A stretch of 64,000 nt of DNA from Octopus bimaculoides (lineage: Eukaryota). Position 1 is the first letter of the stretch. Each line of letters opens with the position of its first letter. Where the stretch lies: the NCBI RefSeq assembly GCF_001194135.2, contig NC_068982.1:128781649-128845648 (forward strand), written 5' to 3'. The notes beneath the pieces are model-generated. The model had not been told where the DNA came from and searched no databases. It saw nothing but the letters and a program-made list of their open reading frames with translations. Made by a program: the position numbers and the translations under genes. Of this stretch, positions 1 through 64,000 are shown in pieces.

Positions 1-267
1 ATGGTGGACTTGGGCCGGCCTTATTTTCAGCAATAATACGATATTCATATTCCAACCCTTCTGTTAGGCCTTTAACAACAAAGCTTGTATCTGGTATATG
101 TACATTTTGTGAAGCACACATCCATTTAGCAGACCCTGCTACCCTCATTTCAACAATGTAGTTAGTTATAGGACTTCCGCCATTGCTGTCAGGAGGCAGC
201 CATTTTAATGTCATTGAGTCACGAGTTACATCAATGATCTCAGGTTTGCCAGGAGCTGATGGTTTAC
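1..267 (-). CDS. TTN: Exon 52 (cut by window edge): Fn3 (KPSAPGKPEI...SNGGSPITNYIVEMR...YEYRIIAENKAG)
   Basis: CAG acceptor at 268-270, phase 1, open to position 1; not in ORF track. Confidence 0.94.
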
Positions 268-3200
268 CTGGAAATAAGATTACAGAAGATAATTTAGTAT
301 TTGAATATAATACATGCAATATAATGCATGTCATATTAAATTGAATACAAAATATCTAATGATTCATTTGCAATTAGCAAGCAAATTTTAATGAGCATTT
401 ATTATGCATATAGTTATTTAAATAATCATGTATTTATGCACTTATTAGTATCATACTTAAAGTAAATAAAGATTCATAAATCAGTACTAAATTATTTTCT
501 CTAGAAAACATTATTTGATTGTTTAATAACTTATAGAATTATCTGAATTATTTTAAACATCAGTTCATCTTTTTTAATATTGGCTAAAATGATATGGAGT
601 GATCATTACATGTTGATTTCCACAAAGGAAACTTACCAAATGGAAATTTAACAGTAATAGGTGGAGTTGGTTTAGATGGTTTTCCAACACCTGCAAGGTT
701 TTCAGCAGATACTCTGAATTCATAAGTATCATTTTCTACCAAATCTGTAACTGTGTAGTTTAGTTCTGGCACAGCAGTTTTATTAGCTTTAATCCATCTG
801 TTACTTGATGGCTGCTTACGTTCAATTATGTAACCTATAATAGGTGAACCACCATCACTCTTTGGAGGTTCCCAGGCCAAGCTGACTGAGCAGTTTGTCA
901 CTTCAGTCATGCGGACATTGATAGGAGCATCAGGAACAGCTGTAAAATATTTTGAAATGAATGATAATAATATTAATAATAATAATAATATGGAATATTC
1001 TCAAACTTAAAATATATCTTACAGGTTAAAAGATAAAAAGGTATACAACTGACAATAAGTATTTTCAGCTTCATATATATTGCTCAATTATTTTTTTTAT
1101 ATTTATAAATCTCTAATTCTATTCTGTAAATACTAGAATGCTATAAATTGCAGCAGAACATGAAGATTTAAAATACCCAACATTTAAGAATTCAGAACTA
1201 GCATATAATCAAGTTAATCACTGCACAGACACAAGGTGTAGCACAATGAACAATTTAAGGAAGTATTTAAGTTGTATGGTTATCTCAATAAGCAGGAAGA
1301 AACTAGAAAGAAACACTAATAAATTATTGCTGATTATTAAAAGTATTTAACAACATATTGATAAATTTAAAATGATTACTTACAGAATGGCAGTTTGGGT
1401 ACCGTTGGTTCTTCAGTTTCAGCAAAATCGCTTTGTCCAATTTTATTTTCGGCAGCAACTCTAAAGAAGTATTCTACTCCTTCAGTGAGTTTGTTAATTT
1501 CGAGTGACAATGTAGTTCCATCTACAGTGCTTACAGGTGTCCATGTAGAACGCTTAGCATCACGTTTCTCAATGATGTATTTAGTGATTTCACTTCCACC
1601 ATCAGAACTTGGTGCTTCCCATGAAAATGTAACAGAAGTTTTCTGCACGTCACTAACCTTGAGGTTTTGTGGTTTTGATGGTTTACCTAATGTGTGAAAA
1701 GAAGTTATAGAATATTATACAAAAAAAGAATTATAAATATAGAAGAACATTTCCCACACAATGTCTTTTATTAGGTAATTGACAGTACTTTCAAACAAAC
1801 ATTAAAAAATTAGAAAATTTTAAACTTTTCCCTTTATTTTTATTTGTATAAAGGCATGCAAAAATAGAATTAGGTTGTGTGGTAAAAGATAGAAAATTTG
1901 TGTAAAAGATCTACAGCTTTAGAGAGGAAGAAAGCATTGACTTGAATAGTGATTGAAAATAGTTAAAAAAGTAATGATGTGTAGTTATGAATGGAAAATT
2001 TTAGAGAGTTATAAGTGAAATGAAATTTAGCAAGACTGACTTCTCTCTAATAAGTTTCCACTACCTAATTTAACTAATTCTAGGTCAGACTATAGGCCAT
2101 CAAGAGTGTTAAACTAAGTGAGCTACTTTATATATTGTAAACTAAATGAACTACTTTATATATTGTAAAGGACTACTTCACACTTCGAGACAAACCCACA
2201 TAGTTAGTTGAAGCATTGTAATATAACTTTGACTAGTGTATTTGATGTTGAGGTCTTATACTTGTTATTTTTTTATATAATTAAAAAATGTCACAAATAA
2301 GAAGGAGATTACTGAAGAAAAAAGTTATAAGAAAGAAGGATTCGGTAAAAGTTTAATCCTGAATCTGAGAGGTGTGTTGAAGTGAGAATAAGGAGAAATC
2401 ATCCAGTCAGTTGTTTTAGCACAGATTAAATAACTTGGAAGTGGCATGTAAAAAGCACTATTCGAGCATGGTCAATGCCAGTACTGCTTGACTGGCCCCC
2501 ATGCCAATGGCATGTAAAAAGCACCACTACACTCTCGGAGTGGTTGGTGTTAGGAAGGGCATCCAGCTGTAGAAACCTTGCCAGATCAGACTGGAGCCTG
2601 GTGCAGCCTTTTGGCTTGCCAGTCCTCAATCAAACTGTCCAACTCATGCCAGCATGGAAAGCAGAGAAGAAGCTTGTGGAATGGAAACTTAGCATTCAGC
2701 AATAATTTAAACAAATATGGATTGTATAAGTGGGATATAGATTTTTATCTGTAATAATAATTGATGAAGGAAACAGAAGATAGATTTTTATCTGAATATA
2801 TATCATTTATGTGCACTTGTTTATGTATGTTTGAATACAGTGGACACATTAAATAAAAATAAGGAATATTCTAATGCACAGTGAATTTGTGCTTCATAAA
2901 GTGTTAACAGGAGCTGTTAGATACTAAGTTCTCTTTGTTTCGACAAATGCCAGAATTGGTCATGTAGAGAATATGAGGTTGAAGAAATTGTGATTCTTGT
3001 TGCTGTATGTTATTACTGTTGTACTGAATGAACTTGTAAATAATAAGAGTATAAGGGAGTTAGTGACAAAGGTGAGATATTTATGCAAGAACAATTCAAT
3101 TCATAATTTTTGTTACCTTTAACAAGAATTTCAAAATCTGCAGCAGCTTTTCCAACTGAATTTTCAGCCACAATGGTGTATACTCCACCATCTTTAGTGT

Positions 3201-6200
3201 CTGCATTTTTAATAGTTACTCGAGAGAATTTTTCTGTTGTTTCGATATTAAGAGAGTAAGATGTTTCAATCTCTTTTTCATTCAACAACCATTTGATAGT
3301 GGGAGTTGGAATACCGGAAACATTAACTAAGATAACTATTGAAGATCCAACCTTGAAGTTTTGAGTACTTTGCAGACGGTTGTCATATTCAAGCTGTGGA
3401 TGAGCTGTAAAATAAAGAAATTTTGTATAATAAATAAGAAAATAAGAAATATGATGCAGTAAAATAATTAAAATGATAATAATAATTTTTTCTGATTTAG
3501 GCATAAAGCCAGCAAATTTTAAGTGGAGGGATTTAGTCAAAACCATTGATTGCAGTACTTATACTTTATTTTATCAAATCTGAAAGGACGAAAAGTAAAG
3601 TTGACCTAGGCAGAAATTGAATCCAGAACATAAAGAGCTGGAAGAAATATTGCAAGGTATTTTCTAACAATACTCTAACTATTCTATTTTTGTTTTACTA
3701 CTGGTGAGTTACAGCACATATTGTTTGCAGAAAACATAAAAATGCCACTACTTTGCTTAAACATTATAAATGTAAAGACATGCTGAAACAGCATTCATAA
3801 ACACACATACACTAGGCTTCTGCATAATTTCTGGTTACCAATTCCACTCATAAGGGATTGATCAGCTATAGACTATAGCAGGAGACACTTGCTCAAGGTA
3901 TCAAGCAGGACTAAGCCCCAAACCATTTAGCTGTGGATTCAATACAGTCAATATAAATAAATTGTATATATGTATACAAATGTATACATTTCAGTCTTTG
4001 CTTTCTTTCTGTTTACATGTATACATGTATCTTCACTGAAACATATTATTTGTTACATGATGTCAAAATTTGATCATGAAAACTGACCTCGTCACTGACA
4101 AGATTACACTACAACTATATTTCACCCATCATCCTCACATCTATTTTGGATATTTGCACTTCAACGAAGTATAATGTATTTTATAAAATCATGGATTTAC
4201 TTACTGTGAATGGTTAGTTTTCCTTTAGTCTCACATTTTCCAAGAGCATTAGAAAATTTGCATGAATAGACAGCAGTATCAGATGGTTCGGTTTTATGAA
4301 TAGTAAGAGTAGCAATACCATCTTCATAATTCATCTCATATTTAGAATTCTTTTTGATGGCAGTATCACCTTTAAACCTGTTTAAAGAAAAATTAGTTTT
4401 AAATATTTATTAACACAAATGTTTGAAAAATTTTTATTTTTTATTTAAAATTATACCAAATAATTCTTCTAATATCTAAACAGAATATTTACCATTTTAT
4501 TTCAGCCTTAGGTTCTCCAAGATCAACAGTACATTCTAATGAAGCATCATTTGGTGAAACAAATGTGACATCAGTCAAAGGTTCCAGAATTTTGGGTGGT
4601 TTTCCAACTGTAAACAAAAATTTACAAGGATTGAATTCATTAATTTGTGTGAATGCCTTATCTCTCCACACACACACACACACACATATATGCATATATA
4701 TATATATATATATNNNNNNNNNNNNNNNNNNNNNNNNNNNNNNNNNNNNNNNNNNNNNNNNNNNNNNNNNNNNNNNNNNNNNNNNNNNNNATATATGTGT
4801 GTGTGTGTGTGTATGTATACACACACACACACACACACACACTCTCGTGTCCAGCCCATCAAGGTAAGCAGCACTCCTCAGTATGTGTTGACTCTGACCA
4901 TGGTGATCTATCCAACCCATGCCAGTATGGAAAGTGGATGTAAAACAATAATGATAACGATATAAATACACACAGCATATATACAAACATGCTATTGGTG
5001 CTGGGAGCTAGCAACATAAAAAAAATATATTTCTATGGCAGCATCAAATGGTAAATATCCTCAACATCTGTTTTTATCATTTGGAAAGATAATTGCCCAA
5101 GTCTCGAAGTAAGAAATATGTTACATTTCTTGGTGTTAGAGTATCTTTGCTCAATGAAAGTATTTGATGCTACATACAATTTATCCTCTTTTCTCAAGCA
5201 ATTTCTTTTAGAATTAGTTGATGGATTTCATAAAACAACCACATGTGTAAGTCATGCTACAACAATTTCTAAGGAATGAAATTTGATTCAATATGTTAGT
5301 CATATATAAATATGTGCTTAAATCCTATAATTAAAATTTATTTATGGGATATGCTTATGCGAAAATCATATAATTTAAAACAATCAATAATTACCAATTG
5401 GTTTTTCAATTTTGGTCAGTTCTGTTGGTGGTGAAAATTCACTAACACCAGCACGATTTTCAGCAGCAATTCTGAATTCATATTCTGAACCTTTTTTCAA
5501 CTTCTGTACTCTATAGGTGAGTTCTGGAACCTTTTTATCGATATTAGCTTGGGTCCATTTCACTGAGCCAGCAAGACGATATTCAATGACATAATTAAAT
5601 ATAGGACTACCACCATCATCAGTAGGTGGTGAGTATTTCAACAGAGCAGATGTATCATCTGTTTCCACAACCAGAGGTGTATCAGGTCTAGAAGGTTTAT
5701 CTGAAAGAAAGAATGTACAGATTTGAAATATATCTTACTATTAATAAAGATATCTTTTCTGGAATGGAGATGGCTAATTTTGATGTTGGTTAGGTCTATT
5801 GAATACATTCTCAATTATATTATTTGCTGTTTATTTTACCAGTCTTTGTGGGATAATGGGTAGAATAGTTGGATTTGAAGTTGAATCTGTACATTGAAAT
5901 TGAAAACCATGAACTATAATAAACTTAAAATTCTAACAATTCAATGTATATCAAACTTAATTTGTCATACATTTTTTAAACTAAATATCTTTCTAATTTT
6001 TACTTTCTTCTATTTAATTAACATCTCTATCTTAATAACATCAATTGTTCTACATATTCAAACTGGATACTTTAATTTTGAAATTGCTATTGCCTGCATC
6101 CAAGGTCACATCTTCTCTCTTTTAATTACCTTATATTCCGATAATCATTAATTGATATTTAAAACTTGCTATCTTAATTTTTCTATCACAAATATTGACT

Positions 6201-9200
6201 GGAAAATATTATATGTAATATAAATATTTTAAATTTAAGATCCTATGATATTAATATCGATAATGAAATATTGTGTTCCTCTTTGCATCCCTTTCATGAT
6301 ATAATCTTTTCTACTCTAGGCACAAGGCCCAAAATTTTTGGGGAGGAGGCCAATTGATTAGACTGACCCCAGAACACAAGTGGTACTTAATTTATCGACC
6401 CCGAAAAGATGAAAGGCAAAATCGGCCTCAGAACGTAAAGACAGACGAAATACTGCTGAGCATTTCACCTGGCATGTTAACGTTTCTACCAGCTCGCCTC
6501 GCCTTTCATGATATATTAGCCTTTCATGATAAATGAGCAACTTTATTGTAAAATACTAGAAAATCCATCTAGTTCCATTCAAAAAATATTTTTTAAAAAA
6601 GCAAATAATATGCTACAAATACTATTTCAATTCTAATTTTACTTGAGAAATATCAAATTTGGACATTAATTTCCTAATGTTTACCATATTTCTGTTGCAA
6701 TATGCTGCTTTTACTTCAATTAATTTTGTAAACAAAAAAGAGTTTACCAAAATAATTTTGTTCATTATTAGGCTGATTTTTAGAACAATTATTACCATAA
6801 AAATTTGAGGAATGATTTAAGTGAGATCATTTTAAAAGGGAGGGGTACCATTGAACCAGGAGTAGCCTTTGCCAGGCTGGTAAAAAAATGGTTTATATCA
6901 TATTTGAGAAAAATATGCAATTTATTTCTTTTTTACTCACGCCAAGGATCTTGCATCTTAACAGGACTGGATGGTTTGCTGGGTTCACTTTCACCAGCCT
7001 TATTGACAGCAACTACCCTAAATTGATATGAAGAATCTTCTACCAGATCATTCAAAAGCATATCAAGATTTGAAGTTGGTTCTTTGTTAATACGAATCCA
7101 CCTTGGGCTAAGATCTGACATTTTCTCCAAATGATATCCAATTATAGGTGATCCACCATCCTCCTTTGGAGGGGTCCAGCTTACTTTTGCAGATGTTTTA
7201 AATACATCTGTAACAGTTGGTGCATCAGGTGCATCAGGACGATCTGAAGAATTTTAGAAAACATGTTATGACATCTATCATTGAAAAGTTTTTAAGTATA
7301 CAAAATAACTTGATCATCTGGACTGTAATTTATTCAAAATATAATACATTTATCTGACAGTTATAAGAACCAAAATATAACTTTAAAAACACTCATTATT
7401 ATTATCATTATTATTATAATTATCATTATTATTACTATTATTATTTACATGATTATTATTATTATTTATAATTATCATTATTATCAATATTATAATTTAT
7501 ATATTTTATATAACATGTACACTTTTATCTCCATTCCCCTTCTCTCCCTTTCTTCCCATCATCTTTTATGTAGATCCCCACACAAATTGTAGTGTCCTTT
7601 TAATGTCCCCATCCAATGTCCCTGTGGCAAATGAAATAATAATCATCATCATTATCATTATTATTATTATTGTATCATCATCATTTTTATTAAACAGTTA
7701 CTATTATTATTATTATTATTATGATTATTATTATTATTATTAATATTATTGCTGTTGATGTTATTTCCTTACTACATCTACTACTACTACTACTACCACT
7801 ATTATTATCATTATTATTATTATTATTTTTATTATTATAACTGCTTGTAATTATTTATTTTTTGTAGTAATATTGTTAGAGTTGCAGCTGGCTGAGTCAG
7901 TATGCTGTTGAAATATTACTCTAAAGATCAACAATTCTTATTTCATGACAGACACTGTACTGTGGTAGTCATAAGAGATTGACAAACATTTGATCCTCAC
8001 TACAGTTGGTTCATATTTAATCAAAATGAGCATCACAGATAAGTATGGCTTAATGCTATAAAGAATATGAGTAGTGTTATAATTAACGATGTATTTCATT
8101 ATTTTGCAGTATTAAGTATTATTATTGATCACTTGAAAATAATCATGCAAAGCTTCTCCTGTACTCAGCTTTTAAATGCATCTCAGGCAAGAGCTTTTAA
8201 ATGCATCTGTCAAATCTACCATTGTACTGAGGTGCAGATTCTAAAACTAGCTGCATGTAATAACACTTGTGAAGCTAGTTTTTGAATAAGATTTTTAAAT
8301 TAGAAACGATTAAAATATCCCTGTTGTAGTCTTAAATGAAAAGCATTTTATATTAAAGACATAAAATAACATAGAATAACAAGAAAAAATATAATTTGCA
8401 AATTTAAATAATATCTACATTTTCATTACAAATTTTGTTTTTGTAATTGGTTTTTAAGATTCTTCTTGTGAATTTGTGTTGAAACAAATTTTGTTGTGTC
8501 TTGAGAGAGTAATTACATCAATAATAACACATGCACAGGTCCAATACCACTTCTTTATTGTTAGTCAATTAGTTAAATATTTTAATGACCATTTGTTTAA
8601 TGTGCAGGTAAAACAATCTGTTGGCTGTTTGTTAATCAAAGTTCTGCTGTTGCAATCTTAGAACAAGAGGGGAAGTCACTAAGTCACTGAAAAGGTCATG
8701 AACAGCAACAAAAGAACCTTGACTAATGAACAATTAGTTAGCTGCTTAAATATTTACCTAGTTGACGAACAATAAAGAAGTGGAATCGAACCTATGCATG
8801 TGTTATTATTATTGGCATAATGACTTACCCAAGACACAACAAAATTCATTACAAGTATTTTATTTTTAAATAGCAATAATTTTCTTCCTTTTCTTTTACT
8901 ATTATTAGTCATTGGACAATGTCCATTCTGGCACAGCATGTTCAATGAATATTTGTGGATATATCAACACTAGTACTTTGACTCATGCAGTGTATATATA
9001 TATATATATATATGCGTGCAAGCACACACACATATATCCATTCACACACAACAATCTTCTGCAGAGTCTCCATTTATTAAGTTTTATTCATCAGGTGTTG
9101 ATTAACTTGGGACTGTCATAGAAGACATTAGCCCAAAGTGTCACACAGTGGCATAAAATTGAAAACTGCATAGGTGTAAACTTCTGAACCATAGAGCTAT

Positions 9201-12200
9201 ATCCAATTGTGTTTTGATATTTAACACATTCTAATTTAATAATGACTTAAGCTACATAATTTTCAGTAATTTAAATCCAGTAGATCAAAGTAAATGTTTT
9301 TTCTTTATAAATTGAATTGAATGCTCCTTGCAAATCACACAGAAATTTGCATAAACACATTCATACACATGTTTATATACACATAAGTTTTAGAGTAATT
9401 AGTGAAGCAGATTGTTAAAGAAGCGAGCATATCAAAGCAAATTAGAAAATATATTTGAGATAATAATGATAAAATTTTATCTATATATTTGATCTACATA
9501 CCAAATGGATGCCTTGCAAGAACAGGCTCAGGAATTTCGACGAAATCTCCAATACCATACTTATTTTTAGCAGCAACTTGAAAGAGATATTTGTTTCCTT
9601 CTCGAAGATTTTCTACAACATGTTCCAATATTACTGATTCACCTGCTTCTTGCCACATTCGTCGATTTTCTTCTCTCTTTTCAACAATATAAGCAGTGAT
9701 TGAACTACCTCCATTATCTTCAGGAACTTGCCATGTTAGTGTCATGTATTCAGCCAACACATCTTTGACTTGAAGGTCACGGACTGGACCTGGCTTGTCT
9801 AAAATATAGACCAATTATCTAACTAATGTCTAAATTCTAAATTCAGTCATATAACCTTCTGTGTAAAATAGCTAATATGATACAAGTTAAATAATAAACC
9901 AAATCCATGCAAGATAATTTGTTAATGTTGCAAAGCTTTTCTTAATGAATTATTTTTTTTTAATCAATGACTTGAATATTGATACATTTTGATGAAAGTA
10001 AATATTTCTTAATTCATTTTGTTATAAAATAATAGGTGATCAAAAACGTTCTTAGGTGTAATAAAATTGTTGTAAATAAGTGAAAATAAGCAGTAAGACA
10101 TGCAATAAATTGCCCAATATCATTACAAAGTCATTAGTTAAGTAAAAGCAAAGAAATAAAATGTATTTGTATTTTGTGTTGCCTATAGTAATGTATTATA
10201 ATTGCAATTGTTTTCAATGTATATAAGCCATTAAATCACTTCAAAATATTAAGTTTTATCAACATATTGAATGAATATACTTCTTAATGTTAAAGGCAAT
10301 AAAAGTGCTTTTCAAACAAAATATGATGAAGCTCCAAAGTATGAACACACAATTTAGAAATTCAAATGTCACTGTATATATCAAGAATGTCAAAGTTAAA
10401 GCATTGATTGCAGTTAAATCAGTATTTGAAGCATTAAACTTTAAGCATTAAAAGACATTTTTTATATTTAAGTAAATAAATATAAATGTCTTGTTGCCAA
10501 ACTTTGTCACAAACAACAATAAATATTGTAAATAATATGTTAGATAGTTACCTAGAACCTTTAATGTAATAGTGACATCAACTTTTCCAGCAGAATTCTC
10601 TAAGCAGAGTTTGTATTCACCAGAATCTGACCTTTTAACATTTTTGAAATTTATCTTGGTAACATCTGCAGAAGAGTCAACCAGTATCCTTGTTTTATCA
10701 AGTTCACTATCATTATGGAGCCAAGTGGCTTTCGGAATAGGAAAGCCAGAAAATGGTATTGAGACAGATGTATTTTCACCAGCTTTAATAGTAATAACTT
10801 CCTTGTATTTATCAGCCAAAGTGTACTCAGGAGCAACTAGAAGCAGAAGAAATACATTATTATTTTTCCATCAACATAGGGAAAAATATCATTTAAGTGT
10901 ATTTTACATGAAATATGGTTTTATTAAATTTGATAATATCAATTTTACCTTCAACAGATAGAGCAGCTTTTGTAGTTTTGTCTTTAACAGTCATGCTATA
11001 GTCAGCAACATCTTCAGGTTTCACACCCTTTATGATTAATTTGTGCACACAGCCTTCAACAACAATTTCATATTTTTTATTTGGTGTAATAGGTTTGCCC
11101 TTACAGAACCATTGAGCTTTCAAATTAGGACGATTTATCTCACATGTGAAAGTGGCTTCACCAGGAATCTTTTCAACGGTTTGATCTTCAAGTTCTTTGA
11201 TGAATTTGACTTCACCCTCTGTAAAATAATGAAGAATTTGTTACAGACTTATCAGATCTTGTTTACTTTGTTTATTTTGCAAAATTAGATTATGAGAAAA
11301 TGCATCTCTAAGTTTATTGGGGTTATTTTTTATATGGTTTTATATGTGCATGATACATACTTTATATGTGCAATACATATAAAATATGTATCATATATGT
11401 TTTATATATGTAATACATATTTCCAAATTCTTCTCCAACAAAATATGTATTCTATAATTCAATTTACAAATAAAGTTAATGTAAAAATTAGGAGTACCAG
11501 GAAAGTGGAAAGGTACTAAATAGCAGTTTGTGGAAACTAATTAAACAATAATAAACCACTAGATTGAAATAAAATATTACTTATCATAAAAATAGAAAAA
11601 TTAATTATGATAGCATATTTATGTCCAATTTCTATATGTAATTATTTACTTATAGATTCTTAATCATCCTCTAATAAAACAACAAATACACTATTAGGAA
11701 TTTTGCATTAGAAACAACATAGAAAATTGTAAGAATGAATCAGCTAAGTTTAACAATACTAAATCAAAAAGAAGTCTCAATCTGTATTTTGAAATGCTTC
11801 AACTAAGAGGCATTCTATTTACTTGGCTATGATCTAACCCTTTTGCTATCAACCTGCCTTTGGTTCTATGACATAAAATTCTTGTTTCAAAATTAAATTA
11901 TAATCTTCTGGTAGGATTTCATAGTTTATGATCCAAATACTAGCTTAATAATGATAAAGTTATTTTACTAAATTCTCCAGTATTTTCAAAATTAATTGAA
12001 ACAAAGGCAGAATATTTCGACAGAAATATAACAATCAAAGGTGTTGTAGAAAAATCAAACCTAATTAATAAGTTACTGTGACTTACCTTTCACTTTTACA
12101 AAAGCTTTTGTGGATTTATTCATTATTTTGAATTCATAATTTGCTTCATCATCAAGCTGTGCTTTTTGCACAATTAAAGTATGTTTCTTTTCTTCAACTG

Positions 12201-15200
12201 TGAAGTTGAAATGCGAGTCCTTTTCAATAACTTTTCCTGCTTTCATCCAACAACCAGTCACATTTGGTTTGGATACCTCGCATACCAAGAGAATGTCATC
12301 ATTTTCCATAACCTCTTGGTCTTTTAGAGGACTCAAAAATTCTAATGGCTCTTCTGGAAAATAAAATTGCAATTTATATTTAGAAAGTTTAATGGAAAGT
12401 TGTAGTTAATACTTAGTCTATATAGTAGGAATCTAATTTTAATGCTTAAAAATAAAAATATAAATTAATAATTTTATTAAACTTATTCAAATATTTATCT
12501 TCAGACTAGAAAAAAAAGTCTAGTTGAATTAATAGAATCATAAAGATAATGAACTTGGTGATAAAATAAATGACAGTATGACAACAAAATAATTCTAAAG
12601 CATAATCAAAGTAATTAATAATATAAATCACTAGAAACATGCGTAATATTAAGTTTTAAGAACTAATGTAGTTCCTAAAGCAAGAGAGAGGGACAAAATT
12701 AGAGAGAAGAATGAGTGTGTGTGTGTATGAGGGAGACAGCAAGACAATGTTAGAGAGGGAAAAGAGTAGAGGGAAGAAGGAATGAGAGAAAAGAGTGAGA
12801 AAGGAAAAGACAGGGTAAAAGAGCAACAGAGAGAAAGACTAATTCTATAGATCAATGTAAGCATAATTCCTTACATTCAATTGATTATTTCATTCCTTTT
12901 ATTTAGTGTCAAAATAATTATTGAGGAAGTTTATATAATTGAAGAATGGGAATCTCTAAATATATACCAGCATGCACATCTACCAGAATATTACTAAAAC
13001 ATTGATGATTTTATATTTCAGTCTTAGGATATTCGTGGGATCAGTTGTATTAATAATACACAAGTATATACATTTCCTTATTTTCATTATCTCATAAATT
13101 CCATGATTTATAATGAGGATAGCTACATGATAGTTATGAATACAGCTTCTAGAAATTAACCAAAATCAGATAACAAGAATAAATTTCAATTGACAGGACT
13201 AACAAAAATGAATTAAACAACAAATCAGAAATTAAAGAAAAAGAATTGCTGGTACAATAACTGCTCTTCTTTACAGACATTTATACCAAACTACTCGGAT
13301 CATACATTAGTCTATTATAGCATATTATATATTCTATTATATCAGAGTTTATTGATATATTTTTATTTTAATACAATAATTATTTGAATTTAATGCTTTC
13401 TTGTGTTTTGAGGATTTGGAAGAAAACTTAAAGAAAATTCAGTTGAAAAACAAAGGAAACTACTTCTGTGTTTAGCGATGATAAAAAAAATCTTTCCTTG
13501 AAATATGCCAAATAGGGAACAACTGTGTGTGTGTATATATATATATATNNNNNNNNNNNNNNNNNNNNNNNNNNNNNNNNNNNNNNNNNNNNNNNNNNNN
13601 NNNNNNNNNNNNNNNNNNNNNNNNNNNNNNNNNNNNNNNNNNNNNNNNNNNNNNNNNNNNNNNNNNNNNNNNNNNNNNNNNNNNNNNNNNNNNNNNNNNN
13701 NNNNNNNNNNNNNNNNNNNNNNNNNNNNNNNNNNNNNNNNNNNNNNNNNNNNNNNNNNNNNNNNNNNNNNNNNNNNNNNNNNNNNNNNNNNNNNNNNNNN
13801 NNNNNNNNNNNNNNNNNNNNNNNNNNNNNNNNNNNNNNNNNNNNNNNNNNNNNNNNNNNNNNNNNNNNNNNNNNNNNNNNNNNNNNNNNNNNNNNNNNNN
13901 NNNNNNNNNNNNNNNNNNNNNNNNNNNNNNNNNNNNNNNNNNNNNNNNNNNNNNNNNNNNNNNNNNNNNNNNNNNNNNNNNNNNNNNNNNNNNNNNNNNN
14001 NNNNNNNNNNNNNNNNNNNNNNNNNNNNNNNNNNNNNNNNNNNNNNNNNNNNNNNNNNNNNNNNNNNNNNNNNNNNNNNNNNNNNNNNNNNNNNNNNNNN
14101 NNNNNNNNNNNNNNNNNNNNNNNNNNNNNNNNNNNNNNNNNNNNNNNNNNNNNNNNNNNNNNNNNNNNNNNNNNNNNNNNNNNNNNNNNNNNNNNNNNNN
14201 NNNNNNNNNNNNNNNNNNNNNNNNNNNNNNNNNNNNNNNNNNNNNNNNNNNNNNNNNNNNNNNNNNNNNNNNNNNNNNNNNNNNNNNNNNNNNNNNNNNN
14301 NNNNNNNNNNNNNNNNNNNNNNNNNNNNNNNNNNNNNNNNNNNNNNNNNNNNNNNNNNNNNNNNNNNNNNNNNNNNNNNNNNNNNNNNNNNNNNNNNNNN
14401 NNNNNNNNNNNNNNNNNNNNNNNNNNNNNNNNNNNNNNNNNNNNNNNNNNNNNNNNNNNNNNNNNNNNNNNNNNNNNNNNNNNNNNNNNNNNNNNNNNNN
14501 NNNNNAAGAATTTGTTAAATCTGAAACTAGTTCCTGTTTAATAATGCTTTTTTAGGTGATTTTAAATGTCTTGCCCACTCACGTTTTTGGTATGCTGCTA
14601 TATTTCATGTTGAGAACAATTTAGGTCTTAATAGACACAAGATGTGATCTATTTCTAGCGCATTAATTGTCCACGTTAGTGGTCGACGTTATTTTTTGAA
14701 AAATGTACCTTAATCCCCTGAGATTGCAGATAATATTTCTGAATCTCTTTGATTCTTTAGATGTGCTGGCCTCCTGATAATTAATCGATATTAATTAATA
14801 TATGACTAATTACCAGATTTTATAATTATATATCAGTAATATATATATATATATCAGTAATATATTTAATATATGCTATAGGTTCAAAATTATATTAATA
14901 ATGGTGATTGACAAGAACACTTTTAGGTAATGATGAGATGAGTAAAGTTAAATATGTGTATTAACAGTTGTTGAAAATAATACAGTTTAGCTGTATACGT
15001 TTAGACAATAATTAAAGTAGTTTATCTTTCTCCTCCTAATTCACATGTAACTAATTAACTATACAAATATGAAGAAAAGATATTTCATGAGATGGAATTA
15101 TGAAACAATGCAATGTGATATTTAAATACAGTGTTAAAATGTTATCAAAATGCATGAAGGTTAGTATCTACATATTATTTCATTAATAAAGATACTTAAT

Positions 15201-18200
15201 ACTAATTATTTCTGAAATTCAAATACAAAACAGTGGAAGTTAATGTAAAAATAACAGAAAATAATACTTTTGTCAATCCATTGTAAGCCATGTTTGGCAT
15301 CTTGATTACTGTTTTGGCCATATCCTGCTCTTTGGCCATATTCTGCACTTTGGCCATATTCTGCACTTTGGCCATATTCTGCACTTTGGCCATATCCTGC
15401 TCTTTGGCCATATTCTGCACTTTGGCCATATTCTGCACTTTGGCCAATGTAATGATCATTAAATTGATCAATTTTAATGTCATGGCTAATATGTTGCTCA
15501 ACTGCTTGTTTAGCTTTATTGTCAACTGGCCAGTCATCCCCTTGATCAAGTTTATTAGTATCTTTTAAACTATAGTCTCTTTCATTTGCTTTTCGTATTT
15601 TCCGATCTAATTTGTCGTCTAGATTTTCACCATCTCTTAAAATAGCTTTATTACCAGATTCAAAATATTCTTTAGGTCTTCCTTCAGAACTCAAGTGATA
15701 ACTAGCTTTGCTACCTTCTATTTGATAAAAATCAGATTCTGTAACATCATTAGCTTTATGACAAATCCTAGTTTTATTTGATTTAAGTTTATGATCAACC
15801 TCATCTGAATCAATATTCAGCATTTCATTCTCTTCAGATCTTCTAACAAAATCACAAGGAGCATCAACATTTCTACTTGTATCTTTTGAGAGTTCTGACA
15901 GACCTGTTTGGTTGATGTCAAGATGGTCTTTTTTATTGTAACCTTTAGACATCTTTTGATCAACCAAATTAGTAACTTGATCAATTTCAGGGATGACCTT
16001 TTTGTCAACATCCTGATCAAAGTTCTGGTCAGTTGTGAGACTAATTTCTCTATCTGTAGCATTTGCAATTTCAGCCTCAGAACTGGCCTTTTGATCAGAG
16101 TCTTTCTTGACTTTGAATCTGATCTTTTGGTCAACTTCTCTACTAATTTTTTGTTGAGCCTCAAGATTAGACTCCAAGTCAGTGGATTTGCTTATTTGTT
16201 GATCAACGTGATAGCCACTATGATTTAGATCAAACTCATTGACATTATCTTTGCTATGGCCTTTCCTTTGTTGAATATCATCTTTAACTGGATAGTCAAT
16301 ATTTTGGTGCCTATTATGGCCAACATCTTGACCATCTTCTGAAAAAATAACAATTGATATTTGTGGCAAAGTGATTTGTATTTCTTTGTATGTTGCTGTG
16401 TTTAGAAAATAAAACTGGTAAGAAATAAACTAATGAAGCAATGATCAACAAAAAATATGATTAGAGTTTAAATAATTTGAAGAAAACCAAATAAAATTAT
16501 AATCCTCAATTGCAAGAGCGTGTGAGTGAAAGACATCTTTCATTATCTGTTACTGGTTTCAGTCAGTAAGCTGATACCATAACGGGGTACTAAAACCCTT
16601 GAAGAGTTTTAGTCAATCAAATTGACCTCAGTACTTGTTTTTTTTTTTTTTTTAAGTCTGGTATTTATTCTGTCAGTCTCCTTTTCTGAACCACTAATTT
16701 ACAGGGATGTAAGTAAACCAACACTGGTTATCAAGAGGTGGGAAGGTCAAACACAGACAGAAAACACTGATATACACACATACATATGTATGTATACATA
16801 TATATGATGGGCTTCCATATAGTTTCTGTCTATAAAATTTCCACAGCATTGGTTGGCCTGGGGCTAAGGCAGAAGACAATTGCCCAAGGTGTTGTGCAAT
16901 GAGACTGAAGTTGATACTATAAGACTGCAAAGCAAGCTTCCTATCACACAGCCATGCCTGTTGCACCTGATATCAAAGATATTGGATTTTTGCATTTGTT
17001 CAGCAAGGTTCTTGATACTCGTTACCCAACCAATGTAAATCTAAATTAAACTGCACATAGTTTAATTTCAAAAATATTTAAAGAAAATTAAACTAATTAA
17101 ATTGCTGATATTACAAATGTTATTCACAAATTATAACATTATTTTAAGGTGTGTTGAATTAAAATCATTACATTTTTCTAAATGTAAAAATGACAAATAA
17201 ATCTCATTTGAAAGCATTTATAACCTCAACATTAATTTTTAAAAAAACAAATTCAGCTTACAGTATATAACTATTTCTATACACCTTCCTTTTCTGAACT
17301 AATCAACTAGTGTTAAGAAAGCCAATCTGACCATAGTAGCATGAATTGTTAAAATAGTGGTGCTGGTACTGATGATGATGGTGGTGGTAATGACAGTGGT
17401 GGTGATGGTGGTGATGAAGGTAGTAAAGATGATAGTAGTGAAGTGACTGGTTGATTCATAACAATAATATTAATGTCAATGATGAGAAAGAAACAGTTTT
17501 CATAATGTTTATCTGTTATGAAACAATACACAACAAAATATTTTCAATGAAAGAATTTTCTTTGCAATCTTACTACTAACAATTATCAAAACTGTGCTGT
17601 AAGCCAAAAATACATAATATAAAGCGAAATAATCAATACACAATAAAAAAAAGAATGAATAATTTGTTTAGATATGTAACAAGTTAGGTAACAAAAATAA
17701 TATAAATATGAATAACCTACCATCAACCGTTAGAATTGCAGAGCTTTTTACACCATCCACCACAATAGTATACTCCCCTTCATCATCAAGTTCAGAGGGT
17801 TCAATGATCATTCTGTGAACACAACCATCCACAACAAGTTCAACTCGTTCACTACCACTAAAGATTTCTTTTTCAAACTTCCAAACTGCCTTTTTATTTG
17901 GTTTGTTAATTTCACATTCCATGACAGCTTTCTCTTTCTCCATAATTTTGATATCTTTAAGTGGTTTCAGGAACTGAACTGGTTCTTCTGCAAAATTTTT
18001 AAAAGAACTCACTATTATCAAAGAACAAATTTTATTTTTAAAAACTTCACTTTTTAAAAAAATATATATTGAGAAATGTTAGGAAAATGTATAATAGAGC
18101 CAACAACAACTAATAAAACAAAATAAACCATGTCAAAATAAGAATAATATTTGAATGATTAAAGACAAACTTGATTTCTGATAATTAGTGTTACCCATAA

Positions 18201-21200
18201 CATAATACTTCATTTTGATGCACAAATATAGATAAATTGTAACCTATTTGTAATATAATTTCATATTGCACAATCATGGACCACTAGAACAAAAATGTAC
18301 TTATTGATTTTTTCTGGGTATTGTTTATGGAAGAGGCTATGAGATAGTTATATGAGAAATTTGAAAATAAAAATAGTGTAACAGCAGTCATTGGATGAAC
18401 TAAGCGATTGACTGTTCAGAACAATATGGTTAGTGTAGAAGAATAAGGTGATGTATGCTAGCTTAAGATGTTAATGTATTATGTATATTGTACATTCATA
18501 ACACATACAAACACACAGACATTCATACAAATATCCTATAGATATAAATATTACAAAAAAAATAGTTTCTTATTAAATATTAGCAATATTTTGATATCTT
18601 CTAATATTTAAGAAGCTAGGAAAATATTTGCAATTTTAGATCAAATGAAATTACCATCCACAAAGAGAGTGGCTGTAGTCTCCACATCCCCAATACAACA
18701 AGAATAATCAGCTTCATCCATTAGAGCTGCTTCAGTAAAAATAATTTGGCGAGTAGAACCATCAGAGACAAATTTGATTTTGTCACTAGGTTTAATCTCT
18801 TTGCCATCTTTTTTCCATATAATGGTGGCATTTGGTTTTGTAACCTGGCACTCTAATATAGCTTCTTGTTTTTCAGTCACATGAACATCATTCAACGGTT
18901 TCTTGAATGCAGCAGGAAGTTCTAAAAATAAGAAAAGCATCAAATTGTAAAAGTTGCAAACATTGAAACTACTGAGAATGATTATTTCAGGCAGAAATAG
19001 ATGTCTTAATTGCAGGACAAGATATGATAGAATCATAACTGATGGTTTACTATACATGATGAATGATAAATGATAGTTTTAACCTGAGTTACTCGTTGGT
19101 TTCAGATGTTTATTAAGATAACATCGTTCTAAACTTTATTCTTCAGAGTAAATATATTAATGCAACTACATGAATGTTAAGACTATGATTGCTTTAAGAA
19201 CTTATATATAAATTTTATATATATATATATTTTATAAGGAAAACTATTCAACTTTCACCTAACATAAGCAATAAAAATTATTTGTATTTCCTTCTAACTC
19301 AATGCTATTAGCTTTCAGAGAAATTATTATTATATCATGTTTGCGTTAAAATATTCCATACAACAAATCCCTTTAAATAATAGAGATGGTTTTAAATATT
19401 AGGGCTTTTGTTATATTTTAACACTTATGAAATTGCATATTAAACGTAATCTATAGAACAATTTTTCACATAGTTTTTAATGTTTTCAACTTCTAAAATC
19501 ATCATTAAATAATACAATTAATAGTACCTTCAATAGTCAAGGTAGCTTTAGTTGAAACATCCCCACAAACACAGGTATATTCTGCTTTGTCATCTAGTGT
19601 GGTATCATGTATTATAAGCTTCTGTTGGAAACCATCAGTGATAATTTCAAAATGATCACTCGGTGTGATTTCTTTTCCATTCTTCAACCATTTAACAGTT
19701 GCATTTTCCTTTGTTAATTCGCATTTCAAGGTAGCAGTTTGCTTTTCTTTCACAGTTACATCCTTCAGATTTGTTTTAAATGTTGCTGGAAGTTCTGCAA
19801 AAAAATAATATTTTTTAATGAATAGAGAAAAATTATGCTTATTTTAAAATAAGAATATTAAAATGCATCTACAAGAAAGAAATACAAATAAGATTAAGGC
19901 ATCATTATATGGTATGTTCAAAAGAAAATGAATGTTGAGGTACAAAAAATTTAATTATATAATGTAAAAAATGTACTTCAATATTAAAAGAATTCAATTA
20001 TCAAATTTTTATCATAGCTATCTAAATTTACCTATGACTGTCAATTTAGCAGACACTTCATTTCCATTTGGTAAGACACATGTATATTCTTCTTGATCAT
20101 CCATAACAGCATCTGTAATAGTTAATTTCTGGATGCACTTGTCTGTAGACATAGTAATACGGTGACTTGATTTAAGAGTCTTCTTATTCTTCATCCATTG
20201 AACCTTTTTGTTAGGTTTGTTTAACTCACAAGTAAACTCAGCTGACTCAGTTTCTTTGATTGTCTTATCCTCCATGTCAGTGGTGAATACAAGTTCTTCT
20301 TCTGCACAAAAAAATTTGAATACAAAAAGAAATATTAGAAATGTATTTATTGTATATATTTCAAAGAACTCATAAACTTAATTGTATATACACTATAATC
20401 TTTCTCATTACAGTTTATATATATTTTCAGAAAATGAAATTACTATTCTTGTGCAAATACAGAGAATGAAATAAAATATTCAAATATATTTTGAAATTTG
20501 CTATAATAAAAATTATAGTTAAATAAATGAATAGCATTATTAATGTCATAGTAGACTCTATTTTAGGAATTCAACAAATTAATGATTTTATTTATAACTA
20601 GACACTTAACTGATGACTATTATAAGGTTTATTACATGAAATTCTAAATTCAAAGATTTAATATTATTATGTTTTCAATGAAAGAGTACTTCTTTCTAAT
20701 TAAAAAAATGTACAAATAAAACAAAATCACACATTTTGATAAACTACTGCAAATAGATATAAAAATATTATTTATACATTATACATTATGATAGGAGACC
20801 ATGCATCAACATTTATAGTAAAACTCAAGTGGTGACAGGGGAATGTGCCATTGGATTCACATGGCACCTTTCATTAAAGTAAAACACACTAATTGGTAAG
20901 ACAGGAATGGAAAATATTGGAAATTGTGAATTGTTTTGTAAGTAAACTTATAGGATTTGAGAGATAAGTTTGAATATTTGTGACAATTTTGTGCAAAGGG
21001 TAGAGATATACGTGAAATTTGGAAAGAAAATATATTTAGCTTGAGAATTTTCTGCTGAAAATTAGTACTGCAGAAGCATGCATTCATGATATATAAAATG
21101 ATACAGATGGGAAAATGAAATTTAGAAATTTAGTTAGGAAAATTAGCATGCTTCACAATATCAGCTATCAGTGCAAGGCATACATCATATTTAAGGTATT

Positions 21201-24200
21201 TATCATCACCCTTGGAAAACATTTAATATTACCCTTAACAGTAACAACTCCTTGTGTTGATAATTTGCCAGCCTTGCAACTATATAATCCATCATCAGAA
21301 AGTTCAACATTGTAAATAACGAGTTCAAAAGCAGTTTTCTCTTTATTCGTGCACTTAATTTCATGTCTCTTATCATTCATGATTTCTTTATTTTTAAAAT
21401 ACCATGTCACTTTGGGTTGAGGCTTAGATATTGTAACATCAAGAGTAAACAATTCTTGTTTCTCATAGACAACCACATTATTCAATTCTTTAATGAATAC
21501 CAAAGGTGTGTCTGGAATAAATTGATGTTAGTATAATTGAAAAAGAGGTACAGATCCTCAGATATGTGCATTTGATAAAAGCTTTATGCATTAGTTAAAT
21601 AAATCAAATAATAAAATACAATCAATTTTGCTGATTGAAAAATGCCCTAAAATAATTTCTTACTATTTAGCAGCAATTAAGAAAAGCAGTTGAATATTAT
21701 AAAAATATTTGGGGAAAAGTTATATTGATCAATGTAACAAATATTTCTCTCCATATTTAATTGCCTTTAGATGTAATTATAGGTTCTATTCTATTAAATC
21801 TCCTAAGCTCATGAAAGGCTTTAATAATAGGTATAACAAATTTTTAGCCCACAATGTTGATTTCATACACATGGCTGGAAGGAGGAAGAGTGTGAAGAGA
21901 GCCAACACATGTACTGCACAGGTACTTCATTTACCACTTCCAAAAGGACAGAAGATGATATTGACTTTAGTAAGATTTGAAACCAAAGCATAGAAAGCCA
22001 AAATGAATATCTCAAGGTATTCTATCTGGTGTGCCAACAATTCAGCCTTATACACACACTTTTAGATAAAAATGTAAATGTACATTTATTTTCATACTTA
22101 TAATCCTGTTTATAAAATATAAATAACCTATAGGGAAATATTTGTTTTAATATTAAAACACAAAAGAAGAGGGGATTAAGTATTCATTAATTCAATGTTT
22201 TTAAAATTAATAGAATAATGCTTTATAATTCATGAAATTATTCAAACTAGGGATAGACTATGAGTGAGATGGTTGGATAATATCCATAGTCACAATTGGT
22301 CACACCTGGGAATCCACCAGGAAAGTTTGATTATAGGCGCTTCTGATAGGGCCCTATGGAGGAGGTGCCTGGGAACTGCAGCCCTCTGATCTTTCCAGGA
22401 ATAGAACGCATAGAAAATGGATAGATGGATGGACTCTTGTAATGTTTTTAAGCAAAATATTACACACTCTTTAGGTTTGGTTAGATACTTATTCTAATTA
22501 TCCTTAAGGTATAACAACAATGATATTTTATATAATAAATTTAATATTTGTACATTATTGTGTTATTTTTTTTCATTCTATAGAAGATAAAACCAAGAAA
22601 AGCCTAATCTAGATTTTGATAGTATATTATCTAAAATTCAGGTCCAAATAAAGAAATCAAGTATCATTATTTTTCTCCTCAATTAGCTATTCTTGAAACA
22701 ATTTTTTCTATTATGAAATTTAGATTTAAGTAATGGTTATATGTTCTTTTCTTATTTAGTGATGACAGTATTTAAGATTTTTAAATTAATGTTCAGTTAC
22801 TTTCAATGGTCGCAACAGGTTTGATTTAACTAACACTAAGATAAACTAACATGACTGAAAGCTTCTCTTTTAATCCTTGAACTTTGCATTTTAATTATGA
22901 ATTTTAATTTTTTAATATTTAACTGCTTTTCTTAAATATTAGTATTAGCATTAACTTTCAATACATAAATGCACAAACTTAATGAATGATTTTCAATAAG
23001 TTCAACAATGTATGTATTAAAACTATAACAATTTACAAATACAAAAGAAAAAAAACATTCAAAATTCTTGAAAGATAAAAAAAAAGCTCTAAAAACATTG
23101 AAATGAAACAGGCATTGACATATTAAAATCATTTAATTTTCTGAATATTACTTTTATTGCTATTGTGTTGATAAAAGCACAAAGAAAAGAAAATAGTTCT
23201 TTGAAATATCTTAATACTTTAAAGAGAACAAAGGGAACATTGATTTATCTCTGTCATATAAACTATTGATATTAAAATCATAAATGATATATACTGCAAA
23301 ATAACTGAACAGAAAGAAATGATTTCAGAAAAAGCTAAGGCAGATTTATGAGTGGTTTTCTTAAGCTTAAATTTATCATCAGGTATGAGGAAAACAGAAA
23401 TACCTCAGCTTTATCAAAATATATATATATATGTGGATACAGAATGTACAGAACTTAAGACACATTTAGTGAATGCTTAATTAGTGAGAAAACCTTGTGT
23501 TACACAATCAGAAGTTGTGCTAACTCTGTTCAGTTGAAAAATATATCTTGATGCAGCATTTAAATATATTAAATGTATTAATTGGAAATCATAATGAAAT
23601 ACTATTGTGAAAACAAATTCTAATCGATGATTTATAATAATGAGACAAAGCCCTCACTAATATTCCAGAGAAATACAATAATATAAGGTCACTTAATACG
23701 ACACTTTTTCTAAAGAAAACTTTCTCTGTTAAAATGCTATATGAAGGATGCCTGGTTGATGAAAACTTTAATGTCTACTCCTGTATCTATTGAATACTCT
23801 TTGCTTTGATCAATACGCAAAATAAATGTATGTGGGAAAAGTCACATCAAATGTTAAGACCTAAATGATTGTAATATGTCAAACACAATACATATGTAAA
23901 ATGCAAAAGCATAATTCAAGCTAAAATATATTAGAGCAATATAATTTTTCCATCTTTAAAGTATCAACAAATGCCATATTTATAAATTTCATTTTGATGT
24001 TTGCAAAACTATTTTAATACCTAGTTTTCATAAAGAAAAGTAAATCTTGATAGCTAAATATGTTTTGCGAAGAATTGAATGAGCTAAATAAATGTTTATT
24101 TAAAAATTGTTTTACTATACTTTCTTTATTTATTCGGATATAAAAATAGAAATATAAGTTATTTACATCATCATTAACTTTAATATTTTACTTCTCATAT

Positions 24201-25383
24201 CCATATAATGATATTTTTGTAGAACATGTAAGAGCTATAGTGAAAACTAAAACAGTAGTGATTTTAACAAATACATAAGCCAAATCAATTCAGTAAATTT
24301 TAATTTACTATAAATCACAATTAATTGTGAAGTAAAAGCAAGAAAATCATAAAATGTCATTTAACGTCCGTTGTCAATGCTGGCATGAGTTGGACAATTT
24401 GACTGGGCTGGCACGATGGAAGGCTGTGCCAGGATCCAGTCTGATTTGGCCTGGTTTTATATGGTTGGACACCCTTCCTACTGCCAACTACTCTGAGAGT
24501 GTAATGGGTGTTTTTACATGCCACCAGCACCGGTGCCAGATGCATGACACCAGTATCTGCCATGGCTGGGATTTTGCTTGGCTTGATGAGTCTTCTTCTC
24601 AAGCATGACATAAAGCCAAAGGTCTTGGTCATTGCCTCCATGAGGCCCAACACTTGAAAGGACCTTGGCCACTTTGCCTCCATGAGACCCAATGCTCAAA
24701 AGGAACTCAGCCACCTCACCTCCATGAGGACCACTCAAAAGGAACTCAATTACCTTGCTTCCCAACACTCAAAAGGAACTCAGCCACTTTGCCTCCATGA
24801 GGCCCAAAGCTTGAAAGGAACTCAGGCACCTCATTTCTGTGAGGCCCATTAATTTAAGAAATACCTTTGTAGTAGATAATTATTAAATAATGTGGATAAA
24901 CATTTTCATCACTGTCATAGTATTACTAAATTAAAATAAAAATTTAATAACATACATTGTAACTAACTTTAAGGACAATGTAATTGCTTGATATTGAATG
25001 TATTGAATATGAAATTATATCGTTGCTATTATGCAAAAGTATCATAAGTCCAAAACGTTGCTTTTTCAGAAAATGAAAAAATAGTTTTACCATTCCATTT
25101 CTTTTTATATTAGCAACTGTTTCAGCTTACAATAATACTTCATTGGGTGCATAAAAGTGTAATTCCATGCATGTCTGATATTTTCAGTCAGAAATATTTT
25201 TGCAAAACTGTCATATGTGGGATTTACTACATGTTTAAAAAATACTAAACTGTTGCACTACACTTTGACAATTTTCGTATCTTGGCATCTGAAGCAGCTG
25301 GAGATACGATAGTTTGACCAAAAGAACTTGCTATTGCAAGAAAAATTAAATATTGAACATACAAGTTTAACATAATAGCAACG

Positions 25384-25426
<43 letters not shown>

Positions 25427-28400
25427 AATTTTTAACAGTATATTTAATATCATTACTATGAAATATACAATATAGACATATACATTTTCAGTAGTGTATT
25501 TTATATCATTACTATAAATTAATTGTGAAAAATATAAAAATATTCATAATCTCTCACTGAAGAGAAACTAAACCTGAAATGACCATAAGTCAGTCCAAAG
25601 TTTTGTGCTTTAAGTTTCACTTGAAAGTCTGTAATGACTATGATGTCTAATAATATTAAAAAAAGTATAGTTGACCAGAAGAGTTTGATCATAATATTAC
25701 TATAACTTTAAAAAATATATAAATATACACTCAGATTGTATATTGTTATAAGCAAATAATACCTGTCAATAGTGTATTATATATAGTGATACTTTTACTT
25801 TCATAACAAGAATATGTTATGATTAGCTTTAACTTTCTGAATGTTACCACCGCAAAACAGTGATGGCAGAAAAACTTGCTTTTTATTTTTTTAATTTGAC
25901 ATTTTACTTTTAGACATTGCACAATAATTATTCTTTAGAATTATTATCATAAAGTTATATGAAAATATTTTTAATTAACAAATCTAAAATTAAAGAGTCA
26001 GTTATATTGAAATGGTCACAGATAATTGCTCTGTTTTCCTGCACCCACACTATTCTCACATATTATATGAAGCAAGTAAAACTAATTCATACTTATTAAT
26101 TATTTACATTATGGTTTTATATTGATTAAAAGAAAAACAATATATTTCATTCATCTTTAAGAAATACTTGAGTTAATGTATCAAAATATATAATATATAT
26201 ACAATATAAAGATACAGATAAGGAAATAATTTATTCTCAAATGCAGAACATTGCTAACAGAATAGCAGGAACAGGATAAAATATCCATGTTTTGCTATCT
26301 GTGTCTTTCAATACATCTCAATACTTCCAAAGCAAACTTTGTTTACTTTCATCGTAGTTTGAATATATAATATAGTTTTTGTCAATAATGTTAACATCAA
26401 CAGTGTTTCAATCAAATATGATAAAAATTATGGAATAAGACAGATTTCTTCCAATTATTTCTTTATATTCCTTTGCAGTAAAGGAAATTTGAACTATTAT
26501 ATGTAAATTTAAATGCAAAGAAGAAAATGAAAAATATGGTTACTTCTCTCTATTATTGTAAAGTAAACTGGCTAAGTGAAAACAAAAACCAACAGAACTT
26601 TTGGTTTATAAAGGAAAAAATGCATTAAATTTAAGTGAAGCAAATTATTATATAGCAAATTTAGTACAATAGCAAAGTGCAAATTCCTTCTTCCTAATTA
26701 GCATATATGCAAAAAAAAAATATCTAAAAAAATAAATTAAGTATCTAAGCAAGTATTTTATGACAATCATAAAAGCACCTTCGTTTTATGGTAATAAAAA
26801 TATAAACACATAAATTAGTACATACTAATTTGAACAACAGAAAATAGTAACTTGATATTTTTGAAAAGATATAAAGTGGTATAGAAAAATAGAAACATGC
26901 AATTAGATATATTTTGTTCCTCACCTTCGACTTTCAATTTAGCAGATGTCTTATCATTATCAACACATGCCAATACTGTACCAGCATCACTGAACTTTGC
27001 TTCTTTTATGATCAATTTATGAATTGTTCCCTTTGCAACTATTTCATAACGATCATCATCGCTGCTGATTTCCTTTCCACCTATAAACCATTTGACAGGA
27101 GCTCCAGGTCTAGATACTTCACATGAAAACTCTGTTCTGCCAAGTTCTTTAACACTTTTATCTCGAATCTTCTGAACAAACTTAGCAGGTAATGCTGGGA
27201 AGATTTAAAATTATTGTTAATAAACTGCTGAATTATCAGAACATTGAAAAGAGGGTACATATAGAAAATGAATTGGATTCAATATTTTGGGCATGAAAAT
27301 ATTTTAAGTTGATTTGAAATTTTTTTTTTTTTTCATAATTTTTATAGTAAAAATTTACTATAAAAATTTTTCAACAATCTGACTGAAACAATGTTTCTAA
27401 TGATACCAATATACTGAATCCATTTCATTTTTTGCCACAGGAAGGAATAAAAAAATATGAAATAATAATATAAATGATATTTACAATAAGTATATTCATT
27501 TCTAAACATAAATATATAATCATGAATATAAATTACATAGAAATGAAACACTTATTAATATTTCCTTCCAGTGGACTTTGAATATGAAAATGTAATGATA
27601 ACCCTCGGTTCCCTGACAGTCTTTCCAGCTGACACCTGATTGGTCCTGAGGTTCAATAACCTTAAACTTCGATGTTTATGGCTTTTAGATATCGATATTA
27701 GTAAAATAATTAGTAAATAATAAACTAATGATGTTAAAAGTGGTTATGCAACATTCATTCTTGCATATCAGTAAACCATTGCAAGTAATGGTTTAATTGA
27801 CAGCACGGATGAATGTTGCATTTGATGAAAGTAGGTTAGTATTGTAAAGGAGATCACATAAAATCTATATTACTCACCTGTATCAACAACTTTATTACAC
27901 AATATAAAATAAATTGTTTTTCAGCCTACCTCATTGTGTTGTGTAAATGAAGCAGATTCATAAAGCTATTTCTAATATATTTCTGTCTTAAAGTGAACTG
28001 TATTAAAACAAATACTTGATAAACTAAAAAAAATTTTTTCACAATACATTTTATTTGCATTGAAAAATTTGATTGTAACCAAATCAAAATCTAAATGACT
28101 TCTATAAAATTGTAATTTGTCATTCTAGCTCAAACTTGCAGTCTGAAAATAAGTTTTATATGACATTCTATAGAGATGTTTATTGAAAGAAACCTGAAAT
28201 TATATTTCTTACCTGTAACTGTTAACTTAGCTCGGCATTCTTTTTCAAGCAATTTTGCAGTTACTTCACACTCATCAGTTGGAACGACGTTCTTAATGGT
28301 AAGGGTATGAGTGAAACGATTCCACTCAATTTTATACCTAGTGTTCTTAGATACAGGTTTACCATCTAAGAACCATTCAATTTCAGCTTCATCGTCATTT

Positions 28401-28596
28401 GTTTTGCATTGGAAAACAGCTTCACCTTTTTCAGGAACAGTTAAATCTTTAATGACATCAACAAAATCAGGAGGAACAGCTGCAAAAGAAGAATTAAGGC
28501 ATAAATTAAAACTGTTTTAAAAGAATTTTATTCAGATTATTTCAATGCATAAATTGTTATCAAACATACAGTATCTCTCTAGAATGAATGTATATA

Positions 28597-28644
<48 letters not shown>

Positions 28645-31486
28645 TGTGTGTGTGAGTGTGTGTGTATATAATATATATGTGGAGGGGCAATATGGCCCAG
28701 TGGTTAGGGCAGCAGACTAATGGTCATAGGACTGTGGTTTCAATTCCCAGGCCGGTTATTGTGAGTGTTTATTGAGTGAGAATACCTAAATCTCTCACTC
28801 TTTCTTCCTGTTTCTGCTGTACCTATATTTCAAAGGGCCAGACTTGTCACACTCTATTTCACGCTGAATCTCCCCAAGAACTACATTAAGGGTACACATG
28901 TCTGTGGAGTGCTCAGCCACTTACATGTTAATTTCACAAGCAGGCCGTTCTGTTGATCTGTTCAACTGGAACTCCCGTCATCGTAACCAATGGAGTGGCA
29001 CATATATATATACTCACACACACAAACATTTTTGTTTATCAAATCTATGAATAAGCAAATACATATAATGAGCACTTATCTTTTGTTTGTGTACCCATAC
29101 ATGAACACAAACACAGACATACAAATACACACACAGATTCCCAAACTCACATCATACAAATGTGTGTGTGTGTGTATGTGTGTTCAAAGTCATATTACAG
29201 TTTAGTTCAAACTATATTACAGTGAATGACCCAATTCTTTGGATAAGACATATTTCTACAGCAGAGTAGCTGGCTATAAAAAATGAATACAATCGAAAAA
29301 TATATATTTCAAAATCTCATGTATCTACACCTGCTTTAAAATATGATTATATATTAAGTCAACTTGAATTGAGAAAGATAAGTAATTTAAATATCTCTAC
29401 TTACGTTCTACGGACAATTTGGCTTCAGTCTTAATACTGCCATAGGCGCAAGACACAGCACCTTCATCTTTTGGACGGCATTTGGAAATAACCATAGTAT
29501 GAACTTTTCCATTAGCTTTGAAGTTATATTTAGGACTAGCCTCAATTTCTTCATCATGTATTTTCCAAGACACAATTACATCAGCAACAAATAGTTCGCA
29601 TTCGAATGTTGCGCATTCTCGTTCTTTTACTTCCACATTTTCTAATGGTCTCACCCATTTCCACTGAATTTGAAATAAATATGTAAATGCAATCACAATG
29701 TTTGATAAGAATATCAATTTCAATCATCACACCAATAAATTATAATAATACATAATAAAAGATTGAACAATTTTTACACTTATGTTACTCATCTATCTAA
29801 CATTATTTTCTTCCAAATAGAATTAATTTATAATCAAACATTTTTTTCTACACCTTCAAACCTTTATAGCATTATTCATTACTTTATAAGAAACATGGTT
29901 TTCATAATTTATGGAAAATCTCCCAGAGGAAATAAGTAAAACGTGTATGAATTTGATGAAGTTCTTGTATGTTTTAGATATTTTACATTTATGATAATGG
30001 TAAGAAAGTTTCAAATATTGCTAATATTTTTGATGTTTCCACTAAAAAATTCTCAATTACTCTTTCTAACAAATTTATCATTTTTCTCACCGTTTTCTTG
30101 ACAGTCTTGAAACCACCCTCTTCTATGGTAGCAGCATCTTTTTCTTTTGGTTTCTTTGCATATTTGTCTTCAGGTTTCTTTTTATCTTTCTCTTTTTCAT
30201 CCTTTCCAGGTTTCTTATCTACTTTAGCTAACTCAATGTCTTCACGTTTTTCAATATCATATGTTTTGTCTTTGAATTCATCCAACTAAAAACAAAAATA
30301 CATAAACATAATGAAAATAAAAGCGTAAAAACATGTATTTAAAATTTAAATCTTAAAATTAAAATGTAAAAACCTTAATCATAATATTAACATCTTGTTA
30401 TTATAAACAAAAAATAACATCCAGAAACTAAATAATCATTTCAATATTAATTTCAAAGATAATATTTTAATGGGCTTAATGATATTTTATACTTTGATAT
30501 CACCTTGATATTATAAAATTTAACTATGTATGTAGTATTAAATATGCTTCATTTATATACTGATTTTTAGAGTTAGCACATCTAACAAAAAATATAAATA
30601 GACATCCTTCAATAAATAAAATACAATCTTCACTCAGTAAGATATATAAAAATTCTACTTACTTCAGGCATATCTCTCTTCTTTAGATCATATGTTACTT
30701 CATCTGCTTCAATTTCCATAGTACGTTTGGTGGTATCAGTTTTAGTCAGCTCTTGTTCTTCCAGTTCAACCTTACGAAGGTTAATATCAAAGCCAGCATC
30801 TTCTTCAATTTCTCGTTCTTCTTGCTCCCTACATAAAACAGGTTTTAATATTATAAATTTTTATGAAATATTTATTCTCTATGCTAGTTAGTTTCTATGA
30901 TCATCAAACTTAATTCTATAAATGTTTTTCTCAGATTCAGTAATAAATTTTGAATTTTTAATGATTATGTAAATAAATAAATAAATATGTGTGTGTGTGT
31001 GTGTGTGTGTGTTAAATGAAATAAGATAACAAAGCCAAGGCCATGTGGAATTTTTAGGACATTCATAAAGAGAAAGTTAGTCTTACAGCTGTTTCTGGGA
31101 TATTAGGGATATCCCTTTATCAGAGATGATATGAGAGAGTTAAATAGAGGGAAATAGTAGAGTTCAATATAAGGAATTATTTTGGTAAAAGATAGATATA
31201 GGAAGTATAAAGGGAAATAAGAGAATAAAAGTAAAAATATATGTAGGATGTTACAGTTGCAATTCCATTGTCCAAGGAAAGTGCTGTATAGAAAGTGCTG
31301 TGTAAAATTCCACACAGCCTTGATTTTGTTGTCTCATTTTATTTAGCATATACATGCTCACACAAGACCCACATTAAGCTCCTCATTCGTATTACTATCA
31401 AACCAAGAGTCTAACTACGGTCCTTCCGTAGCACTTACATAGCCTTACCTGCCATCTTGGGTCTTCTGGATACCAATACCTCTTAT

Positions 31487-31570
<84 letters not shown>

Positions 31571-34500
31571 ATAAATAGATAGATAGATAGATAAATACAT
31601 GTATGTATATATGCATATAGATGCATGTATGTGTGTGGGGGCATGTGTGTAAATGTACATGCACAGAGCAGTTCTATTTCCTATTATGAAAGAAAAACCA
31701 TACAAAGAAATAAATATTTACAGCTTCAATAATTTTACCTGTGTTTTAAGCCGGCCTTCCAATCTGTTTCCTCCTCTTCCTTGTCTGTTACAATAAGAGT
31801 TGCTGGTGCAGATTCTGTTCCATGCTCATTGGTTAATGTTACAGTGTAAGTACCTGCATCTCCAGTTTTGGTTTTTTCCATCTTCATAACCTCTTCTCCT
31901 GTTTTTTCATCATAATAGATTTTAATACGTCCACCATCTTGAAGTTTCATCCATTTTCCTTTAGACCACTCAATTGTTGGTTTAGGTTCACCAGCAATCT
32001 TGCAACGGAATTCTGTGGTACCATCTTAAATTAAGAAATTTATAGAATATAAAATATACATGTAATTCTAAAGTAGAAACAGTTGTAATAAATTTGAATT
32101 TATGAGAATAAATATTTGCCTTTTCTTCGTTTTAATCAATAAATTTATTTCAAATACAAATAAGGTTTCTCTTTACTAATATGTAAACAGTTGTCTAACT
32201 TCTCTACAACAAGAAACATGTTCTTCCCTGATCCTTTCTTTCATACTTTTACCTCTTATCTGCAAGCATATGGGTTTATTGTCTTGCAAAATGCATGATG
32301 ACCTCACTAGGTTTGGTTGCATGAAAGAAGCACCCAGTGTACATTGTGAAATAGTTGGCATTAGGAAGGCATCCAGCCATAGAAACCATGCCAAAGAAGA
32401 CACTGTTCTTGAGCCCATCAAATCCTGTCAAACTGTTCAACCCTTCCCAGCATGAAACATTGATATTAAATGATGTTAATAATGATTACCTTCCAAAATT
32501 GTACATTTCTGAGGTACTTCAATGAACTCTGGTGCTCTGCCTCTAATATCAATCTTGGCTTCAGCAGAAGCATCTCCTCCTCTATTGGTTGCAACAGCTT
32601 TCAGTTTTCCTTTCAATTCAGGGCTAGCTTTATCAATGGTAAGAGTATATTCATCTTTCTTTGGAGAATCAAAATGAATAATGTCACTTTCTTTGAGTTC
32701 CATATCATTGATGTACCTAAAGATAACATAATTATACATTAGTACCATAAAAAATAAATGAATAAATGAAGAGAATGCTTTTATTTAAAAATATATTTTC
32801 ATGCAAAACTTGATAACAAATACATTTATATAAATTCTAAAATGGTTAGAAATATTTTCAAATATATTATATACTAACCAAGTAACAGTAGGCGATGGTT
32901 GTCCACTGACTTTACATTCAAATGTAACTGAACCATTTTCAGGTACCAATTTATCAACTGGTTTCTTGACAAAGGATGGCTTCTTAACAGCTGTTAATAT
33001 AAATTTATTATATAGAAATAATTGACAAAATTATACTAAAGTAATGTATACTTTTTCAAAACTAAATCACAGCCAAAAGAGCAACTATATATGCAGAAAA
33101 GAAACAGTTATACAGAATACAATGTATTGTAAAAGTAAACCATAATCTGAACATATATTCAGATATTTATTTAATGATTCAATAATCTTTTAAACTGAAT
33201 GTCTTTTAGTTACTATTGTTTTTGATAAACTATTGTTTTGGTGTTAAAGTTAAGTTTTTCCTCAAACCTAAAATAATTTGAATTTGAAAAATATGCCAAC
33301 TCCACAAATTAAGCAAGATATGTTCAGATATTCTCTTCTTTATTCACATTATCTTTATTCATTAGGCAACATGTTAAGTTTTGTATTACTTGATACAAGG
33401 AAATCTTCCAAAATATTATAAAATCAAAAAACAAAATCTTACGGATAACTTTCAAACGGCCATTACAAGCCATTTGACCAGCAGAATTTACAGCTCGAGC
33501 AGTAAACAGTCCGGCATCATCTGTAGAAACATACTTAAATTGCAATGTATGCTTATCATCTTCAACCAAAAACTTTATGTTGTCATCTTCAGTCAATTCT
33601 TTATTGCCTTTGAGCCTTTAATGTAAGAAAACATCATAAATATTAAAATTTTACATTAAGCCAATGAAAATAAAATTTTAATTTGACATTTAGATAATAA
33701 TTATTATTTTAAATTTCTAATTACAAATAAATTGTTTATTTGTTGAATGATAATATGTACCTGTAATACATTCTAATGGCAACTAAAATGTACAAAATTC
33801 TTCAGGAAGTAGAAAGGAAAAATTATAAAGTTAATTCTAACTCGGAATACACTGCCTCTGTTTCAATTAATTTTGAAAATAAGGAAACATTTAGCAAAAT
33901 ATTTTTGGCGTTATTAAGCAGGTGTCTGGGATCCAAATTAACATAAAATTTTGATGCAATATTTTAACTTAGATCACTTTAAAACAGGAAGTTTGTATCA
34001 TATAACAGTCAGTCTCAGGTGGATTTAGTTATCAAGGGGGTTAAAGTGTTATTTAAATATTGATTTCTAAAATTAGAACAAGTCTACAAATTTGGAGGAG
34101 ATACAAGCAACTAAAACAACCCTAGCATTTAACTGGAACTCTTGCATTTGAATATTAAAACAGAAACATGTTATGCCAATTGATATCTGTAGCATGAACA
34201 ATATAATTCATCAGCAATAAGGATTTCTAACTTTGGCATTAAGTTACAAATTCTGAGTTAGTGATGAAGCCATTGTAATCAACTTCAATGGTGGGAGAGA
34301 GAAAGGCAATGTGGATTGCAAAAGAATGTGAACTTGGAATATAAAAGGATTAGAATCACATCGTCAAGGCATATAAAACTGGTGACATACTGGTCTTGTC
34401 TCTCCACTACAAATTTTATGTTTTACTTGTTTCAGTCATTAGACGGTAGCCATGCTGGGGCACTACCTTGAATGGTTTTAGTCAACCAAATCAACTGCAG

Positions 34501-37500
34501 TACTTATGCTTTTTTAAAGTCTCGTACTTATTCTATTAATTTCCTTAGCTGAACTTCTAAGTTATAGGAACAGAGACAAACCAACATCGGTTGCTAAGCA
34601 AGAAGGCAGGGACAAACACAGGCACAAAGGTACATAAAGTTTTCATCTACCAAATTCACTCACAAAGCACTGGTTGCCCCAGGACTATAGTAGAAGACCC
34701 TTGCCCACATAGTTTCAGTGCAAGGCAAGCTTCTAAACCACACAGCCACGCTGGTACTTATGATCAAATTATATATGCATCAATTTCATTTAGATTAAAT
34801 TATATATATTAAGTAAAGAGACCAGAGATGAAGAAAAAAAGAGAAACATAAAGTAAACACATGGTTTTCTATTTTTGCCTCTTCTTTTTAAATATTATAT
34901 CTTAATTATATAACCATTATATAAATATGCAATAATCAAAGCAAAAGGAATAATATTTACTACTAACCAGACAACATTAGGCTTAGGTTTGCCGCTTACA
35001 ATAACTTCCATGCTGAAAGTTTCTAATTCATCAATTTCATAATTTTCAAGCTTTTTGATAAACTTGGGTGTTTCTTTCTTTTCTGAAATGTCCAAAAGAA
35101 AAGAATCTATTGAAAAAAAGTCTTACCTAGTCTATAAAAAAGTAAAGAATTATCAAATATCGCTTTGAAAAATAAATTTCTAGGCAACTTGTATCATCAG
35201 CCTTATCATCATCATCATTATTATCATCATAAACATTGTCAATATCATTGCTATCACAACCATCATTGTTATCATCGTTATCTTTGTTTTAATGTCCATA
35301 GTTTTGCTTGAGTCAGAATTAATTTACTGAAGTAGACTCTCTACAGCTGGGTGCTCTTCCTGTCACCAACCCTCACTTGTTTCCAAGCAAGGTAATATTT
35401 CTTTATGACAAGACATGTTTCCATGGAAGATTGGAAATGAATGATCCATTTGTATGATGGTGACACTCATTCACAACTATCATGTGATGTCAAGATAAGG
35501 AGATACAAACACACATGCACAGAGTTTCTATCTACCAAATCCATTCACAAGGCTTTGGTTGACCTGAAGTGATAACAAAACGCTCTTGCTTGTGGTGCTA
35601 CACATTGAAATGGAACACAAAGCAACATGATTAAGAACTGAACTTCCTAATCATGCACAGTCGTACCTGCACCTATACAGCTATACTTGTATGTCAGAAT
35701 TAAGTTTATCTGCCATTAATTCATAAATATCAAAAACAAAATATAGAGGTTTTATTTTGTTTCACTTTTGCATAGAACTAGATTTAGTTACCTTCTACAA
35801 TAAATTCTCCTTCAGTTTCTGCTTCACCAGCAATATTTTTGGCAACAGCTTTAATAATGCCTGCATCTTCAAGTTCAACTGCATCAATCCTTAGTGTATG
35901 CTGAATGTCTGAGAAAGCTTTTTTAGTTTCAAGTTTGAACCTTTCATTAGATTCAATAAGCTTTTGATTTATATACCAGGTAACCTCAGGCAAAGGTATA
36001 CCTTTAACACCAACATCGACGGAAAATGGCCGCCCTTCCCTGCAGTCTTTCTTTGTGAGTTTCCTTGTAAAAACTGGTGCCTCTGTTTTTTCTAGAAGAA
36101 ATAAAAAAGACAACAATTAACATTATTAAAGGAATTCTTATGAAAATATGAAGTTCAAAAACAAACATGATTTGCAAGCATTATAATATACTATGGTAAA
36201 ATATTTTGATTAAATTTCTTATAATTTGACTTATTACTCAAAAAATAATTACCTTCAACAGTAACTGTGCATGTACATTCTGCAGTTCCAACAGCATTTG
36301 TGGCAACACATTTATATGTTCCACTTTGATCTTTCTTTGTTTTGGGAAGTTTTATAATGCAAGTAGTGCCATCTTGAGATATTTTGATGTCAGCAGTTGA
36401 TGTAATTGGTTTATCATCCCTAAATAACAAATTTAAATATGGTTAGTATTTATAATGAAGCCATTTATGTGTTCAGTTACACTCATCAAAATTCTTTAAC
36501 TCTAGTCCATGGAAAGGCTGGTGTTTCTTTCTCTTATATCATTACTATCACTGTAATCTGTTGCTTCTAAAATCTATTCTTTGAGTATTTCTTCTAATAA
36601 GATGGTAAATTTTCCATCAAATTGAGATTCTAAAGATAGAAGGCTCACTTATTAAGTAGGCCTAGTGAATACATATAACTTTTATAATGTATTTTAAAAA
36701 GATAGTTCCTATTTTTAAAATAATAAAAAAAATAGTAGCTATTTATGAAATACTTACTTAAACCATTTGATTGTGGGTTTCGGATCACCAGTTACTTTAC
36801 ATTTTATTTCAAAAGGTTGATCTTCCATAATTTTCTAAAATGAAATGACAGTATATATATGTAAAAACTCTTCAAATTTAAACATTATAAAGAATATCTA
36901 AATCCCAAAGCAATAAATAACAGTGGAGTTTAAAAAATGAAAAATGGCTTACAATTAATGTAAATGACATTTTATCTTCTGATGTAGTACAAAAATGAAA
37001 TATATAATAATTCCTTGGGTATACATTACAATTATAGATTTCAAAGTTTTAGGTATTTTTGTGTCAGGTACACTTTGATATTATTGTATTCTATGTATTT
37101 CTATATTCTCATATACTAGGAATATATTTATTGCCTGTTGTGATATACATGTAGAAATACTGTTTTATTTGTTCATTATATAATAAAAGAACTTTGAATT
37201 GTGAAAAGATGAGATGGGACTGCAGCTATCATAGGATAATAGCAACCTCACTACTATTTAATACTATATTTGTGTGCACCATTGCAGCAGAGCCTGTTGT
37301 TTACAACTTGGGTTTAGCTACAACAAAATCTCATCCACACCAAAATTACACCCCTTTGATTTATTATTTCACAAATCGGACATCAATTGTGAAATCGAAC
37401 TTTCTAAACAAATCAAAGATCAATTGTGCAATTGAACTTTCTGAACAAACTTGATTATCTAAGAATGTAATATGTTCCAGTTGTATTTATTTATAATTTA

Positions 37501-40500
37501 ATTAAGAATATGTATGTGATTTAATCAATTTTCACAGACTACATTTACTACTATTAATATTTAATGATATCAGCTTCAATATCGAAATCAAATGGAAATT
37601 GTAGCTGTGAACCCCGTGCCAGTGGCATGTAAAAAGCACCATCCAAACGTGGCCAATACCAGTTCCTCTGGCCCCTGTGTCTGTGGCACATAAAAAGCAC
37701 CCACTACACTCTCGGAGTGGTTGGCATTAGGAAGGGCATCCAGCTGTAGAAACACTGCCAGATCAGATTGGGGCCTGGTGCAGCCTCCTGGCTTTCCAGA
37801 CCCCAGTCAAACCATCCAACCCATGCCAGCATGGAAAATTGACGTTAAACAATGATGCTGATGCTGATAATGATGATGTAAAAGCTTAATAACCATTCTA
37901 ATAATAAAGTTGCTTGATTTTTCATAGTATTAATGTTTGAAGCCTTTTAATTTTACTATTCCTCATTGTCACTAAAGAACAGAGCTAAATTTATTCAAAT
38001 CGGTTGCCACTTGTATAAAAAATACAAATTTCAGAAATAATGTAATATCAAATATTGATACTCATGAAGCAATTATAATGAATGGATGTTTTTTCACTTA
38101 CTTTCAAAATCTACATAGCAATGATATTCTCATTGCTCATGTAGTAAATGAAATTAAAGTGAAATTTATTAATCTATAACTGAATGCTTCCTTTATATTC
38201 TGATGTGTTATTTCATATAATATGATAGGATGATTAAGAGAAAAAGATTTCCAAAACAAACAAAAATATATCTTACAGTAGATTCTGTGACATCTTCAAA
38301 CTTAGGTGGAATTTTAGCTTTTTCAACTGGTTCCTTCTTCTCATCTTTTGGTTTTTCTAAAATAATGATATGATACAGATATTATTATCATTATTAAATG
38401 ATAATAAAGTTTCACGATTTGTCATAGTTTGAATCACTTTAATTCTAATGCATATTTTTAAATCTCAGAATTAAGTTTTAAGCAAATTTTCACTTACATT
38501 TGAAATATGAAAAACCAAATTGAATTTACTTTTATCATACAACACATGAATCTATAACTTATTAAACAACAATATATTCTATAGGATTTAAAAAGAGAAA
38601 TTAAACTAGTAGATGTTATGGGGAAACATAATTGTCATCATTGTCATAACCATTGCAAAAAATTAAAAATAATAAACTTTTGAGAGTTAATGTTTGTTCT
38701 CCATCTTTTATATAATTGGTATATTACTAATTTTTATTATTCTTATTTACTCTACTAATCAAAATGATAAATGTATGCTAAGGATATCCCAAATACTGTT
38801 TATCAACTTACTACTAATTTATTATCTCAGTCTTTTGTTAATTTATTTATTTATTTTACTGAAGGTTAGTGTTATTTTACAATTAAAGGCAAGTTTCTAC
38901 AATAACTTTGAAATTATTGGATTCATCCCTAATTTACATCAAAGAATTCTTTATACCTGTCTTTCAACTTGTTATTTGTTATCTTTCACTAACCAAAACA
39001 TTCAATGCACTGCTATGATTCAGCACATTTTTTTCGCAGTTTTTTTTCTATTCATTCATTTCCATCAACTTTTAATATGAGGAGTGAAAGGTTAATAATC
39101 ACAATGGTTATGATTTCAATAATTCTACTCTAGATCATGAAGTAAATAACTATAAAACTTAGATAAATAGGAAGAGAAGAAAAATGTTTTGTCAAAGATA
39201 GATTTGTATATCATGGGTATTGTTCTCATCTCCCTATGATATAGACAGTTATCTGAATTTCCCCCTAAAAAGATAACCATTAATTTCCTTGGACTGAGGT
39301 GTTTATTTTTATTTAAAGAACACTATTCATGCTCAAAACTCCTCAGGCATATGAATTTCTAGGAATCTGAAAACTAAAAGCTTATTGTCTTTGTTAAATA
39401 GACAACTGAATAAAATACCAATAAAGTTGTTATTGTTTTTTAAACGCAACTTTAATTTTGGAAATAATATAACATCATCCCTTTAGTAATAATCCTACAC
39501 TACATGTACTATGCATAAGATCTCTAAAGTTATTATGCAATGTAAGTATGTTCTAGACTTTGATAGTATTGGTAATTTTGAATCTTTGTTTACTCAAATA
39601 TCGTCATAGAACACATTTCTAAACCATTTAAAATGCAAAAAGTGATTCTGAAAGGGAACAGATCATTATTAACAACAATTTTGACAAGATTAAGATTTGA
39701 GGGATTTCTACTGACCTTCAAGTGAAACGGTGGCTTCACATTCTGCAGAACCAGCAGGATTTGTGGCAACACATTTGTAAACACCAACTTCATTCTTGGA
39801 GAATTTGCTGGTTTTTAGTACACATACAGGGCCATCTTGTGTGAGCTTGGTAAGTGATGTTGGTTTAATTTCTTTGTTGTCTTTAAACCACTTAATAGTA
39901 GGTTTTGGTTCACCAGTTACCTTGCATTTCAGTTCCAAAACGTCATTAGGTTTAAGGGATACTGATTGGAAGATCTCTTCAAATTCTGGTTTCTTTTGCT
40001 CTGGCTTCTTTTCTTTTGGTTTTTCTTCCTCAAGTGTTATAGTAGCTTCACACTCAGCAGATCCAGCAGGGTTTGTAGCAACACATTTGTAAACACCAAC
40101 ATCATTCTTTGTGCATTTACTGGTTTTTAATATGCACACTTGGCCGTCTTGAGTAAGTTTGGTAATAGATGTTGGCTTAATTTCTTTGTTATCTTTAAAC
40201 CACTTGATGGTAGGTTTCGGTTCACCAGTTACCTTACATTTCAATTCCAAAATGTCGTTCACCTTGATGGTTGTTGAACTGAAGATCTCTTCAAATACAG
40301 GTTTCTTCTGCTCTGGTTTCTTTTCTTCTGGTTTCTTTTCCTCTGGTTTCTTTTCTGCTGGTTTTTCTTCTTCAAGTGAAACAGGAGCTTCACATTCAGC
40401 AGATCCAGCAGGGTTTGTTGCAACACATTTGTAAAGACCAATATCTGTCTTTGAAATCTTTGGTATTTTCAGAGTGCACTGTTGCCCATCTTGAGTTATA

Positions 40501-43500
40501 ACACTCTTAGATGTGTTTCTTATTTCTTTGCCATCCCTGATTATGAAACAAATAAAAATTAGATTAATAAAAATTTATCAGTACAAACTTATCATAGGAC
40601 TAATAAGCTCATAAAAAGCAGCAAGCAAGTGCTATAAGAAAGCACTGTGTATACTGTTGAGTGGTTGGCATTAGGAAACGCATCCAGCCATAGAAACCAA
40701 GCCAAAACAGACATTGGAGCATGATGCAGTCCTCCAACCTGTCAGATCCTGTCAAACCATCCATCCAATGTCAGCAACAGACATTAAGTGATGATGATGA
40801 TGGTGGCAGTGGTGAGTAAATAGGTGTTAAAAGGGTTACATATACTTACTTGAACCATTTCACAGTAGGCTTAGGTTCACCAGTAACTTTGCTTTCCAAC
40901 ACTAACTCTTCATTAACCTTCAGCACCTGAATCGTTAAAAGAAATTATTGATATTTATAAATTATTTTGAAGAAATTGTTAGAATGCTTTCTTCTAATTA
41001 ACTACTAGACTAATTGATAGTAGACATAATCACTAATTTGTGACAGAAAAGATCAATGGTGCCATTGATGTAATTGTTGTTCTTTTCTGCTTTAAGTTGC
41101 TGCTCCTAATGTCTAATATAATTTGTACTGAAACGTTTCAGCAGGTAATTAATAGGTTCAAGTTGGAAGATATATATTCTAAAAAAAGTGGATAACAACA
41201 GATATTTTAAGACATAATTATACTACAATTATTTTAATTGATATATATATTGACAGAAACTATTAATTGAAATATATGTTAACATTTTAACTTAGTGTTA
41301 AAATTGCCAATATAATGGATACTTACGGAAGGTTGAATGACTTCTTCGAATTCTGGTTTTACTTCTGTTAAGATTGAAAATAGAAGTTTAATTACATATT
41401 ATTATTCCATTTTTTCATAATTTAACTTAAGCAAATCTAAAAGCTAATTGAATTTAACATATAAAATTTAAATAGTAGATTACATTCAAGCTTATAAACC
41501 TTCTTTAAACCAGGAAACACTTTATAACTCTGGATATGTAAAATGTAATAAAGAAACATCATTTTTGTGTACATATATAATTGATACTAAGAACACAAAT
41601 AATGTTCTTAATTATAATTTTATTTGAATTTTTTGAAACATTTATTCTACTCTCTTTGAGCCAAAAATTTTCTATCTTGTGCAACATATTTAAGATGGAA
41701 TCTATGTAATATGCAAGATAAATCATGATATGACATATTCAATTAAAACCATATAATTATAGTACATGTTACTGTATTGTTTAACTCCAGGTCAGCCCCA
41801 ATTAATCAGGCCTATGATTAAAGACAATCCAGCATCAAGAAATTTTTTGTTGGGGGTAGGCAGTAGACTACATTATTCAATGTAATTTTCTTTAAGACAG
41901 TAGGATTTAAATTGAGGGATATTTGGCTGCTATTCCCAGCAAGATGAGCAATCACACGAAGTTCCCTTATTGGCTTGCAATGTACTACTATTTTTTATAA
42001 ATAGTATGGAATATGTGAAATATAATAATATTAATATAATACCAATATGATACTACAGACCTGCATTTCTAGAATATGGCCACATATACTCTCAAGCCTT
42101 ATTCTGTAGTATATAATTGAAAATAAAACTTCAAATAAAATACAGCAAGATGTAATCATTACAGTATATTGTAACTTACCATAGATATTAACAGGTGCTT
42201 CACATTCTGCTGAACCAGCGGAATTAGTTGCAACACATTTGTATACACCACTATCAGGTTTTGCAAATTTTAGTATTTTCAAAATGCAAACATCTTCCTC
42301 TGTTGAGATTTTATATTTGGAAGAAGTCTTTATTTCTTTGCCATCCCTATAAATAAAAATAAAGCCATTATATGAAAATATGTTATATTTCTTGTAGATT
42401 ATGTTTGTATCATATATTAATTAAATCTGCATTTTTTATCACTAGGAAGCTGAAAACTTCAATGGTAAAATAATTTATCATTCTTCCTTATACTCGTAAA
42501 TTTTGTTTCATGCATTACAACTGATAAAGGTATATTAAATAAATAAACATGTGATTTTATACATATCTTATATAAATGATGTACCTTTTGTTTTACAACC
42601 GTTGTTCAAAACTAATAACCATTTCTAACAATTTTGATTTAAAGATTTGTTTTTTCATAGACTAGTCAGGGAAAGAACGTTAACGACTATGACTTTTACA
42701 AGCCTTCCATGGCTGGTCACATTTATGTGGTTGATTTATCTCTTCAGTAAAATTATTGCTGGGATAATAATTTTAGAGAGCTGAGATTCTGGGCATGATG
42801 CAGAGGACAAAGTGTTTTGTATAAGTCCTAGAAAGTGATATACATTAAGGCTGATAAGAAGAATAATGAGAAGGTGGAGAGGCTATGCAGATAGCTTGTT
42901 TAGAAGAATGTATAGGATGTTTGTGTGCAGTAGCCTCACAGTCTCATGCATATGAGCAATACTCTGCTGTAGGTCTTAGTTGAGCCTTGAAGAGTATGAG
43001 TGATTAATCAGGGCTGAAACATTTTCTGACCCTAAAAAAGAAACTGATTCTTTATGACACAATTCTGGCAAAGCTTATATGTGGGTTTACTATGAATGAT
43101 GATCAGGGACTGTGAAGCTTAGCACTTGAAACAACTTTGTAAATTTTGTAAAAGATTGTTCATAATTAATAAGAGTGAAAAATAAACTTGTTTCCTGTTA
43201 TGCATGACAGAGATGAATATAGTTACACCTTTCTATAGCCCTTATACATTTGGGACTCTTATATTGAATTATCTTACTCCTGTTTTTGTACTTATTAAAG
43301 CATGTAAAAACTATAAACGTTGTTGACTTACTTGAACCATTTCACTGTAGGTTTGGGTTCACCAGTTACTTTACATCTCATTTCTACCTCTTCATCAGCT
43401 TTCTTTGTCTAAATTTCAAGCAAATATAAATTCCATGTATTATAAAATTCATAATATTAGTAGAATACAACAAATGTTAAAAAAATTACTGAAATAATGT

Positions 43501-46500
43501 ATTCCTTAAAGAAATTTAAATATAAATGCAAATAAGAATTATTTCAGTGAAACTCTTGTTAAGTTTTTAATGGTGATATAAATCATTTTTAGCATGCACT
43601 AAATATATAAATATATGTCATTAATGATAATTATCAAAGGAATTTCACTTACCACTGGCTGCAATACTTCTTCAAATTCTGGCTTGCGTTCTGCAAATAA
43701 TATTATTTAAATAAATAGATTGAATGGATTGTCATTGCTGAAACACTTCTTTAAGATTAGTATCTCAATATTTCATCACCATATATGCTCTGAAAATGCA
43801 TCTATACTACCTACCAATCAATAGCTTTGAAATTGAGGCATATAAGATTTCAAAGTGGGCTCATGTTTAATTGCCATGCAATTAATCTAAGTAATAATAA
43901 TCTTTAAAATTTCTTCAAATAAAATTATGTTTAATTGGTTTTAAATTTGGGTTTTAAATTTTGGTACAAGGCCATATATTTAATTAAATATCAACAAATA
44001 TATTAATTACAAAATTCATTATAAAATTAATCAAATATTAACAAATATATTAATTATAAAATGAACTAACCATAGAGAACAACAGATGCCTCACACTCAG
44101 CAGTGCCAGCTGAGTTTGTAGCAACACATTTGTATATTCCAGCCTCTGCTTTGGTAAACTTAGGTACTTTCATGTGGCATACTTTATCATCCATGGTAAT
44201 TTTATTCTTGGAAGTATTCTTAATTTCTTTGTTATCTCTGGAAAAAATTATTAAAAATTAGAAGTTAGTAATTATTAATTTTTATTGAATAATCGAAATA
44301 TATATTTCTTACTTGTAAGAAGCATTCCTGTAAATAAAGCAACTGCATTTGCTCCTAATCTTGCTTGCAGATTTACTCTGCACACATACAACTAAACTCT
44401 TGAATAAATTTCCTGAATACTTGTTCTCCTATGTCTCGATTGAGTGTTGTCTTATTTTTGAGAACTTTGGTGAAAACAATGTGCTTTACCTTGACATTAG
44501 TAAGACATTTTACTATATCTTCCATGAAAATCTCCAAGTCAAGTTACTAGCCTACATGCTCCATCAAACTATCATCTCTTGAATCAAATGTTTTCTGTTA
44601 GACTCCATTACAGCAGTCAACTCTATAATTATGGTATACTTCAAGACTCTGTTATGTCTTCAAATCTCTTCTTTTTATACATTAATAAACAATTCCCTGC
44701 TACGTGTAGAAACATACACACATTTACATACAAGATGGTACTGAGCCCCTCACTCTTCCTTAAGCTTTAGTACATTGGTACTATCAACATCAACCCTAGA
44801 ACCTTACATTAAACTGCCACTTCATTCATAAGCAGCAACTTTGAAATCAACTTGCAATGGAAATATGATGACAGTCTGTATCAACAGCAAGTAAGCATAA
44901 ATACTACATGTATGAAGGAAAGAAACATGCAGAACACTCTCCTTGTACGTAAATACTACACAGCTAAACAAATGTTCAGCTGACCCATGAGAGAGCATCT
45001 ACATGCCCACTCTGTCTGCTAGAAATTGTAGCTAATTTTTCTATTACTCTTGCACTAACATCATTTAAAAAGACAACATTGCTGGGCTGATGCTGCAATG
45101 ACTTACTCACCTACATGCTGCTTCTTTTATCTAGGCTTTTACTGCTGCTACAAAAATTTCTGCTCCTATAATGTTTCAAGATGTAGCACATTCACACAAG
45201 TCCTCACTCAAAGAATTTTCCCATCTGTTCCTAAATATATCCTATGTCTCATTACAATTATATTTTTGTTACTTTAGAGAACAATGGAATGTTTGCACAT
45301 AACTTCAATCCCCAGTTAAGGCTTTCAAATAAATAACTATAGAATTATCTAAATTATTTATGTTTCAGATACTCTGAATCACATTGTGCTTTATACACAT
45401 GTGTCTTATTTACTATTACACCTTGGAATGTTATGAATCTAAATGCTGCATAGACCAACTAAATAATAATTCAAAAAAATAAATGCATACATATCTATCA
45501 TTTATACATACGTTCATACATATATTGATAAAAAGTGTATATACTTACTTAAACCATTTAACAGTTGGTTTGGGTTCACCAATTACTGTGCACTTAAGCT
45601 CCAATGGTTCATCAGCCTTCAGAGTCTGAAAAATTTAGATATGAATGTATTACTTTATATTTACACATATTTAAATAGGTTAACATTGACAAAGAATGGT
45701 GCCCTTTTAATAAAGTTCTGTGTGAACAAAATTATTTGCACCAAGGTAGAAATGGTCTCTTATTATTCTTACTATCAGTTACAAATCATTTATTAATATG
45801 TACCCAAAGTGTAATAGTAACAAGATATTAAACTGACAGAAAAAAATCTGTAACCTACCACAGGTTGAAGAATTTCTTCAAATTCTGGCTTTTGCTCTAG
45901 AAAAATTAAAAAATTAAATACATTAATTACACACATTTACATAATCTGGCATGCTTTAAATCCACAGGATAATATTCAATCCAGAATAATCTAAAACTTA
46001 GAAACACTGTATTCTGTAGTTCTGTTATCCTTTTACATTACTAACAAATATCTCCCCATTATATACATGGCAAAATTTCAAGAGATATCAGAAAAAACAT
46101 ATACCTAAAAAAACCATAAAGATTTATTTTAATGTAACTATTACATAAATCACATATACACACATGCCCATGTGAATTAACTGCTAAAACATTATGTAAA
46201 TTTCAAAATTTCCCTAAAGATATCTAACTATATTTTTATACAGAAACATTCCTCCCCCAACCTTTTTTTTTTTTAAGAGGAAGAATCATATATCTTACAT
46301 ATGTTCATATGGTAAGAGGAGATCTATATTTTACATGTTATATATATAAAATTCTTTCCACTTTTTAAAAAATTGTATGACATATATATCTTAATAATAG
46401 AGTGGATAGATGGATTTTCGAAATTTTAATTTTTGGAGACAAACTTCTCAAGTGTTTTCAAAGGTCCATCCATCTAAAAGACTCATGTAAAAGAATTTAG

Positions 46501-49500
46501 CAAGACATATAGAAATTCTTTTGGTGTTTTTCCTTTATTTTATGTTTTCTCAGCCCTGAGGCTAATAATTCTTTAATCTTACCATTTAAAAAGAACATTG
46601 TAATTCAAGAAAACATCTTTGTTTACAATATATACTAACCAAATAGATTGATTGTAGCTTCACATTCTGCTGAGCCAGCTGAATTAGTAGCAACACATTT
46701 GTATATACCAGCTTCTGGTTTTGTAAATGTAGGTATTTTCAAGGTGCAAACATTTTCTTGGCGAGTAATTGGAGATTTGGAAGTGTTTTTAATCTCCTTA
46801 TCATTTCTGTAATATAAGAAAAAAAAATCACAAGATATATTAAAATGAAATAAATAAAATTTTACAAAATTAATTATATGAAACCCCACATTCATTTATC
46901 TTGCTCACATTTAAAGAATCTTTACATCTGGAATACCAATGCATTATTGATATTTATTTAAATTTACATTATTACATGGTAATGAATTTTAGCTTATATA
47001 TGAGAAATATTCTTTTGACAATGTTAACTCCAGTTGTTACTGGTAAAGAGTAGTTATTAACTATTATGGTAAAACTTTAGCTATGCAGCCCATAGTATAC
47101 TAGCAAACTTGGTTCTTCTTTCTGTTTTTTTTTATGCTATTTGATATTCGACTGACTGAAACAGATATAATTTCAAGAACATATAGGGAGAACTGTTCAA
47201 TTCTACTAGTTCTATTTATATAAAAAGGTAATAAATCAAGCAGAAAAGCCTTAAGTTTGTAACAAAGGAAATATCAGATGTTGTAATCACTGTATGGTTT
47301 ATATAACAGTACAATTTCTTTTAAGAAGGAACAGTGTAATGGCATTTGCAGGCCCTATGAAACTGGTGAGATTGATATGGTTAACTTTCTTTATCTTTCA
47401 TCTTTAGCTTGTTTCAGTCATTAGACTGCAGCCATGCTGGAGCACTGCCCTGAAGAATGTTTAGTCAAAGATATGAAACCCAGTACTTATTTTTATTTTC
47501 TGAGTGTGGTACTTATTTTATTAGTCTCCTTTTGCTAAACTGCTAAGTTATGGTGACATAAACACACCAGCATCAGCTGTTATGTGGTGCAGGGACAAAC
47601 ACAGACACAAAGATACACACACACATATACACAGTGGGCTTCTTTAAGTTTCCATCTACTAAATTGACTCACAAGGCTTTGGTTGGCCCAAGACTATAGC
47701 AGAAGACACTTGCCCAAGTTGCCATGCAGTGAGATTGAACCTAGAACTACGTGGCTGGAAGAAAGCTTCTTACCACACAGCCATGCCTGCACCTACTGAA
47801 AGAAAAACATGTTCAGGGATTTCAATCTAGATAAGAATGTCTGACTTACTTAAACCATTTAATTGTTGGTTTAGGTTCACCAGTGACTTCACATGTCAGT
47901 TCTACAACTTCATTTGTCTTCACAGTCTAAAATGTAAAATATTAAGACAATTTAAATATAATTCAAATAAATAATAAATTTTATCATATTAAGAATAATT
48001 TGAATAAATATAGACAAAATATTCTACTTACAGCTGGTTCAAGGACTTTAACAAATTCTGGAGCTTGTTCTAAGAATTCAATTAAAAGAGTATCATATTA
48101 GGTTTTTAAATATACATATGCATCAATCTGAATTAAACTTTATAAATAAATATGAATTTTATGTAATTTTTTAGAATATTACTTTCTTGACTGGAATATT
48201 ATTTTACCTGAATATCATTAATATGAATGATACACTTATGAATATACTTATAATACACTTTACTGTCATGTATAGAGCAATTATGCCAAAGCAAAAATGT
48301 ATACAAGATAGTCGTAATTCAAAATGCAATTTTTAAAATGAACATGTTTTGTTTCTATTTTAGAAAATAGAATTAACCATTAGACTTTTTTTTAAAAACC
48401 CACTTTTTTACCGAAAAAAAAGACCCAAGATTTTACATACCAAATAAGGTAACTGAAGCTTCACAACTTGTTGTTCCTGCAGGATTAGTTGCAACACATT
48501 TATAAAGGCCTGCTTCTGCTTTAGTAAATTTAGCCATTTTCAAAGTGCATACATCTCCCTCTTGTGACATCTTATATTTAATAGTTGGCTTAATTTCAAC
48601 ATTGTCTCTGTAATGAAATATAAAGAGATATTTCTTTTAATATTTATCTCAATCTTATGGTGAGCTCTAAATGCAAAAAAAATTACAAAATATGAAATTA
48701 AATTTCATCCAGTTTTCTGAGAATACAAGTAGACATTTTACTTCAACATAAGATAAAATTTAAAGAATCTAAAATAACAAAAGCACAAAAATCACAATTT
48801 TCCTCTATTATGTTCTAATATTGTCATGTATTGCAAAATCATTTTCTTGCAAACACAAATATTTTATATATAGTTCAGCCTCTTAAAATCCATTTAATCC
48901 TTTCTTTTTAATAAGTGATCCAAATTTAAAGAAAGTAAGAAGATTATTACTAACTGAAAAATATAAGCAGATTACATAACTGAACAGAATTGCTTTTGTT
49001 GTGTTTCTGAGCAGAGCAATTTATTCAGTTCATCTGGAAATGCTATCAGTGATAGGTTAGCATCCTATCCAAGGAGTAATGTCCTAACTTAAATTGGATG
49101 GTCATCTTCATTGGGATCAAATCATGATGCTTAACCAAACCAACATATCACAAATATTGTCCTGAAACTATATAAGGGTGCTGGAACAATAGCTTGTTCC
49201 TTGCATTTGACTGGCCACTTTCATGGCAGAGATTTGTTTTAAATAGCTGACTGAGCTATTCAATATCAACATTCCTTAAAAAGTTAAATATAAGATATGT
49301 GCACCATAGATATTAACCAGAATTTTTTTAAATGTTGTATATTATTTGCAATCAATTTCTCAATAGAGATAATAGTAAAGTGTTTCTAGCATTAAACTTT
49401 TTTTAAATATCTTAATGTAATGGAATTTTAAATAAATATATCCTAATAATTACCATTATGCACATAAATATTTTAAGAAACAAAAAACTTACTTGAACCA

Positions 49501-52500
49501 TTTGATGGTCGGTTTGGGTTCACCAGTAACTTTGCACACCAAATTCAAACTTTCTTCATTTTTGATGCTCTGAAATGAAAATTAAAAATCAATGAATAAG
49601 CGTCTAACTATAAAAAGCAAAACTCAGATTTTACCAACATGTAAAAAAAATAATAAAAGGAAAAAAAAATTCATGATTCGGAATGAAATACTTACAGTTG
49701 GTTGAAGAACTTCTACAAATTCAGGTTTCTTCTGTTCTGGTTTGGCTTCCTTTGGTTTGTCTTCCCCAAGTGTGATAGTAGCTTCGCATTCAACTGAACC
49801 AGTGGAATTTGTAGCAACACACTTATAAACACCGACATCATTCTTAGTGAATTTAGTTGTTTTTAATACACATATAGTACCATCTTGAGTGATTTTGGTA
49901 AGTGTTGTTGGCTTAATTTCTTTGTTGTCTTTAAACCACTTAATGGTAGGCTTTGGTTCGCCTGTTACCTTACATTTCAGTTCCAATGGTTCATTCAATT
50001 TGATAGTGGCTGATGTGAAGATTTCTTCAAATTCAGGTTTGCGTGTCTTAGGCTTTTCTTCCTCAAGTGTAATAGTAGCTTCGCATTCAACTGAACCAGT
50101 GGAATTTGTAGCAATACACTTGTAAACACCCACATCATTCTTAGTGAATTTACTGGTTTTTAGAGTACATATAGTGCCATCTTGAGCAATCTTGGTAAGT
50201 GATGTTGGCTTAATTTCTTTGTTGTCTTTAAACCACTTAATGGTAGGCTTTGGTTCGCCTGTTACCTTACATTTCAGTTCCAATGGTTCATTCAATTTGA
50301 TATTGGCTGATGTGAAGATTTCTTCAAATTCAGGTTTGCGTTCCTTAGGCTTTTCTTCATCAAGTGTTATTGTTGCTTCACATTCAACAGAACCAGTGGA
50401 GTTTGTAGCAATACACTTGTAAACACCCACATCATTCTTAGTGAATTTGTTAGTTTTCAGAGTGTATACTGAGCCATCTTGAATAATTTTGGTGAGAGAG
50501 GTTTGTTTGATTTCCTTGTTGTCTTTAAACCACTTAATGGTAGGCTTTGGTTCACCTGTTACCTTACATTTCAGTTCCAATGGTTCGTTCAATTTGATAT
50601 TGGCTGATGTAAAGATTTCTTCAAATTCAGGTTTGCGTTCCTTAGGCTTTTCTTCATCAAGTGTAATAGTAGCTTCGCATTCAACAGAACCAGCAGTGTT
50701 TGTGACAACACACTTGTAAACACCAACATCATTCTTTGTGAATTTATTGGTTTTTAAAGTACACACTTCACCATCTTGAATAATTTTGGTAAGTGTGGTT
50801 GGCCTGATTTCTTTTCCATTCCTAAAAAAATATATAATTTTCTTGTATAACTACATAAACTATAATTTTCTTACATAACTACATAAGATATAGGAATATA
50901 AAGACTATATATCTATAATAAATATTAATTTATTTCAAATGGTAAGCAAATGAGTTTTGTTTTCCCATTATTAAATTTTTAAGAGAATATATGTCAATTC
51001 TAATATAATTATTAGTCATTTTCTCAGGGCTATTCATCACTGAGGAGGCTAAATCAGGCCAAAACACCAATGTCTGATGATCCCCTGATGTCATTTTTAA
51101 GACTCAAATTCCCTTAAGAGAAGTTTCTCTGAAACAAAATATTACAGCTAGAACTGTTCTATACTTGTATAAACACAGTAACTGTCACACACACCATTAT
51201 TTTAATCTAATGCTGTTTCAAGTGTGTATATTTAATTTAAACTTGTCCAGCTTCAGCACAAATCAATAACTGTTTTGTTTCTGATTTCTATATTGGAACT
51301 GGCATCTGATGATTTGCTGATAAGGAGTCTCTCTAAGATAGCTAGTGCCATTCTCTTTTTCTATGCACATTTTGTTATACATATAGTTATTTTAATTTAA
51401 TACTGTTTCAAGTATGTATGCTGAGAGAAGTTATAGCCTTAAAACAATTATCAGGTTTTATGAAACTTTGAATGATGAAACTGGACTAGATTACAAACAG
51501 AAGACTTTTATAACCAAATGTATTCATAGGGTCGGAATGAAAATACATTTTAAGAAAAAACATGAATGACAACAGACACTAACCATGAAAATAAATTATA
51601 AGTTGATTATATTTGAAGAAAAAACCTTCCTATTTCATTCATTATCATAATTCTCTTTAAATAAGTGTTGGTTGTGTTTATTCTTTATATCTTAATATTT
51701 CTATTCTTTCAAGTCAGAATTGAGATTGAAACTTTAATTTAAATTCTTGTAAAAAGCTACATTAATAAGATGATACTCACTTAAACCACTTGACAGTTGG
51801 CTTTGGTTCACCACTGAATTTGCACTTCAATTCCATACTGTCACTAACTTTGAAAGACTAAAAAAAAAAATAGACATAATATATAAATACAAATATAACA
51901 TAATGATAATACAATAAATATAATCAATAAAGAAATTATTAAATTGTGAAGAAGTTTTAAAATGTTTATAATGTTACTTACGGCTGAGTTAAATACCTCT
52001 TCAAGGACTGGTTTCTTCTTTAGGTCCTTTTTCTCTGTAAATTTACAAAGTGTATAAGTGTGAGAAAGCAATTGCAAAGCTATGAAAGAAATTAACATCA
52101 AATTGTTCATCATAAAATACAGAAAATTTATAATAATGGAAGTTTTTGCTGCTTCCCAATTCAGAGTCAAACAAAAGCATTCATACTTGTTTGGAAATAG
52201 ATGAAACATACCTGTGACTTTGACTTTACATGAAGTTGAAGACGAACCAACATTGTTAGTTGCTTTACATGTATATTCAGCAGTGTCTTGTTTTGTAACT
52301 TTATGGATGGTCATTGTATGAGTGGTTTCAGAACTTTCAATTGTGAAATGTTCAGATGGTTTAATTTGAACACCATTTTTGTACCTAGAAAGAAAGATGT
52401 TTAAACAGTTAATTTTTGTACGGGGTTATGAGTATCCACATTACTAAAAATATTATTAACATGAATGATTAAAGAATAAAAATGAAAACAAGAAAATATT

Positions 52501-55500
52501 TCACATTTATTTTACAATTTGAAATGCTTTATACAAAATCACCAACATAACAATTAAGATAATATTGGTTGGTTTAAGAAGTAAACCTATAAGTTTTTCC
52601 CAGAGCCAACTATTTACAATATAGACAAGAAACTTAGACAAAGCTAACTAAAAAATATTATTTATAGCAACATAGACCTTGAAAACTTCCTCCAGCTTAT
52701 TATCATCCAATATCAAAATATAGCCACTATACATACAAAAGAAACACACAGTATTTCACTTACAATAGTATCTAACAATATACAGCTAAATAACCATCAA
52801 ATTCTGATTAACTTTCATGGGGTAAATGCTTGTATAATATAGTAAACAAGATCCCAAAAATTAGGCATTATATTTTGGTCCAGAAACAACTTTCCCTCTG
52901 AGCAATTGCTGATTCACTACAAAGTAAAAATGAACCCCACATTGAACAATGCCATCATGTCTTAGACACAACAGCTGTGACAGAACTATTTGAGATGAAA
53001 CAGGTGGGAAAGTTTTCAGTTCAACAATTTTACATAGTTACTACCTCACTGATGTTTTGTGTCATCTCCTTATGTACCTTCTACAGTAACTATAATGGTC
53101 TCCCTTCTTCTGAAACAACAAACTGTAGAAAAATAGTGCACATACCTATTCCCATTCCCTCTGACTTACTGCCCTACATTAGATATAATATCTAATCTTC
53201 AGGAATTGCATTTGTTTGAATCTCCCTCCCTGTCCATATTTTTTCTACAGACATCAATTGATGGTATATAAACTGATTACCAATAGTATTGTAAAACTGA
53301 TTACAGAAGTATATACAAGAATACAGAATAAATAATCATATTAAAAAGACTGATAACTTGATACTATATATACTAACATGATTTTATTCTAAGCTTATAA
53401 GGAAAACAACTTACCATGTTATTTCAGGACTTGGAGCTCCTTCAGTCATGACAGTAAACTGAACATCAGTTCCTTCATCTGGTTGTTTATCATCCAATTT
53501 TTTGGTGAATGAAGGAGCAATTGTAAATTCAGCAGTAACATCTTGTAGATCTTGTTCCTATACAAAATATTTAATTATAGTTGTTTAAATTGCATAAAAG
53601 GAAGTATGAAAATTAAAATCATCAAATGTGAACCAAATTATTTTGCTGTTCAAGAAATAAGATATGGTAAAATATAATTGTAAATCTAAAGATAAAATGA
53701 AACGTTATTACAATTTCACTTGAATTCAGTAAAGAAATCATTATATAGATTTGTATTATGAATTATAATGTAGTCTGAGATGAAGAGATGAAAAACCTTT
53801 GAGTATAGGTTTAACTAATCAAGAGTGACCTGGGTCTAAAGAATTTCAATAAAGGGTGAATTTGTAACATCCTTAAGAAGACCTAAACATGAAACCATGA
53901 AATTCAATAAAACTGTCCAACAATTTTGGGTGTCATACTTAACTTCATGCATGTATTTTACTAATTACTATGAAAAATAAATGCATGAATTTTGAAAACT
54001 CAGTTGACTGATGTATTGAAGATGACTTAAATAGCATTGTTTTTTGCCTTTTTTTTACTGGGTTGGCTAGAGAACAGGGTTGTGCTCATAACCCCTTTGG
54101 GTACTCTGAGGCCCAAAGAGGCCAGTAAGATTAATTTGATAGAATCGTTGCAAGCTATATTTACAAATATTAATTAGTTAAACGTTAGAGGTAAAGAGCC
54201 ATTATCATTTTCTAGTTTGTGGCAATTACATTAAGGATTCCTTGACTGACAGTATAATGAAATCCCAACAGCAAAATATGATACTATATATCACTGAAAT
54301 AAAGTAAATGTAAAGGGGATTAATTTTAAATAATTCAGTAATTAATACTTATTCTAGAAACAACCTAAACCATACCAAATGAAAAAGTTGTTATAATACT
54401 GACAATTTATAACAACCTGAATAAGTTAAAATTTGAAGCACTGAATGATTCTCATAAATAAATTCTCAAATAACTGAAATTTACCTCTTAGTTGTAGAAG
54501 GAAAGCAAAAGTCTAGCAGTTATGGTTAGTTATTCTAAACAGGAAGAAAATTGTAATAAATTAAGTTTGCTCTTTGTTTGCAGGCAAGTGGACAATTGCA
54601 GACATGTTTTTGTTTATATAGTCTACACAAGCATACTTTGATCAGTTGATAGAAGTTTCTGTATAAAGAAATGTGTTTTTAATGTTTTTAATGATATATT
54701 TTGCATATATCATTCAGTACACCACACCTTAACTTTTTTAACTAAATTCATGTCATTAGCCCACTTAAGTTATCTCTTTTTATTCATTTTATTTTATTTT
54801 AAATTTTTATGAAACTGGCTAAATTACGAGTAGAGTTTCTGTTAAATATCACTGGGTACTAAACAGACCTAATGCTTAAAAAAGAAAAAGGATTTTAGTA
54901 GAATTATAGATGTATTGTTTATTTCTTTCTTGGAGTCTGTAATGCAAAAACAGTTGAATATCAATTGCAGAATATGCTATGAACTTCATATAGAAGATGC
55001 ATAGGGATAATGAAAATGTTAGATATTGAGCTCAAGCATTGTCAAAGCAACTGAGTGAAACAAGTGTCAAATATAACAGTGTGAACTTCATGTTGACAGA
55101 AAGAAAATGAGGACAGAAGAAAAATCTGAGGTATAGATAGGCAACAGATGACGATGATGATGATGAGGAGGATGAAGCAGAAGAAGAAGAAGAAGAAGAA
55201 GAAAAAGAAGAAGAAGAAGAAGAAGAAGAATGAGATAATGAAATATGAATTTTAAAAATTATGGCAAAATATTTTTTTTTAAATTAAAAGTAAAATGACT
55301 AAATAAAAAGACAGAATAATATTAATATGATTTTTCACATAAGTACAAGGCTTCTTATTTGCGAGTAAGGGATAGTTGATTAAATACATCCCAATATTTG
55401 ACTGACACTTATTTTATCAATTTTAAATGGATGAAAGGGAAAAAAATCAACCCTACTGTGGTTTGAACTCACAGGATAAAGGACAAGAAGCAAATATGGC

Positions 55501-58500
55501 AAGGCCTTTTGTCCATTTTGATTCTGTTAACCTCTGCCTCATGATGATGATGATGATGATACTTGCTTCTGATTTAGGCAGAAGACCAGCAATTTTGAGG
55601 TAGTTGATACCATCAACCATAGTACTTGACTGATATTTTATTTTGTTTATTAACCCCAGAAGGATGAAAGGCAAAATTGACCTTAAAGATATTTGAACTC
55701 AGAATATAAAGAGCTGGAACAAATACCACAAAGTATTTTTTTCCAGTATTCCAAAAGAGACAGTGAAAGAGGAAGAGAAAGAGGGAGTAGAGAGGACAAA
55801 GGAGAAGACTGGAGAGAAGAAGGAGAAGACTGGAGAGAAGAAGGAGAAGACTGGAGAGAAGAAGGAGAAGACTGGAGAGAAGAAGGAGAAGACTGGAGAG
55901 AAGAAGGAGAAGACTGGAGAGAAGAAGGAGGAGGAGAGTTACGGTGAACAATGATAATGATGATGGCAACAATGACAACCATGATGAAGACAATATCAAC
56001 AATGATGATGAGGAGGAGGAGGAGGAGGAAGAGTGGGGGGACAGCATACAGCAACTGTTTTTCTTTGAAGAGTTGCAGAAAAAAACTGATGAACTGCAAA
56101 AGATACAATCAAGATATTCATGATTGCATAAGAAAATATCTTGTTCAATAAATAGATGAGTTCAGTTTGATTTTTAAGTTTGAAGTGGATCAAGTCCTCT
56201 CCTAAAAAAATATAAAAAAGCTTTGTTAAAGAGATTATCATTTTTCAGATTATTAACCACTTATTTTAAAGATGAAAATAGTATTTTACAATATTTACAT
56301 CAGTTTCATCTCTGATCATCACCATAATGTGCACTCCAAGATTCAATTTGAATCTTTTTATAATTAATTTAGAAATAACAGCTGCTTTTTAGAATCCAGT
56401 CGAAGATGATGTACACAATTAGAGATATGATACCTGATGGCAGAGACCAAACCAATCACAGCAATGAGAATGCAAATATTACTGAAAATCATATTTAATC
56501 TCTAAAGATGTGGTTAATAGTCTAAAAAATAATAATTATATTAACTATTAATCTTAGAAATTTAGTAATTTAATCAAATATTTAGCAAAATTTGTTTGAA
56601 ATTATTAGAACCAATATTAAAAAAAGAAAAATATAATCATTTATAGAAAGCTGTCCATTTGTAATAAAAACTAAATCATAATATTCCTCCCGCTCTCTCT
56701 CTTTCTCTATCTTGAGCTTATGATCTCATTATCCCAGAGATTACATGGGTTTCTGAAGTGTTTAGTTGTCTGAGAGTACAAGACTACCTTCCTTTGAATG
56801 AGTTTCCAGTTCATTTGCGGGTTAATCCCTAGTATCTGCCCTAGTAGAGCAACAGAAAATGAAGTGCCTTGCTCAATGATACATGTCCACTGGTTTGGGA
56901 ATAAAACTCATGATTTAATGAATGTGAGGCTAATTCCCTAACCACCAAAGCACTTTCCTTCACCTGTGATAATATAGTCAGGAAAATAGAAGATAAACAA
57001 ACTATCGCGAAAGTGAAATCATGATGGCACCACTGTCCGAGCGTGATCGTTACCAGCACTTCCTGGCACTTGTGCCGCAGCGTCACGTTCCTGGCATCTA
57101 GTTTTCCAGTCCTCAGTCAAATCGTCCAACCCATGCTGGCATGGAAAGCGGACGTTAAACGATGACGATGATGATTTGTGAACTGCTGAAGTTTAATCCT
57201 GATAAGTTTTTCTTATACATATTATAAATCAATTAATTCATTACTATAGGAAAAAGAGAGGATAATTTACAAATGGAGAGCTTAAATCAGAATAAATATC
57301 TGCAATATATTTAAGATTTTAGTGGAGTGTTTAAGTTGAAGTAAGAGAGTAACAATCTTTTACATTTTCTTTCACTTGACAACCACCTGAACAACCTAAA
57401 AAATAATAGATGTGTCCATGAGTGTTATTCTTGGTACATATATTTATGTTCTCACTGAATAATTAAAAATACTGATTATTTAGCCATATATCATATATAA
57501 AATATACTAAAAGGAAACAAATATTAATCATGTTATCACAGTTATAAGAACAAATATTATTACCATTAATGTAGATAATAACAGATTTACCTCTTGTAAA
57601 ATGAAAGTGTCTTCAACAGTCACATCTTCAGAGGTATCAATACCAAATGATGCAGATAATTCTACATCTTCCTTAGATTTGTCTTCAGCTGGGAGAGTGA
57701 AAGACATATCTGTACTAACATCTTCTGCTGTTGGTTGTTGAAATATAAAGTCTGTTTCCACATCCTCAACTGCCATTTTCTTTGGTTTCTCCTCAAAGAC
57801 GAAGTCAGCTGAAATGTCTTCAACTTCTTTATCTTGTATTTCTAATTTGAAGGTTTCAGCAGTATCAACTGTGTCACGTGGTTTCTCTTCTTCAATCTGG
57901 AAAGCGACTTCAGTATCAACTGGTTTCTCTTCTTCAATCTGGAAAGCGACTTCAGTATCAACTGGTTTCTCTTCTTCAATCTGGAAAGCGACTTCAGTAT
58001 CAACTGGTTTCTCTTCTTCAATCTGANNNNNNNNNNNNNNNNNNNNNNNNNNNNNNNNNNNNNNNNNNNNNNNNNNNNNNNNNNNNNNNNNNNNNNNNNN
58101 NNNNNNNNNNNNNNNNNNNNNNNNNNNNNNNNNNNNNNNNNNNNNNNNNNNNNNNNNNNNNNNNNNNNNNNNNNNNNNNNNNNNNNNNNNGTGGTTTCTC
58201 TTCTTCAATCTGGAAAGCGACTTCAGTATCAACTGGTTTCTCTTCTTCAATCTGGAAAGCGACTTCAGTATCAACTGGTTTCTCTTCTTCAATCTGGAAA
58301 GCGACTTCAGTATCAACTGGTTTCTCTTCTTCAATCTGAAAAGCTACTTCAGTATCAACTGGTTTCTCTTTTTCAATCTGGAAAGCGACTTCAGTATCAA
58401 CTGGTTTCTCTTCTTCAATCTGGAAAGCGACTTCAGTATCAACCGGTTTCTCTTCTTCAATCTGGAAAGCAACTTCAGTATCAACTGGTTTCTCTTCTTC

Positions 58501-61500
58501 CAACTTGAAAACTGCTTCAGTATCGAGTGGTTTCTTTTCAGTACTATCAAGCATTAAACTAAACTCAGCATCTTCAGCTGTTTGAACTGTAGGGGTTTCT
58601 TTTTCCTCCTCCAGCTTGAAGCTTGCATCAACAAAGGTTTCCTCTTCTGTAAGGCTAAATTCAGCTTCAACATCTTCAGTAGGTTGTTTTTCAGTTATAT
58701 CTGTTTTGTCTTCCAATATTTCTACTGTACTCATTTCTGCAACCTGAGTTTTGTGTTTATCAGTAATTGATTCAGAAGCAGTCACTGTATCCTTTTGGCT
58801 CTTACTGATTTCTGAAACCATGTCTTGGGTATCTGTGCCAGACAAAGTACCAGTTTGTATAACAGTTATATCAGATTGTGAAATATTAAGAGGTAGTTTT
58901 TGTTTATCATCCATAAGAGTTACTTTTTCAAAAGGAATATCAGAAATGTCAGATAAACCATTTTCTGATACCTGTTCTTGTACAAAGCCTACCATAGATT
59001 TGGGGATATCAGTCAAAGTTGCTTTACTTTTCTCTGGTTTCTTTTCAGAATCAACAACACTGACTTTTTCAACACTGACATCAGTAATATCAGCAAGACC
59101 ATTTTCTGTCAAATGTTCTTGCACAATTCCAACCATAGATTTGGGGATATCAGTAAGAGTGGCTTCACTTTTCTCTGGTTTCTTCTCAGAATCAACAACA
59201 CTTATTTCTTCTACACTGACATCTTTGATATCAGATACAATATTTTCAGTGACGTGTTCTTGAGCTACTCCAACCATAGATTTGGGGATATCAGTAAGAG
59301 TGGCTTCACTCTTCTCTGGTTTCTTCTCAGAATCAACAACACTTATTTCTTCTACACTAACATCCTTGATATCAGATACGATATTTTCAGTGATATGCTC
59401 TTGGGCAACTCCAACCATAGATTTGGGGATATCAGTAAGAGTGGCTTCACTCTTCTCTGGTTTCTTTTCAGAATCAACAACACTTATTTCTTCTACACTA
59501 ACATCCTTGATATCAGATACAATATTTTCAGTGATATGCTCTTGAGCCACTCCAACCATAGATTTAGGAATATCAGTAAAGGTGGCTTCACTTTTCTCAG
59601 GTCTCTTTTCAGAGTCAACAATGCTTACTTTGTCAACACTTACATCAGAAATATCTGAAAGTCCATTTTCTGTCAAATGCTCCAGCACAACACCAACCAT
59701 AGATTTAGGGATATCAGTAAGAGTGGCTTCACTCTTTTCAGGTTTCTTCTCAGAATCAACAACACTTATTTCTTCTACACTGACATCTTTGATATCAGAT
59801 ACGATATTTTCAGTGATGTGCTCTTGGGCCACTCCAACCATAGATTTGGGAATATCAGTAAGAGTGGCTTCACTTTTCTCTGGTTTCTTCTCAGAATCAA
59901 CAACACTTATTTCTTCTACACTGACATCCTTGATATCAGATACGATATTTTCAGTGATATGCTCTTGGGCAACTCCAACCATAGATTTGGGGATATCAGT
60001 AAAGGTGGCTTCACTTTTCTCTGGTTTCTTCTCAGAATCAACAACACTTATTTCTTCTACACTAACATCCTTGATATCAGATACGATATTTTCAGTGATA
60101 TGCTCTTGGGCAACTCCAACCATAGATTTGGGGATATCAGTAAGAGTGGCTTCACTCTTCTCTGGTTTCTTCTCAGAATCAACAACACTTATTTCTTCTA
60201 CACTGACATCCTTGATATCAGATACGATATTTTCAGTGATATGCTCTTGAGCTACTCCAACCATTGATTTAGGAATATCAGTAAAGGTGGCTTCACTTTT
60301 CTCAGGTTTCTTTTCAGAGTCAACAATGCTTACTTTGTCAACACTTACATCAGAAATATCTGAAAGTCCATTTTCTGTCAAATGCTCCAGTACAACACCA
60401 ACCATAGATTTAGGGATATCAGTAAAGGTTGCTTCACTTTTCTCAGGTTTCTTCTCTGAATCAACAATGCTTACTTCTTCTACGTTGACATCCTTAATAT
60501 CTGCAACAATATTTTCAGTTACATCTCCATGCATAATTGTAACCATAGATTTAGGCATGTCACCTAGACTGGCCTGACTTTTATCTACCTTTTTCTCTGC
60601 ATCAACAATACTTACATTTTCTAAAGTGACATCAGAAATTTCACTTATTCCATTTTCTGTTAAATGTTCCTGCATGATTGTTGTCATAGATTTTGGTGTA
60701 TCAATCAAATCTAATTGCTTTTCTTGTAATGATTTGGTATCAACAGATTCTAATGTTATTTTTGTCTCTTCTGAAAAGTCAGTGACAGTAGATTCTGATA
60801 TTCCAACATTTATGGATTCTGTTTTTACAAATGGAGCAGAAGTTATTTCCATTTTCTCTGTAGCAACTTCAGATATGATGTTTGGAGTTATACCTGCTGC
60901 ATCTTCTTCAGATGCAATATCTGAAAGTGCATCTAAAATTTCTTCTTCCATAATGTTAGCTTTTGTCAATACTTCTTCAGTTAGCTGGGAGCTGGTAGCA
61001 ACTTTTTCAACAATACTAGAAACAATATCTTTGGGTACATCATCTGTTTGTATATCAGTTGTAAATTCTTGAATACTTTCTGAAATTGTACCAGTTTCTT
61101 GCTGTATTTTGTCTTTTACAGTAACCTCCACAACCGATGGTTTATCAATTAATTCACTATCAATCTTTTGAGTTACTACAGATTCACTGATATCTGATAC
61201 AATATCTGATGAAACTTCATCACATACAATATCGGTCTGTATGACTGGAATTTCAGTTTGCATAGTTATTTCAGTTGCCTTTTCACTGATATCTTCTTGT
61301 TTTGCATCAAGAAGTTCCTTAGGAACAATATCAGTAACTAAACTACTTGGAGTTTGCTCTTCAACCAAATCACTTTGAATGCTCACTATCTTTGAAACTG
61401 TTGTATCAAGTGATTTTGGTTCAATCAAGAGGCTAGTAATATTTTCTTGTGTGTCTTCAGATACAATATCACTAATTTTATCTTCAATGACTGCTTCTTG

Positions 61501-61920
61501 AACCTCATCAGATTTTAAAAGAGGAATAGTTATTTGGGATACTTCATCTGTAGATTTACTTGAAATAGATATTTCAGATAAGTTTTGGCTTTCAATTTGT
61601 GAAATATCTGATAAGTTTTCATCCATAATAATATCAGATTTTGTAACATCTGTTTGAATCAAAGGTGAAATCTGTTCAGATGTTTGCAAAACATGATCAG
61701 AAACCACACCAGATAATTGTTCTTGTTTATCAGAGACAATATCAGTTGTAATGCTTTCAGTTACTTGGTAAGTACTAACATCAACTTTAGTTGGAAGGAT
61801 CTTAGATGTACTTTCCATTTTATCATCTGTAGCAATAGTCAGTGATACAGCTTCCTGTGACACTTCAGGAGAAATTTCTATGATCTGTTCTTCTTTCTGG
61901 GGCAGCTCAATTGTTTCAGG
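1..61920 (-). CDS. TTN: Giant titin/connectin-like Ig/Fn3 muscle protein gene, partial (52 exons in window, open at both ends)
   Basis: 52 exons with GT..AG boundaries and compatible phases encode 30 I-set Ig domains, 6 intracellular-type Fn3 domains (W.PP..DGGSPI..Y..E.R) and acidic repeats. One Ig carries WSKGKWMKLQDGGRI..NEHG, resembling vertebrate titin I80 as recalled. Family-level call; orthology not tested. Confidence 0.88.
637..939 (-). CDS. TTN: Exon 51: Fn3 (VPDAPINVRM...SDGGSPIIGYIIERK)
   Basis: CAG/GTAAGT, 303 nt, phase 1 to 1. Confidence 0.95.
1384..1686 (-). CDS. TTN: Exon 50: Fn3 (KPSKPQNLKV...SDGGSEITKYIIEKRD)
   Basis: TAG/GTAAGT, 303 nt, phase 1 to 1. Confidence 0.95.
2441..2666 (+). 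mobile_element. Intronic SINE-like repeat, family A
   Basis: ggcatgtaaaaagcac...actctcggagtggttggtgttaggaagggcatccagctgtagaaac...catgccagcatggaa, recurring at 37598, 40655 and 32270. Confidence 0.85.
3117..3404 (-). CDS. TTN: Exon 49: A-band-type Ig (HPQLEYDNRLQSTQNFKVG...DGGVYTIVAENSVG)
   Basis: CAG/GTAAC, 288 nt, phase 1 to 1. Confidence 0.95.
3489..3680 (+). mobile_element. Intronic SINE-like repeat, family B (degenerate)
   Basis: Similar to copies at 6311 and 55565 (aaggatgaaaggcaaa.ttgacct...tttgaactcagaac core). Confidence 0.75.
3850..3940 (-). mobile_element. Partial family C SINE head
   Basis: gactatagcaggagacacttgctcaaggt matches the copy at 47690-47725. Confidence 0.55.
4205..4377 (-). 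CDS. TTN: Exon 48: C-half Ig (FKGDTAIKKNSKY...DTAVYSCKFSNALG)
   Basis: CAG/GTAAGT, 173 nt, phase 2 to 1; not in ORF track. Confidence 0.93.
4493..4607 (-). CDS. TTN: Exon 47: N-half Ig (GKPPKILEPLTDVTF...GEPKAEIKW)
   Basis: CAG/GTAAAT, 115 nt, phase 1 to 2. Confidence 0.93.
4714..4790. other. Assembly gap (77 N) inside a (TA)n tract
   Basis: N run. Confidence 0.99.
4843..4960 (+). mobile_element. Family A SINE 3' fragment
   Basis: tccaacccatgccagtatggaaagtggatgtaaaac tail shared with 37810 and 57120. Confidence 0.65.
5395..5700 (-). CDS. TTN: Exon 46: Fn3 (KPSRPDTPLV...DDGGSPIFNYVIEYR)
   Basis: CAG/GTAAT, 306 nt, phase 1 to 1. Confidence 0.95.
6311..6505 (+). mobile_element. Family B SINE-like repeat
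   Basis: ctaggcacaaggccc...tggtacttaatttatcgaccccgaaaagatgaaaggcaaa...cagaacgtaaagacagacgaaatac. Confidence 0.8.
6941..7243 (-). CDS. TTN: Exon 45: Fn3 (RPDAPDAPTV...EDGGSPIIGYHLEK)
   Basis: CAG/GTGAGT, 303 nt, phase 1 to 1. Confidence 0.95.
7395..7860. repeat. (ATT)n/(ATC)n low-complexity region
   Basis: Imperfect trinucleotide tracts. Confidence 0.85.
9502..9798 (-). CDS. TTN: Exon 44: Fn3 (KPGPVRDLQV...DNGGSSITAYIVEKRE)
   Basis: TAG/GTATGT, 297 nt, phase 1 to 1. Confidence 0.95.
10552..10836 (-). CDS. TTN: Exon 43: A-band-type Ig (APEYTLADKYKEVITIKAGENTSVSIPFSGFPIPKATW)
   Basis: TAG/GTAAC, 285 nt, phase 1 to 1. Confidence 0.95.
10949..11218 (-). CDS. TTN: Exon 42: Ig (GEVKFIKELEDQTVEKIPGEATFTCE...DVADYSM)
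   Basis: CAG/GTAAAA, 270 nt, phase 1 to 1. Confidence 0.94.
12087..12353 (-). CDS. TTN: Exon 41: Ig (EPLEFLSPLKDQEVMENDDILLVCE...DEANYEF)
   Basis: CAG/GTAAGT, 267 nt, phase 1 to 1. Confidence 0.94.
13549..14505. other. Assembly gap (957 N), intronic
   Basis: N run. Confidence 0.99.
15268..16338 (-). CDS. TTN: Exon 40: 357-aa D/Q/K/S/N-rich non-domain exon with 7x GQSAEY/GQRAGY; probably alternative or terminal
   Basis: ORF 15206-16369 (387 aa). CAG acceptor in phase 1; weak donor A|GTATTA would give 1071 nt (phase 1 to 1). Otherwise the frame runs on to the stop at 15206-15208. Confidence 0.72.
15313..15446 (-). repeat. Coding 18-bp repeat x7 plus partial (GQSAEY x5, GQRAGY x2)
   Basis: Units tttggccatattctgcac and tttggccatatcctgctc in perfect register. 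Confidence 0.95.
16541..16967 (-). mobile_element. Near full-length tRNA-derived SINE, family C
   Basis: Minus-strand head caggcatggctgtgtg..aggaagcttgc, internal (CA)n, tail actgaaaccagt; homologous to 34420 and 47391. Confidence 0.8.
17721..17987 (-). CDS. TTN: Exon 39: Ig (EPVQFLKPLKDIKIMEKEKAVMECE...DEGEYTI)
   Basis: CAG/GTAGGT, 267 nt, phase 1 to 1. Confidence 0.94.
18655..18921 (-). CDS. TTN: Exon 38: Ig (LPAAFKKPLNDVHVTEKQEAILECQ...DEADYSC)
   Basis: TAG/GTAAT, 267 nt, phase 1 to 1. Confidence 0.94.
19528..19794 (-). CDS. TTN: Exon 37: Ig (LPATFKTNLKDVTVKEKQTATLKCE...DKAEYTC)
   Basis: CAG/GTACT, 267 nt, phase 1 to 1. Confidence 0.94.
20032..20301 (-). CDS. TTN: Exon 36: Ig (EELVFTTDMEDKTIKETESAEFTCE...DQEEYTC)
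   Basis: CAG/GTAAAT, 270 nt, phase 1 to 1. Confidence 0.94.
21233..21511 (-). CDS. TTN: Exon 35: Ig (TPLVFIKELNNVVV...DDGLYSCKAG)
   Basis: CAG/GTAAT, 279 nt, phase 1 to 1. Confidence 0.93.
22255..22435 (+). mobile_element. 3' end fragment of an RTE-like non-LTR retrotransposon
   Basis: 22267-22389 reads RWLDNIHS...SDRALWRRCLGTAAL*, like the RWxD...DRxxWR C-terminus of RTE-clade ORFs, followed by a (GGAT)-type tail. Confidence 0.6.
24355..24850 (-). mobile_element. Family A SINE with an internal ~40-bp tandem array
   Basis: catttaacgtcc..tgctggcatgagttggac and ttttacatgcca are reverse complements of family A; repeated gcctccatgaggccca...aaaggaactcagccac at 24630-24850. Confidence 0.8.
25016..25388. 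mobile_element. Non-autonomous Tc1/mariner-type MITE
   Basis: Perfect 18-bp terminal inverted repeat tatatcgttgctattatg (25016-25033) / cataatagcaacgatata (25371-25388) with TA ends; internal IR tcgtatct/agatacga. Confidence 0.72.
26925..27194 (-). CDS. TTN: Exon 34: Ig (LPAKFVQKIRDKSVKELGRTEFSCEVSRPGAPVKW...)
   Basis: CAG/GTGAGG, 270 nt, phase 1 to 1. Confidence 0.93.
28213..28479 (-). CDS. TTN: Exon 33: Ig (VPPDFVDVIKDLTVPEKGEAVFQCKT...ECRAKLTVT)
   Basis: CAG/GTAAG, 267 nt, phase 1 to 1; not in ORF track. Confidence 0.93.
28599..28666. repeat. (GT)n microsatellite
   Basis: Direct reading. Confidence 0.95.
28681..28998 (+). mobile_element. tRNA-derived SINE, family D
   Basis: Pol III A box tggcccagtggttagg and B-box-like ggtttcaattccc; follows a (GT)n tract. 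Confidence 0.75.
29405..29663 (-). CDS. TTN: Exon 32: Ig resembling titin I83 (ATFECELFVADVIVSW...SPKYNFKANGKVHTMVI)
   Basis: CAG/GTAAGT, 259 nt, phase 0 to 1. Confidence 0.93.
30091..30285 (-). CDS. TTN: Exon 31: K/E/D-rich insertion part 2 (LDEFKDK...GFKTVKKT)
   Basis: TAG/GTGAGA, 195 nt, phase 0 to 0. Confidence 0.9.
30663..30828 (-). CDS. TTN: Exon 30: charged unique insertion part 1 (EQEEREIEEDAGFDINLRKVELEE...DLKKRDMPE)
   Basis: TAG/GTAAGT, 166 nt, phase 2 to 0; not in ORF track. Confidence 0.9.
31486..31592. repeat. (AGAT)n microsatellite
   Basis: Direct reading. Confidence 0.95.
31739..32024 (-). CDS. TTN: Exon 29: titin N2A I80-like Ig (WSKGKWMKLQDGGRI...NEHG) plus DWKAGLKHR
   Basis: AAG acceptor, AG|GTAAAA donor, 286 nt, phase 1 to 2. 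Confidence 0.93.
32270..32476 (+). mobile_element. Family A SINE fragment next to the exon 28 donor
   Basis: gttggcattaggaaggcatccagccatagaaaccatgcc core. Confidence 0.75.
32490..32716 (-). CDS. TTN: Exon 28: C-half Ig plus start of the I80-like Ig (RAPEFIEVPQKCTILE)
   Basis: TAG/GTAATC, 227 nt, phase 2 to 1. Confidence 0.93.
32879..32990 (-). CDS. TTN: Exon 27: N-half Ig (VKKPSFVKKPVDKLVPENGSVTFECKVSGQPSPTVTW)
   Basis: CAG/GTTAGT, 112 nt, phase 1 to 2; not in ORF track. Confidence 0.92.
33443..33615 (-). CDS. TTN: Exon 26: C-half Ig (LKGNKELTEDD...DAGLFTARAVNSAG)
   Basis: AAG acceptor, GTAAG donor, 173 nt, phase 2 to 1. Confidence 0.92.
34420..34755 (-). mobile_element. Family C SINE
   Basis: cttgtttcagtcatt...gccatgctggggcac...gactatagtagaagac..ccacacagccacgc. 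Confidence 0.8.
34968..35082 (-). CDS. TTN: Exon 25: N-half Ig (KKETPKFIKKLEN...GKPKPNVVW)
   Basis: CAG/GTTAGT, 115 nt, phase 1 to 2. Confidence 0.92.
35280..35665 (-). mobile_element. Composite of family A and family C SINE fragments
   Basis: ctctctacagctgggtgctcttcct (reverse complement of the family A core) plus ctaccaaatccattcacaaggctttggttgacc (family C). Confidence 0.65.
35792..36091 (-). CDS. TTN: Exon 24: whole Ig domain (APVFTRKL...DAGIIKAVAKNIAG)
   Basis: TAG/GTAAC, 300 nt, phase 1 to 1; ORF 35784-36116. Confidence 0.94.
36253..36419 (-). CDS. TTN: Exon 23: 167-nt exon, Ig module 12 C-half
   Basis: TAG/GTAAT; DDKPITS...QSGTYKCVATNAVGTAEC; phase 2 to 1. Confidence 0.93.
36758..36834 (-). 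CDS. TTN: Exon 22: 77-nt exon, Ig module 12 (KIMEDQPFEIKCKVTGDPKPTIKWFK)
   Basis: TAG/GTAAGT, phase 0 to 2. Confidence 0.93.
37598..37880 (+). mobile_element. Family A SINE
   Basis: Well-preserved copy ending in a gatgat tail. Confidence 0.85.
38277..38356 (-). CDS. TTN: Exon 21: K/E/P linker plus start of Ig module 12 (KPKDEKKEPVEKAKIPPKFEDVTEST)
   Basis: TAG/GTAAG, 80 nt, phase 1 to 0. Confidence 0.9.
39716..40536 (-). CDS. TTN: Exon 20: 821-nt exon with end of Ig module 9 and intronless modules 10-11 with EKKP linkers
   Basis: CAG/GTCAGT, phase 2 to 1; includes ORF 39708-40262. Confidence 0.94.
40655..40805 (+). mobile_element. Family A SINE 3' part
   Basis: gagtggttggcattaggaaacgcatccagccatagaaacc...gatgatgatg. 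Confidence 0.75.
40850..40926 (-). CDS. TTN: Exon 19: 77-nt exon, Ig module 9 (VLKVNEELVLESKVTGEPKPTVKWFK)
   Basis: CAG/GTAAGT, phase 0 to 2. Confidence 0.93.
41327..41364 (-). CDS. TTN: Exon 18: 38-nt exon, Ig module 9 (VKPEFEEVIQPS)
   Basis: CAG/GTAAGT, phase 1 to 0. Confidence 0.9.
42180..42346 (-). CDS. TTN: Exon 17: 167-nt exon, Ig module 8 C-half
   Basis: TAG/GTAAGT; DGKEIKTSSKYK...DSGVYKCVATNSAGSAECEA; phase 2 to 1. Confidence 0.93.
42690..43020 (-). mobile_element. Decayed non-LTR retrotransposon fragment (CR1/L2/Jockey-type, post-RT region)
   Basis: Minus strand at 42954-42992 reads FKAQLRPTAEYCSYA*, matching the YKAQxRPxxEYCSxxW motif. Confidence 0.6.
43332..43408 (-). CDS. TTN: Exon 16: 77-nt exon, Ig module 8 (TKKADEEVEMRCKVTGEPKPTVKWFK)
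   Basis: TAG/GTAAGT, phase 0 to 2. Confidence 0.93.
43653..43690 (-). CDS. TTN: Exon 15: 38-nt exon, Ig module 8 (RKPEFEEVLQPV)
   Basis: CAG/GTAAGT, phase 1 to 0. Confidence 0.9.
44071..44237 (-). CDS. TTN: Exon 14: 167-nt exon, Ig module 7 C-half
   Basis: CAG/GTTAGT; DNKEIKNTSKNK...EAGIYKCVATNSAGTAECEA; phase 2 to 1. Confidence 0.93.
44340..45300 (+). mobile_element. Decayed LINE reverse-transcriptase remnant, antisense to host gene
   Basis: Frameshifted LDISKTFYYIFHENLQVKL (LDxSKAFDxVxH) and GILQDSVMSSNLFFLYIN (GVPQGSxLSPxLFxxYIN); YADD motif destroyed. Confidence 0.75.
45549..45625 (-). CDS. TTN: Exon 13: 77-nt exon, Ig module 7 (TLKADEPLELKCTVIGEPKPTVKWFK)
   Basis: CAG/GTAAGT, phase 0 to 2. 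Confidence 0.93.
45859..45896 (-). CDS. TTN: Exon 12: 38-nt exon, Ig module 7 (QKPEFEEILQPV)
   Basis: TAG/GTAGGT, phase 1 to 0. Confidence 0.9.
46640..46806 (-). CDS. TTN: Exon 11: 167-nt exon, Ig module 6 C-half
   Basis: CAG/GTTAGT; NDKEIKNTSK...EAGIYKCVATNSAGSAECEA; phase 2 to 1. Confidence 0.93.
47391..47793 (-). mobile_element. Near full-length family C SINE
   Basis: Head gtgcaggcatggctgtgtggtaagaagcttt..ccacgtagttctaggttcaatctcactgc on the minus strand. Confidence 0.85.
47850..47926 (-). CDS. TTN: Exon 10: 77-nt exon, Ig module 6 (TVKTNEVVELTCEVTGEPKPTIKWFK)
   Basis: TAG/GTAAGT, phase 0 to 2. Confidence 0.93.
48032..48069 (-). CDS. TTN: Exon 9: 38-nt exon, Ig module 6 (QAPEFVKVLEPA)
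   Basis: TAG/GTAAGT, phase 1 to 0; paralogous to the other 38-nt exons. Confidence 0.9.
48441..48607 (-). CDS. TTN: Exon 8: 167-nt exon, Ig module 5 C-half (DNVEIKP...EAGLYKCVATNPAG)
   Basis: CAG/GTATGT, phase 2 to 1. Confidence 0.93.
49493..49569 (-). CDS. TTN: Exon 7: 77-nt exon, Ig module 5 (SIKNEESLNLVCKVTGEPKPTIKWFK)
   Basis: CAG/GTAAGT, phase 0 to 2. Confidence 0.93.
49696..50821 (-). CDS. TTN: Exon 6: 1126-nt exon with end of Ig module 1, intronless modules 2-4 (297-bp unit) and start of module 5
   Basis: ORF 49624-50766. The GEPKPT codons recur at 49951, 50248 and 50545 (297-bp spacing). TAG acceptor, GTAAGT donor, phase 2 to 0. Confidence 0.95.
51781..51857 (-). CDS. TTN: Exon 5: 77-nt exon of Ig module 1 (SFKVSDSMELKCKFSGEPKPTVKWFK)
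   Basis: TAG acceptor, AA|GTGAGT donor, phase 0 to 2. Confidence 0.93.
51982..52034 (-). CDS. TTN: Exon 4: Ig module 1 start (KKDLKKKPVLEEVFNSA)
   Basis: CAG acceptor, GTAAGT donor, 53 nt, phase 1 to 0. Confidence 0.9.
52212..52384 (-). CDS. TTN: Exon 3: C-half of Ig (YKNGVQIKPSEHF...DTAEYTCKATNNVGS)
   Basis: TAG acceptor, G|GTATG donor, 173 nt, phase 2 to 1; DxAxYxC motif. Confidence 0.94.
52790..53250 (+). mobile_element. Decayed LINE fragment
   Basis: 52861 onward reads LGIIFWSRNNFPSEQLLIHYKVKMNPTL, resembling LGxLxRxRxxFxxEQLLxLYKAQIRPTLEY. Confidence 0.55.
53415..53557 (-). CDS. TTN: Exon 2: linker plus N-half of Ig (EQDLQDVTAEFTIAPSFTKKLDDKQ...APSPEITW)
   Basis: TAG acceptor, TG|GTAAG donor, 143 nt, phase 0 to 2; not in ORF track. 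Confidence 0.92.
55365..55760 (+). mobile_element. Two tandem degenerate family B SINEs
   Basis: Two copies of the ggatgaaagg..aa...tttgaactca core separated by (GAT)n. Confidence 0.7.
55801..55926 (+). repeat. 21-bp purine-rich minisatellite x6
   Basis: ggagaagactggagagaagaa, perfect copies. Confidence 0.95.
56830..56965 (-). mobile_element. tRNA-derived SINE head fragment
   Basis: Minus strand ggtggttagggaattagcctcac...gagttttattccc...ttgagcaaggcacttcat. Confidence 0.55.
57015..57175 (+). mobile_element. Family A SINE 3' part
   Basis: cagtcaaatcgtccaacccatgctggcatggaaagcggacgttaaacgatgacgatgatg. Confidence 0.75.
57591..61920 (-). CDS. TTN: Exon 1 (in window): giant acidic E/D/S/T/V/I/K-rich unique exon with 47-aa and 14-aa tandem repeats
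   Basis: ORFs 58018-61953 and 57528-58334. Acceptor tttattaAAG|CCT at 61921-61923; donor GAG|GTAAAT at 57590, phase 0, matching exon 2. After removing the false gap the length is 4017 nt = 1339 codons. Confidence 0.85.
57878..58506 (-). repeat. Coding tandem repeat, 42 bp / 14 aa (IEEEKPVDTEVAFQ), interrupted by an N gap
   Basis: 7 full units plus a partial unit right of the gap. The copies left of the gap are an assembly overlap. Confidence 0.93.
58027..58190. other. Assembly gap (164 N), probably a false gap between overlapping contigs
   Basis: 57878-58026 is identical to 58191-58339. Confidence 0.9.
58870..60702 (-). repeat. Coding tandem repeat, 141 bp / 47 aa x 13
   Basis: DIPKSMVGVAQEHITENIVSDIKDVSVEEISVVDSEKKPEKSEATLT and variants. 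Unit 1 starts at 60702 and unit 13 at 59010 (12 x 141); the last unit is degenerate. Confidence 0.95.
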
Positions 61921-61922
61921 CT

Positions 61923-62087
61923 TTAATAAATGTGAGCCATCATTAAAGTTCAAGAGTTTAATTGGTTGTTATTTTAAAAAGCAAATCAGCCAGTGGGCAG
62001 CCGGTCATGCATGCATTTAAAAGCAGCGATGGTCACAGACACGTGTACAGATATCATGAACACACAGATATAAGACAAAACAACGTA
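61923..62087 (-). promoter_or_regulatory. Putative splicing-regulatory region: 165-nt AG-exclusion zone with two overlapping TGCATG (RBFOX-type) motifs
   Basis: No AG on the minus strand between the acceptor and 62088; plus-strand catgca at 62006-62011 and 62010-62015; locally GC-richer. Confidence 0.55.
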
Positions 62088-62941
62088 CTTCTAATACATA
62101 AAAGCTACTGATAAATTTCAACATAATGAACAATAAGTATCAACATAATAAACAACATGCTGTACAATGAAACATATGTTTCACAGTTTTGACATTTATG
62201 TTAAAACTATATCATAGTTGCAAATGTTACAGAAATTTTATATACACATGACTTTTGGGGCTTTTCTAGTTTTCTTTTTACTTTAATTACAATTTGAATA
62301 AGAGATACTGAGTTAAGTTTTCTTTAAAATAAAGGTAATCGAAAGCACTTCAGTTAAATAGTGTTTTGAAAATACTTAGAAATATGTGAAATTTCATTAA
62401 AGAAAACTACAATAAATTTTAAAAAGCTAGAATATATATTTAATACATTTAAATATTCGCAATAAAATATTTAATAAATATTAAATATATAAATATGAAT
62501 CATAAAAAAATAACACAGAAGAGAAATAAAATATAGTTTTAACATAATTAAAAAACAATACACACATTTGACATTAAGTGAAATTGTCAAAACTTCAGAA
62601 TATAATTTACAAACAACAAAAGCTGCAGGTACAAATAAGCATATTTCAAAGGTGCCGTAAAAAAAATGGAATTCTAAGGTATCTATATGTTAAGCTAATT
62701 AACTATTACATAAGAATAAAGATTAATTAACATTTGAATGTATTCACCTGTTAAAATGGAACACCAATAAATATTTCCTCTGATCTCTCTATATATATAT
62801 TTATATATACTCACACTTTGCTTATATTTCCACTTACATATGCATGTATGCACACACATATTGTGTGCGTATATGTGTATATATATATATATGTATGTAT
62901 ATATCAAAAAATAAGCAACACGGATTTCTAAACCGTCTATG

Positions 62942-63049
<108 letters not shown>

Positions 63050-63400
63050 AGTATATACATACACTGTACTTTCTTTAAAAAACAAGTGGAATAAAGACAA
63101 TTTCTTGAAAAATAGGAAAGGTTTATGATAAAAGAATTGTCATCCACCAAATAACATCATGTTTTATGTGCATATGTATCTGTACATAATACAATGTATC
63201 ATACACACACACACATATATATATTATGTGATATGCAGACAACATTCACACACATGCACACAATACACAAACCCACACATGCTCACTCTCACTCCTCTCC
63301 ATTATTCACATACATACATGCATATCATTGTCATCATTTAACGGCCGCTTTCCATACTGGCATGAGTTTGACAACATTTATGTGTGTGTGTGTGTGTGTG

Positions 63401-63910
63401 TATAAGAAAAACAGAAGTTGAAAATGCCCTGAGAATAGTTAAAATATCTTTTATTAATATATTCAAAGCTTTAACCAGTTTCACAGTTTACACTGATTTT
63501 CAAAACGTTCAAATAGAAAGACGTGGCTTATGTCACAGCTGTCTTGCTTCTGACTAGTGTTTCAAGCTTGCCCTATTTTTATAGGGGGTTCATGACTCAA
63601 ATTAGTATATGTTTGAATAGGATTTGATTGGTAGAGAATAGAAAACTATGCCTAACAGGAATTGTACGATTAAGAAAACAGGGACAAATCAATTGTAGAA
63701 ACAATTAATTTGAGCCATAAACTCCCAATAAAAATAGAGCAAGCTTCAAACACTAGTCAGAAGCTAGTCAGCTGCAACATAAGCCATGTCTTTTTATTTG
63801 AACGTTTTGAAAATCATTGTAAACTGTGAAACCGGTTAAAGTTTTAAATGTATTAACAAAAAAATATTCTAACTATTCTCAGTGCATTTTCAACTTATAT
63901 TTTCCCTATA
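63401..63910. mobile_element. Foldback/MITE-like element with ~200-bp inverted arms
   Basis: 63415-63605 aligns to the reverse complement of about 63705-63896 with scattered mismatches; TATA at both outer ends. Confidence 0.85.
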
Positions 63911-63956
63911 TTTCTACCTTTGTAGAATAAAATAACTTTGTTCTCTCTCTCTCTCT

Positions 63957-64000
<44 letters not shown>

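Follow-up and report, generated by a model that had tools for sequence, protein, structure and literature searches.

The N2A element is regarded as a speciality of vertebrate titin, and the locus described here raises the question of whether a giant titin-family muscle gene of an octopus carries a counterpart of it. In vertebrates this element (I80–UN2A–I81–I82–I83) has MARPs (CARP), calpain-3 and SMYD2 as partners, with CARP bound by UN2A-I81 and calpain-3 by I80–UN2A (PMC8042602); the mouse mdm mutation lies within it (PMC7312179). The initial annotation of the octopus DNA proposed that an I80-like Ig, a charged insertion and an I83-like Ig form an N2A-like element in what may be a true titin orthologue, and that the N2A signalling hub may be ancestral to bilaterians. 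We found no report of an invertebrate N2A counterpart in the literature, our coverage of which was incomplete, and an earlier description is possible.

The gene lies on the minus strand of the window (the whole 64-kb stretch of DNA that was analysed). The module of interest occupies five predicted exons spanning 32716-29405, and both of these positions, which delimited the feature when it was first noticed, are exact exon ends. The peptides quoted at that time were recovered on the minus strand where they had been placed. All five exons are bounded by AG/GT and join into a single unbroken frame of 377 aa, in which two Ig domains, first Ig-A and then Ig-B, are separated by a charged insertion of approximately 137 residues. 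The insertion, originally estimated at about 130 aa, thus consists in the gene model of a 17-aa tail, 55 aa from a first insertion exon (E2) and 65 aa from a second (E3).

The first exon of the module (32716-32490) completes the Ig before it by supplying its C-terminal half, then continues through the linker GRAPEF into strand A of Ig-A (...PQKCTILE); its splice borders are tttag/G...G/gtaatc and it ends in phase 1. It is homologous to three protein fragments (P0001, P0003 and P0153), and its vertebrate counterpart is a small exon that likewise runs from the linker into strand A of I80 and ends ...VVE+A/gt. The main Ig-A exon (32024-31739, phase 1→2) covers strands A'/B to G and a C-terminal tail, and contains the motif KGKW (31962-31951) and the tail sequence DWKAGLKH (31764-31741). 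E2 (30828-30663, phase 2→0) has 55 codons, EQEEREIEEDAGFDINLRKVELEEQ...KKRDMPE. E3 (30285-30091, phase 0→0) has 65 codons and is K/E/P-rich and PEVK-like (...KKPEDKYAKKPKEKD...). The Ig-B exon (29663-29405, phase 0→1) reads WKWVRPLENVEV...ATFECELF...KLSVE.

Several lines of evidence support a specific relationship of Ig-A, as judged by sequence, to vertebrate titin I80. When turtle I80 with its tail was compared with the window, the Ig-A exon was the best match at 61.2 bits, the next Ig scoring 48.5. In the reverse search of a 20-kb mammal-like titin locus (L028), octopus Ig-A found I80 at 60.1 bits, with a runner-up at 38.9. The two domains are therefore reciprocal best hits within the scope of the 64-kb window and the 20-kb locus, the vertebrate titin comparison sequences being fragments, PDB domains and this locus, and hence a subset of titin Igs. 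Per-domain phmmer scores of Ig-A against I80 were 52-59 bits, and the best among all PDB Ig domains was 38.9. All informatively named vertebrate matches were titin. The resemblance also has a fixed geometry: KGKW is invariant across vertebrate and invertebrate relatives, and a D-x4-LK tail, present in most matches, lies 66-67 residues past it in both groups, and the six frames of the window contain a single KGKW and a single tail motif. Ig-A and I80 have in common KGKW, a tail of the form D-[WLF]-[KR]-x-x-L-K and, at the start of the exon that follows, ~10 residues (T-x-x-K-x-K-acidic). The fold of Ig-A was predicted by AF2 with pLDDT >90. The string given for I80 in the initial annotation ('KVGGDPIPNVKWTKGKWRQLNQGGR...NEHG') is present in the turtle titin fragment P0016, and its assignment of the first Ig to I80 was borne out by the reciprocal best hits, by the spacing of KGKW and tail and by the intron considered next.

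An intron interrupts Ig-A between strands A and B at a codon and phase identical to those of vertebrate I80: the codon it splits, in phase 1, lies 21 residues ahead of KGKW not only in the window but also in L001, a tetrapod contig (L003) and the mammal-like locus. We considered whether this might be the common intron of the upstream tandem Igs and rejected the idea; theirs is in phase 0 and several residues further upstream (~11 residues ahead of the strand-B Cys, versus 7 in Ig-A). The exons for Ig-A, E2, E3 and Ig-B have the phases 1→2, 2→0, 0→0 and 0→1, and the identical series is found in the mammal-like locus over the exons for I80, the tri-helix bundle (THB), the second part of UN2A and I81. 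In position, E2 accordingly matches the vertebrate exon for the tri-helix bundle, and E3 matches the second UN2A exon. Two boundaries, where the Ig-A exon ends (3') and where the Ig-B exon begins (5'), are each one codon away from their vertebrate positions. The other whole-domain exons that we checked in the window are all 1→1 (14/14), and from phases alone, with positions uncounted, the four-exon series would arise by chance about 1 time in 27. Five further contigs (L001, L002, L005, L006 and L009) have the same series as the window, and the module itself recurs in several invertebrate contigs. These observations make the exon structure, on which the initial annotation had not drawn, stronger evidence for N2A correspondence than sequence.

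The identity of Ig-B is where exon structure and similarity diverge. The string given there for I83 ('ATFECEVSFDDAIVTW...SQKYNFRNDGRCHYM') is indeed that of PDB 7AHS (titin I81-I83), and human I83 compared with the window matched Ig-B best (61.6 bits, the next Ig scoring 46.6); the ranking of Ig-B matches was I83, then I82, then I81. However, the preference for I83 is inconsistent in the corresponding domain of other invertebrates. Ig-B has neither the BC-loop insertion of I81 (INYPEI) nor the long FG hairpin of I83 (RLEPRGEARS). It is alone in a 0→1 exon, and the subsequent Igs are ordinary 1→1 exons. Because of its position and exon phase, Ig-B corresponds to I81, despite I83 being its best sequence match; the original I83 assignment thus holds for similarity but not for position.

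The insertion is UN2A-like, as far as sequence comparison goes, for its first ~18 residues only. By hhalign against UN2A only the first 18 columns aligned (P=0.004, probability 8.8%), and E3 showed no similarity to the second UN2A exon (P=0.27). The module lacks the tri-helix bundle that forms UN2A's structured core. A Pfam scan for THB (PF18362) at E≤10 did not find it, a purpose-built THB HMM run over the six frames of the window gave no match (its positive control scored 108 bits), tblastn of UN2A into the window returned nothing at E≤10, and tblastn involving the 20-kb mammal-like titin locus revealed no THB either. The insertion had zero matches in the PDB at E≤10, and phmmer against 1.84 billion proteins returned no vertebrate protein and just two fragments, both of them invertebrate (P0153 and P0003). 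It is conserved across invertebrate relatives, E2 being kept in these two fragments and in the five contigs that have the phase series. In the AF2 model, a comparison that the initial annotation had suggested making with UN2A, residues 98-159 form a single helix without a bundle, at low confidence (pLDDT 55-73), and E3 has pLDDT <50, i.e. it is disordered. The insertion is thus probably one long charged helix (E2) followed by a PEVK-like coil (E3).

Taken together, we consider it probable that Ig-A, E2, E3 and Ig-B are an invertebrate homologue of I80–UN2A–I81, with a bundle-free spacer or hinge, and that the bundle and I82/I83 were added later. Going by composition and the low-confidence model, a charged helix (E2) followed by PEVK-like disorder (E3) would most likely form a short, extensible hinge or spacer within the elastic I-band part of the protein. 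The conserved Ig-A and its tail may provide a surface for docking or capping. E2 ends in RRxS in some relatives (AKRRPSD in L005; GPRRQSVL in L006, L015 and L017), and there the linker could be under kinase control. An Ig–linker–Ig scaffold of this kind would have come first, and vertebrates, or at least chordates, would later have gained the tri-helix bundle and I82/I83.

We weighed three other explanations. In the first, the module is the junction of twitchin/projectin at which the N-terminal Ig tract, a unique linker and the next Ig tract meet, and the gene is a twitchin/projectin orthologue. The layout fits published descriptions, in which the D1 PKA site of Mytilus twitchin lies between Ig7 and Ig8 (PMC12040844) and projectin has the order N8Ig–PEVK–NTCS-1–N6Ig–[Fn-Fn-Ig] (PMC3835035); E3 is PEVK-like and Fn3 domains follow the downstream Ig tract. 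The RRxS ending E2 in the four contigs named above, and 'KYERQ.KP' within the E3 of L009 and P0003, which recalls the 'YERP' of projectin, point the same way, but RRxS is absent from E2 of the window. The context of the module in the window is also at odds with this identification. Where twitchin/projectin has 7-8 Igs, the same strand carries, upstream of the module, a unique exon of >1,300 aa and no fewer than 18 Ig domains, and 11 Ig exons, not six, lie downstream. The visible A-band-type domains (nine in view) run Ig, Fn, Fn, Fn, Ig, Ig, Fn, Fn, Fn, a pattern of Fn-Fn-Fn-Ig-Ig-Fn-Fn-Fn rather than Fn-Fn-Ig, and the Fn3 triplet is collinear with the titin Fn3 triplet 8BNQ (213.7 bits). We therefore regard the twitchin/projectin identification as rather unlikely. 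It does not conflict with homology to I80–UN2A–I81, and vertebrate titin from N2A onward would then correspond to projectin/twitchin. The MLCK-type kinase domain that ends both titin and twitchin/projectin at the C-terminus falls beyond the 64-kb window.

In the second explanation, that of the initial annotation, a complete N2A-like hub binding MARPs and calpain-3 is ancestral to bilaterians and the gene is a true titin orthologue. The similarities to I80 and I83 are real, and the gene-wide order of unique repeats, tandem Ig, module, Ig tract and Ig/Fn3 resembles titin from the I-band to Ig/Fn3, with the I-band-like spring exons and the A-band-like Ig/Fn3 exons sharing a strand and compatible phases (as genomic exons only). 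In addition, calpain-3 binds vertebrate I80–UN2A (PMC8042602), the best-conserved part in the octopus module. Yet the insertion is without a tri-helix bundle and its likeness to UN2A ends after ~18 residues, and since the CARP-binding fraction of N2A is UN2A-I81 (PMC8042602), for which the octopus module has neither the bundle nor the special loop of I81, an ancestral hub does not follow. The phases also make the second Ig I81-like, its preference for I83 varies among invertebrates, and PEVK is not next in line: we did not find it directly downstream of the module, where PEVK-like character is confined to E3. A hub of this completeness is, in our judgement, improbable. What survives of the N2A-like element first proposed is a counterpart of I80–UN2A–I81, recognisable by its phases and by Ig-A, with no bundle, one following Ig instead of three and no PEVK downstream. 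Our results support an ancestral I80–linker–Ig scaffold and do not support an ancestral N2A signalling hub.

The third explanation, chance or convergence among many similar muscle Igs with no specific N2A homology, is scarcely credible: Igs of the same subclass can score alike without occupying corresponding positions (an unrelated Ig of the window, at 19508-19843, reaches 74 bits and 44% identity with human I10) and the insertion proper is not significantly similar to UN2A, but KGKW and the tail keep their spacing in most vertebrate and invertebrate matches, the Ig-A intron agrees with that of I80 in codon and phase, and the four-exon series recurs unchanged where other domain exons are 1→1.

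Homology to I80–UN2A–I81 has consequences beyond this gene. According to a 2025 analysis, the invertebrate equivalent of vertebrate titin has yet to be settled and could be I-connectin/Sls, projectin/twitchin or both (PMC12198301). The rare phase signature common to a mollusc-like gene and mammalian titin provides a positional marker that can be searched for in annotated titin-family genes, and with it this question becomes directly testable. The homology would also mark the I80-type Ig, its tail and the Ig–linker–Ig hinge as old and the tri-helix bundle and I82/I83 as new, a division that can guide the search for the origin of MARP signalling. We tentatively suggest, as a possibility somewhat short of probable, that the I80–linker–I81 block is a bilaterian-wide landmark of the titin family, that the bundle was built or swapped into the 2→0 exon in chordates or vertebrates, and that the PKA-regulated linker of catch-muscle twitchin and the N2A hub are two elaborations of one ancestral regulatory hinge. 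If so, invertebrate and vertebrate titins would be alignable position by position, which would bear on the idea that vertebrate titin is a fused Sls-like and projectin-like gene.

Among known systems, Drosophila Sallimus/kettin and crayfish I-connectin resemble, by description, the upstream part of the octopus gene in having long unique repeats and tandem Igs joined by short P/E/K-rich linkers. Unlike them, the octopus gene has a repeat period of 99 aa versus ~130 aa and a titin-type Ig/Fn3 region on the same strand. MyBP-C has a comparable Ig–linker–Ig layout in C1–M domain–C2, and the vertebrate M domain and UN2A both carry a tri-helix bundle. The octopus module is bundle-free and not a member of this group; vertebrate I80 as a query finds C1 as the best MyBP-C domain, and we rejected C1 as a true relative of Ig-A, which scores better against C10. 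The D1 linker of Mytilus twitchin and the PEVK–NTCS-1 region of projectin share with the octopus module, going by published descriptions, a unique, charged, PEVK-like linker between two N-terminal Ig tracts upstream of Ig/Fn3, and some related invertebrate contigs add a PKA-type RRxS in the linker or a YER-type motif in E3. They differ from the octopus gene in their far fewer upstream Igs, their ~6 downstream Igs and their Fn-Fn-Ig pattern. Compared with vertebrate N2A, the octopus module has no counterpart of the tri-helix bundle (PDB 7NIP) and the rest of its insertion is dissimilar; it is followed by further Igs rather than PEVK, and neither the I81 nor the I83 special loop is present. What it shares with vertebrate N2A is an I80-type Ig with KGKW and a D-x-[KR]-x-x-L-K-K tail, the strand A/B intron, a unique insertion of ~100-140 residues beginning T-x-x-K-x-K-acidic, a next Ig of the I81-I83 subclass, and the phase series that runs through Ig, first unique exon, second unique exon and Ig.

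The element that the initial annotation had likened to the vertebrate titin N2A region (I80-UN2A-I81-I82-I83) lies on the minus strand of the AT-rich window (~30% G+C), the strand that also carries dozens of Ig and Fn3 exons. We modelled it as five exons, all on that strand: exon 1 (32716-32490), with the end of an Ig domain that precedes Ig-A in frame; exon 2 (32024-31739), the Ig-A exon; two charged exons, E2 (30828-30663, 55 codons) and E3 (30285-30091, 65 codons); and exon 5 (29663-29405), with the second Ig domain, Ig-B. Each has AG before it and GT after it; when joined they give a single open frame of 377 residues that encodes, in order, the Ig-domain end, a complete Ig-A, a 17-residue tail (DKEEEETDWKAGLKHR), E2, E3 and Ig-B. 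The peptides and both end coordinates originally proposed were exact under this model. The intron that separates Ig-A from E2 (910 nt) has (GATA)n and (GT)n microsatellites at 31450-31590 and 30985-31010, and in the intron 5' of Ig-A (32150-32490) there is a weak interspersed repeat, which recurs at 40647-40716 and 37692-37760. In the related invertebrate contig L001, the Ig-A exon is partly duplicated in tandem at its 3' end (..TCSATLIVKEEEARDWKAQLKK..), the copy lying at 10288-10554, just 3' of the real exon.

Gene structure provides the strongest of our lines of evidence on the origin of this module. The Ig-A exon begins within the domain, after strand A and before strand B, at a phase 1 split codon 21 residues before the sequence KGKW. 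In L003, a tetrapod contig, and in L028, a 20-kb mammal-like titin locus, the I80 exon starts at exactly that codon and in that phase (...ILE/D/GTTEFRCK in Ig-A vs ...VVE/K/TTATFIAK in I80). An intron after strand A is found in the window's upstream tandem Igs too, but there it is in phase 0 and several residues further upstream. The phases then run in parallel: Ig-A 1→2, E2 2→0, E3 0→0 and Ig-B 0→1 in the window, and I80 1→2, the exon of the UN2A tri-helix bundle 2→0, the second UN2A exon 0→0 and I81 0→1 in the mammal-like locus, where I82 and the two I83 exons are back at 1→1. We checked 14 further exons of the window that encode whole Ig or Fn3 domains, and all are 1→1. The four-exon pattern was also found in five invertebrate contigs (L001, L002, L005, L006 and L009), and vertebrates and invertebrates are offset by one codon at two boundaries, one at the Ig-A exon's 3' end and the other at the Ig-B exon's 5' end. 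The shared intron codon and phase, together with the phase series, are strong evidence that Ig-A-E2-E3-Ig-B is homologous to I80-UN2A-I81.

Sequence comparison also links Ig-A with I80. The I80 string given in the initial annotation is present in four vertebrate titin fragments (P0016 from turtle, P0007, P0009 and P0010), which were retrieved with an I81-I83 query and span I80 through UN2A. When I80 and its tail were searched into the window, the Ig-A exon was the top hit at 61.2 bits and the next Ig scored 48.5. When Ig-A alone was compared with the I80 domains of many vertebrates it scored 52-59 bits, and 38.9 bits against the best of any PDB Ig domain; in the mammal-like locus it matched I80 at 60.1 bits, with the next domain at 38.9. 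Vertebrate matches with informative names in a profile search were titin in every case. KGKW is invariant among the aligned Ig-A relatives, which have D-[WLFI]-[KR]-x-x-L-K after the last strand. The tail is present in most matches, and its spacing from KGKW, 66-67 residues, is the same in vertebrates (DLRAKLKK) and invertebrates (DWKAxLKK). Across all six frames, the window has a single KGKW and a single tail motif. The N2A-like observation is real, and the intron evidence backs it further. In MyBP-C (myosin-binding protein C), the best match of vertebrate I80 is C1 (residues 157-258, PDB 8G4L chain bo), and C1-M-C2 parallels I80-UN2A-I81, with the bundle in UN2A and the M domain and C1 matching I80.

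Ig-B had been read as the counterpart of I83, and by sequence that is its best match. Its best solved structure was PDB 7AHS (titin I81-I83), with 49.4 bits for I83, 35.6 for I82 and 25.9 for I81, and in the mammal-like locus the order was the same (60.8, 49.7 and 40.8 bits; neighbouring I-band Igs below 20). Conversely, I83 searched into the window had Ig-B at the top (61.6 bits, next 46.6), and I81 and I82 picked other Igs. The five best vertebrate matches of the window's Ig-B were all I83, with 43-48% identity in the best cases. Another Ig of the window (19508-19843) matches human I10 at 74 bits and 44% identity, so that similarity of this level is not unique evidence. For Ig-B of other invertebrates the best match is in some cases I83, in others I82 or I9, the last of which is unrelated, and Ig-B has neither the long FG hairpin of I83 nor the BC insertion of I81. 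Position and exon phases are those of I81; given the homology of the module to I80-UN2A-I81, the domain to which Ig-B corresponds by position is I81 and not I83. Ig-B is a member of the I81-I83 subclass, and I81, I82 and I83 might all have arisen by duplication from a single ancestral Ig-B.

UN2A has a tri-helix bundle as its structured core (Pfam THB, PF18362; PDB 7NIP), and the MyBP-C M domain has this bundle too. In the octopus module the bundle is absent according to several tests. UN2A searched into the window gave no match. Pfam THB was not detected in the octopus protein or in the invertebrate fragment P0003, even at E≤10, and was present in the turtle fragment; an HMM built from the titin and MyBP-C bundles had no hit in any reading frame of the window or the contigs L001 and L002, with control loci at 108 bits. 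When profiles of the 'tail + exon' alignments from invertebrates and vertebrates were compared with each other, the match was confined to the first 18 columns (DWKAxLKxxxxKEKxxEE vs DLRAKLKKTPSKQKxxEE; P=0.004, 8.8% probability), and no similarity was found between E3 and the second UN2A exon. A short motif 11-13 residues into E2, Φ-D-Φ-x-L-[KR]-[KN]-V, aligns with the bundle's helix 1 in MAFFT, a correspondence that is no more than suggestive. Searched against the whole library, the insertion matched two invertebrate fragments only. AlphaFold2 modelled Ig-A with confidence, a single long helix that spans tail and E2 (residues 98-159, pLDDT 55-73), and E3 as disordered. Some related contigs have a KYERQ.KP motif in E3.

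The module most probably serves as a hinge, short and extensible, within the elastic region of a giant protein of the sarcomere. It would be made up of two stable Ig domains, a charged helix and ~65 disordered PEVK-like residues, with the highly conserved Ig-A face and tail as a probable docking surface. In vertebrates, I80-UN2A is bound by calpain-3 and UN2A-I81 by CARP (PMC8042602). Because the bundle-carrying element is missing, conserved docking of the MARP type is unlikely in the octopus module. The initial interpretation is right in part: the I80-linker-Ig scaffold is older than vertebrates, but ancestry of the signalling hub as such is not supported. The four core exons (29405-32024, minus strand) total 906 nt and both start and end in phase 1, and therefore the whole module is skippable without a frame break. 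N2A is skipped in vertebrate N2B titin, and by analogy whole-module skipping could occur in frame here. E3 alone (195 nt) is frame-neutral too. The invertebrate fragments P0003 and P0153 are spliced through Ig-A, E2 and E3 and then read past the E3 donor into intron-like sequence, either because the intron is retained, perhaps, or because there may be an alternative 3' end beyond the insertion.

The surroundings bear on the identity of the gene. A giant unique exon of >1,300 aa (58021-61968, continuing to about 57531, minus strand), with a 141-nt (47-aa) repeat in 11.7 copies and a 42-nt (14-aa, EEEKPVDTEVAFQI) repeat in at least 12, resembles a spring segment, PEVK-like or unique, 5' of the tandem Igs. 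Between it and the module, on the same strand, are at least 18 tandem Igs with short P/E/K-rich linkers, including multi-Ig exons at 49627-50850 and 39711-40574 in which the unit of Ig plus linker (EEKPKERKPEFEEIF) repeats every 297 nt (99 aa); in the stretch separating these two, similar Igs are divided over three exons, and the introns that follow strand A are phase 0. The module is followed 3' on the minus strand by eleven Igs of the I81-I83/obscurin-like type, and then by A-band-type domains in the order Fn-Fn-Fn-Ig-Ig-Fn-Fn-Fn, of which the Fn3 triplet is collinear with the titin triplet 8BNQ (213.7 bits). A 407-aa open frame between Ig exons (15209-16429, minus strand), of hydrophilic unique sequence with GQSAEY repeats at its end, may be a unique-sequence exon; L001 has a 1,352-aa unique ORF two Igs after the module. 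Assembly gaps (N runs) are at 4714-4790, 13549-14505 and 58027-58190, the last interrupting the giant repeat exon and another falling in an intron of the Ig tract. The claimed parallel with the titin I-band holds as a loose match of domain order, but no PEVK follows the module. The kinase end of the gene is outside the window, and titin orthology across vertebrates and invertebrates is still unsettled in the field (PMC12198301).

At the very end of E2, four related invertebrate contigs (L005 ~2370-2390, L006 ~1640-1660, L015 and L017) have RRxS, a PKA-type consensus; the E2-end sequences include AKRRPSD and GPRRQSVL in relatives and KKRDMPE in the window. These sites recall D1 of mussel twitchin, a PKA site in the Ig7-Ig8 linker (PMC12040844), unlike the window, which is without RRxS there. 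In projectin, a PEVK-NTCS-1 region lies between the eight-Ig and six-Ig tracts (PMC3835035). The local layout of twitchin/projectin, as known from published descriptions only, is the same as that of the octopus module.

What the first reader, a model, noticed from the sequence alone, without database searches (positions are those of the whole stretch)
36253..52034. One Ig module, two gene structures: 38/77/167-nt exon triplets versus intronless 297-bp repeats
Seen: 12 paralogous Ig modules. The spliced modules use introns at identical sites (phases 1, 0, 2); modules 6-8 are exact 38+77+167-nt triplets. Modules 2-4 and 10-11 lack all three introns, sit inside exons 6 and 20, and resemble each other (KDNKEIKPTS...TKNDVGVYKC, EEKPK linker) more than their spliced neighbours 1-10 kb away. 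Inference: precise multi-intron loss, as expected from recombination with a cDNA, then intra-exon tandem duplication and block duplication or conversion.
Basis: partly seen in the sequence, partly recalled or inferred. Interest (0 to 1): 0.75.

Follow-up and report, generated by a model that had tools for sequence, protein, structure and literature searches.

The report
Intron loss in titin-like Ig array
Twelve copies of one immunoglobulin-type module lie in a row in a giant muscle-spring (titin-family) gene, and five of them have lost all their introns exactly and then multiplied inside two large exons; this is a clean example of a known process, not a new one.

Summary
On the minus strand, 20 exons with GT-AG borders (52034-36253) join into a 1201-codon frame without stops that encodes 12 I-set Ig modules. 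Spliced modules use three exons (a 38, b 77, c 167 nt; intron phases 1, 0, 2). Modules 2-4 and 10-11 have no introns and lie in exons of 1126 nt and 821 nt.

The direction of change is intron loss. The Aplysia counterpart of module 12 has the same intron sites and phases, and its c exon is also exactly 167 nt. The intron-free modules group with module 1 (99.7% bootstrap), which still has its a|b and b|c introns. Module 1's exons (53+77+167) add up to exactly the 297-nt intron-free unit.

A related species has the same intron-free 821-nt exon between spliced neighbours, so this is not an assembly artefact. The event is old: paralogue dS is 0.86-0.99 against orthologue dS of 0.12-0.30.

Tandem duplication inside the exons is shown directly. 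A spliced-RNA or cDNA template is the best explanation for the exact loss of at least four adjacent introns, but it is inferred. The site lies far from the 3' end of a muscle gene, which does not fit the classical version of that model.

This is a good new example of a known process, of moderate interest.

The parts
51982..52034 (-). exon 1a (53 nt = 38 + 15), linker plus start of Ig module 1
   Evidence: ag/gt borders; in frame in the joined CDS
51781..51857 (-). exon 1b (77 nt)
49696..50821 (-). exon A (1126 nt): c part of M1 (50821-50655), intron-free M2, M3 and M4, and a part of M5 (49763-49696, 68 nt)
   Evidence: Single open frame. TRF gives 297 nt x 3.6 copies.
50358..50654 (-). intron-free module M2 (297 nt)
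   Evidence: Aligns without gaps to the spliced M1 cDNA of 53+77+167 nt
50061..50357 (-). intron-free module M3 (297 nt)
   Evidence: 90% identical to M2 and 94% to M4
49764..50060 (-). intron-free module M4 (297 nt)
49493..49569 (-). exon 5b (77 nt)
48441..48607 (-). exon 5c (167 nt)
48032..48069 (-). exon 6a (38 nt)
47850..47926 (-). exon 6b (77 nt)
46640..46806 (-). exon 6c (167 nt)
45859..45896 (-). exon 7a (38 nt)
45549..45625 (-). exon 7b (77 nt)
44071..44237 (-). exon 7c (167 nt)
43653..43690 (-). exon 8a (38 nt)
43332..43408 (-). exon 8b (77 nt)
42180..42346 (-). exon 8c (167 nt)
41327..41364 (-). exon 9a (38 nt)
   Evidence: Conserved with the same splice sites in the related species.
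40850..40926 (-). exon 9b (77 nt); the first Ig cysteine is replaced by serine
39716..40536 (-). exon B (821 nt): c part of M9 (40536-40370), then intron-free M10 and M11
   Evidence: Single open frame. TRF gives 312 nt x 2.0 copies. The same exon with the same borders is present in Logan contigs L002-L004.
40028..40369 (-). intron-free module M10 (342 nt; a part 98 nt, containing a 15-nt EKKPE-type repeat)
   Evidence: TRF gives 15 nt x 4.3 copies at 40300-40364.
39716..40027 (-). intron-free module M11 (312 nt; a part 68 nt)
   Evidence: There is a 15-nt indel in its linker between species.
38277..38356 (-). exon 12a (80 nt)
36758..36834 (-). exon 12b (77 nt)
36253..36419 (-). exon 12c (167 nt); M12 is the counterpart, by position, of the single Aplysia module

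Best explanation
The 12 modules are tandem paralogues of one I-set Ig domain. They sit in the spring part of a titin-family muscle gene that runs along the minus strand of the whole window. Upstream are PEVK-like repeats, and downstream are more Ig domains and then fn3 domains.

The ancestral module was coded by three exons (a|b|c). The Aplysia counterpart and M12 still have this structure.

Proposed order of events:
1. Whole three-exon units duplicated long ago. This gave the 'S-type' modules M5-M9 and an 'F-type' founder whose a exon was 15 nt longer (53/77/167). M1 is the surviving spliced F-type module.
2. In a run of F-type modules, at least four neighbouring introns (c|a, a|b, b|c, c|a) were removed exactly. 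The most likely route is recombination or break repair using a spliced transcript of the gene as template, either as cDNA or as RNA.
3. The intron-free unit then multiplied in place by unequal crossing-over or slippage. This gave 297 nt x 3.6 copies in exon A and 312 nt x about 2.5 copies in exon B. The linkers grew in 15-nt steps.

The two blocks are each other's closest relatives. Both are old, are under purifying selection and are kept in a related species.

What is shown and what is inferred:
- Shown: the exon anatomy, the ancestral state, the F-type clade, the in-exon tandem arrays, the age relative to one species split, and the selection.
- Inferred: the RNA-derived template, and whether block B arose from the same event as block A.
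For: - Exon model and open frame.
- Outgroup: the Aplysia counterpart has the same three intron sites and phases, and a 167-nt c exon.
- With the Aplysia root, M12 is the basal module and the F-type clade is derived (86.6% support in the protein tree).
- The F-type clade including the spliced M1 has 99.7% bootstrap. M1's a+b exons alone also group with the F-type modules (67.8%).
- 53+77+167 = 297, and M1 aligns with M2-M4 without a gap across both former intron sites. All 12 cores align without gaps.
- Tandem arrays are reported by TRF.
- The a-part lengths 38, 53, 68 and 98 differ by 15-nt units. A 15-nt indel separates the two species.
- Homology between blocks A and B runs through the linkers to 8 nt from the a5|b5 intron. 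The last 37 nt of a5 match the S-type exon 6a. A tract end therefore lies inside an exon.
- The surviving paralogous introns have only 0-2 nt of junction microhomology, mean 0.74. That gives little substrate for exact deletion without a template.
- dN/dS is 0.06-0.2.
- The related species has spliced 9a and 9b and the same intron-free exon B. Orthologue dS is 0.12-0.30 against paralogue dS of 0.86-0.99 in both species.
Against: - No direct trace of reverse transcription exists or could be expected.
- The lost introns lie in the middle or 5' part of a very long gene, with at least 36 kb of the gene downstream. The 3' bias of the classical poly(A)-primed cDNA model is therefore not met.
- From general knowledge, a sarcomeric gene is not expected to be well expressed in the germ line, which the model needs.
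- An intron-free-only clade is unresolved (20-25% bootstrap), so one event cannot be told apart from two.
- Aplysia exon b lies in an assembly gap. Its two flanking introns are inferred from the a-exon donor and the c-exon acceptor, which lie 2.9 kb apart.
- Only one outgroup and one related species could be examined.
- Exon A could not be checked in the second species.
Confidence: 0.75

Rival explanations
1. Stepwise genomic deletion. Each intron was removed separately by an exact deletion (end joining or microhomology-mediated repair) without any RNA-derived template. The intron-free unit then duplicated.
For: Such a mechanism is described for animals (PMC3698931, listed). Once one intron-free unit existed, duplication would explain all the other missing introns. 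Only about four deletions are therefore needed.
Against: Four neighbouring introns of 105-1442 nt would each have to be cut out to the base. The alignment to the spliced M1 has no gap at either internal junction. The surviving paralogous introns offer only 0-2 nt of junction microhomology. No partly de-intronised module exists among the 12, or in the related species.
Confidence: 0.1
2. Intron gain. The intron-free module is ancestral. One copy gained three introns and that copy then spread.
For: Other Ig domains in the same gene are single exons, for example Ig13 at 36116-35787 and several between 29 and 10 kb.
Against: The Aplysia counterpart has the same three sites and phases and a 167-nt c exon. 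M12, the basal module, is spliced. M1 lies inside the F-type clade and is spliced. The spliced copies are the older ones, with saturated dS and no intron homology left.
Confidence: 0.03
3. Assembly artefact. Transcript sequence, or a collapsed repeat, was built into the genome assembly.
For: The assembly has N gaps (58026-58191 and about 13.5-14.5 kb). The copy number of a 297-nt repeat with runs of 100 identical bases could be misjudged.
Against: Both large exons are flanked by ordinary introns with splice sites. Three independent Logan contigs from another species carry the same intron-free exon B between introns that align at 87-90%. The copies differ by 6-13%, enough to assemble.
Confidence: 0.02
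4. Foreign donor. The F-type modules came from a processed copy of another titin-like locus and were pasted in.
For: The F-type modules are clearly set apart from the S-type modules. No intron homology flanks either block.
Against: A spliced F-type module (M1) sits in place next to block A. It has the same 53-nt a exon length. The 5' part of the linker in spliced exon 12a matches the F-type linkers. No second locus could be searched.
Confidence: 0.05

Closest known systems
Intron loss by recombination with a reverse-transcribed spliced transcript (the cDNA model). The abstract of PMC2614967 calls it the most popular model. A newer relative is break repair templated by transcript RNA (PMC12065846).
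   Same: The introns are removed exactly, several neighbouring introns go together, the frame is kept, and the tract ends lie inside exons.
   Different: The site is not near the 3' end of the gene, and the gene is a muscle gene. The loss hit only some members of a paralogous array in one gene, so lost and kept states lie side by side. It was followed by tandem growth inside the exon.
Tandem Ig segments of the I-band spring of vertebrate titin. The best solved relative is titin I65-I70, PDB 3b43.
   Same: I-set Ig modules in series next to a PEVK-like segment. The module array grew by tandem duplication of genomic units. From general knowledge, the introns between modules are phase 1, so whole modules can be skipped in frame.
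   Different: From general knowledge, vertebrate titin mostly uses one exon per Ig domain. Here the module is split into 38/77/167-nt exons or fused into exons of several modules. The modules are joined by short linkers rich in E, K and P that vary in 15-nt steps.
Aplysia californica gene model P0005 ('myopalladin, partial', an automatic name)
   Same: It is colinear with the window from M12 through the next three Ig domains, at 47% identity. Its M12 counterpart has the same intron sites and phases and a 167-nt c exon.
   Different: Within this partial model, only one module of this structure was identified. The two Ig domains upstream differ: one has an intron at another site, and the other's gene structure could not be read. 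No intron-free array is seen. Ig13 is split in Aplysia but is a single exon in the window.
Ig-linker modular proteins of invertebrate muscle, such as Drosophila kettin/sallimus and crayfish I-connectin. These are recalled from general knowledge and serve as a lead only.
   Same: Long rows of Ig domains joined by short linkers, with elastic repeat regions nearby.
   Different: Orthology was not tested here. Linker lengths and gene structures were not compared.

Membership tests
cDNA/RNA-templated (reverse-transcriptase-type) intron loss | The intron is removed exactly, with no bases lost or added | tested here: met
   M2-M4 align without a gap to the spliced M1 (53+77+167 = 297) across the former a|b and b|c sites. 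All 12 cores align without gaps.
cDNA/RNA-templated (reverse-transcriptase-type) intron loss | Neighbouring introns are lost together | tested here: met
   Ten consecutive intron sites are empty in exon A and six in exon B. At least four neighbouring losses are needed before duplication can explain the rest.
cDNA/RNA-templated (reverse-transcriptase-type) intron loss | Losses are biased to the 3' end of the gene | tested here: not met
   At least 36 kb of the same gene, with many introns, lies downstream of exon B in the window.
cDNA/RNA-templated (reverse-transcriptase-type) intron loss | The ancestral state had the introns (loss, not gain) | tested here: met
   Aplysia outgroup. M12 is basal and M1 is spliced inside the F-type clade.
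cDNA/RNA-templated (reverse-transcriptase-type) intron loss | The gene is transcribed in germ-line cells, and a reverse transcriptase or RNA-templated repair acts there | not testable with these tools
   No expression data are available.
Titin-family giant sarcomeric protein (spring region) | Tandem I-set Ig domains | tested here: met
   Pfam I-set, E = 2e-23 to 2e-24 and 2e-16 for flanking Ig domains. The best PDB match is titin I65-I70.
Titin-family giant sarcomeric protein (spring region) | Low-complexity elastic repeats (PEVK-like) next to the Ig rows | tested here: inconclusive
   An exon longer than 3.9 kb holds 47-residue x 11.7 and 14-residue (PVDTEVAFQIEEEK) repeats. No Pfam PEVK-type hit was found. 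The composition is only suggestive.
Titin-family giant sarcomeric protein (spring region) | Mixed fn3/Ig region and a C-terminal kinase | tested here: inconclusive
   fn3 domains are present at 9814-9497 and 7253-6936, and more are seen by eye. Any kinase would lie outside the window. Titin, twitchin and projectin cannot be told apart here.
Tandem array growing by unequal crossing-over, with partial homogenisation | Head-to-tail copies of constant period, with identity patterns that do not fit simple duplication | tested here: met
   TRF gives 297 nt x 3.6 copies with no indels. Within block A the a+b parts differ at 1-4 of 113 sites, while the c parts differ at 16-35 of 167 sites (Fisher p = 2e-5 to 2e-3). 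Between blocks there is no such contrast.

The most novel reading that the evidence does not exclude
One template derived from spliced RNA may have done two things at once. It erased the introns, and it carried F-type modules to a second, non-allelic place about 10 kb away in the same gene (ectopic 'retro-conversion' between paralogous modules).

This would explain three things:
- Blocks A and B are each other's closest relatives.
- The five S-type modules between them were not duplicated.
- No intron homology flanks either block.

The tract ends would lie inside exons: the 3' third of c9 leans towards c10/c11, and a5 is part F-type and part S-type.
Probability: 0.2. Interest if true: 0.55.

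Novelty: new member of a known kind. Interest (0 to 1): 0.35.

Why it matters
Intron loss is usually inferred by comparing species. Here one gene holds the kept state and the lost state of the same three introns side by side, in paralogues of the same module. A dated outgroup, a spliced member of the affected subfamily (M1) and a related species anchor the comparison. The locus is therefore a handy natural control for work on how introns are lost, and on what happens to an exon array afterwards.

For muscle biology, it shows how the exon layout of a spring region can harden. Three to four Ig domains become one exon that cannot be skipped alone without shifting the frame. The number of domains and the linker length can then change by simple slippage, in 297-nt, 312-nt and 15-nt steps.

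None of this changes current views. It is a well-documented example.

Tried and rejected
- Intron homology. I looked for it between modules and around the two blocks, to detect segmental duplication. Only a few tens of bases beside some exons match, plus one 171-nt match between non-corresponding introns that is probably a dispersed repeat. This was not informative.
- Chimeric c9. Its last 67 nt differ from c10/c11 at 8 sites, against 17-21 sites for the S-type modules. Its first 100 nt are equally far from all. This 3' part is conserved in every comparison, and the informative-site pattern is mixed. I treat it as suggestive only.
- Segment borders. In some searches they were 3 nt off. I recomputed them with the right borders, and the conclusions did not change.
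- Protein searches for cephalopod counterparts. The first search gave only a marine transcript, P0001, at 56% identity, with no DNA. The second gave mollusc transcripts. The third found P0155, which led to the related-species contigs.
- Exon A open reading frame. An exact look-up found nothing. Exon A was therefore not found in any other species. Short-read graphs may break in its 297-nt repeat (my inference).
- Profile search of 1.84 billion representatives. Giant multi-Ig proteins from unrelated animals filled the list, and no F-type relative was seen among those I read.
- Literature searches. None turned up a description of this locus. A search for the SRA run number did not identify the related species.
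- Source organism. It could not be verified. The nearest annotated relative is a gastropod.
Full report
**What is there.** The window is AT-rich (about 30% G+C). One very long gene on the minus strand fills all of it. Read 5' to 3' along the gene, it contains:
- An exon longer than 3.9 kb, with 47-residue and 14-residue tandem repeats rich in E, K, P and V (58-62 kb).
- An Ig domain I call M0.
- The 12 modules of the finding (52034-36253).
- Four conserved Ig domains, a charged linker region and about a dozen further Ig domains.
- A mixed fn3/Ig region from about 10 kb down to position 1.

The modules are Pfam I-set domains (E = 2e-23 to 2e-24). Their best solved relative is the titin I-band segment I65-I70 (PDB 3b43). 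I call the gene a titin-family giant muscle protein. Titin, twitchin and projectin cannot be told apart from this window. The source organism could not be verified with the tools at hand.

**Checking the observation.** A tblastn search with one module finds all 12 copies. I fixed each exon border by its splice sites. All 19 introns are GT...AG. The 20 exons join into a 1201-codon frame with no stop.
- Spliced modules use exons a, b and c of 38, 77 and 167 nt. M6, M7 and M8 match these sizes exactly.
- M9 has 38 and 77, M5 has 77 and 167, M12 has 80/77/167, and M1 has 53 and 77.
- Intron phases are 1 (c|a), 0 (a|b) and 2 (b|c).
- Exon A (50821-49696, 1126 nt) holds the c part of M1, three 297-nt units (M2-M4) and the 68-nt a part of M5.
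- Exon B (40536-39716, 821 nt) holds the c part of M9, then M10 (342 nt) and M11 (312 nt).
- Tandem Repeats Finder reports 297 nt x 3.6 copies with no indels, and 312 nt x 2.0 copies.

Linker-type exons 1a and 12a are longer than 38 nt. The two large exons also take in parts of their spliced neighbours. The two blocks end at different intron sites.

**Relations among the modules** (identities; whole-module figures for M2-M4, M10-M11 and M12):
- M2-M4 are 87-94% identical.
- M10 and M11 are 82% identical.
- Blocks A and B are 76-80% identical.
- The spliced M5-M9 are 63-72% identical to each other.
- M12 is about 60% identical to everything else.

Neighbour-joining trees rooted on M12 give a clade of M1, M2, M3, M4, M10 and M11. 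I call these F-type, after the EEIF motif. Bootstrap support is 99.7% on 280 nt, 95.4% on the c part and 67.8% on the a+b part. M1 still has its a|b and b|c introns, and it groups with the F-type modules in all three exons. A clade of the intron-free modules alone gets only 20-25% support. It is neither supported nor contradicted.

**Direction of change.** Protein search found an Aplysia californica gene model, P0005, and its genomic locus L001. Downstream of M12 the two genes are colinear, domain by domain, at 42-56% identity (47% overall). The Aplysia Ig just before that block is therefore the counterpart of M12.
- Its a exon starts after a phase-1 intron. It ends in phase 0, two residues before the conserved methionine (M of MEQKP in Aplysia, MEDQP in the window), as in the window.
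- Its c exon starts with the last base of the lysine codon after W-F (phase 2) and ends in phase 1. It is exactly 167 nt.
- Exon b falls in an N gap of that old assembly. Its two flanking introns are therefore inferred from the a-exon donor and the c-exon acceptor, which lie 2.9 kb apart.

With the Aplysia module as root, M12 is the basal octopus-side module and the F-type clade is derived (86.6% support). The three-exon state is thus older than the split between gastropods and the window's lineage. The intron-free state is a loss.

A second, independent argument comes from exon sizes. M1's exons are 53+77+167 = 297 nt, exactly the intron-free unit. The spliced M1 sequence aligns with M2-M4 without a gap across both former internal intron sites. 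The extra 15 nt of the F-type linker therefore existed before the introns went.

**Not an artefact, and old.** A third protein search found P0155. This is an open reading frame from three Logan contigs (SRA runs SRR11869390, SRR11869391 and SRR11869384). The contigs align with window 41893-38380 across exons and introns, with introns 87-90% identical. They come from a related species that I could not name.

In that species exons 9a (38 nt) and 9b (77 nt) are spliced at the same sites. Exon B is intron-free with the same two borders. The only length difference is a 15-nt indel in the M11 linker.

Synonymous divergence between the species is 0.12-0.30. Between M10 and M11 it is 0.86-0.99 in both species. 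The loss, and the M10/M11 duplication, are therefore several times older than that split.

Within the window:
- dS is 0.16 for M3-M4 and 0.47 for M2-M3.
- dS is 0.7-1.2 between blocks.
- dS is saturated among the spliced modules.
- dN/dS is 0.06-0.2 throughout, so all copies are working coding sequence.

**What happened after the loss.** Within block A, the a+b parts of M2-M4 differ at only 1-4 of 113 sites, while the c parts differ at 16-35 of 167 sites (Fisher p between 2e-5 and 2e-3). Comparisons between blocks show no such contrast. This points to later homogenisation of part of the unit, or possibly to fast change in the first half of c.

The a-part lengths are 38, 53, 68 and 98 nt. They differ by one, two and four 15-nt EKKPE-type units, and the two species differ by one such unit. 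The short linkers therefore grow and shrink by slippage.

Homology between the blocks runs through the linkers to 8 nt from the a5|b5 intron. The last 37 nt of a5 match the S-type exon 6a. a5 thus looks like a joint between an F-type linker and an S-type a exon.

The 3' third of c9 is closer to c10/c11 than to any S-type module. That stretch is conserved in all comparisons, however, so I rate this as suggestive only.

**Mechanism.** At least four neighbouring introns (105-1442 nt in the surviving copies) were removed to the base. No half-way module exists among the 12, or in the related species. The surviving paralogous introns have only 0-2 nt of microhomology at their junctions.

This pattern is what the cDNA-recombination model predicts (abstract of PMC2614967). 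It is also what repair templated by transcript RNA would give (PMC12065846). It fits a series of template-free deletions less well (PMC3698931).

Against the classical form of the model, the site is far from the 3' end of a very long gene, and a muscle gene is not an obvious germ-line transcript. I therefore hold the direction (loss) at about 0.9, the RNA-derived template at about 0.6, and a single event for both blocks at about 0.5.

How F-type modules came to lie on both sides of five older S-type modules is open. An unequal crossover would have duplicated the S-type modules as well. Ectopic conversion fits better, but it is untested. The donor could be a genomic copy or a spliced-RNA-derived one.

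**Function.** In the spliced part of the array, a whole a-b-c triplet is 282 nt between two phase-1 introns, so it could be skipped in frame. Exon A runs from phase 2 to phase 0, and exon B from phase 2 to phase 1. Neither can be skipped alone without shifting the frame (arithmetic). Intron loss has thus tied three to four Ig domains into fixed blocks of the spring. Whether that matters for muscle mechanics cannot be judged here.

**Novelty.** Three literature searches found no description of this locus. The processes involved are all known: exact loss of neighbouring introns, tandem duplication, and partial homogenisation. This is a clear, well-anchored new example, not a new kind of thing.

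Noticed in passing
window 58018-61953 (minus strand), with an N gap at 58026-58191: One exon longer than 3.9 kb holds a 141-nt (47-residue) repeat x 11.7 copies and a 42-nt (14-residue, PVDTEVAFQIEEEK) repeat with at least 12 copies, interrupted by an assembly gap. It looks like a PEVK-type elastic segment, but no Pfam family of that kind matched.
   Followed up: partly
window 40300-40364; a parts of M1-M5, M10 and M11; L002 near 2030: Linker lengths between modules differ by 15-nt (EKKPE-type) units: 38, 53, 68 and 98 nt. The related species lacks one unit in the M11 linker.
   Followed up: yes
window 53557 region and 52383-52243 (M0); 35095-34961 with 33614-33447; 32982-32866 with 32700-32530: M0, Ig14 and Ig15 each have a phase-2 intron inside the conserved tryptophan codon. 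That is exactly 6 nt upstream of the b|c intron site of the 12 modules, which has the same phase. This could be intron sliding or separate origins.
   Followed up: partly
window 36116-35787 compared with L001 16326: Ig13 is a single exon in the window. Its Aplysia counterpart is split by an intron in the tryptophan codon. This may be another intron loss on the window's lineage, or a gain in Aplysia.
   Followed up: no
window 40926-40850 (exon 9b); L002 about 1130-1206: Module 9 has serine where the other 11 modules have the first Ig cysteine (LVLESKVTG). The related species also has serine there.
   Followed up: partly
window 37715-37882 and 40659-40820: A 171-nt match at 74% identity links two introns that do not correspond (12a|12b and 9b|c9). 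It is probably a dispersed repeat.
   Followed up: no
window 50563, 50266, 49969, 40228 and 39916 regions (b parts of M2-M4, M10 and M11): All five intron-free modules code the K-V pair of CKVTG as AAG GTA AC. That reads like a strong splice donor (AAG|GTAAC). Most spliced modules use other codons there, such as AAA GTT or AAA GTA. Whether it is ever used as a donor is unknown.
   Followed up: no
window 9814-9497, 7253-6936, 5734-5387, 1714-1379, 1000-587 and 355-2: fn3 domains are interleaved with Ig domains at the 3' side of the window. Two were confirmed by Pfam. The same gene therefore continues into a thick-filament-type region.
   Followed up: partly
window 55799-55930 and 15313-15446: There is a perfect 21-nt x 6.3 copy repeat in an intron. 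There is also an 18-nt x 7.4 copy repeat inside a 407-codon stop-free stretch on the minus strand (16429-15209), whose status as an exon is unclear.
   Followed up: no
protein P0001 (marine transcript catalogue, no DNA): A transcript from an unidentified marine animal carries four modules of this family, at 56% identity, with periods of 97, 97 and 94 residues. They cluster with each other and not with the F-type or S-type modules. The array may have expanded or been homogenised separately in that lineage.
   Followed up: partly
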